Source of the DNA: an uncultured Lentisphaerota bacterium
Lineage (GTDB): Bacteria; Verrucomicrobiota; Kiritimatiellia; RFP12; UBA1067
NCBI GenBank assembly: GCA_946413265.1
Contig: CAMKJU010000006.1
Coordinates: forward strand, 1,659-65,658
Direction of reading: 5' to 3'
DNA length: 64,000 nucleotides
Positions 1 to 64,000 of the stretch are shown in pieces. Within the stretch, counting starts at the first letter, position 1; each line of letters starts with the position of its first letter. The position numbers were made by a program, and so were the translations under genes. The notes under the pieces were generated by a model, which saw nothing but the letters and a program-made list of their open reading frames with translations, was not told the origin of the DNA and made no database searches.

Positions 1-8
1 TTTCCGGT

Positions 9-1715
9 CTACTCCAGTTCCTTCGCCTTGAAGACGCGCTTCAGGGTGAACGTGCCGACAGACTTGATCGGCCCCTTCGAGACGAGTCCCGTCACTTCCC
101 AGGTCACGACGCCCGAAGTCGTCTCGTCGGCGTTGTACGGGAAGTTCACGGGCTTCGCGCCGATGCCATCCTCGTGCCAGGAGAAGTCAAGACGGTTCGT
201 GATGCTCCACAGCTCGGGCTTGACCGGCTGCGCGTAGTTCCCGAAGTCGTCGCCCGAAGGAGCGGGGCCCGAATAGTCCGCCTTCTTGCCGTCGTGGTCC
301 GGATGCCAGGCGTGGCGGAACGGATTGTCCCGCGCAGTCGGGGCGACGGTCCACGTGAAGGCCGTGTCGTCGCCGAACGCCGAACCGTCCGCCGCCGCGA
401 CGACCGGCGTATCGACGCTCATCATCACCGTCGAGAGGCGCCGGGGGTTTTCAACCTCCGCCGGCACGCTCGAAAACTCCTTGAAGAGGCGCGCCGTGCC
501 GTTCGTGTCGATGCCCACCGCGACGCGCTGGAGCAGCCGGCACGTTCCGTTCGTGTCCACGTGCATCATCACGCTCATCTTCAGCGTTCCGCCGGCCGTC
601 ACGGGGATGGAATTGGTATCGTCAATCATGGTGACCTTCGTGAGCGCGATCTCGCCGACCCAGAGACCCGTGGGATAGGCGACGGCGCTCGCGGAGACCG
701 GAGCCACGTAGATCGGCAGGCGTACGCACATCTTGCTGGCGCCGAGGTCCTCTATCACCAGGATCGCCCCGTATTCCGTTCCGGCCACGAGCTGCGAACG
801 ATCAAGTTTGAAGATCTGCTCCACGACCTCATCCTTGGCGAGCGAAACCTCCCAGGCGACGTCCACCTCGACGTTCGTGTAGCCCGGCTCGCTGATCGCA
901 TCGACGCGCGGCAGCCGGCGGGAGATCGGCGGCGGAGTCTCCCCTGACGCCGAGCTCTCCATCGTGAAGCGAAACGTGTGGTTCGTCGTGCCATAGTTCC
1001 GAACCGTGATCGACGCGTAGTTCGCGTCCGCGCCGAAGGCGACGGCGTCGCCCAGCACGCCGATCACGCCCGGCCAGTCGCCGTCCTTCGTCGCCGTGAG
1101 GGCGTACGCCATGCCGCCATGCAGCCTCGGACCGGAGCCGATGGTCATCGGAAGGAACGTCGGCGCAGCCGTCTTGGTTCCGCCGATCTGGTAGGCGACG
1201 CTCGACGACGTGCCAAAGGGTCCTTCGCCGAAATACGCCTTTGCGCCTACGGTGACGGTCGCATCCACAGAGACGCCCACGATATTCATGAAGCCGGTGT
1301 CGCCCGACGTGGCGCGCCACGTCTGCCGCGGCGCGGAGGGTACGCCGAGGAAGTTCTCCTTCGTCCAGGTATTGGTCGCATAGATCAGGTAGACGCGTCC
1401 GCCCACGAGCGTGTCCATCGTCGAGGCCGTCTCGTCGCCGGGAACCCACACATGATAGGAAATCGGCTTCTGGGCGATCTCCGTCCCGTCGTCAGCGATC
1501 TGGCGCGTGGAGGAGTAGGCGTCGGAATAGTACGCCGCGACGCGCGCGACGGGGGCGCCGGCGAAGAAGTCCGCGCACGCCGCGTTCGTCGGCGTCGATT
1601 CGAGGTAGATCGCGTTCCACCCCTTCGTGAGCGTCATCGTCTCTTCCACGCACGGCAGGGCGAAAGCCGCCACCGGCAGCAGAATCAATAATGCTGATCT
1701 GTACGCTTTTTTCAT
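9..1715 (-). CDS. Secreted hypothetical protein (568 aa)
   Basis: Sec-type signal peptide MKKAYRSALLILLPVAAFA, GC-rich codon usage, beta-rich sequence; motifs TLTKGWNAIYLE and DNPFRHAWHPDHDG. No function recognised. Confidence 0.8.
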   Translation of the reverse strand: MKKAYRSALLILLPVAAFALPCVEETMTLTKGWNAIYLESTPTNAACADFFAGAPVARVAAYYSDAYSSTRQIADDGTEIAQKPISYHVWVPGDETASTMDTLVGGRVYLIYATNTWTKENFLGVPSAPRQTWRATSGDTGFMNIVGVSVDATVTVGAKAYFGEGPFGTSSSVAYQIGGTKTAAPTFLPMTIGSGPRLHGGMAYALTATKDGDWPGVIGVLGDAVAFGADANYASITVRNYGTTNHTFRFTMESSASGETPPPISRRLPRVDAISEPGYTNVEVDVAWEVSLAKDEVVEQIFKLDRSQLVAGTEYGAILVIEDLGASKMCVRLPIYVAPVSASAVAYPTGLWVGEIALTKVTMIDDTNSIPVTAGGTLKMSVMMHVDTNGTCRLLQRVAVGIDTNGTARLFKEFSSVPAEVENPRRLSTVMMSVDTPVVAAADGSAFGDDTAFTWTVAPTARDNPFRHAWHPDHDGKKADYSGPAPSGDDFGNYAQPVKPELWSITNRLDFSWHEDGIGAKPVNFPYNADETTSGVVTWEVTGLVSKGPIKSVGTFTLKRVFKAKELE

Positions 1716-1745
1716 GTTTCAACCTTTCAATATGGAAAACTGGGG

Positions 1746-1842
1746 AATGTTGCCAGTGTTGCCAGTTCCAATTTCCAATTACCAATTACCAATTGGCAAC
1801 ATTCGCATTGGCAATTGGCAACATTTCCACACTGGCAACATT
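1746..1842. repeat. Intergenic palindromic element with internal heptamer repeats
   Basis: 14-bp perfect inverted repeat AATGTTGCCAGTGT (1746-1759) / ACACTGGCAACATT (1829-1842) enclosing CCAATT(T/A/G) x4 and further TGGCAACATT copies. Confidence 0.8.
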
Positions 1843-2712
1843 TTACTTGGCCTCAAGTTTGAAGAACTGGCTCGTCGCGCCCTCGGCAGGCACCACGTAG
1901 ATGGTCGTCATGCCCACGTCCTCCTCGTCGGCGGACGGCATTACCTGCGCCTGCTCGGCGTCCGTCTCGGATTTCTTGACGGGCTGGGCCGCCCATTTGG
2001 GATTCGTGAGCGAGAGCGTCGTGGCGACGCCATAGACGTGGCCGCCAACATACTCGAAGCTGATGGCATGGGGTGCGCTTTGAGGCGCGGCGTAGGCGGT
2101 GATCGCGAGTTTGTCCGACGCGTCGAAGGGATTCGTACCCGCGCAGTATTCGCCGTAGTTCGACACGCCGTCGTTGTCGTAGTCGGCAAAGGGATCGTAG
2201 TTGCCTTCGTACCCGAGCACTTCCATCCACACGGCGATCGTGTCGACGTATTCCTGGGCGACTTTGACCGTCTCGCCGTCTTTCGTATAGCTCGCCATGT
2301 TCATGAACGCGAGGCAGACGTTCGACACGGTGTTCGCTTCGCCCACGTCAAGCTGTTCGACCGCGAGGGAGAGTCCCGACTCCTGAACGAGGACGCAGTT
2401 GAGCTTGTCGCCGACTGCCGCCGTGGATCCGGTGGCCTTCGAGGAGAGCGGAATCTGCAGCAGGAAGTTGCAGCCGTCGGCCGTCGGATCCGCCACCTTC
2501 GTGGAGGCGATGACCGTCCCGTTCGTCGAAACGGCCTGGATGGTCACGGCGGCGGACGAGGTCAGCACCTTGTTCTGCCAGTCCTTCAGCGTCCCCTTGA
2601 TGAGGTGGGTCCCGACCGGGAAGTTCACGGCCGCGACGACGCTCGCGGCATTCAGTACCGCAAATACGACCGCAAGTACGACCGACATTGTTTGATGTCT
2701 TTTTATCATCAT
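1843..2712 (-). CDS. Secreted protein with Ca-binding DxDxDG (TSP3-like) motif
   Basis: Hydrophobic N-terminal signal; DYDNDGVSNYGEYCAGTNPFD motif; C-terminus ends FFKLEAK. Confidence 0.75.
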   Translation of the reverse strand: MMIKRHQTMSVVLAVVFAVLNAASVVAAVNFPVGTHLIKGTLKDWQNKVLTSSAAVTIQAVSTNGTVIASTKVADPTADGCNFLLQIPLSSKATGSTAAVGDKLNCVLVQESGLSLAVEQLDVGEANTVSNVCLAFMNMASYTKDGETVKVAQEYVDTIAVWMEVLGYEGNYDPFADYDNDGVSNYGEYCAGTNPFDASDKLAITAYAAPQSAPHAISFEYVGGHVYGVATTLSLTNPKWAAQPVKKSETDAEQAQVMPSADEEDVGMTTIYVVPAEGATSQFFKLEAK

Positions 2713-2935
2713 AAGCGCTCCATTATATTTCAGGACAACATGCCCTAACTATCTTGGGACGTGTCGCCTTCTCTGGTGGTGTCAAAAACACAAGTTATTA
2801 TATAATATTCACATGAGGTTTACCATTACTTTTTTATGAAACGATGAAAGTTCCATCTCGTCGCCGGCGGGACTTCCGCCACCCGCGTGCCAGCTGTCGT
2901 TCATTATTTCAGACGTGTTCGTGTCCCATGACGAT

Positions 2936-3517
2936 TCAGATTGGAAAACCGACCTTGTCCTCTTCCGTGATTTTTCTCAACACACGGCATGGATTGCCCG
3001 CAGCCACGACACCCGGGGGGATGTCGCGGGTCACGACGCTTCCGGCGCCGATGACCACGTCATCGCCGATGGTAACCCCACTGAGAATGGTGCTGCCGCC
3101 GCCAATCCACACGCGGTTGCCGATGGTGATGGGTTCGGGAATCAAGGCCCCCGCGATCCGCTCCGCGGCATCCAGCGAATGGTTCGCCGAATACATGCTC
3201 ACGTGCGGCCCCAGCAGCGTGTGGTCACCGATCGTGATCTGCCCGCAATCGAGAAGCGTGCAGCCGAAATTGATGTACACGTCGCTTCCGATGGTGATGT
3301 TCTTGCCGAATTCGCACGTGAATTCCGGCTCCATCCAGACGCGCTCGCCGACCTTTTTGAAGAGCTTCCGCATGAGCTCCTGCCGCCGTTCGGTCTCTTC
3401 ATCTTTCGTACGGTTGAATTCCCGGAACAGCTTCTTCGCCGCAACCCTTCGGTTGAACAAATCCGCATCGAAATCGTTGTAGATTTGGTGCGCCTGCATT
3501 TTGTCCCATTCTGTCAT
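2936..3517 (-). CDS. maa: Sugar (maltose/galactoside) O-acetyltransferase
   Basis: Start reassigned to MTEWDKMQ at 3517, after an AAGGAG RBS. Hexapeptide repeats ITIGSDVYINFGC, ITIGNRVWIGGG and VVAAGNPCRV. Confidence 0.88.
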   Translation of the reverse strand: MTEWDKMQAHQIYNDFDADLFNRRVAAKKLFREFNRTKDEETERRQELMRKLFKKVGERVWMEPEFTCEFGKNITIGSDVYINFGCTLLDCGQITIGDHTLLGPHVSMYSANHSLDAAERIAGALIPEPITIGNRVWIGGGSTILSGVTIGDDVVIGAGSVVTRDIPPGVVAAGNPCRVLRKITEEDKVGFPI

Positions 3518-3606
3518 GATTCGTTGTCTCCTTATCTGTTTTTTCCTTTTCTGTTTTTTGGTATGTTTCGAGTTCAATCTCGTCGTCGGCGGCTCTCTGC
3601 ACGCCC

Positions 3607-6423
3607 TCACTCCTCGAACCAGCCGGGCTTGGCGATGTGGGGGATGAGGTCGCGGCGGAACAGCGAGACCTGATGGTCGTTGACGTAGCGTTGCACTTCC
3701 CTGGCGAATTCCGTGTCGTTCGGACGGCACCCGCCAACATCGGGCAACGGCTGCGGCTGCGGCCCCGCGATCCTGCGCTGAACATCGCGTTTGCCCCAGT
3801 CGTCCTTTGAGATAACGCGTCCGGCTACCTTGAGCTTCTCCGCGTGGGCGATCACCTTGTCCAGACGGTTTATCGCCACGGCAACCTGGGTTTCCGATAG
3901 ATGCGCCCTGAGGTCGGCAATGTATTTCTCGCGGGCATCGCCGCTCTTCTTCGCAATGAGCTCGTCGTAGAGTTCCGCGTCGATGAAGTCCGGCGCGCGC
4001 GTGACATGGCTTCCGGTCGCGACAGTCAGGCAATAGTGCATCTCCGGCACCGTCATCTTCGACGTGTCAACGATAATCATGCCGTTGCCGAGCTGCCGGA
4101 CTCCCGGATCGTGGTTGAGGCGGCGGGACTGCGCCCCAGCGGCCTCGTTCGGGTACAAGTTCTTCTTGACCGCAGTGTACGCCGACACGAATTTGGACGC
4201 GTGTTTTCCGTAGAGCCTAAAGACGCCGGGGGCGACGAGGAAATTCCCGAAGCATGCGTCGTTGTCGATGCCCTTCAGCGAAACCTCGCCCTTGTCGGAC
4301 ACGCCCAGCAAGTAGTTGTGGTGATGGCGGTCGCCCTGCCCCGTCAACAGGTCGAACCATTCGAGGCGGTTGGACTTGCGCATGATCTCGCCCACCACCT
4401 TCCCGTACTGCTCATCGGGAAGGTTCTTGATCTGCGTCGCGGTCAGGCTACCCGGAGCCACCTTCTGACCTGCCTTTTCGTAGTCCGACACTTCACAGCC
4501 GTGGGCCTTCTCCATGTAAATGCCGAACTGGCCATCGTGCGTGCCGACCGACGTCTTCACCATGACGTCGCCAAGCCCGAAGGCGTCCGCCGTCCTCTGC
4601 GCGGCCATGTTGAGCTGCGCAACAAGCAGCGTGTTGCCGTAGGAGCCTTTGGCAAGCTGCAAACTGCCAAGTCCCTGCCGGCCGAATGCCTCGGGCTTGA
4701 ATATCTGGGACGTGCCGTCCTTAAAGTCGAGCTGGTGGACGGTGTTGACCTTTCCGCTGCCAAGCAGCTTTGTGGAAACGACGTTGGAGTCGTCGAGCGC
4801 CGGGTCGGCGTCCTCGTCGGGAAGTCCAGCAATGCGCGTCTCGACGATCGTCGTAACGGCGGCCTTGCCCTCGAACACGGCGGCAAGCGTCTTGTTGGTG
4901 AGGAACGTGGAAGTATCCCGACCGGCCGCGTTCCGGAACATCTGGACGAGGTGCGCGGTCTGGGTCGAGACGCCGCCGATTCCGCTGTACTGTGCGTTGA
5001 CAGCAGCGAGGTTGGAAGGAAAATTTTCAGGTTTCGTAAACGACGCTATCGCCTTCCGGAACTCCTTGACCATGTCCGGGGTACAGGCGTTGCGGTCTTT
5101 GCGCGACAGAGAGTCCAACAGTGTCTGCAAGGATTCCGTCCCTTCGAGCTGGAGAATGGCAATCATGTCGCGGTCGCCGTATTCTCCATTGCTGAGACTC
5201 GCCAGTTCCTTCTCGACCGCGGAGGAAAGACTCGCCAGTTCACGGGCGAGCGTCTCCATCTTCAAGATGGAACTGTTGTCGCGCTTTTCAATGACCTTGA
5301 GCGCCGCGTCTCGGAGCATCTTCTGCGTGTCGATCGCCGCCATGAGCGCGGGGAACATCTTCCTTGTGAGCGGCTTGAACTTATCCTGCAGAATCGGGAT
5401 GTCCGGCGGTGAGAACGTCATGTCGATGAAGTTGCGTAGCGAACCCATCGCGACTTCGCGCTTAATGTCGTTGAGACGCTTGGTGAGGTCCGTTAGGACG
5501 CCCCGCGCCGACTCGAAGAGCGAACGGTCGAGCGGCGTGCCCTTCGCGGCGTACGTCGTCTCCGCCCGCGCGAGGGCGTTGTACGCCTCGTCGATCTGGC
5601 GGCGGATCTTCGTGATCTCGCCGTCGGAAAGCTGGCGCTCCTGCACGGACGCGAGGTCGTCGATGCGCTTCGCAAGCGGCATGAGGGAAGTGCGGAAGTC
5701 GGCGGCGATCTTCTCCGAGCCGTGCATCTTAAGCGACTGGCTCGGGATGAGCGATTCGAGCGTCTTGTCGAGACGGGCCTTGATTGTCGGATCGTTCCCG
5801 ACCTTCTCCGCCATGTCGGCGAAGTCGCAGACGAGCGTCTGGAGCTCCGAGGCTCGGCGGTCGGTCTGGAACATCGCCTCCTCAAGTGCGCCCCGTGCGC
5901 GGGCGTTCGCGCTGGCCGGCAGGGCATTCAGCGTCTTGTAGAGCAGTTCCGAAAGGTCAGCCTGCGCGTCGAGGGCGGCCTTGACCGCCTTGCCGACGGC
6001 GCTATTCGCGTCCCAGTCGAAGCGGCCTTTCTCGTCCTTGACGAGGGCATCGGCGATCTGGCGGCCCGAGAACTGGTTGATGGCCTGGAATGACGTCTGG
6101 GCCTTCTTCGCGGCGCCTTCGATCGCCTTGCGCGTCGCCTTGTCGAGACCGGCGGCGACGAGGGTGTCCTTGAGGGCCTGGACGTCAACCGGCGCCGACG
6201 CCGTCTTCGCCGCCCTGAGGAGCATCGTGTCTAGGTTGGCGGCGAGCCGGTTCGTCTGGTCAAGCCGAGTATCCGCAACCTGAACCTCGGCCTTGTGCCC
6301 CTCGACGTTCAAACCGCCGAGCTTGTCCTTGCCCAGCTGGACATCCTCGACCTTCGGCAAATCAAAGGTCTGCGGCACCTTCATGCCGCTTCCGATTGCG
6401 CTAAAACCGCCATGTCCGCTCAT
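3607..6423 (-). CDS. Large helical protein with C-terminal PI3/4-kinase-like domain; candidate secreted effector kinase
   Basis: Gly loop LLGSGKVNTV, Lys in IFKPE, catalytic DLLTGQGDRHHHN, metal-binding GIDND. No signal peptide or TM segment. AAGGAG RBS. Confidence 0.75.
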   Translation of the reverse strand: MSGHGGFSAIGSGMKVPQTFDLPKVEDVQLGKDKLGGLNVEGHKAEVQVADTRLDQTNRLAANLDTMLLRAAKTASAPVDVQALKDTLVAAGLDKATRKAIEGAAKKAQTSFQAINQFSGRQIADALVKDEKGRFDWDANSAVGKAVKAALDAQADLSELLYKTLNALPASANARARGALEEAMFQTDRRASELQTLVCDFADMAEKVGNDPTIKARLDKTLESLIPSQSLKMHGSEKIAADFRTSLMPLAKRIDDLASVQERQLSDGEITKIRRQIDEAYNALARAETTYAAKGTPLDRSLFESARGVLTDLTKRLNDIKREVAMGSLRNFIDMTFSPPDIPILQDKFKPLTRKMFPALMAAIDTQKMLRDAALKVIEKRDNSSILKMETLARELASLSSAVEKELASLSNGEYGDRDMIAILQLEGTESLQTLLDSLSRKDRNACTPDMVKEFRKAIASFTKPENFPSNLAAVNAQYSGIGGVSTQTAHLVQMFRNAAGRDTSTFLTNKTLAAVFEGKAAVTTIVETRIAGLPDEDADPALDDSNVVSTKLLGSGKVNTVHQLDFKDGTSQIFKPEAFGRQGLGSLQLAKGSYGNTLLVAQLNMAAQRTADAFGLGDVMVKTSVGTHDGQFGIYMEKAHGCEVSDYEKAGQKVAPGSLTATQIKNLPDEQYGKVVGEIMRKSNRLEWFDLLTGQGDRHHHNYLLGVSDKGEVSLKGIDNDACFGNFLVAPGVFRLYGKHASKFVSAYTAVKKNLYPNEAAGAQSRRLNHDPGVRQLGNGMIIVDTSKMTVPEMHYCLTVATGSHVTRAPDFIDAELYDELIAKKSGDAREKYIADLRAHLSETQVAVAINRLDKVIAHAEKLKVAGRVISKDDWGKRDVQRRIAGPQPQPLPDVGGCRPNDTEFAREVQRYVNDHQVSLFRRDLIPHIAKPGWFEE

Positions 6424-6447
6424 CTTTTTCTCCTTCCTGTCTACTCC

Positions 6448-6477
6448 GTTTACACCTCTGCCGGGAAAAGGTTACAC
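6448..6477 (-). promoter_or_regulatory. ECF-sigma-like promoter box, copy 1
   Basis: Minus strand reads GTGTAAC-cttttcccggcagagg-TGTAAAC (16-nt spacer), ending 24 nt before the ATG at 6423. Shared with 28494-28525 and 30358-30387. Confidence 0.65.
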
Positions 6478-6560
6478 ATGCCGGTATTATATCACAGTCC
6501 GGCGGTTTATCCTAGTCAAACCGCCCCGATTTTGCTATGCTATTCCCCACACACATCACC

Positions 6561-7649
6561 ATGGAAGACCATACCAGTTATACGGCGGCAAAAGAGCTGT
6601 TGGAGAAATCCAAGCGGATTCTCATTTCAGGGCATCTCAGCCCCGACGGAGACTCGCTTGGCTCGATGATTGCCCTCGCGCGGATGCTTACGGCCGCAGG
6701 ACACGATGCGTTCGCCACCGCGGACGTCCATGCCCTCGGCAAGCCCGGTTTCCTCGAGGGCGTGGCCGACATCATCCCGCTCCGCCGCCTGAAGAAACGC
6801 AAGTTCGACCTGTTCATCTACGTGGACTGCGCAGCCCCGAACCGCCTCCCGCCAGAAGTGCGCCCCTTCGCCGAGAAGCTTCCCACCCTCACCATCGACC
6901 ACCACGCTACGAGCGTGTCCGCCGGTGCAGCGTCCATCATCGACCCAGAAGCGTCATCCGCCGGCGAGATCGTGTGGCGGTTCGCCAAGTGGATGGAATG
7001 GCCGCTCGACCGCGCCACGGCCGAGGCGCTCTGGGTGGCGATCATCACGGACTCCGGACGCTTCGCCTACGACTCCACGCGCACCGGCACCCTGCGCGCA
7101 GCCGCCGACCTCCTCAAGTACGGTGTGCGCACGGCGCAGATCAACGACACCCTCTACTGCTCTTTCAAGCCCAAGGCAATGGAACTCAAGCGTCGCGCCT
7201 GGCGTTCCCTCCACATCTGGAAGAACCGCAAGGTGGCGGAGGTCACGCTCACGCGCGACGATTTCCGGGAAGTGCGCGGCTCGAAGGCTGACGCCGAGGA
7301 CGTGATCGAGATCCCCCGCCAGGTCGCCCGCAACGAAATCGCCCTCTTCTTCTACCAGATACCGGACCGCACGCATGAGACGCGCGTGTCGATCCGCACA
7401 CGCGAGCCGCACGACGCCACGCTTCTAGCCAAGCGCTTCGGCGGCGGCGGACACCTCCGCGCGGCCGGCTGCACCGTCAAGGGCGGCATGGCCGTCGCCA
7501 AGCGACAGGTCCGCAAGGCCGTGCGGGAGTTGCTCGAAGGGAAGCTGAAGCCGCCAGAGGAACCCGCGAAGGAACCAGTGAAGGAACCCACAAAGGAACC
7601 TGCAAAGGAACCCGCGAAGGACAAGGGAGCGGAGCCGAATGGCGCGTAA
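6561..7649 (+). CDS. nrnA: DHH/DHHA1 bifunctional oligoribonuclease / PAP phosphatase
   Basis: Motifs HLSPDGDSLGS, IDHH, TDSGRF and GGGGHLRAAG. Start placed at ATG 6561. KEP-repeat C-terminal tail. Confidence 0.9.
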   Translation: MEDHTSYTAAKELLEKSKRILISGHLSPDGDSLGSMIALARMLTAAGHDAFATADVHALGKPGFLEGVADIIPLRRLKKRKFDLFIYVDCAAPNRLPPEVRPFAEKLPTLTIDHHATSVSAGAASIIDPEASSAGEIVWRFAKWMEWPLDRATAEALWVAIITDSGRFAYDSTRTGTLRAAADLLKYGVRTAQINDTLYCSFKPKAMELKRRAWRSLHIWKNRKVAEVTLTRDDFREVRGSKADAEDVIEIPRQVARNEIALFFYQIPDRTHETRVSIRTREPHDATLLAKRFGGGGHLRAAGCTVKGGMAVAKRQVRKAVRELLEGKLKPPEEPAKEPVKEPTKEPAKEPAKDKGAEPNGA

Positions 7650-8643
7650 GGTTCTCATCCTCACGGACGGCAAGGCGGGGCACGAAAACCAGTCCAAGGC
7701 CTTCGCCCGCGCGCTCGGCTGCGACTTCGACCTCGTGGAAATCCATTTCAAGTCCGCCTTCCACAAGGCCCTCTCCTACCTCTTCGACCGTTTCGGGATT
7801 CATACGCTCTCGCTTTTCCCGTCTTTCGACATTCGACACCCGGCACCCGACACCCAAACCACTAACCACAAACCACAAACCACGAACCACGAATACTGCG
7901 CCGTTCTCGGTACGGGATCGGGTACATTCTACGCGGCGAAATCCCTTGCGCGCAAACTGGGCGTGAAATGCGGCGTTGTGCTCTACCCGCGCGGCTACCG
8001 CATCGCATCGTTCGACTGCGTGCTCGCGCCGGAGTTCGACCGTCCCGCCCCCGCTCCGAACGTGATTCCAATTCCCGTCAACCTCGTGGCGAGCGACGCA
8101 GCGTTCTACGCCGCCGGCACGGAGGCGTTCCGTACACGCTACACGCCGTCCGAGAAACCCGCCGTGGCCATCATCGTGGGCGGCCCCAACAAATGCTCCA
8201 CCCTCTCCGCCGGCTGGATGCGCACCCAACTCAACCAAATCTTCTCCACCTACAAACCTCCAAGCTCTAAGCTCCAAGCTCCAAGCTCCACCCACGAAAT
8301 CTGGGTGACCACCTCGCGGCGCACGCCGCCAGAGGTCGAGGCCGTGGTCGACTCCTTCCCCTTCGACTACAAGCTCCTCTACTCAAAGGACCACTTCAAT
8401 CCGATTCCTGCGTTTGTGCAGCTCGCCAGCACGCTCTACGTCACGGCAGAGTCCACCGGCATGATCTCCGAGTCCTGTACGTTCGGCACGGCGGAAGTGC
8501 GCGTGCTCGACAACCTGAAGCCCGGTCCCCACAAGTTCCGTCGCTTTGTCGAGGACCTGGCACGCGGCGGCTACGTGAACGGCGCACGCAAAGTCGACCT
8601 TTCCGAGCAATTCGCCCGCGCCCGCCAACTTCTCGACATCTAA
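7639..8643 (+). CDS. ELM1/GtrOC1 (DUF1022) family putative glycosyltransferase-like protein
   Basis: Motifs ILTDGKAGHENQS, IIVGGPNK, VTTSRRTP and VTAESTGMISE. Overlaps the nrnA stop. Confidence 0.8.
   Translation: MARKVLILTDGKAGHENQSKAFARALGCDFDLVEIHFKSAFHKALSYLFDRFGIHTLSLFPSFDIRHPAPDTQTTNHKPQTTNHEYCAVLGTGSGTFYAAKSLARKLGVKCGVVLYPRGYRIASFDCVLAPEFDRPAPAPNVIPIPVNLVASDAAFYAAGTEAFRTRYTPSEKPAVAIIVGGPNKCSTLSAGWMRTQLNQIFSTYKPPSSKLQAPSSTHEIWVTTSRRTPPEVEAVVDSFPFDYKLLYSKDHFNPIPAFVQLASTLYVTAESTGMISESCTFGTAEVRVLDNLKPGPHKFRRFVEDLARGGYVNGARKVDLSEQFARARQLLDI
7825..7894 (+). repeat. In-frame heptamer tandem repeat inside ELM1-family CDS
   Basis: Ten 7-mers: TTCGACA TTCGACA CCCGGCA CCCGACA CCCAAAC CACTAAC CACAAAC CACAAAC CACGAAC CACGAAT. 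Confidence 0.85.
8255..8289 (+). repeat. Second in-frame heptamer repeat in ELM1-family CDS
   Basis: AACCTCC AAGCTCT AAGCTCC AAGCTCC AAGCTCC, translated as KPPSSKLQAPSS. Confidence 0.8.
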
Positions 8644-8655
8644 GGAGGTTTTCCC

Positions 8656-9912
8656 ATGTCCGACGTCGCCGACCAGACGATCTCCATGCCCCTTGGCCTC
8701 CGCGTCAAGCTCTCGGCCATGATGTTCCTGCAGTTCATGACGCTGCCGGTATGGTTCAACACGATCATCCCCTACGTGAAGACGCTCCCCGGCGGCGAAC
8801 CATGGACGCTCTGGTGCGGTATGTTCATCGGCTTCGGCACGCTCGCCTCGCCGCTCGTGGGGATGTTCGCGGACCGGTTCCTCAACGCGGAGAAGGTCCT
8901 CGCGCTCACGCATCTCCTCTACGCGATCCTCCTCGCGGCCTGTTTCTTCGTGCGCGCACCCGCGCTGCTCTTCACGCTTCTCCTCCTGGCGTGCTTCGTC
9001 AACATGCCCGGCTGGTCGCTCACGGCCACGATCACGATGACCCACGCCACGCCGGCCGCGTTCCCGCACATCCGCGTGTTCGGCACGCTCGGCTGGGTGG
9101 CCTCCGCCGTGTTCTCGGTCGTCGGCATCCGGTGGTTCGGCCTGACCTGTTTCGACACTTCGCCGTGGATCTTCGCATGTGCGTCGGGGACGGCACTCGC
9201 CGCCGCCGGCCTCGCGCTCGTCCTGCCGCCCACGCCGCCACGCGCGCACGGCACGCCGATGAGCCTCGTCGACGCGTTCGGGCTCAAGGCCTTCTCGCTT
9301 TTTAAGGACCCGCGCTTCCTCGCCTTCGGACTCCTGCTCGCGGGCACCATGATTCCCTTCCAGTGGTACATGAACTACAACGCGCTCTACCTCAAGGAGT
9401 CGGGCTTCACCTATCTCACGCTCACGCAAAACCTCGGACAGGTCGGCGAACTCGCATTCATGGTGGCGTTGCCGTTCCTCCTGCGGACCTGCGGCTACAA
9501 ATGGTCGATGGTGATCGGCATCGCCTTGATGGCGGTCCGCTACATCTGCTTCTACGGCAGCGTGAATATGGGATGTCCCGCGCTCGACTTCGGAGGCATC
9601 CTCCTGCACGGCGCGGTCTTCGGCTTCATCATCGTAAACGCGCAGATGTTCGCAACGGAGGTGGCGCCGCCCGAACTGCGCAACCAAGCGCAGGGACTCA
9701 CGATGACGCTCACGGGCAGCCTCGGGGTGTTCCTCTCCGTGACGATCTTCAACCGCGTCCTTGCCGCCAACGTCAGGCCGGACGGCACGCACGACTGGTC
9801 CACGCCCTACCTGCTCGCGTTCGGGCTCTCTGTCGCGCTCGCAGTCCTCACGGCCCTGCTGTTCAAGCCTAATTCCAGTCGTAATCAAAACATAAAAGAT
9901 ACAAGAAGATAA
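8656..9912 (+). CDS. MFS nucleoside:H+ symporter (NupG/XapB/YegT family)
   Basis: Motifs KLSAMMFLQF, GMFADRFLNAEK and FPHIRVFGTLGW; about 12 TM segments; AAGGAGG RBS. Confidence 0.85.
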   Translation: MSDVADQTISMPLGLRVKLSAMMFLQFMTLPVWFNTIIPYVKTLPGGEPWTLWCGMFIGFGTLASPLVGMFADRFLNAEKVLALTHLLYAILLAACFFVRAPALLFTLLLLACFVNMPGWSLTATITMTHATPAAFPHIRVFGTLGWVASAVFSVVGIRWFGLTCFDTSPWIFACASGTALAAAGLALVLPPTPPRAHGTPMSLVDAFGLKAFSLFKDPRFLAFGLLLAGTMIPFQWYMNYNALYLKESGFTYLTLTQNLGQVGELAFMVALPFLLRTCGYKWSMVIGIALMAVRYICFYGSVNMGCPALDFGGILLHGAVFGFIIVNAQMFATEVAPPELRNQAQGLTMTLTGSLGVFLSVTIFNRVLAANVRPDGTHDWSTPYLLAFGLSVALAVLTALLFKPNSSRNQNIKDTRR

Positions 9913-9920
9913 CGTTGATG

Positions 9921-10024
9921 ATTGCTTTCGCTATTGGGAGATTGGAAGTCTCAGAGTTAAGGAGAATATTTTACAAACTTCTCCCATTCTCCAAATCTCC
10001 TAAACTCCCAACAGCGAAAGCAAT
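9921..10024. repeat. MITE/REP-like palindromic element family C, copy 1
   Basis: Ends ATTGCTTTCGCTATTGGGAG ... CTCCCAACAGCGAAAGCAAT. Related copies at 45263-45376, 45513-45628 and 56215-56316; half copy at about 45062-45115. Confidence 0.85.
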
Positions 10025-10047
10025 TAAGAAGGACCCCAAAAGTTATT

Positions 10048-11403
10048 ATGAATGACAAACTAAAAAAAGGTGCTGTAGGAATCAAGCAGATTGTTGTCAT
10101 CGGCGTTCTGGTGGTTGCTGGACTTGCTCTGATGGTGATGTACAACAAGTATGTCCAGCGAGAGAAATTAGAGGCGGAGAGGCAAGCAGAGGCGGCGCGA
10201 CTCGAACGAGAGCGCGCCGAAGAGGCCGCGCGCGCGCAGCGTCAGAAAGAGGAAGAAGAGGCGGAGAAGAAACGACGCGCGGAACAGGAGGCGCGCGAGA
10301 AGGCGCAAAGGGAACGAGATGAGGCTGAACGTGAAAAGGCACGTAAGGCTGCCGAGGAGGAAGCTGCACGCCAGAAGAAAATCGAGACCGAAAACAAGAG
10401 ACGCGAGGTCTACAACACGGCGCGGGACCTTTTCAAGTCAGCGCTTTATATGGAAGAGGAGGCTCCTCCAAGCGAAAAAATCCTAAGCGCGAAAGCGGGC
10501 AGCAAGTTCTGGTACGCCTTCGACACCTATCACACCGACAAACTGATCTATGAGGTGGACAAGGTTTCGTTTAGCCGCATGGAAGTGAGGGCGCTATCGC
10601 TGGAAGCCGATGCAAAGGACGTTCCCTACTTGGATTTCATTCGAATGGTAAACGCAAACTCGTATATCTATACATCTGGCGATAAAGTGTGGCTGAAGTG
10701 CGAAAAGAATCCCGAAGGTTCGTATCCTGTGCCGAAAAGAGGACGGGACTTCTGCGTGGCTGCCAAAAACAGTGTTGCGCTGTACAAGACACTCCTTGAC
10801 CTCGGCACGAAGTCTGGCGGCGCCAGATGCCGCTTGACATTGCGTTCAAACAACGGGAAGACTGACATCCTGCTCGGCGAGATCGGGTTTGGCGATGTCT
10901 TGCCAAGGCGTGCGATTGAAGAGGACATCGGCAAGCTTATTGGCAGGAAAGCCAGTTCCGCCATACCGGAAAATAGCAAGGTCGAAAAGCCGACATTCAA
11001 GCGCACGGTTGTGTTGTATAATGGGAACGGGATCAAGAAAGAAATTGACGTGACGAAGGTCCCAAGAACTTTTACGTTTCCCCCGCCTCCTAAAGAACCT
11101 GATTACAACAGGTCAAGATATTATCGACATTCAGATAATCGGGCTGCGGCCAAAAAGAGGGAAGAGTGGGCAAAGAAGAAGGAGTTTGCGAGACGGAAAT
11201 GGAAGGCATTGTACGACGAGGCATTGCGCCAGGAAAGACAGGAACAGAAAGTCCATGCAGATTACAAGACCGCACTGGCATTGGAGAAGAAGGAAGTCAG
11301 TAGGATGGAAGAGGACGCCGTCAAGTTGTCAAAGGACGAAGAGGCCATCAATTCGGCTTTGGAAAACTACAAAATCTTCGTGGAAGTAGTCGGACAGAAG
11401 TGA
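10048..11403 (+). CDS. Hypothetical membrane-anchored coiled-coil protein
   Basis: Single N-terminal TM segment, then an E/R/K/A-rich coiled coil. 451-aa ORF, more AT-rich than its neighbours. Confidence 0.7.
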   Translation: MNDKLKKGAVGIKQIVVIGVLVVAGLALMVMYNKYVQREKLEAERQAEAARLERERAEEAARAQRQKEEEEAEKKRRAEQEAREKAQRERDEAEREKARKAAEEEAARQKKIETENKRREVYNTARDLFKSALYMEEEAPPSEKILSAKAGSKFWYAFDTYHTDKLIYEVDKVSFSRMEVRALSLEADAKDVPYLDFIRMVNANSYIYTSGDKVWLKCEKNPEGSYPVPKRGRDFCVAAKNSVALYKTLLDLGTKSGGARCRLTLRSNNGKTDILLGEIGFGDVLPRRAIEEDIGKLIGRKASSAIPENSKVEKPTFKRTVVLYNGNGIKKEIDVTKVPRTFTFPPPPKEPDYNRSRYYRHSDNRAAAKKREEWAKKKEFARRKWKALYDEALRQERQEQKVHADYKTALALEKKEVSRMEEDAVKLSKDEEAINSALENYKIFVEVVGQK

Positions 11404-11404
11404 T

Positions 11405-14023
11405 CTAGCGGCTCAACAGACCGGCCAGCTTGCCGCCGATGAAGGCGTAGCGGTCGCGCGGCAGTTTCGCCGCAACGCGCTCCAGCAGGGCTTTCACCTC
11501 TGCACGTAGATTCGGCTCAAACCGACGCCACACCGCCACGGGAGATAACAAGCGAATCGCGTTGTACTCGCTCACCTCCGCGTACTTGACGAGCGTCTCC
11601 TCCAGCCACGCGAGACCGCGTGGCGTCCAGAGCTGGTCGCCGTTCGCGGCAAAGCCGCAGTAAAGCGCACGACTGAGGCCGGGGTGCGTAATCGACCAGC
11701 CTTCGCGATGTTCCTCGCGCGCGATGGCGTCGAAAACATCCGCGTGAGGATCGCCCGCGACGAGTCCGAGATACGAAAGATAGCCATTGAGCGACTTGCG
11801 TAGTTCAACGCCCTCTTTCTCAAGGAGCTCCTTGCGCCCCGGATCGTCCGTGGAAACGAGCGCGCGCAGCGCATTGAGTCGTGCGGTGATGCTGGTGGAG
11901 CACAAGAGGTATGTGCGAATCGCCTCCCACGCCTCCGGAACGTTGGCAGCCGCGAGAAGCTGAAGTACGCAGTTTTCGTAGGCGCGGCGCTTGAGGGCGT
12001 CAACGGGCGAGACGCCCGTTGTCCCCGTGAAGCGGCGAGACGCCGATTCCCCCAGTGGTAGGGCGCGCTCGCCGAGCGCGCCGCAAAGTTTCTCCACACC
12101 GATCGCCTGGGCGGCCGCGCGGCGCAGGGTACGCATTTCCTGCACGTTCTCGCGGACGCGCGCACGACGATAGCGGTCGATTGAATCGGCCGGAATCGCG
12201 AGCAGCGCGCTTTTGAGGCCGTAGTCGAGCGACTGATCCGCATATATTTCCTTGTAAAGTGCAAGCCACGTTTCCACGCAGTTCTTATCGCGCAGGAGCC
12301 CCATAGCCTCCACGCGGTTACCGCCGTCAGGGTCGGTGCGCGCCTGACACGCGAGCTGCTCTTCGGTGGCAGATGGCGCGAGCATTCCGTAGAATGCGCC
12401 GCCACGGTTCCAGCTGATGAAATCTGGCTTCACCGGGAACGGCGCCGTGAACTCGGTGTAGTCTGTGGTTGAGTCCGAAGGCTCCAGCATGAACACGCCG
12501 CTGCAGAGATCCTTCCCATCCTTTACGGCCGTCCACGTGACCGGCACCGTGAACGGCGGTCGCGGGGCGACCGCCCTACCGGTGGATTCTTCTGTCGGCG
12601 GTTGCGGCAAGCGCGTCCCCGCCGGTAGGGCGGTCGCCCCGCGACCGCCGATGTCCGCGCGGTCTTGAGAGAGACGCACGGTCATGCGACCGTCCTTCCA
12701 GTCCCAGGCGGCGTGTACCGTGGGGAAGCCGACGGAGAAAAGGTAGGGGCCGATGAGGGCACGCACGTCGCGTCCGCTCACCTCCGAGAACACGCGTAGG
12801 AAGTCGTCCGTGTTCGCGTTGCCGCCCGAGAAGCGGCGGAAATATTCCTTCCACGCGGCTTGGTAGGCGTCCGCGCCGATGAGCGCGCGGAGGGTGTTGA
12901 GCACCTCGGGGGCCTTGTCGTAGGTGATGGCGTCAACGACCTCGTCCGGATCGTTCACGCCCTCGCGCACGACGGCGCCGGCCATACCGGCCTCCTCCTC
13001 GGCGAACGCGCCGCCCGTGCCGCGGAGCGACGCGATTTCGTCGCGGCGCATATAGTCCGCGCCGAAGACACGCGCGAGGTAGGCGCGCTCCACGTTAACC
13101 GTGTACGCCTCGTTGAGCCACATGTCGAACACGGTCTCCATCGTCACGCCGCTGCCGCAGTGGTTGTGTTCGTACTCATGGGGAATCACGCCGTGGGCGT
13201 AGATGAGACGCCGGTCGGGGATCGTGGAGTCGATGAGCGCCGCCTCGGTGATGATCGTCGTGTTGCCGGTGTTCTCCATGCCGCCGTAGAGCGACTTCTC
13301 CATGCAGATCGTGCGATACACCTCGAACGGGTACTCGTAACCGGTCACTTCGTGCTGGAACAGCACGGACTCCTTCAGAATGCGCATCGGCTCGCGCGCG
13401 CCGTCGAGATGTCCCGGCGGCACGAGGTACTCGAGCTTCACCTTCCGGTGCGTATCGGGATATTCCACCTCGTCAGCAAGCACCTCCCACGTGCCCGCGC
13501 AGGCGAGGAACAGGTAGGGCGCCATAGGACGGCGCATCTCGTAGACGACGCGGCGGCGTCCGTTGCCGAGGTCGCTTTCCTCCACGAGGTCGCCGTTAGA
13601 GATCAGGTGCGTGTAGCGCGCGTCGCCTTCGATTACGGTGCGGAACGTGCATTTCGCCGTGCAGTCGTCGATGATGGGCAGGATGCGCTGGAAGCCGTAT
13701 TGCTGGCACTGACTCATGTACTGTTGCGGACACCCCGGCGGCGTGACGTCGCAGTAGATGCCCTCCAGCCGCTTGCCGTCGGGATGGGCCACATGTTCCA
13801 CCGCCACCGTGAACTGCTCGCCGACCGCATATTCGCGGTCGAGCGGGTAGACGACCTTCTTGCCGTCGCAGTCGAGCGCGATCTCGCGCATCGTCTCTCG
13901 CGCGCGGCAGTGGAGCGTGCCTGAAGCCTCCACGCGATCCTCGTAGAAGGAAAGTTTTAGGTCAATGTGCTCCAGCTGCGCCGGAGGACGCTTGAATTCA
14001 GATCTCTTGTAAACGTATTCCAT
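11405..14023 (-). CDS. pepN: Aminopeptidase N (M1 family)
   Basis: Motifs SQCQQYGFQRI, GGMEN, HEYEH...WLNE and TYDKAPEV; PepN-type C-terminal helical region. Confidence 0.9.
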   Translation of the reverse strand: MEYVYKRSEFKRPPAQLEHIDLKLSFYEDRVEASGTLHCRARETMREIALDCDGKKVVYPLDREYAVGEQFTVAVEHVAHPDGKRLEGIYCDVTPPGCPQQYMSQCQQYGFQRILPIIDDCTAKCTFRTVIEGDARYTHLISNGDLVEESDLGNGRRRVVYEMRRPMAPYLFLACAGTWEVLADEVEYPDTHRKVKLEYLVPPGHLDGAREPMRILKESVLFQHEVTGYEYPFEVYRTICMEKSLYGGMENTGNTTIITEAALIDSTIPDRRLIYAHGVIPHEYEHNHCGSGVTMETVFDMWLNEAYTVNVERAYLARVFGADYMRRDEIASLRGTGGAFAEEEAGMAGAVVREGVNDPDEVVDAITYDKAPEVLNTLRALIGADAYQAAWKEYFRRFSGGNANTDDFLRVFSEVSGRDVRALIGPYLFSVGFPTVHAAWDWKDGRMTVRLSQDRADIGGRGATALPAGTRLPQPPTEESTGRAVAPRPPFTVPVTWTAVKDGKDLCSGVFMLEPSDSTTDYTEFTAPFPVKPDFISWNRGGAFYGMLAPSATEEQLACQARTDPDGGNRVEAMGLLRDKNCVETWLALYKEIYADQSLDYGLKSALLAIPADSIDRYRRARVRENVQEMRTLRRAAAQAIGVEKLCGALGERALPLGESASRRFTGTTGVSPVDALKRRAYENCVLQLLAAANVPEAWEAIRTYLLCSTSITARLNALRALVSTDDPGRKELLEKEGVELRKSLNGYLSYLGLVAGDPHADVFDAIAREEHREGWSITHPGLSRALYCGFAANGDQLWTPRGLAWLEETLVKYAEVSEYNAIRLLSPVAVWRRFEPNLRAEVKALLERVAAKLPRDRYAFIGGKLAGLLSR
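12001..12083. repeat. Cluster of three REP-like hairpins inside pepN
   Basis: CAACGGGCG-AGA-CGCCCGTTG (12001-12021), CGGCG-AGA-CGCCG (12033-12045) and GGTAGGGCGCGCTCGCCGAGCGCGCCG (12057-12083). Confidence 0.75.
12554..12650. repeat. GTAG-type REP doublet (REPIN-like) inside pepN
   Basis: 29-bp perfect inverted repeat CGGCGGTCGCGGGGCGACCGCCCTACCGG (12554-12582) and its reverse complement (12622-12650). Each arm is itself a hairpin. Confidence 0.88.
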
Positions 14024-14038
14024 AAACCGTCTTTAACC

Positions 14039-15163
14039 TTATGTCTTGCTTGTGGTTGATTTCATCTCCAAATTGACGACATCCCCCGTCCAATTCGCGT
14101 ATGCGTCGTCGACAATCCTGAACGCCCTTTGGATCGGGGCAAGCGACAACAGCCATTTGCCAACAAGCATGCGCCTTGGTATTTCCAGCAAAAGGCCGGA
14201 AAGATAAACGACGGCGACAACACCCGCCGTATACATGGGGTAGAGATCACTTGCCATCCATATCCTTGTCTGGAATATGTCATTCCACAGAAAACCGGAA
14301 AACGCCGGCGTGGAATGAATGACGTAAACGGCGAAGACAGAAGACGCAACATAGTTTATCCATCTGACCGAACCGATATTCAAGTGGACAAAGAAATAAA
14401 ACACCAGAAGCGCCGACACCAAATTGGGAAGTGTCTTGAAATCCGCAAGACATTGGACTGCCCACTCCTGGACGAGCGGGGAACCCTTCCGCTGCAACAC
14501 AACAAGCATCACGTAGAGAGCGATCCCCGCGATGAGCGCATGGTACTTGTACTTGCCTGACGACGAAAGCAGCGGTTTCAGAAAACCCACGAGGATGAAT
14601 GCATAGAAAAAGTAGCAGACATCCACTACATAGCACATCTGCGGATTAGGCAAAGTACATATTACAGGGATGATAACCGTCAGCAAGGCGACAAGGACTC
14701 CCAAAGACTTCCGTCTCAGCTTGAAGGCCGATTTCAGCCAAGGCGCGACAAGGGCAAGGGAAATGTACGCCGAGAAAAACCACAGAGGTCGTCCACAAAA
14801 CGGCACGAATCCTCGTAATACGTCCTTGGTCGTGGGATTTCCCAGAACAAGCCCCAGAATAGTCAACGGTACAGCGTAAAACAAAACAGTCAGATATAGC
14901 CTTGCTATTCGTTCGACCCTAAATCTATAATCGACCATAAACCAGCAGCCAATGAACAGGAACACATTCACGGCCCACCGCGCGCCACAGCCACAAAGGC
15001 GAAGCCACATGGAATCTCCGTGAATCGATGCAATTCCACTCTGGCCGATAAAGTGCCCTGCGACAATCATCAACATTGCCAGCACACGACACAATTCTAC
15101 GCCACTTGTACGTGTTTGAATGCTACCTTCCACCCGCTGGATTGCCAACTTGCTGAGTCCCAA
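14039..15163 (-). CDS. Acyltransferase family 3 (membrane O-acyltransferase)
   Basis: Motifs RTSGVELCRVLAMLMIVAGH, WFFSAY and SSVFAVYVIH; multi-TM. Confidence 0.82.
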   Translation of the reverse strand: MGLSKLAIQRVEGSIQTRTSGVELCRVLAMLMIVAGHFIGQSGIASIHGDSMWLRLCGCGARWAVNVFLFIGCWFMVDYRFRVERIARLYLTVLFYAVPLTILGLVLGNPTTKDVLRGFVPFCGRPLWFFSAYISLALVAPWLKSAFKLRRKSLGVLVALLTVIIPVICTLPNPQMCYVVDVCYFFYAFILVGFLKPLLSSSGKYKYHALIAGIALYVMLVVLQRKGSPLVQEWAVQCLADFKTLPNLVSALLVFYFFVHLNIGSVRWINYVASSVFAVYVIHSTPAFSGFLWNDIFQTRIWMASDLYPMYTAGVVAVVYLSGLLLEIPRRMLVGKWLLSLAPIQRAFRIVDDAYANWTGDVVNLEMKSTTSKT

Positions 15164-15183
15164 TTACAGACTAACCACTAGCC

Positions 15184-16056
15184 TCACTTGTCGTCGTCAC
15201 CACCATCGTCTTCGGGCTCATAGTTTTCCTGTAACCATGCTTCAGCCTTATCGATGTTAGACCAATCTTCGCCCGTGATGGTATTGTAGGTTTCCTTGGC
15301 CGCCTTAACCGCGGCGGAGTTACCGCCGTCTTCGATGACGTCGGCCAGCACCTGTATTGCCGCAAGGTCATCTATACCGATCAATTCGTTGGCGATGTCC
15401 TCAAGCATCTCGCCGTCGTTGATGCCTTTCATGGTCGCCTCGATCACACCCGCCTTTTCCCCCTCGTCGTCGATCTCCTGCAAGCCCGACATCCAGCCAT
15501 CCTTCGCAGCCCCGGCGACCTCCTCGTTCGCGTCCGCCATGAACTGCATCAACTCGACCATCGCATCCTTACCGAACCAGGAGAGCGCCTCCACGGCCAT
15601 TTCGCGGAGCTCGTCGTTCTTGGACGCCGCCGCCTCAGCGGCCAGCGCACGCGCGCTCTCGAGGTCGTCATTGTCAATGGCTTCGCGAGCCTGACGCATC
15701 AGCGCCTGATCCTTTTCGGGATAAGCCTTCCCGTCTGGATCACGGAAAACGTCATCGTCCCCGCCGCCAATACGGCCTGCAAGCCGCCCACCCAGCTTCG
15801 GCTTCTTCTTCTCGGCGACCTTTTCCCTAGGCGTCTGCGAACGCTCCGAGATTGGCTTCACGGCGCTCTTCTCGGCGCCCTTCTGGCGCAAGAGGGCAGA
15901 ACGCCTCCTACCCCTGGGCGACGTCTGTTTCGTCGAGGCGGACTTGCCGTCTCCACTAGGAATGAAAACATAGCAGAGCGTCGCGGCCACAACGGCAACT
16001 GCGACGCCAATGCCGATCCAATGCGCCCTCTTCACTTTAGCCGCCTTGCTATTCAA
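15184..16056 (-). CDS. Membrane-anchored HEAT-repeat-like protein
   Basis: N-terminal TM segment, basic linker, acidic helical repeats (LREMAVEALSWFG, LMQFMADANEEV). Confidence 0.7.
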   Translation of the reverse strand: MNSKAAKVKRAHWIGIGVAVAVVAATLCYVFIPSGDGKSASTKQTSPRGRRRSALLRQKGAEKSAVKPISERSQTPREKVAEKKKPKLGGRLAGRIGGGDDDVFRDPDGKAYPEKDQALMRQAREAIDNDDLESARALAAEAAASKNDELREMAVEALSWFGKDAMVELMQFMADANEEVAGAAKDGWMSGLQEIDDEGEKAGVIEATMKGINDGEMLEDIANELIGIDDLAAIQVLADVIEDGGNSAAVKAAKETYNTITGEDWSNIDKAEAWLQENYEPEDDGGDDDK

Positions 16057-16594
16057 TGGTGGCGGTCATCGACTCGCCCTTAACGGAAACCTTCAGCTCT
16101 CCGCCGATCTTGCCAGAGAACTTGGCCGTGTAGGACTTCACCTTCTTTTCGCTCTTGGCAACGTAGACCTTGAACGAGCCGGTGATTGTCCCCTTCTTCT
16201 TGTTGAGCTTGGCCTTCAGGGCACTGGGATTGTCCGAGTCCTTTGAATCTACGAAACCGCCTTCCTTCTTGCTGTATTTCACCTTGCCGGCCTTTGGCGC
16301 CTTCAACTTCTTGCCGGTCCATTCAAGCGCGACGCCGTCCGGCAGGAATTCCGACAGCACCTCGTAACCGTCAATTGTCTCAGGGAACTCGTCGTCAAGC
16401 GAAAAGGAGAGCGTATCGCCTTCATCCAGATCGCTCAGGCTGAACGAACTGGAATCGTCATCATCCGCAGTAGACTGCTCGGAGGCTGTCTCCGTTTTCT
16501 CGTAGTCGGAGGAAGTGGCACGCAAGGCCGCCTGGCACACTGAAGCAGCTGCGAAAAGCGCAGCCACCGCTATTGTCGTTCTTGTGATGTTCAT
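16049..16594 (-). CDS. Secreted protein consisting mainly of a Lys-rich beta C-terminal domain
   Basis: Signal peptide and AAGGAG RBS. GTITGSFKVYV...YTAKFSG motif resembles the C-terminus of the adjacent 612-aa protein. Confidence 0.75.
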   Translation of the reverse strand: MNITRTTIAVAALFAAASVCQAALRATSSDYEKTETASEQSTADDDDSSSFSLSDLDEGDTLSFSLDDEFPETIDGYEVLSEFLPDGVALEWTGKKLKAPKAGKVKYSKKEGGFVDSKDSDNPSALKAKLNKKKGTITGSFKVYVAKSEKKVKSYTAKFSGKIGGELKVSVKGESMTATIE

Positions 16595-16637
16595 TTTCTT
16601 TTCTCCTTTTTGGGGTTGAGTTGTCTTTCAAGCGTCT

Positions 16638-18476
16638 TCAGCATCCGCCGCCGCACGATCCAGCGAGCTTCAACGCCCATGTGGCGACATTCCGTATCAC
16701 CGCAGTGCCATAAGGCACGCCGTTGACGACTGCACCGCTCACATTCACCCTTAGTTTCCTGGGTCTAGTGCCGTCCGTGACGTAGATGCTGAACGATCCC
16801 TTGAACGTGCCGTTCTTCTGGACGAACGTCACGTTGAGGTCGGAAATGCCCTTGGTGCCCGCCCACTTCCTACCGTTGGAAATCACGGCGTCATCCACCG
16901 GCGAAACCACGACCTGCTTCCCACCGACTCCTGCCGCCGAACTGAAGCCCTCAAGCTGAAGATACATCGTTTCGGGAACTACGCCCGCGCCGGAATTTAC
17001 TGAAAAGATCGCGTCTGGCGACCAGACACCTGCGGATTTCGTCGTCTTCCACCCTGAGACGCCCTTCACCGCGGAAAGTTTCCAGTTGTCGAACTCAAGC
17101 AACATCGAAAAGACCCTGTTCTTGCCGATGACGGGCACCAGCACCTTGCCGTTCTCGCCGAACAGAGCCTGTGCGGAAACCATGACCTTGCTGCCGTCGC
17201 CGAGGTAGCCAGTCACCTTGACCTTGCCCTTCGTGACCGTTGCGACGGAAAACGCCGAATACCCGCTTCCACCATCTCCGGCATTTGCCAGTGCAAAAGT
17301 CCAAAAGTTCTTCTGGAATGTCGCGGCGCGGGCTGTTGCGGCGGCGTCCTTCGCCCTGAATGGATTCCGAGCACCCTGCACCGTATATGTGGCCGTACCG
17401 TCATTGTAGGAGCCGACCAGGCCATCCGTGCCGATCGTAACGGAGGCGGTGACTTGCGAACCAGTTTTCGACAGCAAGATCCTTTCGCCTTCCGTCCCGT
17501 CGGTGACGCCCGTCAAGGTAGTCGCGCGTCCGCCGGAGATCTGGATGCGGCCCGTCACCTTAATCGCTCCCGTACGCGCCTTGCGAGCGGTCTTGAACGT
17601 TGCAACGCCCATGGGAACGCCACTGGCGTCCGTCAGCACCGAATCGTACGTCTGCGCGGCGGCACCCTCGACCCCACCCACGCCGGGCTTGACAAAAAGG
17701 TCACTGCTGCCGCCAGTCCTAATCGCCTCTATTTCGTCTATTACGTAGCTCAGTCCAACGGCGGGATCGGTTCTCATGCTGTAACTAAAACGCCCGGCCT
17801 CATTGCCCTCGGAATCTATTACGATGATCGTGGGATATCCCACACGGCGGTAGACAGTAGTCGGGTTAGCCGCATAGACGGCAAGGTTCGTCGTCATGCC
17901 GTCAGCGGAAATCTCCACGAGGATGTTGTTGTTCGTGGTGGTGGCTGAGCCCTCGGAGTGCATGAGATTCTGAAATTCAAAGCGCTTGACATACTCGTCT
18001 GCAATCTGCTGCGGCGTCCAGTCGCCAATGCCGTTCGCCGCCCGGTACGCGGGATCCCAAAGCCAAGTCCACATCGTATGGCCGTCCCGGTACGGAAAAT
18101 CAAGTGCCGCAAGATAGTACCCGCGCTCGGCCACATACTGCTTGAAGGCGTTCTTTTGAAGGACGTTTGCCTCAAGCGACTGGCAGTGCGGACACCACCA
18201 CATGCCGGCGAAAAGCAGAAGCGTATACTTGCCCTCCGCCTTTGCCTTCGCAAGGGCTCCTTCGTAGTTGAACGTCCACTCTCCGGGATTGACCGCGCTC
18301 CACTTCGGCACCAATGCGGAAGGACCAAAGTTGTATGGAGTGCCGGGCTTGAAGTCTGGAGCCCAGTCTGCTTTGACAGTCATAGCGCAGGCAAGCATGA
18401 TTGCGAAGACGTTTGCCGCAATACTGCAAGATGGCACTTTCCCTGACCACGTACTTGAAAACGATTTTTCTTCCAT
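16638..18476 (-). CDS. Exported thioredoxin-fold protein (WCPHC) with beta-rich C-terminal region
   Basis: Motifs GEWTFNYEGALAKAK, WWCPHC, ALDFP and GYPTIIVID; ends SCGGGC. Confidence 0.8.
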   Translation of the reverse strand: MEEKSFSSTWSGKVPSCSIAANVFAIMLACAMTVKADWAPDFKPGTPYNFGPSALVPKWSAVNPGEWTFNYEGALAKAKAEGKYTLLLFAGMWWCPHCQSLEANVLQKNAFKQYVAERGYYLAALDFPYRDGHTMWTWLWDPAYRAANGIGDWTPQQIADEYVKRFEFQNLMHSEGSATTTNNNILVEISADGMTTNLAVYAANPTTVYRRVGYPTIIVIDSEGNEAGRFSYSMRTDPAVGLSYVIDEIEAIRTGGSSDLFVKPGVGGVEGAAAQTYDSVLTDASGVPMGVATFKTARKARTGAIKVTGRIQISGGRATTLTGVTDGTEGERILLSKTGSQVTASVTIGTDGLVGSYNDGTATYTVQGARNPFRAKDAAATARAATFQKNFWTFALANAGDGGSGYSAFSVATVTKGKVKVTGYLGDGSKVMVSAQALFGENGKVLVPVIGKNRVFSMLLEFDNWKLSAVKGVSGWKTTKSAGVWSPDAIFSVNSGAGVVPETMYLQLEGFSSAAGVGGKQVVVSPVDDAVISNGRKWAGTKGISDLNVTFVQKNGTFKGSFSIYVTDGTRPRKLRVNVSGAVVNGVPYGTAVIRNVATWALKLAGSCGGGC

Positions 18477-18591
18477 AGCGAATACGCCTCTTTCTTACCT
18501 ATTAAGGGTTGCGAGATAGTATACCACAAAATTCATCGTCTGCTGCATTGAAAACACCTGTCATTTGCAATTGGGATTTTCTATACCCCCG

Positions 18592-20376
18592 TCAAAGCGA
18601 CAACACCAGCCCCACCCAACCAGGCAGATACGCCTCTGCGCCCTCCGTCACCAATACTCCGCCGTCAGAAGAGTCAATGCGCCCGTATACATCCACGTAG
18701 CGAGCGGCGAACTCGCCAACCACCATTGCGAACTTGCACGATCTGCGCAGGCTTTCAGGCACGGCGTCTAGCGGCATGGCGGGGGAAAGGAAGATCAATT
18801 CCGCCGCCCTCGGCGCCTTGCCCTCTTTCCAGAGCTTCAAGTATTCATCGCAAAGCCTGCCGGCCACCGCTAGTCTCCTGACGCGGGGCGGAAGGTCTGA
18901 AAGTTTCTGTACATACCCTAGCGGCTTCGCCCCTGGGTGCGCAGAATAGAAGTACCTTATTTCCTTTGGCGCAAAAAGCCATCCAATCGAGTACCTGTCG
19001 TCGGCAATCCAGACATCAGGATTGCGCGATCCCACCAAGACCCTTCCGCCATCGGCCTTTATCGGCAGCACGGCAAGACGCGAAGGCTCGCGTCCGGCCC
19101 AGTAGAACGCCACGCAGACAGCCAGCGAGACAACTGCGGCGGACACTAGAGGCACAATGTACTTCTTCGGCATCTTCCATGGCCGCGATGCTGCGAACGG
19201 CCATAACGACGCGACGGGTATGATCCACAGCGACCAGACGTGTATAAGCGGGTTGAACACCGCCGCCAATGCCACAGCAGAGAATTGGGCCAACGGCAGC
19301 GGCGAGCCGCCGACGACGGAAAAGCGAAACAAAGCAAACAGCGCGCCAAACCAGATTAGCCCCCAGAGAAAACGGCCTACCCACCCGACCTCCGTCATGT
19401 AGGTGAGATGGTCGCTGTCAAGCGTAGGGGTGATATAATTACTGGAAAGCGGCTGATACCAGTCGCTGTACGCGCGCCCAGCCCGCGTCCCGCCCCACCC
19501 GCCTGGCGAATCGACCATCATGCGCGGCACGAACGGCCACATTTCAGAACGTTCCACGGCGACTAAAGAGAGTTTCTTCGAAAACCTTCCACCAAAGTCC
19601 ACGCCGACGAAGAAAGCCACTGCGGCGGCAATCATTAGCATGGAAACTAGCGCAGCCCTTATTTTCCCGCCACGCCTGAAAAATCTAAATCCAAGCATCA
19701 ATAGCGATCCAAGTGCCAAGCCGAGAGCTGCGCCGCGCCCGCCGGTCTTCACAAGGAAGTACGATGCCGAAACGAAAGCCACAGCACCCGCCACAACGAT
19801 GATAGCCGCAACTATCTTATTTCCGCGGCCAAACAGGAAGGCAAAAAGGCCTAGCAACGCCAACTCAGCGAGAAGCAGCGCTGCATGGTTTGGATTTACG
19901 TAAAACAGCCGAAGACGATTTCCGGTAAATTTTTCCACGACGGATTCGCGGGCGTCCTCCTCTGCACCCTCCCACATCGTCGGGATTTGCCCAGGAATCA
20001 CCGGTTCATCGTCAAACTTCACATTCAGCCGCTTACCCTGCGATGAAACCATCGAAAACGGCCTTCCCTTGCGGAACGTGTAGCTCGCCGATGATCCAGG
20101 CTCGCGAACGGTCATGTCGCCTGTCGGCTCCCTCACCACGCTCCATCCACCGGGGCCAACGATAGTTCCATCGCGCCAGTGCCTGCGAAACTCCACCATT
20201 CCCGTTCCAGGTACGTAAAGCCGGAAGAAGTTTGCGCCGTCCATAGGCGCAAAGTACATCTGCATGAACCTCTCGGCCTCGGACTGCGCACCGACTCCCG
20301 CACCGCCATCTGCGATGGCTGCAGGAACTGCCACGAACGTGGCAACGAGACAGACAAGAAACGCGAACTTTTTCAT
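18592..20376 (-). CDS. O-antigen ligase / O-oligosaccharyltransferase-like membrane protein
   Basis: Start MKKFAFLV at 20376 (ATGA overlap). Wzy_C-type motifs NPNHAA, TGGRGA, RSEMW and HLTYMTEVGWVG. Confidence 0.7.
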   Translation of the reverse strand: MKKFAFLVCLVATFVAVPAAIADGGAGVGAQSEAERFMQMYFAPMDGANFFRLYVPGTGMVEFRRHWRDGTIVGPGGWSVVREPTGDMTVREPGSSASYTFRKGRPFSMVSSQGKRLNVKFDDEPVIPGQIPTMWEGAEEDARESVVEKFTGNRLRLFYVNPNHAALLLAELALLGLFAFLFGRGNKIVAAIIVVAGAVAFVSASYFLVKTGGRGAALGLALGSLLMLGFRFFRRGGKIRAALVSMLMIAAAVAFFVGVDFGGRFSKKLSLVAVERSEMWPFVPRMMVDSPGGWGGTRAGRAYSDWYQPLSSNYITPTLDSDHLTYMTEVGWVGRFLWGLIWFGALFALFRFSVVGGSPLPLAQFSAVALAAVFNPLIHVWSLWIIPVASLWPFAASRPWKMPKKYIVPLVSAAVVSLAVCVAFYWAGREPSRLAVLPIKADGGRVLVGSRNPDVWIADDRYSIGWLFAPKEIRYFYSAHPGAKPLGYVQKLSDLPPRVRRLAVAGRLCDEYLKLWKEGKAPRAAELIFLSPAMPLDAVPESLRRSCKFAMVVGEFAARYVDVYGRIDSSDGGVLVTEGAEAYLPGWVGLVLSL

Positions 20377-20783
20377 TCGCTTCCGATTCCAAACTTGCCG
20401 GCCACAGGAATCTTGACGTCGGCTGGCATGACAATCTTCCATGTACCGTCGTCATTCGACATAAAGCCAAGGCCCGGATATTCCATCGAAAGGTTCGTCA
20501 TGGCCACGGCAATCGGCTCCAGAAGCTCTGACGGTTTCATGTCCTTGCTACCCACCGTTATTGCACAATCATTGGCATTAGTCGTCACCTCAAATTTCAC
20601 GGCAGGATTGTCAAGCCCATCAAACCCGGCGCACGCACGCACGATCGCAACGGCAAATTCAGCCTTGCGCTCCAGTGGCGCATCGCCCAGCGCGACGAGC
20701 TTTGGCTGCGAATCGCCGCAGCCTGTAAGGATGGTCAGGGCCGCAATGCCGGACACCAAGGTAAAAACACGCATCGCCTTCAT
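20373..20783 (-). CDS. Putative lipoprotein
   Basis: Lipobox LTGC after a hydrophobic stretch; translationally coupled to both neighbours. Confidence 0.7.
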   Translation of the reverse strand: MKAMRVFTLVSGIAALTILTGCGDSQPKLVALGDAPLERKAEFAVAIVRACAGFDGLDNPAVKFEVTTNANDCAITVGSKDMKPSELLEPIAVAMTNLSMEYPGLGFMSNDDGTWKIVMPADVKIPVAGKFGIGSE

Positions 20784-22369
20784 TTTGCGCCTCCATTTGC
20801 GCTCTTCTCATATCGGCCGCCCTGAACCGTGCATTCGCGGATGGACGTCGGATATTCGGCATCGCCCCAAATAGCCTTCGTCCCTCCGTACGGCACAATG
20901 GTGCCCTGGCCGCCGTAAATCTTCAGTACGGCCGACACGTAATTCTTCGCGGCGGATTTGAACAACGGAACAACACAGGAATTTTCCGCGTCAAGCATCG
21001 CAAACGCAGTGCCAGTTACCTTCTTGCCGTTTGGAAGCGTCCCACCCCAGTTGACCCTGCCAGCAGAAGTAATTTTCTTGACGTAAATAGTCCCTACGCC
21101 AGAATCTTCCGCCATGCTTACGGTATACGCGCCGACGAATGCGTCTGCGTACCCGCCGGTGCCGACCTTCACTCCATCCGGCGAAGCGATCGGTGAACCC
21201 AGCGCAGAATCCGACAAAACGGCCTTCAGCCGACCATCGCTCGCGAGTTCAAGGTAAAGCGTGCGGCCTCCCGATGTGAGCGTCGCAAACGCCCTCCCTC
21301 CTTCAATGTCCGTCCATGCCCCGGAAAACGTTGCCCTGCCGCGTTGCAGACTGGAATACTTTGCCCTCACCCTGTTGCGGGCGGTGGCGGCAAATTCAAG
21401 CGTCCCGACGGCACTTCCCGACGACAAGAGCGGCACCGTGGCCTTGAGGGCGCTGCCTAACATCGCGCAGCCTCCCTGCGACACATCGTTTGCCGCCGCC
21501 ACGTTGAACGAGAATGTTATGTCGGGGCCTGCGTACAGTACGCCATTGAGCTTCTGCTGAAGCGAAACGACGTAAGAGTACACTCCGGCTTTGCGGGCCG
21601 TTCCCGAAAGCGACACAAGGTTGTCCTTGCACGTGAGCTTCACCCCAGGCGGAAGGCTGCCCGATGTCTTTTTCATCACAACTTTTGAGCCGACCTTGAC
21701 ATTGTACACGGTCTGTGGAGACAACTCCTTTGCCGCGTTCAAGCCCACGAACAGCTTCAAGTCGTATGCGAGCTTTGTGGTCACGGGATCCGAATACAGC
21801 ATCTCGGCGTGCGCCGAGATATCAGGAACCGATGTGAAATCGTATTCGCCTACAACCGATTCAATCGAGCCAATCAACTGCGCGGCAAGCGACCCGCTCT
21901 TCACGAGCATCTCCCCGTCGCGCCCGTTGAACGTCCTGTAAAGTTCACTGTCCCTTTGAGGCGCGTAGCCGTAGCGGTTCCAGTAGACCGCCATATACGG
22001 GAACCCGGCCGCCTCAGACGGTTTGGAAAAACCCGAGGCGTCACCCTTGGAGTTGTTCGTCGTGAAGACCATCAACATCCCGTGCGTGCGCTGCCATGCA
22101 AGGAACTCGTCCGAAAGGCAGGCCGTCTGCAGCAGTTCGCACTTGCCGCATGACAACCCTCCGTAGAAAACAAGCAGCGGGACGTTGTATGCGTTCGCGG
22201 CCGCAAGCGCGCCGCTGAAGTTGGAGTTCCATTCACCCAGCCTGAGGGCTCCATCTGAGACCGGCATAAGCACCGCCGCGCGCGACAGCTCTCCGTTCGC
22301 CGATACGGCTACGGAGAGCGCGGCCGCCATGGCCGCTCCAAGACAGTTCTTCCTGAAACTCCAGTTCAT
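20780..22369 (-). CDS. Exported thioredoxin-fold protein (CGKC) with Ig-like (He_PIG-like) segment
   Basis: Signal peptide; GEWNSNFSGALAAA, SCGKC and GFPY; SGSLPPGVKL...LSGT Ig-like motif. Confidence 0.75.
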   Translation of the reverse strand: MNWSFRKNCLGAAMAAALSVAVSANGELSRAAVLMPVSDGALRLGEWNSNFSGALAAANAYNVPLLVFYGGLSCGKCELLQTACLSDEFLAWQRTHGMLMVFTTNNSKGDASGFSKPSEAAGFPYMAVYWNRYGYAPQRDSELYRTFNGRDGEMLVKSGSLAAQLIGSIESVVGEYDFTSVPDISAHAEMLYSDPVTTKLAYDLKLFVGLNAAKELSPQTVYNVKVGSKVVMKKTSGSLPPGVKLTCKDNLVSLSGTARKAGVYSYVVSLQQKLNGVLYAGPDITFSFNVAAANDVSQGGCAMLGSALKATVPLLSSGSAVGTLEFAATARNRVRAKYSSLQRGRATFSGAWTDIEGGRAFATLTSGGRTLYLELASDGRLKAVLSDSALGSPIASPDGVKVGTGGYADAFVGAYTVSMAEDSGVGTIYVKKITSAGRVNWGGTLPNGKKVTGTAFAMLDAENSCVVPLFKSAAKNYVSAVLKIYGGQGTIVPYGGTKAIWGDAEYPTSIRECTVQGGRYEKSANGGAK

Positions 22370-22381
22370 CTGCACCCACGC

Positions 22382-23905
22382 CTACTTGATCGTGAACGTG
22401 AACTTCTCGTCGCCCTGACGGCCGCCGCCGATGGCGTTGGGCGCGTAGCCCGTGCTGTAGATGACGCCAGACGACTTGTACGTCTTGCCGTTCAGCTTGT
22501 ATGTGGCGGCGACCTGGCCCTTGGAGGCCGTACACCTTATGCGGGCGTTGTAGTCGTTTGCGCCGGCGGCGATCTTGCGCTCGCTGGCGGTGACGGGAAC
22601 GCTGATATATCCCGCGCCGACAGTGCCGAACGTCTTTCCGTTCATGCCCGCGATCAGGCCCTTGTTCCAGAACGAGCCTTCAACGGCGTCAAAGGTCTGC
22701 GAGCCATACGAGACGCTGCCGCCAAGCGTGCCGTCGGCAAAAAGCGCACACCCCACGTTCACGCCGGCGCGCGTGCTTCCGTGCGCGAAGCGCACATTCC
22801 CGCGCCCCGCCCAGCGCGGAACGTATGCGCTGACAAACGCCGCCGGGAACACCGCGCTCTCGCAGTTGCCGGAAATCTTCGTGGTGTTCGAGATCTTCCC
22901 GTTGAACGCGATCCTGCCCGTAGTACCGACCGTGGCCGTGGCCCAGCCGCCCTGCGTGGGGGACGCCGACGAGTAGAAGCCGACGTTCCAGGCACCCTTC
23001 CATGTAGCATCGGCCTTGTCTGCGACCTTGCCATAGACCCTGCGCCCGGAATGCGTGCCGGACCAAATGCCCGTGCTGGTATCGTATGTGAGGTTCAGCG
23101 CCGACGACCCCGTAGAAAGAACCCCGTCCGACTTCACTACGGAACCCCTCAGCGTCGTCGCAACGCCGCCTTCCTGGATCTTGGCAGTCCACCTGCCGCG
23201 CGCCGCAACCCGCAGCTGCGCGGATGCCACGATTTCATCGCTGCCGTTGAAGAAGAAGAGCGCGTACTTTCCCCTTGGAACCTCCGTAGACGACACCACT
23301 GCGCCGGACTGCGTGGAAGACGACGTAGTTTCCGTCGTGGTTGCGCTTGCCGCAGGCGCTACCGCCGTGGGCACCCATCCCGAGGAGGTCGGCGCGATCT
23401 CGGCGATCGATGCCGAAAGATACTGGTAGAGCGCGGGGCCACTAGAACTGACCGGACGTGTTTCATACGACCACCCAGCGTAGCGCTTTCCATCCGGCTT
23501 GATGAGGATTACCTGTGGATAGCCGCTATCGCCCATCTCGTACTTCAAGAAGTAATTTCGAAAGTAAGTCTCAGAAACGTTGCCGTAGGCGGACTCCGAC
23601 GGCCACTTGTTCAGGAGGACCATGTAGAACTTGTAGCTCGCCACGATGTTGGCAAAGTTGTCAGTGTTGAGCGTATTCCTGATGAACTGCATGCAGTGCT
23701 GGCATCCATCGCCAGTGCTACTGTCGTTGATCATGACAAGCAGAATCGGAAGCCCCGTCGTTTTTGCGGCCGCAAGCACGCCTTCCATGTTGCGAGTCCA
23801 CTGGTTGGGTTCCGTTCCTGTACCCACCGTAGGCAGAACTGCCGCCGTGGCGCTGGCGGCGTACAAGACGGCGGCTGCCACAATGCTCTTGACTATTGAT
23901 TTCAT
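22382..23905 (-). CDS. Exported thioredoxin-fold protein (CQHC)
   Basis: Signal peptide; NQWTRNMEGVLAAAK, GCQHC and GYPQVILIKPDG; Ser/Thr linker then a beta-rich C-terminus. Confidence 0.78.
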   Translation of the reverse strand: MKSIVKSIVAAAVLYAASATAAVLPTVGTGTEPNQWTRNMEGVLAAAKTTGLPILLVMINDSSTGDGCQHCMQFIRNTLNTDNFANIVASYKFYMVLLNKWPSESAYGNVSETYFRNYFLKYEMGDSGYPQVILIKPDGKRYAGWSYETRPVSSSGPALYQYLSASIAEIAPTSSGWVPTAVAPAASATTTETTSSSTQSGAVVSSTEVPRGKYALFFFNGSDEIVASAQLRVAARGRWTAKIQEGGVATTLRGSVVKSDGVLSTGSSALNLTYDTSTGIWSGTHSGRRVYGKVADKADATWKGAWNVGFYSSASPTQGGWATATVGTTGRIAFNGKISNTTKISGNCESAVFPAAFVSAYVPRWAGRGNVRFAHGSTRAGVNVGCALFADGTLGGSVSYGSQTFDAVEGSFWNKGLIAGMNGKTFGTVGAGYISVPVTASERKIAAGANDYNARIRCTASKGQVAATYKLNGKTYKSSGVIYSTGYAPNAIGGGRQGDEKFTFTIK

Positions 23906-23959
23906 TTTTTACCTTTCTTTCACTGAATTTCGACGGGAACCAGACCTTCCAGCACCCAC

Positions 23960-25159
23960 CTACTTTACTCTCTTTACAAGCCTACGTCTCTTACCCGGTC
24001 CCGACGAATCCCACAGCGGAACCTTGCTGTTGATCTTGACTTTGGCGACAAGCTCCTGAAATGTCGCCTTCGTCAAAGCCTTCATCTTGATCGACTCGAT
24101 GTACCCCTGCGCCTGCTTGGGCGAGAACTCAGGATCCAGAAGATCCTTCTCAACCACGATTTCCGCCATCTCCACTGTTGGCCCGTTGTCCTCTTCCGCA
24201 GCATTGCGCTTCAGCAGCCGAACGATATACCATGCCTTCGGCGTATCGATAACACCGCTCACCTCTCCATCCTTGAGACCGACTAGCGCTGACCACACCT
24301 GCGTGGGCAAGTCGTCCTCCGCCACACGGGCAGGACGCTCATCCGCCTCGTCCATAACGACGCCGCGCGTGGAGGAACTCTCGCTGTCGCTCCACAGCTC
24401 CGCCGCCTCGCCAAATTCCATCCCCCCCTTCAACTTGACGAGCATCTCCGACATGAAAGCCCGCCTCTGCAAATTGGTCGCTGTAGTCGCGAGATTGGCG
24501 GAATGCCTGATGCCAATCATCTTCGCAATCTCCCTCTCGTCCGTCTTGCAAAGGGAAACCATCTCCTTTTCCTTGTACGCGAGCCAGTACAGGGCATTCG
24601 TGAGATTATGCTCGTAAAACGACTCCCCGCCGTCCATCAAGGCCTGAAGCGACTTCCCAGTATCGCCCATCTGGGCATATCCCTCTCTAGCCTTTGCACG
24701 GTATTCCTCAAATTTTTCGGGGGCAACCGTGAGGCCAATCCGTTTCGCCTCAACGGCGAATACGGCGTGTTCCATGTAGTCCTTCAGAAGCTTGCGCAAC
24801 CGCATATTGTAGGCAATCTTCTTTACTGCGGCATTCCCCTCCATCTGCATGTCAGGACGGTCGATGCCAGAACAGAGAACCTCGACGTGCCGCCGCAGAA
24901 GTCCCCATTTCAGCGAATCCCAGCCCTCTATTTCCACAAGCACGTCATCGTCCTTAAGTTTGGACAAAATGCTCTCCGTACTTGTTTCCGCAGCCGCCGG
25001 CTTCTTTCCCGTCATTGAGTAGACATTCCTGCCGACCTGACGCGCATTGTCGAAAGCCCTGGAAATGCCGCTTTGCGGTTTCGGCGCAACCGTCTGCGCA
25101 CAAACCGAAAAGGACAACAGCAATAGCACCGATAGTGTATGTGGTTTGAAGTTGGACAT
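23960..25159 (-). CDS. SurA/PrsA-like parvulin peptidyl-prolyl isomerase chaperone
   Basis: Signal peptide from MSNFKPH (25159); motifs FGEAAELWSDSESSSTRG and GEVSGVIDTPKAWYIVRL. Confidence 0.75.
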   Translation of the reverse strand: MSNFKPHTLSVLLLLSFSVCAQTVAPKPQSGISRAFDNARQVGRNVYSMTGKKPAAAETSTESILSKLKDDDVLVEIEGWDSLKWGLLRRHVEVLCSGIDRPDMQMEGNAAVKKIAYNMRLRKLLKDYMEHAVFAVEAKRIGLTVAPEKFEEYRAKAREGYAQMGDTGKSLQALMDGGESFYEHNLTNALYWLAYKEKEMVSLCKTDEREIAKMIGIRHSANLATTATNLQRRAFMSEMLVKLKGGMEFGEAAELWSDSESSSTRGVVMDEADERPARVAEDDLPTQVWSALVGLKDGEVSGVIDTPKAWYIVRLLKRNAAEEDNGPTVEMAEIVVEKDLLDPEFSPKQAQGYIESIKMKALTKATFQELVAKVKINSKVPLWDSSGPGKRRRLVKRVK

Positions 25160-25269
25160 CTTGGAAATCGCCTTATTCGGTAAAGAAAACGGGTGGCATA
25201 GAGATTGTTCTCTACCCACCCGTCCTGCACGTATCAAGCGTGCATCCTTTCAGATTTTCTCAAATCTGA

Positions 25270-26055
25270 TTACTCAATCTCGAAGGAGGTACCCGCGAGA
25301 CCCTGAGCGCCGCTGACCGTCTTGACCTTGCTCTGGTAAGCAGCCTTCCAGGTGCCGCCGAAGATATCCACGGCGTCGCACTCGCAACGGAAGCAGTCTT
25401 CCGGACCGACGCAAGGATACCAGCCGACGAACCAGCCAGCATACTTCTTCGGGGTGTAGACCGGATCGCAACCCTTCGTCTCGCTGCAGTAGCCGCTCTT
25501 GCCGTCCTTGGTGACCTTCATGTCGACCTTGCCGAACGAAGACGCCCAGAACGCGAAGGGATCGCCGTCTTCAAAGTCAACTTCGCCAGACCAAGCCTCA
25601 GAATCTTCCGGAGCCATCACGAAGAGTGCGGACTCGAGGCAGACGCTCTTGCCAGGCTTGATCGCGGTCAGATAGTTCTGAGAAGCCGCGAGCTTCTTGC
25701 CAAAGAGCGACCAGACCTTGACGTCAACAGGCGTACCGACCTGGAACGTCTTCTTGCCGACCTTGACCGTGGCGAAGAAGTAGCCCGTGTCGTAGCAGCA
25801 CGCGCCCGTATCAGTGCAGACCGTACCCTCGAGGGCGAGAGCGCCCTTCTTGATCTTGAGGGAAGCAACGGTCTTGTACTCGCCCTTGTCCGTGACAGCC
25901 TTACCAGAACCCGTCACCTTGAAGACGATGGTGTCGCAATCCGTAGGAGCAAGCGAACCGCCTCCGCAGTCAACGCACGCTCCAGGCAGAAGCGACGCAG
26001 CGTTTCCGACAACCGTCATCGCCGCAGCAGCGGCAAATGTCATCAGTTTCTTCAT
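25270..26055 (-). CDS. Secreted cysteine-rich protein (261 aa, 13 Cys); candidate major surface protein
   Basis: Start MKKLMTFAAAAAM at 26055 after AAAGGAAA. Strongly biased codons (AAG, TTC, GGC, GCT). Motifs CVDC, CC and CFRCEC. Confidence 0.8.
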   Translation of the reverse strand: MKKLMTFAAAAAMTVVGNAASLLPGACVDCGGGSLAPTDCDTIVFKVTGSGKAVTDKGEYKTVASLKIKKGALALEGTVCTDTGACCYDTGYFFATVKVGKKTFQVGTPVDVKVWSLFGKKLAASQNYLTAIKPGKSVCLESALFVMAPEDSEAWSGEVDFEDGDPFAFWASSFGKVDMKVTKDGKSGYCSETKGCDPVYTPKKYAGWFVGWYPCVGPEDCFRCECDAVDIFGGTWKAAYQSKVKTVSGAQGLAGTSFEIE

Positions 26056-26353
26056 TGTTGTTTTTTCCTTTTTGCCTTTTCTTTCAGTTCGTCGGTTTTC
26101 CGACTCGCCTCCACCGGAGCTACCCGGTTGACCCGTTTGATTCGGTGGTATCGCACCGACCCACTTTATTGCACCCGCGTGGACACGGTCGGCACACATG
26201 TTATGCCATTCAGCAGATTGGAACGGTTTGAGTTTCGCGCTCCGCACTACCCACTTCCTTAAAATAGATTGCGGGTCAACTTTCATTGAGCCCGGTTATT
26301 CCTAGGCCCGGACACAATGTCCAAAGCCCGCCCTATTTCGTGAAAGCGCGGGT

Positions 26354-26382
26354 ATTGTATCAAAACTTGCTCCCGCACGCAA
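26354..26382 (-). promoter_or_regulatory. Sigma70-type promoter of the Cys-rich protein operon
   Basis: Minus strand TTGCGT-N17-TACAAT with extended TG, which implies a leader of about 290 nt. Confidence 0.6.
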
Positions 26383-26413
26383 GGGGAAAATGAAAAAAAT
26401 TTCATACACATAA

Positions 26414-35551: not shown

Positions 35552-35717
35552 GTGGATCGATCATCTGCGCCGGCAGCGGACCGAGACTCTCCCACGAGTG
35601 ATTAGTCGCCCACGGCAGATCTGAATCGGCGGCAGTATCCGCGATGCATCCCGTCAAGCCGAACAGGATGAATGCGGCAAGCAGCGCCCACAGCCACTTA
35701 GTCGGTGATGACGACAT
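35544..35717 (-). CDS. Small lipoprotein (57 aa), absent from the ORF track
   Basis: MSSSPTKWLWALLAAFILFGLTGCIADTAADSDLPWATNHSWESLGPLPAQMIDPHD*. Lipobox LTGC; overlaps both neighbours. Confidence 0.72.
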   Translation of the reverse strand: MSSSPTKWLWALLAAFILFGLTGCIADTAADSDLPWATNHSWESLGPLPAQMIDPHD

Positions 35718-36852
35718 CGCCTTCCTCGATCACCAAAGGATCCTGCGCGAAGTCCTTCAATATCTGGGCCAGCACGAAGTTCGTGTTGGGCGTCCACTGA
35801 CGCAAGCGGATCTTGCCGACGATCGTCTTGGTTTCCTTGCCGTCCGCGCCCTTTATATTACGGACCACATACATTTCATGCGGCGTCAGCGGGCTGCTGC
35901 GGTCTGCGCCGAGAAGCTCGTCCAGTGCCGAGTTCTCGAACTTGACGACAACATAGAGCTTTTCGTTGTTGACCTTCGAAATCGTGCCCTTGTTGCCGTT
36001 GGTAAGCTGTCCGCCACCCGCCGTCATGGTTCCGGGCGCACGTGGTGCGGCCGTCTGGGTCTTGAGGAGATTCGTCAGGTGCTCGACCTTCTTGCGCTCC
36101 TTTTCAAGATCCTCCTTCACGGCCTCCGTCTCATCCTTCGCGGTGGCAACCTCGTCCTTGAGCGACGTGACTTCCGTCTTGAGGTCTTCGACCTCAGCCT
36201 TAGTCTTCTGAAGCTGGTCCTCGAGGGCTGTCTTTTCGGATGTCAGCTTCTCAATTTCCTTGGCGCGCTTCTCGAGCTCGATCCTGTCCAGGCGGATCTC
36301 CTTCGGCAGCTCGTTGTAGTCTGTCACGAGTTTCTGGAGTTTCGCGCGGACGCTCGCCAGCTCCTGGCGCGTCTTGCCGAGTTTCTCGTACTGCTTGGAC
36401 GCGCGGTCGGTGATGGAGTCGACAAGCTCCTGCGCCGTGCCGGGCCCCTTCGTGACGAAGCGGCCGGGATTCGCCTGGTCAGGCTGCTTGTTGCCTTCCG
36501 AGTCCAGTGCGTAGAGCTTGCGGAGCTGCGCGGCCTGCGAGTCGCCCCACTTCATGAGCTTCACGTCGGTCTTCTCGTATTCGGGATGGTAGTCCTCGAG
36601 TAGGTTCTCCGTATCGGGGTCATCGACCTCGCGCGCCTCGCGGGGGGATACGTCCTTCTTGGCCGCGAGGTTTGCGCCAGGAGTAGCATCCTCGGCCTCG
36701 ATGAAGGACGAGAGCTTGACGATGCAGTTGCGAAGCTGCTCGTTGCTATCCTTCAGCAGTTCCTTCTTCTCAAACAGGTTCAACTCGAAATACAGCGCGA
36801 CGCCGGCGACAGCCAGAATCACGTAGACGAGCGCGTGTACAGCCTTGTTCAT
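35698..36852 (-). CDS. Membrane-anchored coiled-coil protein
   Basis: N-terminal TM segment, long heptad region, C-terminal beta domain; strongly biased codons. Confidence 0.8.
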   Translation of the reverse strand: MNKAVHALVYVILAVAGVALYFELNLFEKKELLKDSNEQLRNCIVKLSSFIEAEDATPGANLAAKKDVSPREAREVDDPDTENLLEDYHPEYEKTDVKLMKWGDSQAAQLRKLYALDSEGNKQPDQANPGRFVTKGPGTAQELVDSITDRASKQYEKLGKTRQELASVRAKLQKLVTDYNELPKEIRLDRIELEKRAKEIEKLTSEKTALEDQLQKTKAEVEDLKTEVTSLKDEVATAKDETEAVKEDLEKERKKVEHLTNLLKTQTAAPRAPGTMTAGGGQLTNGNKGTISKVNNEKLYVVVKFENSALDELLGADRSSPLTPHEMYVVRNIKGADGKETKTIVGKIRLRQWTPNTNFVLAQILKDFAQDPLVIEEGDVVITD

Positions 36853-36986
36853 GTTGTTTTCTACCTTCTTTAGGACAGTTTTTTGGGCCGCGCAAACCTA
36901 GTCCGCGCAGTCACGGTTGAATAGGATAGTAGAAATCTGCGACAATGGCAACAGTAAAATGTAAAAAAGTTTTGCCGAGGTCTGGA

Positions 36987-38486
36987 TCACTTCAGCGCGA
37001 TTCCGCCTCCAAGCGCCTTGTAGAGGGAGATCAGGCTGGTCGTAATCTTGCCTCTGCTGATGGTCAAAGACTCCTCGAGGGTAAGCAGCGAGCGCTGTGC
37101 GTCGAGCACGTTGTTGAAGTCTTTGAGGCCGTTTTGGTAGAGGTCCTGCGAGATGTTGACAGCGTCCTGCGCGGCCTTCACGGCGTCCTCCAGGGATTGG
37201 TAGCGGTGATACTCCTGCGTGTAGGAACTGTAGGCATTGCGCGCCTCGCCGTAGGCATTCTGCACGGCGAGCTCGTACTTCAGCGCGGCCTCGGACATCT
37301 TCGACTCGGCGGACCTCATGGCCGCGATGAGGTTGCCGCCCTGGAAGATCGGCCAGCGGAAGGCCGGGCCGATGGAGCCCATGAAAGCGTCGCGGCGGAA
37401 GAACTTGTTGGCGTCGATGCTGTCGAGTCCGATGGAGCCGTTGATGTAGAACTTCGGGAAGAACTGTGCCTTGGCCACGCCGACGGAGGCAACCTGCGCG
37501 GCGAGCGAGCGCTCGGCGGCGCGCACGTCGGGACGGCGGCGTATCACGTCGAGCGGGATGGCGGCGACGCGCTGCGGCACGATGAGCCAGTCGCGCGCGG
37601 GCAGCGGGCGGAGCTCGTCGTGGAGTGCGCCCGGCATCTTGCCTGCGAGGATCGCGATCGCGTTCATGTACTGCTCCGCGCTCGCGTGGAGGTTCGGTAG
37701 CGAGGCGCGTGTCTGCTCGACGTTGTACTTCGCCTGCTTGACGGCGAGCTCGTCGCCGATGCCGCTGTCGAGGCGCGACTTGAGGATGTCGTACGTCTCG
37801 CTCTGTAGCTTGAGGTTCGCGCGCGCCACCTTGAGTCGCTCCTGGACCGTGCGCAGTTCCACGTAGGTGCTGGCGATTTCGGCAGTGAGCGACACCCAGG
37901 CGTCGTCGAGCGAGCAGGCGGTCGCGTCGAGCTGGGCCTCCGCCGACTCGTACTGGCGGCGCGTGCCGCCGAAGACGTCGATTTCCCACGACGCGTCGAA
38001 GCCGCTGTTCCAGTGGTCGCCGTGGTAGGCCGTGCCGCTGCCGCCGCGCGAGCTCGTGAAGCCGTGCGCGCCAGAGCGCGTGTAGGTGCCGTCCATCGTG
38101 ATGCTCGGCAGGAACGCTGCGCGCGCTCCCACGAGCGTCCACCGCGCCTGGACGAGTCGTTCCTGCGCCATGAGGAAGGAGAGGTTGTTGGATACCGCAG
38201 TGTCGACGAGATCCGTCAGGACGTCGTCGTTGAACTGCGTCCACCACGACTTTATCGACTCTGCGGAGATTTCCTTTCGCGTGTCGTCCTTCCCTTCGGC
38301 AGGTTTCAGCTCGCCGGTCTCGGTCTTGTTCGTCGTCGGGTACCCGGCGTCGGGCAACGTCACGTCGGCGGCCTTGACTTCCGGCTCCTTGTAGTCCGGA
38401 CCCACGGCCCAGCCCTTGCATCCGGCCACGGCCAGCGCAAGCGCGCACAGCGCGGCGCCACCGATGAAGCATGTCTCTCGTATCAT
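36987..38486 (-). CDS. RND efflux outer-membrane factor (NodT/OprM family lipoprotein)
   Basis: Lipobox VAGC; motifs VGPDY, SWEIDVFG, RRPDVRAAE and LYKALGGG. Confidence 0.93.
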   Translation of the reverse strand: MIRETCFIGGAALCALALAVAGCKGWAVGPDYKEPEVKAADVTLPDAGYPTTNKTETGELKPAEGKDDTRKEISAESIKSWWTQFNDDVLTDLVDTAVSNNLSFLMAQERLVQARWTLVGARAAFLPSITMDGTYTRSGAHGFTSSRGGSGTAYHGDHWNSGFDASWEIDVFGGTRRQYESAEAQLDATACSLDDAWVSLTAEIASTYVELRTVQERLKVARANLKLQSETYDILKSRLDSGIGDELAVKQAKYNVEQTRASLPNLHASAEQYMNAIAILAGKMPGALHDELRPLPARDWLIVPQRVAAIPLDVIRRRPDVRAAERSLAAQVASVGVAKAQFFPKFYINGSIGLDSIDANKFFRRDAFMGSIGPAFRWPIFQGGNLIAAMRSAESKMSEAALKYELAVQNAYGEARNAYSSYTQEYHRYQSLEDAVKAAQDAVNISQDLYQNGLKDFNNVLDAQRSLLTLEESLTISRGKITTSLISLYKALGGGIALK

Positions 38487-38506
38487 TTCCTTTCTCCTTT
38501 TCTAAA

Positions 38507-41500
38507 TCAGATCCTGGCCTTCAGCTCGCGGCGGCGGCGCGCGCGCGCCGACAGGTATTCGAAGAAGCGCTTGACCCTCTCGCGCCATGTCTGGAAGAGC
38601 GCGTAGAGGCCAGGCACCAGCAGGATGCCGAACACGACCGACGCGAACATTCCCCAGAACTCGGTCGTGCCGAGGTGGTTGCGGCTCGCGGCGCCCGCGC
38701 CGGTTGCGATCATCATGGGGAGCGTGCCGAGGAGCGTGGTGAGCGCCGTCATCAGCAACGCGCGCAGACGCTCGCCTGCGGCCGCGCCCGCCGCATCCAC
38801 GATGGAGTAGCCCTCGTTCTCGCGCTTGTCCTTCGCGAACTCCACGAGCAGGATGGCGTTCTTGGAGGCGAGTCCCACGAGGAGCACGAGTCCGAGCTGC
38901 GCGTATATCGATAGCGCGAACGGCTTGCCCGTGGCGAAGATGCCCCAGTACTTGAGGCCCAGGAGCGCGCCGAACACAGCCACGAAGATGGAGAGCATCA
39001 CCGGCATCGGGATCGTCCAGCTCTCGTACTGCGCGACGAGGAACAGATAGCCGAAGAGCACCGCGAGCAGGATGAGCGGCGCGGCCGTGCCCTCGTTGCG
39101 CTGCTCCTGGTAGGAGAGCGCGGCCCAGTCGTAGCCGAAGCCGTCCGGCAGCTCGGCCTTGAACAGGTCGCGCAGCTCGTTCATCACGAGGCCCGACGGC
39201 ACGCCGGGCTTCGGCAAGATGGTGAGCTGGGCGGTCACGTATTTGTCGCGCGTGTTGATGGCGCGGGGACCGAGTTCGTGCGTGATCGTGCCGAGGGAGC
39301 CGACAGGCACCATCGCGCCGGTGTCGGAACGCACGTAGAGGCGCTCCACCGCCTCGGGCGTGTCACGGGCGGACGCCTCGGCGGCAACCGTCACGCGGTT
39401 CACCTGCGTGCCGAGGTTCACGTCGTTCACGTAGCGCGAGCCGAGGTAGTTCTGGAGCGTCGCGTAGATCGTCGCCACGGGCACGTGGAACATCTCCGTC
39501 TTCTCGCGGTTGAGGTTGAACTTCAGGTGGGGCGTCTTCGCGTTGTAGCCGGAGAACGCCATCAGCACGTTCGGGTTCGCGTTGATCTTCGCGAGAAGCT
39601 TGTTCTTCACCTCGTCCATCTTCATCGGGTCGGCTTCCGCCTTGTCCTGGATGTGCACGGAGATTCCGTTCGCCATGCCGAGTCCGGGGATGGCGGGCGG
39701 CATGAACACCTGCCACTTCGGCTCCGGCACCGCCGCGAGCAGCCCCTGGATCTTGCCGACAAGCATGGCGGCGTGCTGTTCCGGCAGCGGACGCTTGTCC
39801 CAGCCCTTGAGGTCGATGATGAGCGTGGTCTGGTTCTCGCCGCGTCCGCCGATCATGCCCCATCCTGTGATAGTGAGGACGCTCTCCACCTCTGGCAGCG
39901 TACGCAGCAGGTCGACGGCGCGCAGGGCGGCGTCGCGGCTGCGGTCGCGCGCGGTGCCCTCGGGCATCTCCATAGAAGCGAAGACCACGCGCTGGTCCTC
40001 GTCAGGAAGGAACGCGGTCTGCGTCTTGGTGAAGAGCGACACGGTCACGAGGACAGTGAGCAAAAGGAGGACGCCCGCGAGGAAGATGCGGCTTGCGAGC
40101 CACTTCGCGGCCGTGACGAACAGTCCCTTGAACTTCTCGACGGCCCAGTTGAACCAGGCGAGGGGACCGTGCTTGTACGGACGCGACTCGCGCAGGATGA
40201 GCGAGCAGAGAGCCGGCGCGAGCGTGAGCGCGCACAGCGTGGAGAAGCACACAGCGGCGGAGAGCGTGACGGAGAACTGCTGGTAGATGCGGCCCGTGAT
40301 GCCGCTCATGAAGCCGACGGGCACGAAGATGCCGAGGAGCACGAGCGTCGTCGCGATGACGGCGCTCGTCACGTCGCTCATCGCCTGGATCGTCGCCTCC
40401 TTCGCGTTGAGGCCGCGCGTCTCGATGAGGAACTGCACGCGCTCGACCACGACGATGCAGTCGTCCACCACCACGCCGATCGCGAGCACCAGACCGAACA
40501 GCGTGAGGATGTTGATCGTGTAGCCGAGAATGGCCATGAGGATGAACGTTGAGCAGAGCGAGACGGGGATCGTTAGGCACGGGATGAGCGTGGCGCGCCA
40601 GTCCTGCAGGAAGAGGTAGCACACGAGCACCACGAGGCCGAACGTGATGGCGAGCGTCATCACGATTTCCTTCACGCACATGCGCACGTAGTCGGTGGCG
40701 TCGTACGGGGTGATCCACTCCAGGTCGTCGGGGAACGACTGCGCGAGGCGGTCCATCTCCTTCTGGATCTGGTTCATCGTGGCGATGGCGTTCGCGCCGG
40801 GCTTCTGCTGGAGGGCTACGGACACGGCGTTGCCGCCGTTGAACTGTCCGGTGAACATGTAGTTTTGCTCGCCGATCTCCGTGCGCGCGATGTCCTTGAG
40901 CTTCACGATGCCGCCCTTGTCGTCGCGTCGGATGACGATTTCGTTGAACTCCTCGGGCTTCATCAGTCGGCCCTTGGCGGTGAGGGTGTAGACCTTCGCG
41001 CCGTGCGCGGGAATTGGCGACGCGCCCACGGCGCCGACAGACGCCTGCACGTTCTGGCGCGTAACTGCCGCGATCACTTCCTCAGAGTTTATGCCCTGCG
41101 CGGCCATGCGGTCGGGGTCCATCCACACGCGCATCGAGAGGCGCGGACCGTAGACCGTGGCCTCGCCCACGCCGGGGATGCGCAGCAGCACGGGCTGGAT
41201 GTTGCCGTAGATGTAGTCGCTGATCTGAAGGCGCGACATCGTGCCCTTCGGCGAGCGGAGGCAGATGACGCCGAGCATGTCCTCTGCCTGCGCGCGGATG
41301 CGCCCGCCAAGCTGCTTCACCTCGGTCGGCAGCTTCGCCTCGGCCTGCGCCACGCGGTTCTGCACCTTGACCATGTCCATGTCGCGGTCCGACTCCACCT
41401 CGAAGGACACCTGCAGCTGGTAGTCGCCGGTGTCGGAGCAGGAGCCGACCATGTAGAGCATGTCGTCCACGCCGTTCACCTCGTCCTCAATAGGCATCGC

Positions 41501-41725
41501 GACGGTGTTGAGGATCTCCTTTGCGTTCGCGCCGGGGTAGCTGTACGACACGGAGATCGACGGCGGCGTGAGGCGCGGGTACTGCGAGATAGGCAGCTTG
41601 AAGATCGCCATCGCGCCCGCCATCGTCAGCACGATGGAGATCACCATCGCGAACCTGGGACGTTCCACGAATATACGCGAGAACGTCTTGATTTTGTCAA
41701 TCGACTCTCTTATTCCTAGCTTCAT
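38507..41725 (-). CDS. RND efflux permease (AcrB/HAE1 family)
   Basis: Motifs ERPRFAMVIS, GVVVDDCIVVVE, KNAILLVEFA and RLRALLMT; 1072 aa. Confidence 0.95.
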   Translation of the reverse strand: MKLGIRESIDKIKTFSRIFVERPRFAMVISIVLTMAGAMAIFKLPISQYPRLTPPSISVSYSYPGANAKEILNTVAMPIEDEVNGVDDMLYMVGSCSDTGDYQLQVSFEVESDRDMDMVKVQNRVAQAEAKLPTEVKQLGGRIRAQAEDMLGVICLRSPKGTMSRLQISDYIYGNIQPVLLRIPGVGEATVYGPRLSMRVWMDPDRMAAQGINSEEVIAAVTRQNVQASVGAVGASPIPAHGAKVYTLTAKGRLMKPEEFNEIVIRRDDKGGIVKLKDIARTEIGEQNYMFTGQFNGGNAVSVALQQKPGANAIATMNQIQKEMDRLAQSFPDDLEWITPYDATDYVRMCVKEIVMTLAITFGLVVLVCYLFLQDWRATLIPCLTIPVSLCSTFILMAILGYTINILTLFGLVLAIGVVVDDCIVVVERVQFLIETRGLNAKEATIQAMSDVTSAVIATTLVLLGIFVPVGFMSGITGRIYQQFSVTLSAAVCFSTLCALTLAPALCSLILRESRPYKHGPLAWFNWAVEKFKGLFVTAAKWLASRIFLAGVLLLLTVLVTVSLFTKTQTAFLPDEDQRVVFASMEMPEGTARDRSRDAALRAVDLLRTLPEVESVLTITGWGMIGGRGENQTTLIIDLKGWDKRPLPEQHAAMLVGKIQGLLAAVPEPKWQVFMPPAIPGLGMANGISVHIQDKAEADPMKMDEVKNKLLAKINANPNVLMAFSGYNAKTPHLKFNLNREKTEMFHVPVATIYATLQNYLGSRYVNDVNLGTQVNRVTVAAEASARDTPEAVERLYVRSDTGAMVPVGSLGTITHELGPRAINTRDKYVTAQLTILPKPGVPSGLVMNELRDLFKAELPDGFGYDWAALSYQEQRNEGTAAPLILLAVLFGYLFLVAQYESWTIPMPVMLSIFVAVFGALLGLKYWGIFATGKPFALSIYAQLGLVLLVGLASKNAILLVEFAKDKRENEGYSIVDAAGAAAGERLRALLMTALTTLLGTLPMMIATGAGAASRNHLGTTEFWGMFASVVFGILLVPGLYALFQTWRERVKRFFEYLSARARRRRELKARI

Positions 41726-42708
41726 TATTTTAATCCTCGTAACTGTTTCCTTGTGCTGGCAACGAGCGCATCAGCCATGTTGAAGATACCCGCAAGAAGC
41801 GCGCCCGAGACGGAATGCCACACGCACGAGACCGCCGAGGCGACAGCCGCCTCCGGCATTGTCGGGAAGTGCTTGCCCGCTAGCACGGTCGCGAGCCCCG
41901 CGTTCTGCATTCCAACTTCAATGGAGATCGTCCGCCGCTTCGACTGCGGGAACCGCGCCGCAACGCCGGAAAGATAGCCCAGCACGTAACCAAGCGAATT
42001 GTGCAGGAACACGCCCACGAAAATGAGAACGCCCGACTTCACGATGCTCGCGCCGTGCGCGGACACCACCCCGCCCACGATGCACGCGAGTCCAAGCACC
42101 GCAATGCCCGGCATCACCTTCAGCACCTCGCGGTAGCAGTTCCTTTTCCCGAACGCCGCGTTGAACGCATACCCAAGCGCGATCGGCAGGATGGTTACGA
42201 TCAAGATCGACTTGAACATCCCGATTGCGTCAACGTCCACGGTCTCCCCCGCGAGCCACAGCATCAGGAACGGCGTCATCAGCGGAGCCGCAAGGGTCGA
42301 AACCGTCGTCATCCCCACCGAGAACGCCACGTCGCCCTTGCATAGGAAGCTCATGATGTTGGATGAGACGCCGCCGGGGCAGCAACCCACGAGCATCAGC
42401 CCCACGCCGACCTCGCGCGGCAGTCCCAAGACGCGGACAAGCGTCCACGCGATGAGCGGCATGAACGTGAACTGCGCGAGCGCGCCGATGACCATGTCCT
42501 GCGGACGCGACGCGAGGATCTTGAAGTCCTCGTCCTTGAGCGTCATGCCCATCGTGAGCATTATCACGCCGAGGACGGCCGTCTGCGTGTCGCCGCGCAC
42601 CCACCCGAATGCATCGGGCACGAAGTACGTCCCCACCGCCACAAGGGCGATGAAGAGCGGCGTCCACTTCGCCAGCCACGCCGAAACGGCCTGGAGAAAC
42701 CGCATCAT
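41725..42708 (-). CDS. Bile acid:sodium symporter (BASS/SBF) family transporter
   Basis: Motifs IMLTMGMTL, GCCPGGVSSN and SIEVGMQNAGLA. Confidence 0.92.
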   Translation of the reverse strand: MMRFLQAVSAWLAKWTPLFIALVAVGTYFVPDAFGWVRGDTQTAVLGVIMLTMGMTLKDEDFKILASRPQDMVIGALAQFTFMPLIAWTLVRVLGLPREVGVGLMLVGCCPGGVSSNIMSFLCKGDVAFSVGMTTVSTLAAPLMTPFLMLWLAGETVDVDAIGMFKSILIVTILPIALGYAFNAAFGKRNCYREVLKVMPGIAVLGLACIVGGVVSAHGASIVKSGVLIFVGVFLHNSLGYVLGYLSGVAARFPQSKRRTISIEVGMQNAGLATVLAGKHFPTMPEAAVASAVSCVWHSVSGALLAGIFNMADALVASTRKQLRGLK

Positions 42709-42715
42709 CTACTAC

Positions 42716-43930
42716 CTACTCCTTCACAGGCGACTGGTAGTTGGGGTCGAGGTCGTCGTTCATGGTAGGCTCAACCACCTTTACTTTCATGCCGGGCGCG
42801 AGCTTGCCCGTGCCGGAAATTATCACCTTCTCGCCGAGCTTGAGTCCGGAGACGACGGGCGACCAGCCCTCGCTCATCTCGCGTACCTCAACAACGCGCT
42901 CTTCGACCGTATCGTCGTCCTTCAACACCCACACGCCCTGGCTGCCGCCCGTGAGGTCGAATATCGCCTGCTGAGGAATGCTTGCCATCTTCGGGGGAAC
43001 CTTGCGGTCCGTGAGAAGCGTCACGTAACTGTTGGGGATGAGCATGCGGTCGGGGTTGGGGAAGGAGAGACGCATGATGATCGTCGCCGTATCCTTGCTC
43101 ATCTCGTTGTCGTCGAAGTCCCACTTGCCCTCCTCGCCGTACTCGCTGCCGTCAGGCAGGATGAGGCGCATGCGGTAGTCCGGCGCCTTGCCCTTCTTCA
43201 AGGCGGCGCGCCAGCCGATGTAGGCGCGGTCGGTGAGCGGGAACGTTACGCGGATGGGGTCGATCTGCACGATGCGCGCGAGCGCGCCCTTCGACGGCGC
43301 CACGTAGTCGCCCACGTGGGCGGCAGTCTTGCCGATCTGTCCGCTGATCGGCGCCACCACGACAGCCTTCTTGAGGTCGTACTCGGCCACCACCAGGTTG
43401 GCCTTCGCCTGAAGGACGGCGGCCTTGGCCTTGTCGGCGCCGGCTTCCGCGTCGTCGCGCTCCTTCTGCGTGATGCCGCGCGCGTCCGCCTTCTGCATGC
43501 GCTCCCAGTAACGCTCGGCGCGACGCGCCTCCGCCTCGGCGGCCTCGAGGTCGGCCTTGCGCTGGTTGGCGACGGCGCGGTAGCGTTCGTCGTCCAGCAC
43601 GTAGAGGACCGAGCCGGCCTTCACGATGTCGCCTTCCTTGAACTTGATCTCCTTGATGTAGCCGTCAACCTGCGGCAGAAGGTCCACCTCCTGCATCGCC
43701 TCGGCGTGCGCCACGAATTTCTCGGGGAGGTTGTAAATGCGCTCCTCGACTTCCTTCACGGCGACCGTTGTGACCATTTGGGGCATCTGCGGCTTCTCAG
43801 CCTCCTTTTTCGGCCACAGATCGTTAGCGATCCACCCGCCCACGGCGCATGCAGCGGCCAGCACCAACGTTCCGATCACGGCGCCGATTGCGCCGCCCTT
43901 GCTTTTCTTCGCTTCTTCGTTGTCGTTCAT
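42716..43930 (-). CDS. RND efflux membrane fusion protein
   Basis: Motifs LPQVDGYI, VVAPISGQIG and VVSGLKLGEKVI. Start MNDNEE at 43930. Confidence 0.92.
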   Translation of the reverse strand: MNDNEEAKKSKGGAIGAVIGTLVLAAACAVGGWIANDLWPKKEAEKPQMPQMVTTVAVKEVEERIYNLPEKFVAHAEAMQEVDLLPQVDGYIKEIKFKEGDIVKAGSVLYVLDDERYRAVANQRKADLEAAEAEARRAERYWERMQKADARGITQKERDDAEAGADKAKAAVLQAKANLVVAEYDLKKAVVVAPISGQIGKTAAHVGDYVAPSKGALARIVQIDPIRVTFPLTDRAYIGWRAALKKGKAPDYRMRLILPDGSEYGEEGKWDFDDNEMSKDTATIIMRLSFPNPDRMLIPNSYVTLLTDRKVPPKMASIPQQAIFDLTGGSQGVWVLKDDDTVEERVVEVREMSEGWSPVVSGLKLGEKVIISGTGKLAPGMKVKVVEPTMNDDLDPNYQSPVKE

Positions 43931-43956
43931 TTGTTTGTTCCTTTGCTGAAATTGGA

Positions 43957-43984
43957 TTCGACATTCGACATCCGTCATCCGGCG
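43957..43984 (+). repeat. Heptamer repeat overlapping TetR stop
   Basis: TTCGACA TTCGACA TCCGTCA TCCGGCG; same opening units as 7825-7894. Confidence 0.6.
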
Positions 43985-44643
43985 ACCGTGGCTGTCGAGA
44001 ACCGGTTCGCAGTCATTCTAATTGACTCCCAGACTGCCGCGTAGGACTTGCGCAGAGTGTCCTCCAGGTCGCACTGGAGCAGTTTCGCGATCCGCATGTG
44101 TACGAGGCCGTCCCAGATTGCGATGCAGACGCTCGCCACCTGGACGGGATCCACGTCGGGCCGCACTCGCCCAGCGCGCACGTCGTTCTCAAGAGAGGTC
44201 TTGAACGCGGCCCATGGTCCGAACCTCCGGTTGCGCATCAGGTCCTCGCGCACCTGGTCCATGGACTCCTCCGCCCATTGGATCTGCTCGTGGATTAGCA
44301 GAAAGAACGCAGTGCCCTTCACGTCGCCGATGATTTGCGCCGCGTTGCGCACCATCATGTCCGCCACCACGGGAAACGACAGGCCGTCGAACGATGTCTC
44401 GCCGTCTGGCAGCAGCTCGGAAATCTGTCGTTTGAACTTCTCCAGCATCTCGTCGATGAGCGCCATCAGGAGCGCCTGCTTCGACTCGAAGTGCCAGTAC
44501 ACAGCGCCCTTTGTCATTTCCAGCCGCGCGGCAATATCCGTGAACGTCGTGTGTACGTATCCCTTTTTGGCGAACAGCGCCAGCGCGCTCGCAAGTATGC
44601 GTGCACGTGTTCTTTCAGGGTTTCTCTGTCCTTTCTTGGGCAT
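43975..44643 (-). CDS. TetR/AcrR family transcriptional regulator
   Basis: HTH TRARILASALALFAKKG...TKGAVYWHFESK. Confidence 0.93.
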   Translation of the reverse strand: MPKKGQRNPERTRARILASALALFAKKGYVHTTFTDIAARLEMTKGAVYWHFESKQALLMALIDEMLEKFKRQISELLPDGETSFDGLSFPVVADMMVRNAAQIIGDVKGTAFFLLIHEQIQWAEESMDQVREDLMRNRRFGPWAAFKTSLENDVRAGRVRPDVDPVQVASVCIAIWDGLVHMRIAKLLQCDLEDTLRKSYAAVWESIRMTANRFSTATVAG

Positions 44644-44650
44644 GGCGCAT

Positions 44651-44681
44651 AGTATAACATACCTACCGGTAGGTATGTCAA
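44651..44681 (-). promoter_or_regulatory. TetR operator and promoter of the efflux operon
   Basis: Perfect 22-bp palindrome ACATACCTACCGGTAGGTATGT (44657-44678), spanning the spacer from TTGACA to the extended -10 TGtTATACT, which lies 7 nt before the ATG. Confidence 0.85.
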
Positions 44682-44736
44682 TGGTAATTGTGGTGTTTTT
44701 GGAATCGCCTAACCAAGTGCTTTACCATTGCTCTTC

Positions 44737-44766
44737 CTTGGGGCGCGCCCTCCTGCGCGCCCCAAG
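44737..44766. repeat. GC-rich hairpin
   Basis: CTTGGGGCGCGC-cctcct-GCGCGCCCCAAG, a 12-bp perfect stem. Confidence 0.6.
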
Positions 44767-45145
44767 TGAAGGCAATTGCTTCGCAAAAGGCAAAACCCAT
44801 GAATGATACCCGCATTAATTTTATCTTTCGCTCATTGTTGATAACTAGTAGATATTTCCTGAGTTTTTTATAACATCTTCTTCTTGATTTTTTGGGGACT
44901 AGCGTTTAACCCTTGAAAATAAAGGGCGAAATGCATCTCTATACATTTTCTTATGACTCATAACTTTCAACTAACTATTATACACTCTTTTGTTTATAAC
45001 TTGACATCTTCCACATTGTTTCTCATCATCTGCTGTGCTCAGGCTTACATCCAATCTGATTTCTCCAAATCTCCTAAACTCCCATAAACTCCCAATCTCC
45101 AAGTAGCGAAAGCAAATGGTGCCTAGTGGACTTCAGTGGGCGATG

Positions 45146-45735
45146 TCTCACGCAGAGACGCAGAGAGGCAGAGAGCGCAGAGAAGTTTTAAAGTAATTTT
45201 CCCTCGATTATTTGGCCACAAAGAACGCAAAGATCGCAAAGTAGGGAATGTCTCAGCTTCTTATTGCTTTCGTTGCTGGGAGATTTGTGACTTGGAGATT
45301 AGGAGGTATTATAATTATACTTTGAATCTCACCCCTTAATCTCCTAAACTCCCCATCTCCCAATAGCGAAAGCAATTATCCTACAACTCTGCGATCTTTG
45401 CGTTCTTTGCGGTTAAATAGACACATGCCAATTCCAAATCTCTGCGCTCTCTGCCTCTCTGCGCCTCTGCGTGAGAACCATCCCCCCACTCCACACTATC
45501 CGACTCGCATCCATTGCTTTCGCTACTGGGAGGTTTGGAGGCTCGGAGATTAGAGAGTATTTTATATTTACTCTAAATCTCACCCTCCTAACCTCCTAAA
45601 CTCCCCATCTCCCAATAGCGAAAGCAATTATTCTACAAAACTCTGTGCTCTTTGCGTGCGTTCTTTGCGGCTAAACGAATAGACATGCCAATCCCAAATC
45701 TCTGCACTCTCTGCCTCTCTGCGCCTCTGCGTGAG
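45146..45735. repeat. Nested palindromic repeat array
   Basis: A arms (45146-45183 / 45439-45476) enclose B arms (about 45215-45241 / 45387-45414), which enclose element C (45263-45376). The C + B-right + A-right block is repeated at 45513-45735. Confidence 0.85.
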
Positions 45736-45796
45736 TCCCCCCTGCGTGAGATAATTAATCAACCACACTCAAACTAGATTTGATATACTAAACGCC

Positions 45797-48118
45797 ATGC
45801 AAGCAAAGTATGATATCATCGTCGTTGGTGGCGGCCATGCAGGTGCTGAAGCAGCCCTCATTGCCGCACGCATGGGCGTGCAAACCCTCCTCATCACCAG
45901 CCGCCTGGACTCAATTGCGCAAATGCCATGCAATCCCTCGATTGGCGGACTCGCCAAGAGCCACCTCGTTTTCGAACTTGATGCTCTAGGCGGTGAAATG
46001 GGCTTCAACGCCGATCTGACTTCATTACAGGAAAAGACACTCAATACTAGTCGCGGACCCGCTGTCCAGGCCACCCGCGCACAATGCGACAAACGCGAAT
46101 ACACCCTTCGAATGCAGCGTGTAATCGCCACACAGCCAATGCTGGATGTTCTTGAAGATGCAGTAGTTGAAGTCAAAGTTGAGGGTTCTTCTGATGGAAA
46201 AGAAGCACTCCAGACGCGCCATGTAATAGGTGTAGAGACCGCTGAACACGGATTCATTCCATCCCGCAACATCATTCTTACCACCGGCACATCCCTCGGC
46301 GGTCGTATTTTCATCGGAAAAGAATCCATGCCATCAGGTGGAGATGGCCGCCCTGCTGTTGACCAGCTCAGCAACTCTTTGCGCCAACTCGGATTTACTC
46401 TTACCCGACTCAAAACTGGCACTCCACCTCGACTTTCTGCACGGTCTATTGACTTCTCCAAAACCATTGAACAGCCTGGAGAAAAGCATCCGTATTACTT
46501 TTCACTTCGTACACCAAACGCTATTTCATCGTCTTTTTCTCCGCATTTACACACAGATTTCAATACCAGATCGTCTTGTGACGATACCCATGTTTCCACG
46601 TGGAAACGTAATCTTTTCGACAAGGATGTGCCAAGCCAATGTTCCATTGGATCCCAGAAGGGAGATGAATACCGCGATTTTATAGGCTTAGGTAGGATTA
46701 TACCTATAAAGCAACCTAGTTCACGCAACGAGTTTAGCCAAGGCCACTCTATGTTGCCATCTACTAGTTCGACGGAATCAGCAAATACCTTGAGCCAATT
46801 ACATAACTCTTTGGAGGAAGGTTTAAACCATGGAGAGCCGGGAACACCGTCAAGACATACAGATGTTTTACATGATCTACATGGACAATCAAAAGTGGTT
46901 TTGCAGCCGGACTTGTTTTCTGTTTCCACGTGGAAACATAATCTGTTTTCAACAGAACACTATGCTCCATGGCCTGTGAATGCACCATGTGTAAGTTGTT
47001 TTGCTACGCATACAACTCCGCGTTCACATGAAATAATCCGAACGCACTTACAGGATAGCGCATTGTATGGAGGGGCAATTGTGGGAACTGGCGTACGGAA
47101 CTGTCCGTCGATTGAGGACAAGATTGTCCGCTTCCCAGCAGCCGAAAGCCACCATGTAATGCTGGAGCCAGAAGACCTTGCTGGAACAATCATTTATCCC
47201 AACGGTCTCTCAAACAGTTTGCCGAAAGAAGTGCAAGAGCAACTTGTCCATTCTGTACCAGGTCTCGAGCATGCCGAGTTCCTTGCCTACGCATACGCAA
47301 TCGAATATGACGGAATCGACGCCCGTGAACTGTCGCACACACTTGAGTCTAAGAGAATTGGCGGGTTGTACTTTGCCGGACAAATCAACGGAACGACTGG
47401 ATATGAAGAAGCCGCCGCGCAGGGGATCATGGCGGGAATCAACGCAGCATTCTCCGTGCTAGGAAAAGAGCCTCTTATTCTAAGCAGACAGGATGCCTAC
47501 ATTGGAGTCCTGATTGACGACCTTGTAACGAAGGGTACTGATGAGCCATACCGGATGTTTACAAGCCGAGCCGAACGGCGGCTCATTCTCCGACAAGACA
47601 ATGCACGTTTCCGTTTAATGCATGCCGCAGACCGCATTGGAGTTTTGCCAAGTGACATTCGTCAAAAGACGCGCCATATACATTCCAGCATTGAGGAGCT
47701 AGAGAATGGTTCCGCGAAAAAGTTGAGAATTGAGGGAAAGCCTTTGACATCGCATTTGAATCTCTGCCAGTCGCTTGACATGGTCCACGAGTTTGTCAGC
47801 AGCCACATAAAGGATTTCCCGTTCAGTCAGGATGACGCCTTGTCCATCATCGAACAACTCTGGATCAGGCACCATTACGCAGGATACATCCGGCAGGAAG
47901 AGATTGCGGCAGCGCGGGCAAAAAAAGACGAAACAATCCGTATTCCCGCTTGGCTAGATTATGACGCATGTGTTGCCGTGCGCTTTGAAAGCCGCGAGAA
48001 ACTCAAGAAGTTTCGACCAGAGACTCTCGCACAGGCAGCGCGAATTCCCGGTGTCAATCCAGCGGACATTGCCGTACTTGCCATCATAATCAAACGGGGA
48101 CATATAAAACGTCAATGA
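45797..48118 (+). CDS. mnmG: tRNA uridine-5-carboxymethylaminomethyl(34) synthesis enzyme MnmG (GidA) with large internal insert
   Basis: Motifs [54 protein letters not shown] and [11 protein letters not shown]. Confidence 0.95.
46591..46608. promoter_or_regulatory. parS-like palindrome 1 (inside mnmG insert)
   Basis: TGTTTCCACGTGGAAACG; the 16-bp core GTTTCCACGTGGAAAC is a perfect palindrome. Confidence 0.6.
46921..46938. promoter_or_regulatory. parS-like palindrome 2 (inside mnmG insert)
   Basis: Perfect 18-bp palindrome TGTTTCCACGTGGAAACA. Confidence 0.62.
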
Positions 48119-48180
48119 ATGTTATGCGTTATTTACTTTTGGGGTTGCAGTGAACGGCTAAAAGAGGTATACTAACTGGC

Positions 48181-49101
48181 GTGAAAACAAATGAGATACA
48201 TTTGACGACGTTCTTCGAGGTTGAAGACGTGATGCCTCATTGTGGCAACATGTCACGTGATGAGGTCGTGCGCGCATTGGCATCCAGACTTGCCAAGCGC
48301 TATAACTTGTCGGGAGGCGACGCTCTAGCCGATGCGGTGCTGGCCCGTGAACAGGAAGGATCGACGGTGCTGATGGACGGTCTTGCCGTGCCACATGCCC
48401 GAGTGGAGGGTCTGGACAGGCCGTATGCCGCGATAGCCACGAGCGAACGCGGAATCCAGTGGTCTGAGGAGAGTTCGAACAAGGTGCACATCGTGTTCCT
48501 GATTCTCATTCCGCGCGAAGACCCCGCCCTGTACCTGAAGGTACTCCATGTTCTTGGAACGGTCCTCAGCGACCGAGAGCAGTTCAACCTCGTCGCGGCG
48601 ATGTCAAACGCAGGCGAAATCTACCGCTTCTTCAAGAACGGCGAAGTTTATCTGCCCAGGTTCCTCACAGCCGCAGACATCATGAAGCGCGAATACAAGG
48701 CGCTTCGTTCTGACGACACGCTCCAGACCTGCATCAACGCCCTCATTTCGGAACACACGTCCGAACTTCCGGTCGTCGATTCCGAAGGCCGTCTCAAGGG
48801 CGTGGCGCGTGCGGACAACCTGCTGCGCGCCTGCATTCCCGAGCACGTGCTGTGGATGGAGGACATCTCCTCCATTCTCGACTTCGAGCCATTCGTGCGG
48901 GTTCTGGACGACGAGTCCACGACGCCGCTCACCACAATCCTTGACGGCAAGTACCCAACTGTCTCGCCGGACAGCCCCGCCGTGCAGATCGCATGCGAGA
49001 TGATGCGCCACAAGAGCTCCAAATGCTACGTTCGGGAAGGTGACCGCCTCGTCGGCGTAGTAAAACTCACGGAATTTCTCAACAAGATATTTAGGGAGTG
49101 A
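48181..49101 (+). CDS. PTS EIIA(Ntr/Fru-type) domain fused to CBS pair
   Basis: REQEGST...AVPHAR phospho-His motif; CBS motifs LTAADIM and LPVVDSEGRLKG. Promoter TTGCAG-N17-TATACT. Confidence 0.85.
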   Translation: MKTNEIHLTTFFEVEDVMPHCGNMSRDEVVRALASRLAKRYNLSGGDALADAVLAREQEGSTVLMDGLAVPHARVEGLDRPYAAIATSERGIQWSEESSNKVHIVFLILIPREDPALYLKVLHVLGTVLSDREQFNLVAAMSNAGEIYRFFKNGEVYLPRFLTAADIMKREYKALRSDDTLQTCINALISEHTSELPVVDSEGRLKGVARADNLLRACIPEHVLWMEDISSILDFEPFVRVLDDESTTPLTTILDGKYPTVSPDSPAVQIACEMMRHKSSKCYVREGDRLVGVVKLTEFLNKIFRE

Positions 49102-49106
49102 GTACA

Positions 49107-50576
49107 ATGAAGTTCTTCAATCCAAAATTCCTGCTGCTCGCGTTGATCGTGTGCGGCGTGACGTTCGGTGGACTCGAGGCCGGCCTCGCGACAAATTCCA
49201 CGCAGGCCCTGACGCTTGCCGTGTTTTCGGCGGTCATCTCCACGACGCTCCTTTTCTGGGAGCGGCGCGTGGGCGTGGCGTTCATCGGCGTCGCATTGCT
49301 CGTGGCATGCAAGGCGATGACGCTCAAGTCGGTCGTTCTCGGCGCGGAACTCGACATCATCCTATTCCTCGTCGGCATGATGATCATCGTGGGCGTGCTG
49401 AAGGACCTCGGTTTTCTGACATGGATCATCCAGGCGATCATAAGCCGAAAAAGAATGACCGGCGTGTCGTTCACGGCAATACTGTGTCTGCTCTCGTCCG
49501 TACTGGCGTCTGTGGTGGACGAGGTGTCGTCCATCGTCGTCGTGCTTGCCCTCGTGTTCCAGGTATGTGACACGCTGAAGCTTCGTCCCCACCCGTTCGT
49601 CTTGATCGCGGTGATGGCCACCAACATCGGCTCTTCTGCCACAATGCTGGGCAATCCGGTGGGCATCTACATCGGCAGCCACGCCGGATTCACGTTCTCT
49701 CAGTTCCTGGTCGGTGCAACCCCCGTGGCGTTCGTTGCGCTCGTCTGTACGTTCGCCATCACGGTGTTCTGGTTCCGGAATGCCATTCAGGAAATGTCGA
49801 AGGCAATGGAAAACCACCGGAAACTGGGACTTGGACCGACTGCTAAGATCCCCTACAAGGCAGGGCTATTCGTCTTGCTGACAACGGTGGTTGTCATCGC
49901 CTTCCACCACCAGATAGAAGGGGTGCTCGGATTGATGGGTGCCGACAACAAAAACGCTTTCCTCATCATGACGCCGCTCGTGATCGCCGGCATCCTCATG
50001 ATCCTCCGTCCTTCGCGCGCGCGACACTATGTGGAACATGAAGTCGAATGGTGGACGCTCCTGTTCTTCATGCTTCTTTTCGCCATATCGGCCTCGCTCA
50101 GCCACAACGGAATCACGAAAAACCTGGCCAGCACGCTCACCCAGCACGTAAAGGGCGGGCCGAACGGCATGATTCCGCTCGTCATCCTCATCTCGTCGCT
50201 TGGATCGGCGTTTGTGGACAACATCGTCTTTGTCGCGTCGTTCACGCCAGTGGTCCAGGATATGCTGAAAATTTCATCCGACTATTCCGTGCTCTGGTGG
50301 GCCCTTCTCTTCGGCGCCTGCTACGGCGGCAACGTCACCGTGGTCGGTTCCACCGCGAACATCGTGGCGTCGGGTCTCCTGGAAAAGCACGGCTACCACC
50401 CGATCAAGTTCGGCGACTGGATCAAGATCGGCGCGTTCGTCGGCGTTGTCAGCGGCGTCGTTGCCTGGGTCATGTTGCTCTTCATGCCAGTGCCCCACCC
50501 GGCCGCTGATGAAGCGACTGTACAGCCCCCGCCCGCGCAAACTGAGTCGGCACACCCTCCATCAGTTCAAACCTGA
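49107..50576 (+). CDS. ArsB/NhaD/CitMHS (IT superfamily) transporter
   Basis: Motifs LFLVGMMIIV, ATNIGSSATMLGNP, SAFVDNI and GGNVTVVGSTAN. Alternative GTG start at 49098. Confidence 0.85.
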   Translation: MKFFNPKFLLLALIVCGVTFGGLEAGLATNSTQALTLAVFSAVISTTLLFWERRVGVAFIGVALLVACKAMTLKSVVLGAELDIILFLVGMMIIVGVLKDLGFLTWIIQAIISRKRMTGVSFTAILCLLSSVLASVVDEVSSIVVVLALVFQVCDTLKLRPHPFVLIAVMATNIGSSATMLGNPVGIYIGSHAGFTFSQFLVGATPVAFVALVCTFAITVFWFRNAIQEMSKAMENHRKLGLGPTAKIPYKAGLFVLLTTVVVIAFHHQIEGVLGLMGADNKNAFLIMTPLVIAGILMILRPSRARHYVEHEVEWWTLLFFMLLFAISASLSHNGITKNLASTLTQHVKGGPNGMIPLVILISSLGSAFVDNIVFVASFTPVVQDMLKISSDYSVLWWALLFGACYGGNVTVVGSTANIVASGLLEKHGYHPIKFGDWIKIGAFVGVVSGVVAWVMLLFMPVPHPAADEATVQPPPAQTESAHPPSVQT

Positions 50577-50590
50577 AACCCAAGGATACG

Positions 50591-51199
50591 ATGGTACAAG
50601 TCCTTCCAACACTCGCCGTCGCATGCATCTCGTTTTTGGCAGGTGCGTTGACGCTCTACATTCTGCAGTCAAGGAAGAACCCTTCGAAGGACTCTGCCGA
50701 GAAGGGAACAACTCCCGAACACGAGGTCCTCAAAAAGTACATCGACAAGTTCGCTATGTTCCCGACCTTCCGCGCCTATTCTAAGAAAGAGGCAATCGAA
50801 CAGCTAGTCGATATCGCCGGGCAGCGTTTTCCCGACATCGTGACCAAAGTTGATGAAGCCAAGCAAGCCGTATACAAACGTGAGGAATCAATGGCCACCG
50901 GCCTTGACTACGGCATCGCCGTACCTCACGGGCGAACGGCGGCCGTCAGGCAGATATGCGGCGTCATTGCACTTGTCGACAACTCGAAAAACGACAATGG
51001 CATCATACCAGACTACGAGACAATCGACCATTCAAAGATCCAGATCATCTGTCTCATGCTCATACCGGATTCAATGAACGCTTCCTACCTTCAGATGCTC
51101 AGTACCTTTATCCGCATCTTCCAGAACGCCGACAATCGCGAACAGCTGCTTTCATGCAAAACACCAAAAGACATGAAGCGATTCTTCAATTCACTTTAG
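50591..51199 (+). CDS. Membrane-anchored PTS EIIA-domain protein
   Basis: N-terminal TM segment; REESMATGLDYGIAVPHGR. Confidence 0.8.
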   Translation: MVQVLPTLAVACISFLAGALTLYILQSRKNPSKDSAEKGTTPEHEVLKKYIDKFAMFPTFRAYSKKEAIEQLVDIAGQRFPDIVTKVDEAKQAVYKREESMATGLDYGIAVPHGRTAAVRQICGVIALVDNSKNDNGIIPDYETIDHSKIQIICLMLIPDSMNASYLQMLSTFIRIFQNADNREQLLSCKTPKDMKRFFNSL

Positions 51200-51219
51200 A
51201 TATTGTGTCTTCCCGTAAC

Positions 51220-51242
51220 TTATCAACAATACCTGTAGATAA
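51220..51242. promoter_or_regulatory. DnaA boxes upstream of dnaA
   Basis: TTATCAACA (51220-51228) and TGTAGATAA (51234-51242). Confidence 0.7.
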
Positions 51243-51327
51243 CTTGTAGACATATTATCATTTTTTGTGCGTGGCTTTTACCCCAAAATATGATTGAATA
51301 GTGGTGAACTTTCAAGGAAGAAAAGGC

Positions 51328-52758
51328 ATGTCTGAAGTAGATTCGTCAATAGCTCCTGGAGGATTGTGGGAGCAGATTGTTGAACTGGTGAGGAAACAGT
51401 TTACAACGGAGAGCGACCGTAGCAAAATGGAGCGCTACTTTCCGCTGTTCATATCGCATGAACTAAAAGGGGATACGCTTAGCATTGGCGTGGCTGAAGC
51501 CTTGCAGGTAGAGTGGTTCACTACTCTTTTCAAGGTACCCATTGAAAGCGCTCTTCACGCTTTAGGCCATCCATCGGCGAAAGTCGTTTTTGACATCGCT
51601 GAAAATGCCGGCGCTTCCGTTGTTCAAAAACCGCAACCTTCGCCAGCTCATTTACTGAAGCCATCTTCCTCTTCAACGCCATCTTTAATGGGGATGCCAT
51701 CCACACTTCCCCTTACGGAAAACTACACGTTCCAGAACTTCGTCGTAGGTCCGTCCAACTCGTTTGCCCATGCTACGGCAATGGCCGTTGCGAATGGTCC
51801 GGGACGCACGTCGAACAATCCTCTTTTCATCTATGGAGGCACGGGTCTTGGCAAGACGCACTTGATGCAGTCGATCGGACACTACGTTCTCAAAAACAAT
51901 CCCGCTGCTTCAGTCTGCTACATCACGTCCGAAACCTTCTTGAACGAATATATCAACGCACTCACCAACAACGCAATGCCGGCGTTCCGCGAGCGCTACC
52001 GCAAGGTGGACGTCCTGCTTCTCGACGACGTTCAGTTCATCGCCGACAAACGACAATTCCAGGAAGAATTCTTCAACACGTTCAGCTCTCTCATGACCTA
52101 CCAGAAACAGGTAGTCATGACGAGCGATGTTGCGCCAAAGGACTTGAAGGGATGCGAAGAGCGCCTGACTGGCCGGTTTAAGCAGGGAATGGTTGTAGAA
52201 ATCGAAGCACCATCATACGAAACCCGACTTGCAATTCTCAAATTCAAGGTAAAGATGCAAAGTGCGGGACGCGTCATCCCCGAGGAAATCCTGAAGTACA
52301 TCGCAGAAAACATCCGCTCGCACGTCCGCGCGCTTGAAGGCGCAATCAGCCGCGTCATCACATTCATCGATTTGAATCCAAATATCCCGATGACGCTTGA
52401 AATCGTGCAGCATCTTCTCAAGGATTCAATCGAACAGGAAAAGACGATCAAGGACTTAACGGTCGAGGACATCATGAAAGTCGTCACGGAATTCTACGGC
52501 GTGACGCTTTCCGACATTCTATCCCCGCAGCGAACGCAGACGCTCGTGACGCCGCGTCAGGTCGCCATGTTCCTTTCCGTAAAGCTCACCACGCGTTCGC
52601 TCGTGGAAATCGGCAGGTCATTTGGGAAGACGCACGCGACGGTCTACCATGGCGCACAGACTATCCAAAAGAGAATTGACGTCGAGAGCGATCTGCGCAA
52701 AGTAATTGAAAACCTCACGTCTCAACTCGGACGAAATCCGTCAGAACTATCGAAATGA
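51328..52758 (+). CDS. dnaA: Chromosomal replication initiator DnaA
   Basis: Motifs YTFQNFVVGPSN, NPLFIYGGTGLGKTHL, LLLDDVQF, VRALEGA and PRQVAMFL. Start placed at ATG 51328. Confidence 0.97.
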   Translation: MSEVDSSIAPGGLWEQIVELVRKQFTTESDRSKMERYFPLFISHELKGDTLSIGVAEALQVEWFTTLFKVPIESALHALGHPSAKVVFDIAENAGASVVQKPQPSPAHLLKPSSSSTPSLMGMPSTLPLTENYTFQNFVVGPSNSFAHATAMAVANGPGRTSNNPLFIYGGTGLGKTHLMQSIGHYVLKNNPAASVCYITSETFLNEYINALTNNAMPAFRERYRKVDVLLLDDVQFIADKRQFQEEFFNTFSSLMTYQKQVVMTSDVAPKDLKGCEERLTGRFKQGMVVEIEAPSYETRLAILKFKVKMQSAGRVIPEEILKYIAENIRSHVRALEGAISRVITFIDLNPNIPMTLEIVQHLLKDSIEQEKTIKDLTVEDIMKVVTEFYGVTLSDILSPQRTQTLVTPRQVAMFLSVKLTTRSLVEIGRSFGKTHATVYHGAQTIQKRIDVESDLRKVIENLTSQLGRNPSELSK

Positions 52759-53035
52759 CAACCTGCCGACAAGCCGTGCATAAGCTGTTTACAACGACGT
52801 TTGTTATGAACACCTATCAACAGAAAAAAGAGTTGTTCTCCGCTGACAACAAGTTAGCGAAAACGCTATCAACACCCCAAGAAGGCTTCTGCCCCTACGG
52901 AATACGCTGTCTCGCTTACTTGTGAACAGTATCAACACGCCTAATATTTTTTACTTCATACTTTACTTCAATACCAAAAATAGTGTACAATTTTAGCCGT
53001 CCACCCAAAACAGAAAGTGGTCTAACCAAAAGGAG
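52759..53035. other. Replication origin oriC (dnaA-dnaN intergenic)
   Basis: Box-like 9-mers TTATGAACA 52804, CTATCAACA 52814 and 52866, tandem TTGTGAACA/GTATCAACA 52920-52937, then CGC and an AT-rich tract CTAATATTTTTTACTTCATACTTTACTTCAATAC. Confidence 0.8.
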
Positions 53036-53041
53036 TTGTCC

Positions 53042-54136
53042 ATGAAGTTCAAAATCGTAAGGTCCAAGTTCCTCGAAGGACTGAAAAAAGTGCAGAACAT
53101 CGTAGCCACGAAAGGCACGATGCAGATTCTCCAGAACGTACTCATAGAGGCAAAGGACAAGCAATTGCTTCTTACTACGACGGACCTGGACATCTCGATA
53201 CGCAGCGTGATCGGGTGCGATGTTGAGGAGGATGGTTCTACTACGCTTCCAGTGAAGCTTCTTTTCAGCGTAGTCTCCAAGGCGGCGGAAGGTCCTGTCG
53301 AAGTCACCGTGGATGCCCAGGACCGCGCCGTGATCAACGCTGGCACCGCCACGTTCAAACTCGCCGGCATGTCTGTTGTGGACTACCCAGCCTTGCCGAC
53401 TGACCAGAATTCCTTTGAGTACGTCATTCCGCAAATCACGATGAAGGAGATGCTGCGCAAGACTGCTTACGCCGTATCGCAGGATGACACGCGCAAGACG
53501 TTGAAGGGCGTGCTGTCGTCGTTCAAGGACGGCAAGCTGACGATGGTTGCCACTGATGGTCGCCGCCTTGCTCTCGTTGAACACGAGATCGAGCTTCCCG
53601 CAGAGGCTGAGCGCGACGTCATTCTTCCCGGCAAGGTTGTCAACGAACTCCAGCGTTCGCTGACTAGCGACGGCGACGTGCGCATCACCATTGAAAAGAC
53701 GCAGATTTCATTCAACCTCGGCGACACGCGCATCTACTCAAAGCTGCTTGACGAAGTCTATCCTAACTTCCGTCAGGTCATCCCCACCGAATGCGCCGAG
53801 CATATCGTCGTCGACCGCCAGCTCTTGCTGGACGCTCTCGACCGCGCAAGCGTGATGATGTTTGAGGATACGAACTCCACAAAGCTCATATTCGACTCAA
53901 ACCAGCTCATCGTTACGGCCTCGGCTACGGAAGTCGCCGAATCTACGGATATCGTGCCGATCAAGTATGATGGCAGCCGCATAGAAATCGTGTTCAACCC
54001 CACTTACGTGATGGATCCGCTCAAGGCCATTGACGAGGACGAGGTGACGATTGAGTTGAATGATGGAACGAAGCCTGCGATGATCAAGTGCTCGATTCCG
54101 TTCCTGTACGTCATGATGCCGTTGCGCGTCAGTTGA
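53042..54136 (+). CDS. dnaN: DNA polymerase III beta clamp
   Basis: MKFKIVRS start with AAGGAG RBS; motifs TTDLDISI, VATDGRRLA, YPNFRQVIP and YVMMPLRV. Confidence 0.97.
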   Translation: MKFKIVRSKFLEGLKKVQNIVATKGTMQILQNVLIEAKDKQLLLTTTDLDISIRSVIGCDVEEDGSTTLPVKLLFSVVSKAAEGPVEVTVDAQDRAVINAGTATFKLAGMSVVDYPALPTDQNSFEYVIPQITMKEMLRKTAYAVSQDDTRKTLKGVLSSFKDGKLTMVATDGRRLALVEHEIELPAEAERDVILPGKVVNELQRSLTSDGDVRITIEKTQISFNLGDTRIYSKLLDEVYPNFRQVIPTECAEHIVVDRQLLLDALDRASVMMFEDTNSTKLIFDSNQLIVTASATEVAESTDIVPIKYDGSRIEIVFNPTYVMDPLKAIDEDEVTIELNDGTKPAMIKCSIPFLYVMMPLRVS

Positions 54137-54167
54137 TTGACGCCTTACCATCAGAAGAAGGTTTGCA

Positions 54168-64000: not shown

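Follow-up and report, generated by a model that had tools for sequence, protein, structure and literature searches.

Three genes in the 64-kb stretch of DNA analysed here (64,000 nt, hereafter the window) carry the same bipartite sequence a short distance upstream of their start codons. This raises the question of what reads the shared sequence, and which other genes of this uncultured bacterium stand behind it. A sequence-only reading of the window had proposed an ECF-controlled secretion regulon marked by an analogue of the hrp box. The comparisons described below support an ECF-controlled secretion regulon, and we consider it quite probable that the motif is the promoter of an ECF sigma factor linked to type III secretion.

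Motif copies in the window and the genes behind them

All three copies were present on the minus strand at the places where they had been reported. The copies, with their scores from the position weight matrix (PWM) introduced below, and the features beside them are:

6477 to 6448, minus strand: motif copy 1, GTGTAACCTTTTCC...TGTAAAC, PWM 36.0 bits
28525 to 28494, minus strand: motif copy 2, GTGTAACCTTTTCC...CGTACAC, PWM 35.0 bits at offset +2
30387 to 30358, minus strand: motif copy 3, GTGTAACCTTCC...CGTAGAC, PWM 35.8 bits
3607 to 6423, minus strand: target gene 1, 938-aa orphan protein, no Pfam family
26414 to 28468, minus strand: target gene 2, 684-aa orphan protein, no Pfam family
29048 to 30325, minus strand: target gene 3, 425-aa orphan protein, no Pfam family
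28520 to 29014, minus strand: CesT-family type III secretion chaperone gene, 164 aa (PF05932, 28.5 bits, cut-off 22)
26366 to 26383, minus strand: terminator-like hairpin and T run just past the stop codon of target gene 2, a consensus match only

Copy 1 consists of a -35-like half (TGTAACCTTTT) and a -10-like half (TGTAAAC). Copies 2 and 3 read TGTAACCTTTTCC...CGTACAC and TGTAACCTTCC...CGTAGAC, both continuing with AGGGCA, and GTAGACAGG lies immediately downstream of copy 1, all in agreement with the original description. The distance from the end of the copy to the ATG was 24 nt for copy 1 (ATG at 6423), 25 nt for copy 2 (28468) and 32 nt for copy 3 (30325), matching the range of 24-32 nt given before, and each of the three ATG codons is preceded by a Shine-Dalgarno sequence. 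With the spacer counted as GTAAC-Nx-YGTA, copies 1 (GTAAC-N16-TGTA) and 3 (GTAAC-N16-CGTA) have 16 nt and copy 2 has 18 nt; the longer spacer, already named as a weak point of the proposal, was confirmed. In a single DNA-run contig, of depth 3.1, 2 nt are missing at 28503, and in this version copy 2 would have a spacer of 16 nt.

The pattern GTAACC-N15-17-YGTANAC had three matches in the window versus none in 100 shuffles. The 10-mer GTGTAACCTT alone, with up to one mismatch, also matched three times in the window; at least three matches were obtained in 11 of 100 shuffles, and this result has no significance. No sigma-70-type consensus was found ahead of the three target genes on the minus strand. 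In three RNA-labelled runs 5-7% of the sampled words were present, and short contigs from these runs matched the window at ≥99% identity within coding sequence (26526-26719, 27171-27322, 28847-28997, 28983-29140 and 29104-29371). These contigs, which are assembled only, show no 5' ends and may include DNA carry-over, are neutral with respect to start sites.

The three target proteins gave no mutual BLASTP match at E≤1e-3 and have no Pfam family, and are therefore regarded as non-homologous, as had been claimed. Each has relatives elsewhere in the genome. Target gene 1 has a paralogue at C8:45285 (35% identity over 438 aa) with a motif copy of its own, the first 130-180 residues of the target gene 2 product are common to two other motif-preceded proteins (contigs C104 and C72), and target gene 3 has a 51%-identical paralogue on contig C53, where a motif copy was found, too. 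The CesT chaperone gene lies between target genes 3 and 2 and, with its stop codon, extends into the -35 box of copy 2. An Atlas feature search with the 425-aa target returned unnamed clusters and an NleG-type cluster at 0.77, which was not taken as evidence.

Occurrence of the motif in the genome

In the genome to which the window belongs (a 4.70-Mb assembly of 275 contigs, 61.5% GC) the pattern GTAAC-N16-[CT]GTA.AC had 17 matches. There was no match with spacers of 15, 17 or 19 nt, and other spacers gave two matches at N18 (one of them copy 2), three at N14 and one at N25. The reversed pattern, which served as control, had 0 matches versus 17. These counts, with the shuffling result for the window, place the motif far above background and show it to be specific in its spacer. 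The AAC in the -35 half, the CGT-like -10 half and a fixed spacer in the ~16-17 nt range (17 matches at N16 versus 0 at N15 and N17) were all found, as in an ECF-type promoter. The first position of the -10 half is often T in place of C, and conservation runs beyond the -10 box as ACAGGG, of which an ECF -10 element alone gives no account. A stricter pattern (TAACC-N15-YGTANACA) under-counts diverged lineages and was kept only for clean controls.

A PWM was trained on the 17 seed sites and used to scan the genome; as it was derived from these sites, the scan is partly circular. It returned 24 sites with ≥25 bits, the next distinct site scoring 21.4 bits. Two of the 24 (C53:21354, 27.4 bits, and C85:1621, 26.8 bits) were dropped for having imperfect boxes and no convincing downstream gene, and the regulon count is therefore about 22 rather than 24. 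An ORF record was available for 23 sites. In 17 of these an ATG with a Shine-Dalgarno sequence, starting an ORF of at least 100 aa, was located 15-70 nt downstream; by the same criteria 390 of 20,000 random positions (1.95%) qualified. The other six comprise two mis-called starts, one 63-aa ORF, one 24-codon remnant and the two dropped sites. The remnant is on contig C72, where a motif copy precedes the 24-codon 5' end of a gene, which is followed by a CesT chaperone gene. The twenty-fourth site (C138:94) is without an ORF record because its gene runs past the contig end. The motif, its spacing and its positions are direct observations.

No recognisable housekeeping gene was found downstream of the 24 sites with ≥25 bits, which for these sites agrees with the earlier remark that no copy had been noticed before such genes. 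When 19 target proteins were scanned against Pfam, 17 had no family over the curated cut-off (for one of these there was a match below it). One target is a translocator of the SseC family (PF04888, E 3.6e-17), and another, of 1465 aa, has a kinase-like stretch. The SseC translocator gene shares its operon with a TPR class-II-type chaperone gene just before it, and a second motif copy precedes the first gene of this operon. A gene for a hybrid histidine kinase/response regulator adjoins the translocator operon. CesT chaperone genes stand beside two targets, one in the window and one on C72.

The targets form modular paralogue families with common N-terminal modules of 120-180 aa and differing C-termini. 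An orphan, modular and chaperone-associated make-up is the usual look of type III substrates. Judged by these sequence features, the about 20 proteins of this kind, including the three encoded in the window, are likely to be injected effectors.

The injectisome-linked sigma factor and its relatives

The genome has a single FHIPEP gene, which lies in an injectisome cluster on contig C11. In this cluster Secretin, FHIPEP, Yop-YscD_cpl, YscJ_FliF, FliH, the T3SS ATPase, YscO and Bac_export_3 scored over the curated Pfam cut-offs, giving the assignments SctC, V, D, J, L, N, O and S. SctI, SctK, SctP and SctQ had weak matches only, below the cut-offs, and a 244-aa ORF before sctS is called sctR by position only. 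The core of an injectisome, that is a secretin, the export gate, the ATPase, inner-ring proteins and a translocator (SseC), was found; this gene content, like the motif itself, is observed directly.

The last gene of the cluster encodes a protein of 164 aa, and its ATG is 10 nt past the sctS stop codon. Because of this arrangement the protein is probably made together with the apparatus. It matched Sigma70_r2 and Sigma70_r4_2/r4 in Pfam and nothing else. On the general ECF model TIGR02937 it scored 89.9 bits (cut-off 42.9), and among the 25 best specific ECF subfamily models of NCBIfam it reached none of the cut-offs. The nearest solved chains were the ECF sigmas SigE, SigL and SigW (E 4e-12 to 1e-9). 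By its region content and the general model the protein is classified as an ECF (group 4) sigma. The suggestion that an ECF sigma gene would be found near the type III secretion locus was correct in the closest sense, the gene being directly after sctS.

In the segment holding the apparatus cluster (C11:1-20000) no motif site of ≥7 bits was detected. As the cluster is without a motif copy, the regulon would consist of translocators and effectors. The motif had been expected upstream of sct genes, chaperones and orphan ORFs; this was borne out for orphan, translocator and chaperone-linked genes and failed for the apparatus cluster. One match to a loose sigma-54-like pattern turned up in the search of the apparatus cluster.

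Relatives were searched for the sigma gene, FHIPEP and the motif. The set consisted of 40 genomes, of which 24 belong to the genus of the window's bacterium and 16 to the rest of the order, and sigma orthologs were accepted at E<1e-45 or when present in two halves. The results were:

sigma ortholog: same genus 21 of 24; rest of the order 2 of 16
FHIPEP: same genus 20 of 24; rest of the order the same 2 of 16
motif pattern: same genus 21 of 24; rest of the order two matches, in one of the two FHIPEP genomes

In the 14 genomes with no FHIPEP match there was no sigma ortholog and no motif match either, except for one in G034, which has no T-tract and looks like chance. Over 41 genomes, the window's own included, 163 motif matches stand against 24 matches of the reversed pattern, and close relatives had 22-31 matches to this strict pattern. 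Since the genomes are kin, the counts in relatives are to be taken as descriptive. Several genomes depart from the general picture. In G003 (88% complete) there were six motif matches, but searches for the sigma and for FHIPEP found neither; in G011 (69% complete) the sigma is present and the motif had no match. The sigma-bearing genomes G010, G011, G018, G023 and G032 had 0-3 pattern matches each, with diverged variants found in some of them, not all. G008 was considered as a control with a type III system, no sigma and no motif, and was rejected: its contig ends ~1.3 kb before the sigma slot seen in its relative G018.

The order sctR-like gene-sctS-sigma is kept at the loci with ≥69% identical sigma and at one with 61% identity; four other loci have sctS farther upstream, 2-4.5 kb from the sigma gene. 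The motif was found 0-45 nt past the sigma stop codon in G002, G005, G006, G013, G021 and G024, in six MAG loci (L039, L052, L053, L059, L060 and L061) and in G012, G023 and G032, the last of which belongs to another family (locus GC 47%). At class and phylum distance the same placement was seen at L095, L099, L100 and L101 (locus GC 52-66%). The window's genome itself and G020 and G022, whose sigma is 98-99% identical, have a type II secretion F gene after the sigma gene and no motif there, and in G009 and G024 (90-93% identical) the contigs end soon past the sigma gene. For these reasons the argument from adjacency of sigma gene and motif rests on more distant genomes.

When 13 loci from across the phylum were lined up, the motif lay between the sigma gene, or its expected place, and the gene of a conserved protein of ~85 aa (at one of these loci, L102, the sigma gene was not found by tblastn). 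GTAAC was the anchor of the line-up and is hence in 13/13; a preceding T was present in 11/13 and YGTA at the 16-nt offset in 12/13. There is variation in spacers and flanks, and the loci span 46 to 70% GC. Motif copies also precede the sctE orthologs in G001, G012 and G023. Twenty sites were sampled in seven other species. Each of them precedes an ATG, which in 18 cases lies at +32 to +70, and many encoded N-termini resemble those of targets in the window's genome. Synteny and co-occurrence are plain observations; that the motif belongs to this sigma we infer from them, among genomes that are related and not independent.

Several other accounts of the motif were weighed against the preferred one. 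The genome has 17 sigma70_r2 loci, i.e. 16 besides the one linked to type III secretion, and near the latter there is no motif copy in the window's genome. The motif might accordingly be an ECF-type promoter that another ECF sigma of the genome reads, all the more as promoters of different ECF sigmas can resemble one another and overlap, according to the available part of PMC5758882. We consider this unlikely. Motif sites and the 17 loci are always on different contigs, which leaves no other sigma tied to the motif by position, whereas at no fewer than 19 loci in relatives, up to phylum distance, the motif directly follows the ortholog of the sctS-linked sigma. In addition, among the 16 genomes of the order outside the genus, the sigma ortholog occurs only where an injectisome is present.

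A different reader is conceivable as well, as AraC-type factors co-activated by a chaperone have precedents in MxiE-IpgC and InvF-SicA. The two boxes would then be the site of a DNA-binding activator working with the housekeeping sigma, for instance of the AraC type and co-activated by the TPR translocator chaperone. The class-II-type chaperone encoded in the translocator operon, the conservation extending past the -10-like box and the hybrid histidine kinase/response regulator beside this operon would all suit such a mechanism. It has little probability in our judgement, given the strict 16-nt spacing from AAC to CGT/TGT, the fixed short distance to the start codons and the lack of a sigma-70-type -35/-10 at the three sites of the window; the layout fits ECF promoters, including the T-tract after AAC, and no AraC-type gene was seen among the scanned ORFs of the cluster. 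We give least credence, close to none, to the idea that the motif has no regulatory role and is a relic of duplicated 5' regions of paralogous effector genes. It would agree with the membership of many targets in paralogue families with common N-terminal modules and with the 24-codon 5' remnant behind a motif copy on C72, but the boxes are common to non-homologous genes (the three of the window and several other targets), they and their spacing are kept while the spacer and leader sequences differ, and they persist across loci of 46 to 70% GC.

A candidate anti-sigma factor and comparison with known systems

The gene behind the sigma-proximal motif copy encodes the protein of ~85 aa mentioned above. 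Behind an N-terminal MNI(D/N) comes a variable, low-complexity middle, and the protein closes with an invariant-rich C-terminal segment, RDDxLGxL...PPxMPxF; we read the poorly conserved low-complexity middle as probable disorder. In the window's genome the ortholog lies directly after sctE, the translocator gene, in the motif-preceded translocator operon. Within the genus 21/24 genomes carry the gene, as do the two genomes from the rest of the order with an injectisome; it was not recovered from the 14 genomes lacking a FHIPEP match, and in an evenly drawn sample of the phylum it occurred in 15/301 genomes. Besides the window's genome 23 genomes have the gene, and in 18 of these it adjoins the sigma gene; in G040 it is immediately upstream of the sigma gene and is itself preceded by a motif-like site. 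Nine members of the family gave no match in Pfam, and a PDB profile search at E≤5 gave none, either. In the Atlas feature search there were sub-threshold hits only (best 0.89, unnamed clusters); a Campylobacter 'flagellar-dependent secreted protein' family at 0.85, also sub-threshold, is a lead only.

Complex prediction with the sigma gave an ipSAE, which expresses the model's own confidence, of 0.77 (runs 0.79, 0.77 and 0.77; best control 0.01), to be read against a mark reached by 58/80 solved complexes and 2/110 mismatched pairs, a calibration that holds only roughly here because own alignments of both proteins were supplied. The runs share ≥70% of the contacts, and the pLDDT of the partner was ≥57. 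In the model residues 51-84 of the small protein touch residues 3-40 (region 2), 99-106 and 124-164 (region 4) of the sigma. Contact with regions 2 and 4 is the way in which anti-sigma factors hold ECF sigmas. The model thus supports binding of the small protein to the sigma and makes it a candidate anti-sigma factor. Its MNI(D/N) N-terminus resembles the N-termini of other targets, and this and the gene neighbourhood are a hint at possible export through the injectisome.

By inference the motif functions as a promoter recognised by the sctS-linked sigma, which the small protein would in turn inhibit. The apparatus cluster would be transcribed from another promoter, the sigma being co-produced, and the apparatus genes would stay outside motif control. 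With core RNA polymerase the sigma would recognize TGTAACC(TTTT) at -35 and (C/T)GTA(n)AC at -10, 16 nt apart, with a start site expected a few bases past the -10 element, presumably within the conserved ACAGGG. About 22 unlinked transcription units would be switched on in this way, namely the translocator operon (SseC-type translocator, TPR chaperone and others) and about 20 likely effector genes. The small protein, which is itself encoded behind a motif copy, would clamp the sigma between regions 2 and 4, as modelled, and create a negative feedback; if it were exported, transcription of the substrates would be coupled to secretion.

A farther-reaching version is that this protein, with its disordered middle, represents a new family of anti-sigma factors exported by the injectisome, an independently invented checkpoint of the FlgM/BtrA type, and that the module of sigma gene, own promoter and anti-sigma gene is ancestral to the scattered injectisomes of the Kiritimatiellota. 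We put this forward tentatively, as somewhat less likely than not. If it holds, export of the anti-sigma would turn on effector transcription only once the machine secretes, and a single motif would open up the effector repertoires of uncultured gut bacteria whose probable targets are rumen eukaryotes.

Type III effectors evolve fast, are mostly without recognisable domains and are nearly invisible in uncultured bacteria; for plant pathogens it was the hrp box that made motif-based listing of effectors possible. The motif described here stands before about twenty genes for likely injected proteins and is likely read by a dedicated factor, and it should therefore be usable to list such genes: the 28-nt promoter signature yields a list of about 22 candidate secretion substrates in the window's genome. 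The injectisome-bearing rumen Kiritimatiellae would thereby have a dedicated sigma and a probable anti-sigma (as modelled), and the biology of these abundant uncultured gut bacteria becomes testable, for example as to which rumen eukaryote is injected. In the accessible parts of the literature on type III secretion, ECF sigmas or effectors in Kiritimatiellae/Verrucomicrobia no account of such a regulon was found, although the supplementary tables of the 2021 ECF reclassification, which lie outside this search, may list the group of the sigma. The related literature, as far as its text was accessible, does not treat regulation of type III secretion outside the Chlamydiae. ECF control of type III secretion as such is already known from HrpL and BtrS, and the candidate anti-sigma is the most novel element.

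With regard to sequence, the promoters of the ECF sigmas of B. subtilis (sigma-W, -X, -M and -V) provide a parallel; the available part of PMC5758882 gives them as tGAAACnTTTt at -35 and CGTA or CGTC at -10. The motif, TGTAACCTTTT-N-(C/T)GTA, has a T-tract right after AAC as they do. It differs from them in having T often at the first -10 position and in the conservation that runs on as AC-AGGG, and the genes behind it encode secretion substrates, whereas those promoters serve cell-envelope stress regulons.

In the flagellar system FliA (sigma-28) is encoded with the export apparatus and drives late exported substrates, and FlgM, a small disordered anti-sigma, is exported by the same machine. 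The logic proposed here is the same, and the ~85-aa protein is comparable in being small, with a disordered-looking middle and a conserved C-terminal segment that is predicted to bind. FliA, however, is a group-3 sigma with region 3, while the sigma described here has regions 2 and 4 only, and the small protein, which has no Pfam match, is unrelated to FlgM in sequence.

In Pseudomonas syringae, Erwinia and Pantoea the hrp box has GGAACC at -35 and CCAC at -10; it also drives apparatus operons, and its bipartite form has been used to list effectors. In the available text of the 2021 ECF reclassification (PMC7826278) ECF32, the HrpL group, is the T3SS-associated group that is named, and HrpL is described as transcriptionally regulated and having no anti-sigma in the accessible part of PMC8999054. 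As with HrpL, an ECF sigma is encoded with the type III system and its putative box is bipartite with a similar -35 half (GTAACC here, GGAACC in the hrp box). The differences are in the -10 half (YGTAnAC versus CCAC), the apparatus cluster without a copy, the candidate anti-sigma and the fact that the sigma passes only the general ECF model. Of the proposed analogy with the hrp box, the ECF-type regulon linked to type III secretion has stood as far as sequence can tell; the likeness does not extend to the apparatus genes, and the system is closer to Bordetella BtrS.

In its regulatory logic the system appears to work most like BtrS/BtrA of Bordetella. According to the available part of PMC7498569, the translocators (bsp22 and bopN) and the unlinked chaperone-effector pair btcA-bteA are BtrS-dependent there, most apparatus genes depend little on BtrS, and BtrA (BspR), encoded next to the BtrS gene, is an anti-sigma exported through the type III system. 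Here, too, an ECF sigma seems to be dedicated to the injectisome, the motif stands before translocator and effector genes and is absent from the apparatus cluster, and the candidate anti-sigma gene adjoins the sigma gene in 18 relatives. The likeness drawn here is one of regulatory logic; the bacteria are Kiritimatiellota here and Betaproteobacteria there. The sigma gene is the last gene of the apparatus cluster, whereas Bordetella has a separate btr locus, and the small protein is without a Pfam or PDB relative and only putatively exported. If the preferred reading is right, this would be the third lineage with ECF-controlled type III secretion after those of HrpL and BtrS, with a partner protein that is unrelated to known ones by Pfam and PDB search.

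Surroundings and integrity of the sigma gene

In the window's own genome (G000, C11:17932-23135; L019, L020) and in two relatives (G020 and G022), the next gene after that of the 164-aa ECF sigma is a type II secretion F gene, which has a promoter of the TATAAT type, and the sigma proteins of these relatives are 98-99% identical to that of G000. Several prepilin-type (N_methyl) genes lie beyond the secretion gene in G000 (C11:17932-23135), where the gene of the conserved small protein, a candidate anti-sigma that is sited after the sigma gene in other lineages, is missing from that slot. The match to the sigma ortholog is split in two pieces in two further relatives (G021:C147:767-1303 and G024:C132:11042-11578), which could be due to a frameshift or to an assembly error; G024 carries an intact second sigma copy on a contig different from C132. 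The gene directly upstream of the translocator operon encodes a possible upstream sensor of the secretion system:

G000 C31, L028:6810-8660, minus strand: hybrid histidine kinase with a receiver domain

The 684-aa target gene and other genes of the window

Position 26975 of the window is joined to 28417 in one contig from a DNA run (X4), so that 1441 nt of the gene for the 684-aa target are skipped, and the same contig lacks 2 nt at 28503, within the spacer of motif copy 2. These two differences, seen in a single contig of depth 3.1, suggest a strain variant of the effector locus. Other genes of the window are:

16638-23905, minus strand: three large paralogues in one run, their N-terminal stretches thioredoxin-like (Thioredoxin_7), with a match above the Pfam cut-off in only one of the three
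among these paralogues (16638-23905), minus strand: O-antigen-ligase-like (Wzy_C) membrane protein
23960-25237, after this run: PPIC-type rotamase gene

Other motif-preceded genes and their termini

Motif copies precede three further genes of G000, both small ORFs having strong ribosome-binding sites:

C138:2130-6527 (L024:2133-6527), minus strand: 1465-aa protein with a kinase-like stretch at residues 990-1058 (APH 27.0 bits, cut-off 23.2; ABC1 24.8 bits, cut-off 22.9)
C2:67610-67873: ORF of 63 aa, motif copy 28.2 bits
C5:47614-48056: ORF of 124 aa, motif copy 34.4 bits

At C72:15383-16094 (L027, G000) there are, in this order, a motif copy, the remains of an effector N-terminus over 24 codons (MKVSIDTIRSLDASKTY...stop), a CesT chaperone gene, a second motif copy and the full-length paralogue, an arrangement that looks like the trace of a rearrangement among effector 5' ends. 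Motif-preceded proteins of G000 (C8, C138, C17, C57, C196, C104 and C72) have N-terminal modules of 120-180 aa in common, for example M..I(N/D)...F..F..FA, and their C-terminal parts are unrelated. This combination of shared N-termini and unrelated C-termini resembles the terminal reassortment of effectors.

Follow-up and report, generated by a model that had tools for sequence, protein, structure and literature searches.

The locus examined here raises the question of whether a run of co-oriented genes around a cysteine-rich secreted protein forms a dedicated pathway for maturing that protein, as the original prediction had proposed. The window, meaning the whole 64,000-nucleotide stretch of DNA that was analysed, was checked for open reading frames and Pfam domains across positions 14039..26382. 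All ten genes were present on the minus strand in the order first given, together with the expected long leader (358 nt from the lead start codon to the upstream gene) and a 13-Cys secreted lead protein at 25270-26055. Relatives are labelled as Kiritimatiellae from the rumen. The features are as follows:

26354..26382, minus strand: promoter-like site, with -35 box TTGCGT at 26382-26377, a 17-nt spacer and a TG-extended -10 box TACAAT at 26359-26354
26056..26347, minus strand: structured 5' leader RNA of about 290 nt (conservation, covariation)
25270..26055, minus strand: lead gene, 261 aa, 13 Cys, predicted to be exported (signal peptide, AF2 model)
25182..25225, minus strand: intrinsic terminator-like hairpin with U-tract, between the lead and PPIase genes (fold energy)
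23960..25237, minus strand: PPIC-type PPIase, predicted to be exported (Pfam Rotamase, 32.4 bits)
22382..23905, minus strand: CQHC Thioredoxin_7-like protein, predicted to be exported (24.2 bits, below the cut-off of 27)
20780..22375, minus strand: CGKC Thioredoxin_7-like protein, predicted to be exported (18.5 bits, below the cut-off of 27)
20373..20783, minus strand: lipoprotein, 136 aa (lipobox LTGC)
18592..20442, minus strand: Wzy_C membrane protein, O-antigen ligase family (Pfam, 37.2 bits)
16638..18476, minus strand: CPHC Thioredoxin_7 protein, 612 aa, predicted to be exported (Pfam, 35.7 bits, cut-off 27)
16049..16594, minus strand: small exported protein, its C-terminal part like the last barrel of the thioredoxin fusions
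15184..16056, minus strand: membrane-anchored acidic HEAT-like repeat protein (HEAT_2, 21.7 bits, below cut-off)
14039..15163, minus strand: Acyl_transf_3 membrane protein (Pfam, 72.9 bits)

Conservation of the neighbourhood was surveyed in 24 loci from 23 genomes, picked solely by the leader or the lead protein. A PPIase gene followed the lead gene in all 24 loci, its orthologue being the direct 3' neighbour in every case, and CxxC thioredoxin-like genes likewise followed in all 24. The order lead gene, PPIase, thioredoxin-like gene held in 24 of 24 loci across at least three genera, at protein identities down to 25-45%. A HEAT-like gene was found in 21 loci, a Wzy_C gene in 17 (two of the seven loci lacking it are truncated) and ORFs related to the small secreted protein in 14. 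The lipoprotein gene occurred in seven of the 24, in each of which the lead protein belongs to the type seen in the window, and the CQHC-type protein was also restricted to loci with that lead type. The predicted association is thus conserved far above chance. The acyltransferase, originally counted as a pathway member, was found in the window alone (1/24) and falls outside the conserved set; its gene has the weakest codon bias and the lowest GC3 among the ten. Beyond the first three genes the content of the clusters differs, and some carry peptidases and Ig-like proteins. Within the family the leader is patchy, present in 47 of 202 other genomes by BLAST and in 24 of 150 by covariance model. 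Such a distribution makes an essential envelope component unexpected, yet fragmentation of metagenome-assembled genomes at variable loci may hide copies.

Position 26382, the end coordinate of the examined stretch, belongs to the -35 box of a conserved promoter, whose pattern CCCCCTTGMS-17-TAYAAT is kept in most of 30 aligned upstream regions and which places the predicted transcript start at about 26347. Of the 43 upstream ends of metagenome contigs, 24 cluster 118-130 nt ahead of the core motif, equivalent to about 26331-26341 in the window. The leader comprises at least nine helices followed by an unpaired A-rich stretch holding the ribosome-binding region. Its mean column identity is 89% among four genomes of the same genus, and it recurs at 72-89% identity across genera in 47 of the 202 other family genomes; none of 98 genomes from other families of the order contained it. 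RNAalifold predicted 51 pairs, 22 of them with compensatory changes, and 95.5% of leader cells were paired versus 29-46% in slid controls; none of 500 shuffles attained the observed values. Riboswitch-like invariant stretches occur in both loops and stems. An Rfam 15 scan of 13.5 kb gave no leader match at E <= 1, and a scan of 391 nt alone gave two matches at E 1.4-1.5, whose scores of about 17 bits fall below the gathering thresholds of 41 and 49. These results establish the leader as a structured RNA, previously undescribed and outside the Rfam families.

The leader is tied to its gene. A lead-type ORF stands at a fixed distance 3' of it in 29 of 30 genome loci, the remaining one being ended by a contig edge, and, among 71 metagenome loci, in 69, with truncation accounting for the two exceptions. 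Between genera the leader keeps 72-89% identity, yet even within its own genus the window's lead protein shares no more than 53-63% with its closest orthologues; sequence constraint is far greater on the leader than on the protein. No terminator was found inside the leader and the ribosome-binding region is unpaired, so the leader would act as a binding platform for a ligand or factor and/or an mRNA stabiliser rather than as a classical on/off riboswitch.

The region 3' of the lead gene folds strongly (116 nt, -43.7 kcal/mol, z = -5.16), and none of 200 shuffled sequences folded as well. A crude rule placed a comparable hairpin with a T-run 3' of the lead gene at 12 or more of 28 other loci. 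The leader and lead gene are covered by RNA-library contigs from four runs in two studies, and these contigs span just the two elements: one covers 25217-26298 at 100% identity, others have similar extents, and contigs from both studies terminate at 25210-25219. The runs were retrieved with this same stretch and seen as contigs, and therefore give no expression rank. With a strong intrinsic terminator directly 3' of the lead gene, the locus is not a simple ten-gene operon. The strong codon bias claimed for the lead gene held relative to its nine neighbours (Nc 37.2 versus 43.9-57.4) but not relative to the genome, where it stands at the 36th percentile of 2179 long ORFs.

The lead protein begins with the signal peptide MKKLMTFAAAAAMTVVGNAA. 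Pfam returned no family at E <= 0.01 for the window's lead protein and, across 28 lead proteins, just two stray single matches (E ~0.005) and no family; members carry no informative name in the source databases. All 28 complete lead proteins joined in one superfamily. The lead proteins are one hypervariable, unnamed family, with 719 clusters at 50% identity. Lead types cross genus borders, with genus g1 requiring at least three changes on the tree. The odd number of cysteines had been read as allowing intermolecular links; across the family the count ranges from 6 to 14 and is even in 16 of 29 lead proteins, so an odd number is not conserved. AF2 predicted an eight-stranded beta-barrel with long strands of 12-20 residues (pLDDT 84.6, pTM 0.81). 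The barrel domain is also present in many further large proteins of the genome.

Multimer modelling supports self-association of the lead protein as a homodimer, a check that the original prediction had suggested. The homodimer scored 0.88 against 0.28 for the best control, a mark also attained by 20 of 30 solved homo-pairs and by 1 of 23 solved single chains. The runs shared at least 91% of contacts with a partner pLDDT of at least 81, and the modelled interface runs along the strands with about 190-230 contacts, taking in the invariant residues G207, W208, F209 and G211.

The PPIase gene, the first behind the terminator, probably starts at the ATG at 25159 (MSNFK...). Its product carries a PPIC rotamase domain (PF00639) at 32.4 bits against a cut-off of 21.7, as do seven of eight scanned orthologues (26.7-51.7 bits). 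It had been called SurA-like; the rotamase domain alone was detected by Pfam in the window protein, and the SurA N-terminal domain appeared in only one of eight scanned orthologues, below cut-off (23.1 versus 27.2 bits). No PDB sequence matched the window PPIase at E <= 0.01. The lipobox of the lipoprotein is kept in three of three close relatives, and its stop overlaps the probable Wzy_C start (ATG at 20376). The Wzy_C protein, which has an additional periplasmic domain at the N-terminus and another domain at the C-terminus, scored 37.2 bits for PF04932 (cut-off 31.7), and five orthologues scored 37.5-52.3 bits. R214, R276 and H323, numbered from that ATG, are invariant in 16 sequences and may be the counterparts of the WaaL catalytic residues. 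A profile of 16 orthologues matched the WaaL structure 7tpg weakly (E = 0.008), the sole sequence link. Judged by Pfam score and the invariant Arg/Arg/His within and beyond the large periplasmic loop, the protein is a member of the O-antigen ligase family. Orthologues of the HEAT-like protein score up to 42.2 bits for HEAT_2.

In the CQHC protein, a Thioredoxin_7-like domain is joined through a Ser/Thr/Ala/Pro-rich linker to a C-terminal part rich in beta structure; in the CGKC protein such a domain is followed by a beta-rich C-terminal part, and orthologues of both reach 27-37 bits for Thioredoxin_7 (PF13899). The CxxC motif is retained in 59 of 59 thioredoxin-like domains from 45 proteins in the 24 loci. 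The 612-aa CPHC protein is predicted (AF2, pLDDT 77.1) to combine a WCPHC thioredoxin domain like that of DsbH with three eight-stranded beta-barrels, and it carries CGGGC at its C-terminus; W93, W94, C95, P96, C98, C608 and C612 are invariant in 13 orthologues. Its thioredoxin domain aligned with DsbH 2ju5 at Z 11.7 (rmsd 2.5, 123 residues, 24% identity). The NCBIfam DsbH model (NF043050) was the best match for two of the three thioredoxin proteins, the CQHC protein weakly among them, at 43.2 and 25.9 bits against a curated cut-off of 190; with the fold closest to DsbH but this cut-off missed, the domains are DsbH-like and not DsbH. DsbH is described as reducing (PMC5193440). A DsbD-type membrane protein was found in the genome, DsbB and VKOR were not, and an oxidative cross-linking pathway is therefore not evident. 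This weakens the disulfide-linking part of the original prediction.

Taken together, we weigh at about even chances the view that the locus is a conserved accessory one in rumen Kiritimatiellae, serving a single exported protein that is abundant and diversifies fast. A sigma-70-type promoter would drive a transcript of about 1.1 kb, consisting of the ~290-nt leader and the lead gene and ending at the strong terminator; genes 3' of it would depend on read-through or on promoters of their own. The lead protein would be exported via its nearly invariant Sec signal peptide and fold into an eight-stranded beta-barrel, with its cysteines in the end loops, and would probably pair via the family's invariant GWF.G strand. 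The downstream products would be periplasmic helpers and companions: a prolyl isomerase, a membrane-anchored HEAT-like protein, usually an O-antigen-ligase-family enzyme, and one to four CxxC DsbH-like domains joined to barrels that share the lead protein's general fold. These products would fold the lead protein and manage its thiols or disulfides; at the cell envelope they might also attach it and the related barrel proteins, or add glycans to them. This envelope-maturation reading is plausible but unproven, with envelope or surface location, abundance, disulfides and redox chemistry, glycosylation, acylation and the role of the leader being what we infer rather than observe.

Structural comparison gives two other accounts of the lead protein some footing. 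The top matches of its model are transmembrane eight-stranded barrels, namely a designed TM barrel (Z 12.7, rmsd 2.1, 116 aligned), OprF-N (11.9), a Thermus OMP (11.7), OmpA (11.6), PagL (11.5) and OmpW (11.2), and together with the long strands this fits a small barrel embedded in the outer membrane, a major OMP of the OmpA/OmpW/OprF-N kind with the PPIase as its SurA-like chaperone. However, no strand presents a large-hydrophobic run on one side: apolar faces are Gly/Ala/Ser-rich and the others Lys/Asp-rich, and the mature protein, rich in charge with 25 Lys and 29 Asp+Glu among its 240 residues, lacks a C-terminal aromatic residue. The predicted dimer interface follows the strands, Pfam OMP families do not match, and we consider this account quite improbable. 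No more probable, in our estimate, is an account in which the lead protein is a ligand-binding barrel (haemophore, TbpB, avidin or YceI kind), secreted or on the surface, and scavenges a scarce nutrient, with a leader sensing that nutrient as a riboswitch or by factor binding and with the thioredoxin-barrel proteins as related binders. The barrels of the 612-aa protein match NHBA and HpuA (both Z ~10), a haemophore and TbpB within Z 8-10 (Foldseek, TbpB at E = 1.4e-5), the lead model matches avidins, YceI, NHBA, HpuA and the TbpB C-lobe at Z 6.6-9.1, and the invariant leader stretches look riboswitch-like. Yet a common fold is no proof of common function, whole-surface hypervariability is unusual for a binder, the conserved genes include no transporter or TonB-dependent receptor, and an unpaired ribosome-binding region in a terminator-free leader offers no visible expression platform.

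The neighbours might also share no task: unrelated exported proteins could form an island downstream of a strongly expressed gene and have domains in common through local duplication only. The terminator does part the lead gene from the rest, content past the third gene is variable and includes peptidases and Ig-like proteins in places, and the barrel is widespread in large proteins elsewhere in the genome; but the invariable order of the first three genes in 24 of 24 loci and at least three genera, despite identities of 25-45%, and the co-variation of accessory types with lead type (lipoprotein and CQHC-type protein only with the window's type) make this very improbable.

Known systems resemble the proposed accessory locus in part. 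The chlamydial outer membrane complex (MOMP/OmcA/OmcB with Dsb enzymes) shares the PVC superphylum and a Cys-rich exported envelope-candidate protein, and chlamydial DsbH (C. pneumoniae, 2ju5) is the best structural match of the locus thioredoxin domain. The lead protein itself matches no OmcA, OmcB or MOMP Pfam family. Here, moreover, the thioredoxin domains are fused to beta-barrels and their genes lie beside the presumed substrate; and Chlamydia is reported to have a DsbA/DsbB pair (PMC6752827), whereas DsbB was not found in this genome. The neisserial surface lipoproteins TbpB, HpuA and NHBA, and haemophores, share the C-terminal barrel fold, the lead model being the weaker match (Z 6.6-7.3), but the barrel proteins here have neither a sequence family match nor a lipobox, and no Slam-type translocator is among the conserved genes of the cluster.

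In Pseudomonas, Neisseria and Acinetobacter, a major-subunit gene is paired with a dedicated O-oligosaccharyltransferase (pilA-tfpO/pilO, PglL), an enzyme defined by moving an undecaprenyl-linked glycan onto Ser/Thr of a protein. As in pilA-tfpO, a Wzy_C-family enzyme gene lies 3' of a hypervariable exported structural gene that is putatively strongly expressed, and the Ser/Thr/Ala/Pro-rich linkers of neighbour proteins may, by analogy, resemble known O-glycosylation sites; unlike in that system, the lead protein is not a pilin (Sec signal peptide, barrel fold), and Wzy_C is absent from seven of 24 loci. The conserved part of the cluster includes no glycan genes. Long stabilising 5' UTRs occur on the mRNAs of abundant envelope proteins such as ompA and S-layer genes, and the present leader is similarly long and structured, with a strong promoter, an open ribosome-binding site and a putatively abundant exported product. 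It differs in its ~290-nt length with at least nine helices, in invariant stretches longer than hairpins alone require and in having no Rfam match.

A more far-reaching combination, which we think unlikely as a whole, would make the leader a new cis-regulatory RNA class that senses a ligand or protein and controls a coat protein that is hypervariable, stapled by disulfides and able to self-assemble. In a strict anaerobe without DsbB/VKOR, the thioredoxin-barrel fusions, with a second C-terminal CxxxC tail, would act outside the cytoplasm as a thiol-disulfide relay complete in itself, antigenic types would switch by whole-cassette exchange between genera, and the system would parallel, in a free-living PVC bacterium, the cross-linked envelope of Chlamydiae. 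At a more modest level, uncultured rumen Kiritimatiellae possess a conserved cluster that combines a structured leader RNA, a variable Cys-rich barrel protein and enzymes that probably fold or modify it.

Ten co-oriented genes occupy 14039-26382 on the minus strand, in exactly the order given by the original prediction, which saw in them an envelope or surface-layer biogenesis operon built around a cysteine-rich secreted protein. The genes, and a hairpin behind the lead gene, are as follows.

25270-26055, minus strand: lead protein, 261 aa, 13 Cys
25225-25182, minus strand: long, GC-rich terminator-like hairpin, then UUUUCUUU, between the lead stop (25270) and the PPIase start
23960-25237, minus strand: PPIC-type PPIase, true start probably 25159
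22382-23905, minus strand: exported CQHC protein with an N-terminal Thioredoxin_7-like domain
20780-22375, minus strand: exported CGKC protein with an N-terminal Thioredoxin_7-like domain
20373-20783, minus strand: lipoprotein, 136 aa
18592-20442, minus strand: Wzy_C membrane protein
16638-18476, minus strand: third thioredoxin protein, CPHC
16049-16594, minus strand: small secreted protein
15184-16056, minus strand: HEAT-like protein, membrane-anchored
14039-15163, minus strand: Acyl_transf_3 protein

The strong codon bias that had been ascribed to the lead gene proved modest: its Nc of 37.2 is below that of its neighbours (43.9-57.4) but lies at the 36th percentile genome-wide (2179 long ORFs). 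In the nine genes at 14039-25237, codon bias is weaker than in most of the genome (Nc at the 70th-98th percentile) and GC3 is lower, a combination that would be consistent with low-level expression or a foreign source. Immediately after the acyltransferase gene, 11405-14023 (minus strand) encodes an 872-aa M1-family aminopeptidase (Peptidase_M1 110.6 bits, DUF3458_C 99.7 bits), a gene of higher GC and typical codon bias that marks the cluster end. Upstream of the leader, 26414-28468 (minus strand) encodes a 684-aa protein that neither Pfam nor NCBIfam assigns to a family; two other contigs of the genome (C104 and C72) encode paralogues of its N-terminal 140-180 residues, and its gene shows no synteny with the cluster in relatives. 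An NCBIfam scan of the lead, Wzy_C, small, HEAT-like and acyltransferase proteins gave chance-level matches at most. On the strand opposite the genes, a weak Rfam ALIL pseudoknot match at 15922-16015 (plus strand; 18.8 bits against a gathering score of 50, E = 0.28) is probably due to chance.

Across four genomes, the 358 nt that precede the lead gene show 89% mean column identity, whereas the lead proteins of the same genomes are only 53-63% identical. In 30 aligned upstream regions, a promoter pattern (CCCCCTTGMS, 17 nt, TAYAAT) is followed by a leader of about 290 nt with long invariant blocks. RNAalifold predicted 51 pairs in this leader, with compensatory changes in 22. For this structure, which was derived from the same alignment, 95.5% of cells were paired, compared with 29-46% when partners were slid by 1-3 columns; pairs with double changes numbered 22, compared with 4-10 in the slid controls, and the observed values were reached by 0 of 500 shuffles. 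The possibility that the leader contains a conserved upstream ORF was rejected: relatives do not preserve the in-frame extension seen in the window (ORF 25270-26286), and the ATG of the conserved block changes frame between variants.

The leader is single-copy in the window's genome. A covariance model of its 145-nt core (R1) matched 24 of 150 family genomes, a count that includes two chance-level matches of ~17-18 bits (E 4.5e-4 and 8.7e-4); otherwise matches were strong (96-160 bits) or absent, and among these 150 genomes R1 gave no wider range for the leader than was already known. It found nothing convincing in four further regions (L011, L012, L063 and L064). An exact 26-nt core pattern was present in 71 metagenome contigs, and a lead-type ORF starts 152-165 nt past it in all 69 that are not end-cut; throughout the genomes and metagenome contigs searched, the motif stands only in front of one gene family. 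The contig end lies at most 1200 nt upstream of the motif in 43 metagenome contigs, and 24 of these 43 ends fall 118-130 nt before it. Such clustered ends are consistent with transcription starting 6-16 nt downstream of the site predicted from the -10 box; assembly breaks at the edge of the conserved block are the alternative.

Each leader runs into an ORF of about 220-350 aa that starts with the near-invariant signal peptide MKKLMIAAA.AAM.GGAFA and contains 6-14 Cys in genome loci or 6-16 in metagenome loci. The mature proteins are very divergent, and by BLASTP the window's protein was matched by only 9 of 29. All 29 leader-following ORFs are nevertheless linked via alignments reaching past the signal peptide, with common motifs (KTT in strand 1, FGK, AGFG, SG...G and GTW..KYNKK); on sequence grounds, these divergent proteins are one family. 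A 28-member profile, searched against 1.84 billion representatives, retrieved 719 clusters (50% identity), including 523 at E <= 1e-10, and no Pfam family or informative name was found for the family in the sources. In the close family, nine Cys show little or no variation. The odd Cys number, in which the original prediction had seen scope for intermolecular links, is not a conserved trait, being even in 16 of 29. In the maximum-likelihood tree, lead types do not follow genera: the starred branches force at least three changes for genus g1, and one protein from g1 groups as sister to one from g27 (support 98/97). Such a pattern suggests either that the types are ancient and were lost differentially or that genera have exchanged them.

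The hairpin behind the lead gene has a 116-nt fold of -43.7 kcal/mol (z = -5.16), and by a crude rule at least 12 of 28 other loci have a comparable hairpin with T-run behind the lead gene. RNA-library contigs from four runs in two studies span 25217-26298, 25210-26095, 25219-26074 and 25251-26264, the first being one piece of 1082 nt that is 100% identical to the window; leader and lead gene therefore co-occur in RNA libraries. Contigs of two studies end within the hairpin, a weak hint of the transcript 3' end because hairpins also break assemblies. Over 13500-28500, the four runs covered nearly nothing beyond 25210-26312, namely a handful of contigs 150-240 nt long, with a word depth of 2-3.4 and bin means of ~0.3-1.1. 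Since the runs were selected with this stretch and consist of contigs, the uncovered genes are not taken as weakly expressed. Given the terminator hairpin and the leader-plus-lead RNA contigs, the lead gene is probably transcribed strongly and mostly as a monocistronic unit; expression of the nine genes downstream would depend on read-through or on separate promoters.

We then assessed conservation of the cluster. The lead protein was detected in 3 of 32 other genomes of the genus, and all three relatives carry the genes from lead to HEAT-like in near-identical order, without the acyltransferase. Leader DNA as query matched 47 of 202 other genomes of the family and none of 98 genomes from other families of the order. 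Twenty further regions, reaching at most 18 kb downstream of leader matches, were taken; iterated profile searches covered 24 loci, comprising the window and 23 loci from 22 other genomes, with two loci cut by contig ends. The synteny anticipated for the cluster held for most of its members: the PPIase immediately follows the lead gene in 24/24 loci and CxxC thioredoxin-like proteins are present in 24/24, with the HEAT-like protein in 21, Wzy_C in 17, relatives of the small barrel protein in 14 and the lipoprotein in 7. It did not extend to the acyltransferase, found in one locus of the 24. Because loci were chosen by leader or lead gene alone, these accessory-gene counts are not circular. Among eight of the most distant loci, Pfam identified rotamase in 7/8 second genes, Thioredoxin_7 in 7/8 and Wzy_C in 5/8; the Trx-like protein of the eighth locus was found by profile and BLAST searches alone.

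Thioredoxin and Wzy_C genes are likewise present in two extra genomes reached via the Wzy_C protein. In one, G034 from another genus, a lead-type gene is preceded by a leader that is shorter and of a different kind, and R1 found no match upstream of this gene. Around the distant lead-like proteins of genomes G035 and G059 (L011, L012), tblastn detected no cluster genes. A less likely rival reading takes the cluster genes for mere neighbours, which would suit the terminator between the lead gene and the rest; the invariable PPIase and thioredoxin-like genes argue against it. The cluster is most likely a conserved but patchily distributed locus, with some copies perhaps hidden by MAG fragmentation. 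Two genomes hold two leader-plus-cluster copies each, G223 (C1:77668-79594; L044, L045) and G118 (contig C25); the G223 copies lie head to head, ~1.3 kb apart, and differ in lead type. Some clusters contain exported peptidases, which are reprolysin-like metallopeptidases and a Peptidase_C10 protein with Ig-like domains (L045 8908-10512; L044 9671-11668; L053 6002-7948).

An AF2 model of the lead protein (47 sequences; pLDDT 84.6, pTM 0.81) has eight long strands, and its top fold matches are eight-stranded barrels. Transmembrane barrels match at Z 11-12.7, as would suit the rival reading of a small OMP embedded in the membrane, and soluble barrels (avidins, YceI, NHBA, HpuA, TbpB C-lobe) at Z 6.6-9.1. 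Because the strand faces show no lipid-facing belt and the mature protein is rich in Lys, Asp and Glu (25 Lys and 29 Asp+Glu in 240 residues), a soluble barrel is tentatively favoured. A further rival makes the lead protein a nutrient-binding barrel and the leader a riboswitch. The invariant stretches of the leader and the HpuA and TbpB matches would suit it; against it, the last ~45 leader columns (A-rich, RBS, AUG) are unpaired in both the consensus and the single-sequence fold, and no terminator was found inside the leader. Rfam 15 gave the leader no match. A Foldseek search of the lead model against PDB returned PsbO-type barrels only, at an uninformative TM of about 0.2, and ESM Atlas a single cluster without a name, whose value of 0.79 is too low to be useful.

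The 13 Cys are predicted to lie before strand 1, in inter-strand loops or at extreme strand ends. Self-assembly of the lead protein, as originally proposed for modelling, was supported in the form of a predicted homodimer, with a complex-predictor score of 0.88 against 0.28 for the best control. The homodimer mark was reached by 20 of 30 solved homo-pairs and 1 of 23 solved single chains, counts that hold only roughly because a custom alignment was used. Contacts agreed by at least 91% between runs with partner pLDDT of at least 81, and the predicted interface includes the invariant G207-W208-F209-G211 strand.

In its AF2 model (13 sequences; pLDDT 77.1), the 612-aa CPHC protein has an N-terminal thioredoxin fold, then three eight-stranded barrels. 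The thioredoxin domain best matches C. pneumoniae DsbH (2ju5; Z 11.7, rmsd 2.5, 123 aligned, 24% identity), followed by DsbD-gamma-like domains, and the NCBIfam DsbH model was the best match at a score far under its cut-off. The barrels match those of NHBA, HpuA, haemophore and TbpB at Z 8-10 (Foldseek TbpB E = 1.4e-5). According to PMC5193440, DsbH is an oxidoreductase that acts reductively and is believed to maintain reducing conditions in the chlamydial periplasm; as of 2016 there were no reports of it outside Chlamydia. In contrast to chlamydial DsbH, the DsbH-like domains here occur outside Chlamydia, are fused to barrels and are encoded beside a Cys-rich candidate client.

CxxC is kept in 59 of 59 thioredoxin-like domains of the 24 loci, and orthologues of the 612-aa protein have an invariant C-terminal Cys motif (CGGGC in the window; CGSC, CNAC or CDAC elsewhere) that may be a second redox site. 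The window's genome (4.70 Mb, 275 contigs) encodes one DsbD-type membrane protein (92.2 bits); searches of the assembly, which is 92.8% complete, revealed neither DsbB nor VKOR. Given these results and the DsbH-like fold, a reductive or isomerising role of the thioredoxin domains would suit the data no less than an oxidising role. The 612-aa protein has a second copy (42-44% identity), which two relatives encode within the cluster (L008 3833-5713, L009 3604-5412) and the window's genome on a separate contig (C44:3456-5252). A pair of barrel C-terminal module and HEAT-like protein recurs outside the cluster (own contig C54:1781-2792; L010 3350-4428), and the module also ends many large own-genome proteins (open frames of ~580-1530 aa).

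Pfam places the Wzy_C protein in its family, and it keeps invariant Arg, Arg and His residues. A profile built from its orthologues gave a weak match to the WaaL structure 7tpg (E = 0.008); PDB sequence searches with this protein alone, or with the PPIase, gave no match. The enzyme may ligate glycan to lipid or to protein; by analogy, the Ser/Thr/Ala/Pro-rich linkers of its neighbours would suit protein O-glycosylation. A shorter paralogue (425-aa frame, C11:41246-42412) has no N-terminal periplasmic domain, and such short forms are present in several relatives.

Taken together, these results indicate that the locus most likely serves one strongly transcribed, fast-diversifying, Cys-rich, pair-forming barrel protein exported to the envelope. 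A constrained structured leader lies in front of its gene; behind it come the PPIase, DsbH-like thioredoxin-barrel fusions, the HEAT-like membrane protein and usually an O-antigen-ligase-family enzyme. The protein domains are each of a known kind. No description of their combination, of the lead family or of the leader RNA was found in Pfam, NCBIfam, Rfam or the papers searched, which were sought for rumen Kiritimatiellae and their outer membrane, metatranscriptomes and cysteine-rich surface proteins and gave no account of the locus.

Relatives of the 612-aa protein in named records come from 'MAG: Kiritimatiellae bacterium ... Goat_Rumen' and an uncultured rumen genome, and the RNA runs containing the stretch are labelled as sheep and bovine gut metatranscriptomes. 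Rumen and hindgut Kiritimatiellae are abundant and uncultured, and to our knowledge nothing is known of their envelope. The leader is an RNA motif absent from Rfam and under unusually strong constraint. The DsbH-like/barrel arrangement bears on Cys handling in exported proteins of strict anaerobes without DsbB or VKOR. The lead protein is a testable candidate for the major exposed protein of these bacteria, and so a candidate phage, protozoan or antibody target and a candidate strain-typing marker.

Follow-up and report, generated by a model that had tools for sequence, protein, structure and literature searches.

Candidate parS centromere sites of changed form inside an expanded loop of mnmG in an uncultured Lentisphaerota bacterium

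Introduction

Why should the gene of a conserved enzyme hold a long in-frame insert with two copies of the same palindrome? The question is raised by mnmG (gidA) of an uncultured Lentisphaerota bacterium (GenBank assembly GCA_946413265.1), which lies in a stretch of 64,000 nucleotides of contig CAMKJU010000006.1, called the window in this report. A sequence-only reading of this DNA had taken the palindromes to be a variant centromere housed inside a conserved gene, whose protein would tolerate a disordered loop, and had predicted a ParB of altered specificity. Such a variant would be of note, as chromosomal parS is called highly conserved across bacteria in PMC7022226.

Results

The mnmG gene and its expanded loop

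The mnmG gene occupies positions 45797-48118 of the forward strand as an uninterrupted open reading frame of 773 codons, insert included. In a profile search the protein scores 683.3 bits against TIGR00136, above the curated equivalog threshold of 524.85, and the match is split by the insert, with Pfam GIDA covering residues 6-247 and the NCBIfam model residues 396-767. The expanded loop (residues 237-400; 46505-46996, forward strand) is a translated stretch of low GC flanked by S236 and C401, both nearly invariant. The alignment gives a spacing of 164 residues between them here, compared to 12 to 15 residues in all 27 aligned rows from other phyla, i.e., those labelled as lying outside Verrucomicrobiota, Kiritimatiellae and Lentisphaerae. 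GC content is 0.43 in the insert and 0.51 in the remainder of mnmG, and there are no in-frame stops in the insert, compared to 7 and 10 in the two alternative frames. The earlier description of a stop-free, AT-rich, in-frame insert at what is normally a short loop is borne out by these values. The insert is real but is not a one-off; rather, it is an extreme case of a habit, common across the phylum sample, of placing parS in the mnmG loop, as described below.

The AlphaFold2 model of this MnmG has a mean pLDDT of 82.8 and a pTM of 0.83. While 534 residues have a pLDDT of at least 90, the sole long stretch below 50 is residues 251-377 (46547-46927, forward strand), in which the model has no secondary structure. 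The 164-residue loop is thus predicted to be a disordered stretch that leaves the MnmG fold undisturbed, in agreement with the tolerated disordered loop suggested previously. One piece of the insert filler, at 46861-46895 and outside the two palindromes, is a copy of a dispersed repeat of about 25-33 nt, with five more copies of 92-97% identity on contigs C5, C60, C216 (two copies) and C4 and an additional 24-nt match on C124.

Sequencing runs touch the locus in places. A DNA run (X4) from a separate study yielded contigs that span both insert edges and both palindromes, though not the middle of the insert. RNA-library runs gave short contigs on conserved parts of mnmG, leaving the insert uncovered and having no joints; several carry many differences and are therefore probably from other organisms. 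No splice joints were seen in the mapped contigs, which are weak evidence on this point.

The two palindromes

The sequence GTTTCCACGTGGAAAC is present twice in the mnmG insert, in copies 330 bp apart. The first site, TGTTTCCACGTGGAAACG (46591-46608), has a 16-bp perfect palindrome core at 46592-46607, and the second, TGTTTCCACGTGGAAACA (46921-46938), is a perfect palindrome over all 18 bp with its 16-bp core at 46922-46937. Both are read V-S-T-W-K, so the twin palindromes are as first described. The repeated unit around the palindrome is 24 nt long, TGTTTCCACGTGGAAAC(G/A)TAATCT. By chance, 0.02 palindrome matches at up to 2 mismatches would be expected in the window, and two matches occurred in 0 of 100 shuffles.

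We scanned the whole assembly (4,701,272 bases in 275 contigs, 92.8% complete) and found just two matches to GTTTCCACGTGGAAAC at up to 1 mismatch, both in mnmG; the next-best match has 2 mismatches. The palindrome is therefore not dispersed, and its two copies in 4.7 Mb agree with the small number expected of a chromosomal parS. Allowing up to 2 mismatches, the window contains no match to the canonical parS TGTTNCACGTGNAACA. Canonical sites elsewhere in the assembly, which the sequence-only reading had regarded as telling against it, are likewise absent, the best being a single one-mismatch site on contig C20, compared to two for the reversed control pattern.

The sites here differ from canonical parS at both outer positions of each half-site and do not fit the 16-bp consensus. 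The base flanking the 16-mer is T in 61 of 74 half-sites and C in the other 13, and the site is most aptly described as a palindrome of 18 bp whose half-sites are each one base longer. The outer bases do differ, as had been claimed, although what had been described as a shift by one is better taken as a longer site.

Origin neighborhood

Downstream of mnmG lie dnaA, the origin-region marker (51301-52758, forward strand; Bac_DnaA, 209 bits, and Bac_DnaA_C, 79 bits), and, adjoining it, the beta-clamp gene dnaN (53036-54136, forward strand; three DNA_pol3_beta domains). The parS-like sites are 4.4-4.7 kb from dnaA, whose start is 4.4 kb from the second site, and so they show the closeness to the origin region that had been anticipated for them. 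The cumulative GC skew has its minimum at about 52-56 kb of the window. Matches to the DnaA box TTATCCACA at up to 1 mismatch number 13, compared to 5.6 expected, a count reached in 1 of 100 shuffles, and small clusters of these boxes at 51108-51242 and 55475-55557 are too weak to place oriC.

The same arrangement, with mnmG and dnaA on one contig and 2-26 kb apart, was seen in all five genomes checked within the order. Among five closed genomes elsewhere in the phylum, four have the mnmG site 0.96-1.94 Mb from dnaA, and the origin link is therefore shown for this order and for genome G061 only, unless oriC itself sits at mnmG in those four.

Sites in the mnmG loop of relatives

Relatives that we searched have the same mnmG loop with one to six perfect palindromes, in any of the three reading frames and with no in-frame stop. 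Three forms of the site are found: canonical parS, TGTTCCACGTGGAACA; form B, TGTGCCACGTGGCACA; and the 18-bp form A, YGTTTCCACGTGGAAACR, which is the one found here. When 41 genomes of the order were scanned with a degenerate pattern, it matched 83 times, compared to none for the reversed control. All but two of these matches (81/83) are perfect palindromes, and the two exceptions, which lie away from mnmG, are non-palindromic. Eighty of the 81 palindromes could be placed, either within mnmG or no more than about 250 bp upstream; the 81st, in G040, is not among the matches listed. Eight genomes are free of palindromes, and they are exactly the eight in which mnmG was not found.

Within a form, the bases of the site are identical throughout the order, yet frames 0, 1 and 2 are all used, and the rest of the loop, 21 to 240 residues long, cannot be aligned. 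Perfect palindromes kept while the remainder of the insert drifts are what the sequence-only reading had looked for among orthologs, and we argue from this comparison that the constraint falls on the DNA rather than on the peptide. The loop nevertheless stays open: 56 mnmG loops, extracted by alignment and totalling 4,896 codons, contain no in-frame stops, compared to 132 and 273 in the alternative frames, and in 29 of 29 loci holding both the N- and C-terminal parts of MnmG the two are in one frame. By these counts the loop is translated straight through in these relatives. An excised intron would have no need of the freedom from stops seen in 56 of 56 loops, and an intein or self-splicing intron is not indicated here, as the only Pfam matches in MnmG are to GIDA and related FAD families.

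Sister families have exactly TGTTCCACGTGGAACA at the orthologous sites, a sequence that fits the parS consensus TGTTNCACGTGAAACA as given in PMC7022226. Canonical parS lies inside mnmG in 14 of 18 genomes of other orders in the class and in 25 of 53 genomes of other classes, and a site occurs at the same loop also in classes with MnmG of normal length. Depending on the frame, the canonical site is read FHVEQ, CSTWN or VPRGT. By this distribution, the habit of keeping parS in the mnmG loop is an old one that is shared widely within the phylum. Literature searches returned no title or abstract on parS inside mnmG, nor on a variant chromosomal parS for Verrucomicrobiota, Kiritimatiellae or Lentisphaerae.

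ParB and its recognition helix

The ParB of this genome is encoded on contig C133 (TIGR00180, 158 bits; cut-off, 58.45), where parB adjoins recA and rsfS, separately from the mnmG contig. The genome also encodes a ParA-like ATPase (AAA_31, 190 bits), which falls under every NCBIfam equivalog cut-off, and has an SMC-like open frame of 1105 aa. ParB residue numbers were checked against the Caulobacter ParB chain 6t1f.

Site form and ParB recognition helix go together in all 35 genomes compared (11 with form A, 6 with form B and 18 canonical); most genomes are metagenome bins, so that the assignment of a ParB contig to the genome of an mnmG contig relies on binning. Form A sites, as here, go with a ParB that has Q162Y, R181G and, in the turn preceding R173, one additional residue. 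Form B, the TGTG form, is accompanied by N178H; on a quick ParB tree this combination arose twice, in the genus of the present genome and separately in G032; G039, of the same family as G032, has a canonical ParB and canonical parS. The parS-contacting residues of ParB include Q162, G170-R173 and N178, according to the contact list in PMC7383237; R181 is absent from the contact residues listed there, and its role is therefore a guess. The genome thus encodes a ParB whose helix appears to fit the site, and the altered specificity forecast for it is consistent with changes at or beside DNA-contact positions that co-vary with the site in every pairing. We propose that centromere and ParB changed together in the genus of this genome.

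Alternative explanations

Four other accounts of the palindromes were weighed. The conserved unit might be the peptide V-S-T-W-K (or C-S-T-W-N, C-A-T-W-H), serving MnmG, with the DNA palindrome incidental. The loop is translated, and all 34 in-gene form-A sites use frame 0, giving VSTWK; therefore, some peptide selection, or descent by in-frame duplication, may apply. As the sole explanation, however, we give the peptide very little credence: the wider order reads the same 16-mer in three frames, as CSTWN, FHVE(Q/H) or VPRGT; synonymous variation is zero at all 16 bases; and identical sites lie just beyond the open reading frame in the relatives G016, G025, L095, L100, L101 and L112. The changes between forms are also symmetric in both half-sites, which the peptide does not require, and the loop is predicted to be disordered. 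That the palindromes act instead as hairpins in the mRNA, controlling translation, pausing or decay of the mnmG message, strikes us as similarly far-fetched, although each lies in a transcribed gene and, from its sequence, could form a 6-bp stem with a 4-nt loop. Any compensatory pair would suffice for a hairpin, yet only three exact sequences occur; the same sites flank mnmG outside the reading frame in other phyla, and the co-variation with ParB would be left without explanation.

A different dimeric protein, e.g., one that regulates mnmG or the origin region, could bind the palindromes in place of ParB, whose binding here is predicted from comparison and whose consensus the sites depart from. 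We consider this improbable, because the orthologous sites of sister families are exact canonical parS, because the site form follows the ParB helix in all 35 genomes, one convergent case included, and because the assembly offers no alternative candidate parS. There is hardly any chance, in our judgment, that insert and palindromes are the functionless remnant of an in-frame mobile repeat: about 33 nt of the insert (46861-46895) are indeed copied on other contigs, and the region upstream of mnmG is full of dispersed repeats (236 matches), but neither this genome nor the relatives searched have copies of the palindrome away from mnmG, and classes with a normal-length MnmG carry it at this loop too. 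Unrelated genes of the related genomes searched did not contain the 24-nt unit with its palindrome either. A dispersed RPE- or REP-like repeat was rejected as a class for the palindrome, since its two copies are both in mnmG and the part copied elsewhere is limited to 46861-46895.

Discussion

On this comparative evidence, the two palindromes are very probably the parS centromere sites of this chromosome, and they are most likely the only parS sites of the bacterium, with a changed form that matches the changed helix of its ParB. The idea of a variant centromere housed inside a conserved gene is supported by the location of the sites, by the orthologous canonical parS and by the co-variation with ParB.

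A dimer of the C133-encoded ParB would recognize each site through its helix-turn-helix, load there as in other ParABS systems and form a partition complex a few kb from dnaA, on which the ParA-like ATPase and the SMC-like protein would then act. Within the genus, one group would pair TGTGCCACGTGGCACA with ParB N178H, and the group that includes this genome would pair the 18-bp YGTTTCCACGTGGAAACR, with its longer half-sites, with a ParB carrying Q162Y, the extra residue and R181G.

The proposed system resembles the chromosomal ParABS systems of Bacillus subtilis (Spo0J) and Caulobacter (ParB) in having a short perfect palindrome with a CACGTG center, one to a few sites near dnaA and a helix-turn-helix ParB encoded in the genome, and the canonical 16-mer is found unchanged at the corresponding place in sister lineages. 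It departs from the usual arrangement in that every site falls within the coding sequence of a conserved enzyme, where an expanded loop accommodates it, and in that the site is 18 bp, with half-sites one base longer, and the recognition helix of ParB is changed. Furthermore, parB is unlinked to the sites, and in three closed genomes of the phylum the distance between parB and mnmG is 1-2 Mb. Neighboring parS and mnmG are seen in other phyla also, but there the site is intergenic rather than within the reading frame: in 15 of 80 named loci, labelled Bacteroidota, Ignavibacteria, Chlorobiota and others, it lies up to about 150 nt upstream of the mnmG start and/or about 130 nt past its end.

The divergence of ParB and Noc described by Jalal et al. 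(2020, PMC7383237) is similar in combining a symmetric change of the palindrome with a few changes in the DNA-binding domain. The ParB/Noc switch as presented there is between paralogues and involves residues 173, 179, 184 and 201, with site positions 1 and 6 altered, whereas here orthologous chromosomal ParBs change at 162, in the 170-173 turn (an insertion), at 178 and at 181, with R173 kept. The present protein is not itself a Noc with an NBS site: it has R173, A179, D184 and G201, compared to Q173, K179, K184 and R201 in the Noc type, and it scores 172.7 bits with the NCBIfam Noc model, for which the cut-off is 315. Rickettsia palindromic elements are another parallel, as a stop-free, low-GC insert is tolerated in a conserved gene and one short piece of filler is a repeat, but unlike those elements the palindromes here are non-dispersed and are kept at one orthologous loop across classes.

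We also entertain, as a speculation that is more probably wrong than right by a wide measure, that the position in mnmG is no accident and the specificity switches are no drift, the former reflecting expression coupling and the latter conflict with mobile elements. If so, ParB clamps inside a transcribed and translated gene would tie centromere function to mnmG expression; transcription might sweep the partition complex away or return it to its starting state, or ParB might limit how much MnmG is made. Both switches of the genus could have been driven by mobile elements with canonical parS or ParB-like proteins, and the one-residue insertion in ParB would lengthen the centromere half-site by one base. 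Switches driven by mobile elements would, if true, be a bacterial counterpart of centromere drive.

The presence of two derived centromere forms in one genus would be a rare change in a conserved centromere. Each derived form is paired with ParB changes at or next to known DNA contacts, one having arisen twice and the other having a longer half-site, so that these lineages offer a natural series for how a near-universal protein-DNA pair shifts specificity without loss of function; the three ParB/site pairs might serve as mutually orthogonal tools for labelling DNA. Long "inserts" in MnmG are not necessarily annotation errors, and a parS search confined to noncoding DNA would overlook the centromere of these bacteria. 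In much of the phylum, the centromere appears to be written into a coding frame, where the same DNA would serve both as a protein-binding site and as coding sequence.

The mnmG insert and its palindromes

The mnmG gene of the window (45797-48118) is one open frame of 773 codons, and its product scores 683.3 bits against the NCBIfam equivalog for MnmG (cut-off, 524.85), the match being split in two with the insert between. A 91-sequence MnmG alignment shows S236 and C401 to be nearly invariant; the stretch between them (46505-46996) is 164 residues long in the window protein, compared to 12 to 15 in all 27 rows whose label is not Verrucomicrobiota, Kiritimatiellae, or Lentisphaerae. The insert has a GC content of 0.43, versus 0.51 for the remainder of mnmG, and no in-frame stops, versus 7 and 10 in the other two frames. 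The AlphaFold2 model, for which the 91-row alignment was the input, gives a confident MnmG fold (mean pLDDT, 82.8; pTM, 0.83); residues 251 to 377 have pLDDT values below 50 and no secondary structure, and the loop is thus predicted to be disordered.

The palindrome GTTTCCACGTGGAAAC lies at 46592 and again at 46922, each copy within a 24-nt repeat unit and each translated as VSTWK; the chance expectation for matches of this type is 0.02 in the whole window. The sequence-only reading of this gene (773 codons, a stop-free low-GC insert, and two VSTWK palindromes 330 bp apart) was right in all details. It had also taken the palindromes to be variant parS sites, the ParB-bound sites of chromosome segregation, and had named random dispersal and canonical parS sites elsewhere as points against this. 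We scanned the assembly (4.70 Mb, 275 contigs, 92.8% complete) and found that the two mnmG copies are the sole matches to GTTTCCACGTGGAAAC with up to 1 mismatch, the next-best having 2, and so the palindrome is not dispersed. A degenerate parS consensus revealed no canonical parS in the assembly, with a single 1-mismatch site (on contig C20) versus two for the reversed control pattern, and there are zero sites within 2 mismatches of TGTTCCACGTGGAACA or TGTGCCACGTGGCACA.

Part of the loop filler is a short dispersed repeat, a class to which the palindromes do not belong. About 33 nt of filler at 46861-46895 recur at 92 to 97% identity on contigs C5, C60, C216, and C4, and C124 has a further match of 24 nt. 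Near 46863, a DNA contig from another study departs from the window sequence. The spacer upstream of mnmG (44650-45790) is made up of ~250-nt units, each a composite of short repeats such as a 38-nt TCTCTGCGC...GCGTGAGA arm present in both orientations; these repeats have 236 short matches distributed over many of the genome's contigs. Among named loci, the closest come from ruminant Kiritimatiellae bins, and the stretch occurs in runs of gut metagenomes (sheep, bovine, and other) belonging to 10 studies.

Palindromes in the orthologous loops of the order

A protein search of 40 relatives (24 congeners and 16 members of the order's other families) found mnmG in 32, and we read 29 loci from relatives along with the window's own. 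The N- and C-terminal parts of mnmG are in a common frame at all 29 loci holding both, and there is no internal stop in any mnmG locus read in the relatives. The loop ranges from 21 to 240 residues. Its filler cannot be aligned between species, while perfect 16-bp palindromes centered on CCACGTGG occur at every locus read, usually two to six at each, as the sequence-only reading had anticipated for orthologues. Three forms occur: form A, GTTTCCACGTGGAAAC, in 13 members of the genus; form B, TGTGCCACGTGGCACA, in six members of the genus plus G032 from another family; and form C, TGTTCCACGTGGAACA, in the other families. The parS consensus quoted in PMC7022226 is matched exactly by form C.

With a degenerate pattern that spans all three forms we obtained 83 matches, spread over 34 of 41 genomes; the reversed control had none. 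Perfect palindromes account for 81 of these, and cross-comparison of site and locus positions placed 80 in mnmG or no more than ~250 bp upstream (two upstream sites in G016 and one in G025), leaving a single G040 site unplaced. The two matches away from mnmG (G035 contig C5 and G004 contig C194) are non-palindromic. The eight palindrome-free genomes are the same eight in which mnmG was not detected, which fits a contig left unassembled. The longest loop seen is that of a sister genus in the same family (G090, locus L175), with an MnmG of 967 residues and two canonical sites 543 bp apart. One form-B site (G011, locus L024) lies at nt 391 of mnmG, in a second variable loop near residue 134 in window numbering, where the model pLDDT dips to 68.

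Forms B and C each occur in more than one reading frame, form C being translated as CSTWN at 8 sites, FHVE(Q/H) at 11, and VPRGT at 2. No synonymous change was found at any site in the order-level comparison, and the base changes between forms are mirrored across half-sites. Computation on these sequences shows the constraint to act on the DNA, the peptide apparently not being the conserved unit. In the form-A genomes (L007-L029), all 34 in-gene form-A sites are in frame 0 (VSTWK), and the 18-mer is stop-free in all frames; either in-frame duplication of copies or some peptide constraint would account for this restriction. Across 56 site-bearing loops (4,896 codons) there are 0 in-frame stops, versus 132 and 273 in the other frames, which indicates that ribosomes translate the loop.

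Co-variation of ParB with site form

The best ParB of the window's genome is encoded on contig C133 (locus L004, 1008-2102), flanked by rsfS and a peptidase-like gene with recA upstream; it scores 158 bits against TIGR00180 (cut-off, 58.45) and falls under the Noc cut-off. This parB is unlinked to mnmG, dnaA, or any parA gene, and in three closed genomes of the phylum (L232-L234) parB is ~1.0 to 2.3 Mb from mnmG.

We transferred the residue numbering of Jalal et al. by alignment to Caulobacter ParB chain 6t1f. The parS contacts described in that paper (PMC7383237) include Q162, G170, K171, S172, R173, N178, G201, and R204, with R173 reading base 1. The recognition helix is consistent with the site form in 35 of 35 genomes: it is canonical (LTQ...G-K-x-R-x-x-x-x-N-x-x-R-L-L) with form C (18/18), carries N178H with form B (6/6), and has Q162Y, a one-residue insertion (GKKGR or GKKNR) in the turn G170-R173, and R181G with form A (11/11). 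The altered helix, which tracks the site, is in line with the ParB of altered specificity foreseen from the window.

Site and ParB are both canonical in G090, of the same family but a different genus, and in G039, the other sampled member of G032's family. In a quick ParB tree the genus is a clade and the form-A proteins are one clade, each with support of 100, and G032 is placed among the canonical families, which indicates at least two origins of form B, with an identical substitution. Of 74 form-A half-sites, 61 have T and 13 have C as the base just outside the 16-mer, a bias suggesting that the site is YGTTTCCACGTGGAAACR, with the canonical TG shifted one base outward. The extra residue before R173, the reader of that G, would accord with such a shift.

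Origin region and distribution across the phylum

The dnaA (51301-52758) and dnaN (53036-54136) genes are downstream of site 2 (46921-46938), and the cumulative GC skew minimum is at ~52 to 56 kb of the window. The origin clustering proposed from the sequence holds in the window, site 2 lying 4.4 kb from dnaA, and mnmG and dnaA are on one contig, 2 to 26 kb apart, in all five order genomes checked; computation establishes the closeness for the window's order. Five closed genomes elsewhere in the phylum all have a perfect parS inside mnmG, 23 kb from dnaA in G061; in G097, G100, G113, and G091 it is the single perfect parS and lies 0.96 to 1.94 Mb from dnaA. Closeness in one of five counts against a general rule across the phylum. 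In those four genomes, either dnaA or mnmG is distant from oriC.

Among full-length named loci labelled Kiritimatiell- or Pontiell-, 11 of 12 have perfect canonical sites within the open reading frame, and such sites include those of cultured Pontiella sulfatireligans F21 and Pontiellaceae B1224. In the twelfth (L111), the loop retains a 1-mismatch relic, and two perfect sites follow immediately after the stop. Perfect canonical sites are internal to the open reading frame in 4/4 loci carrying a Lentisphaer-, Victivall-, or Spyradenecus label and in 0/10 labelled Akkermansia or Akkermansiaceae. In other phyla, sites flank mnmG at 15 loci. One locus labelled Ignavibacteria (L116) has TTTTTCACGTGAAAAA-type palindromes on either side of mnmG, which may be another derived parS form.

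An even draw across the phylum covered 81 genomes, of which 79 gave a match, and we read 73 new loci. With up to 1 mismatch allowed, mnmG contains a site in G090, in G084, in 14 of the 18 genomes drawn from the class's other orders, and in 25 of the 53 from other classes. The same loop is used in 21 of these 25, mostly with one FHVE(Q/H) in a protein of ~608 residues; in the other four the site is at nt 1568, not in the usual loop. These four (L180, L181, L185, and L187, from the six genomes of family f32) have perfect canonical sites in the C-terminal region, translated FHVEH. The remaining 28 other-class genomes have no site at this threshold within the 3.3 kb read (f26, 14; f33, 8; f32, 2; f40, 2; f37, 1; f39, 1). 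Decayed site copies (FHMEQ, FQVEL, VSTWEH, and VSTRKH) reveal site turnover.

Proposed mechanism

ParABS and parS are well known, and parS beside gidA is common. Our literature search, which did not cover Livny et al. 2007, found no report of parS within the mnmG frame across much of a phylum, of a loop enlarged for up to six sites, or of a derived chromosomal parS (the 18-bp form included) with matched ParB-helix changes. We established by computation the location and exclusivity of the sites, the open frame, the canonical identity in sister lineages, and the co-variation with ParB. The window's genome also encodes an SMC-like protein and a ParA-like ATPase (AAA_31, 190 bits; under the NCBIfam equivalog cut-offs). 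We infer that ParB would bind and load at the mnmG palindromes, with individual residues putatively assigned to individual site bases, and that the ParA-like ATPase and the SMC-like protein would act on the ParB complex.
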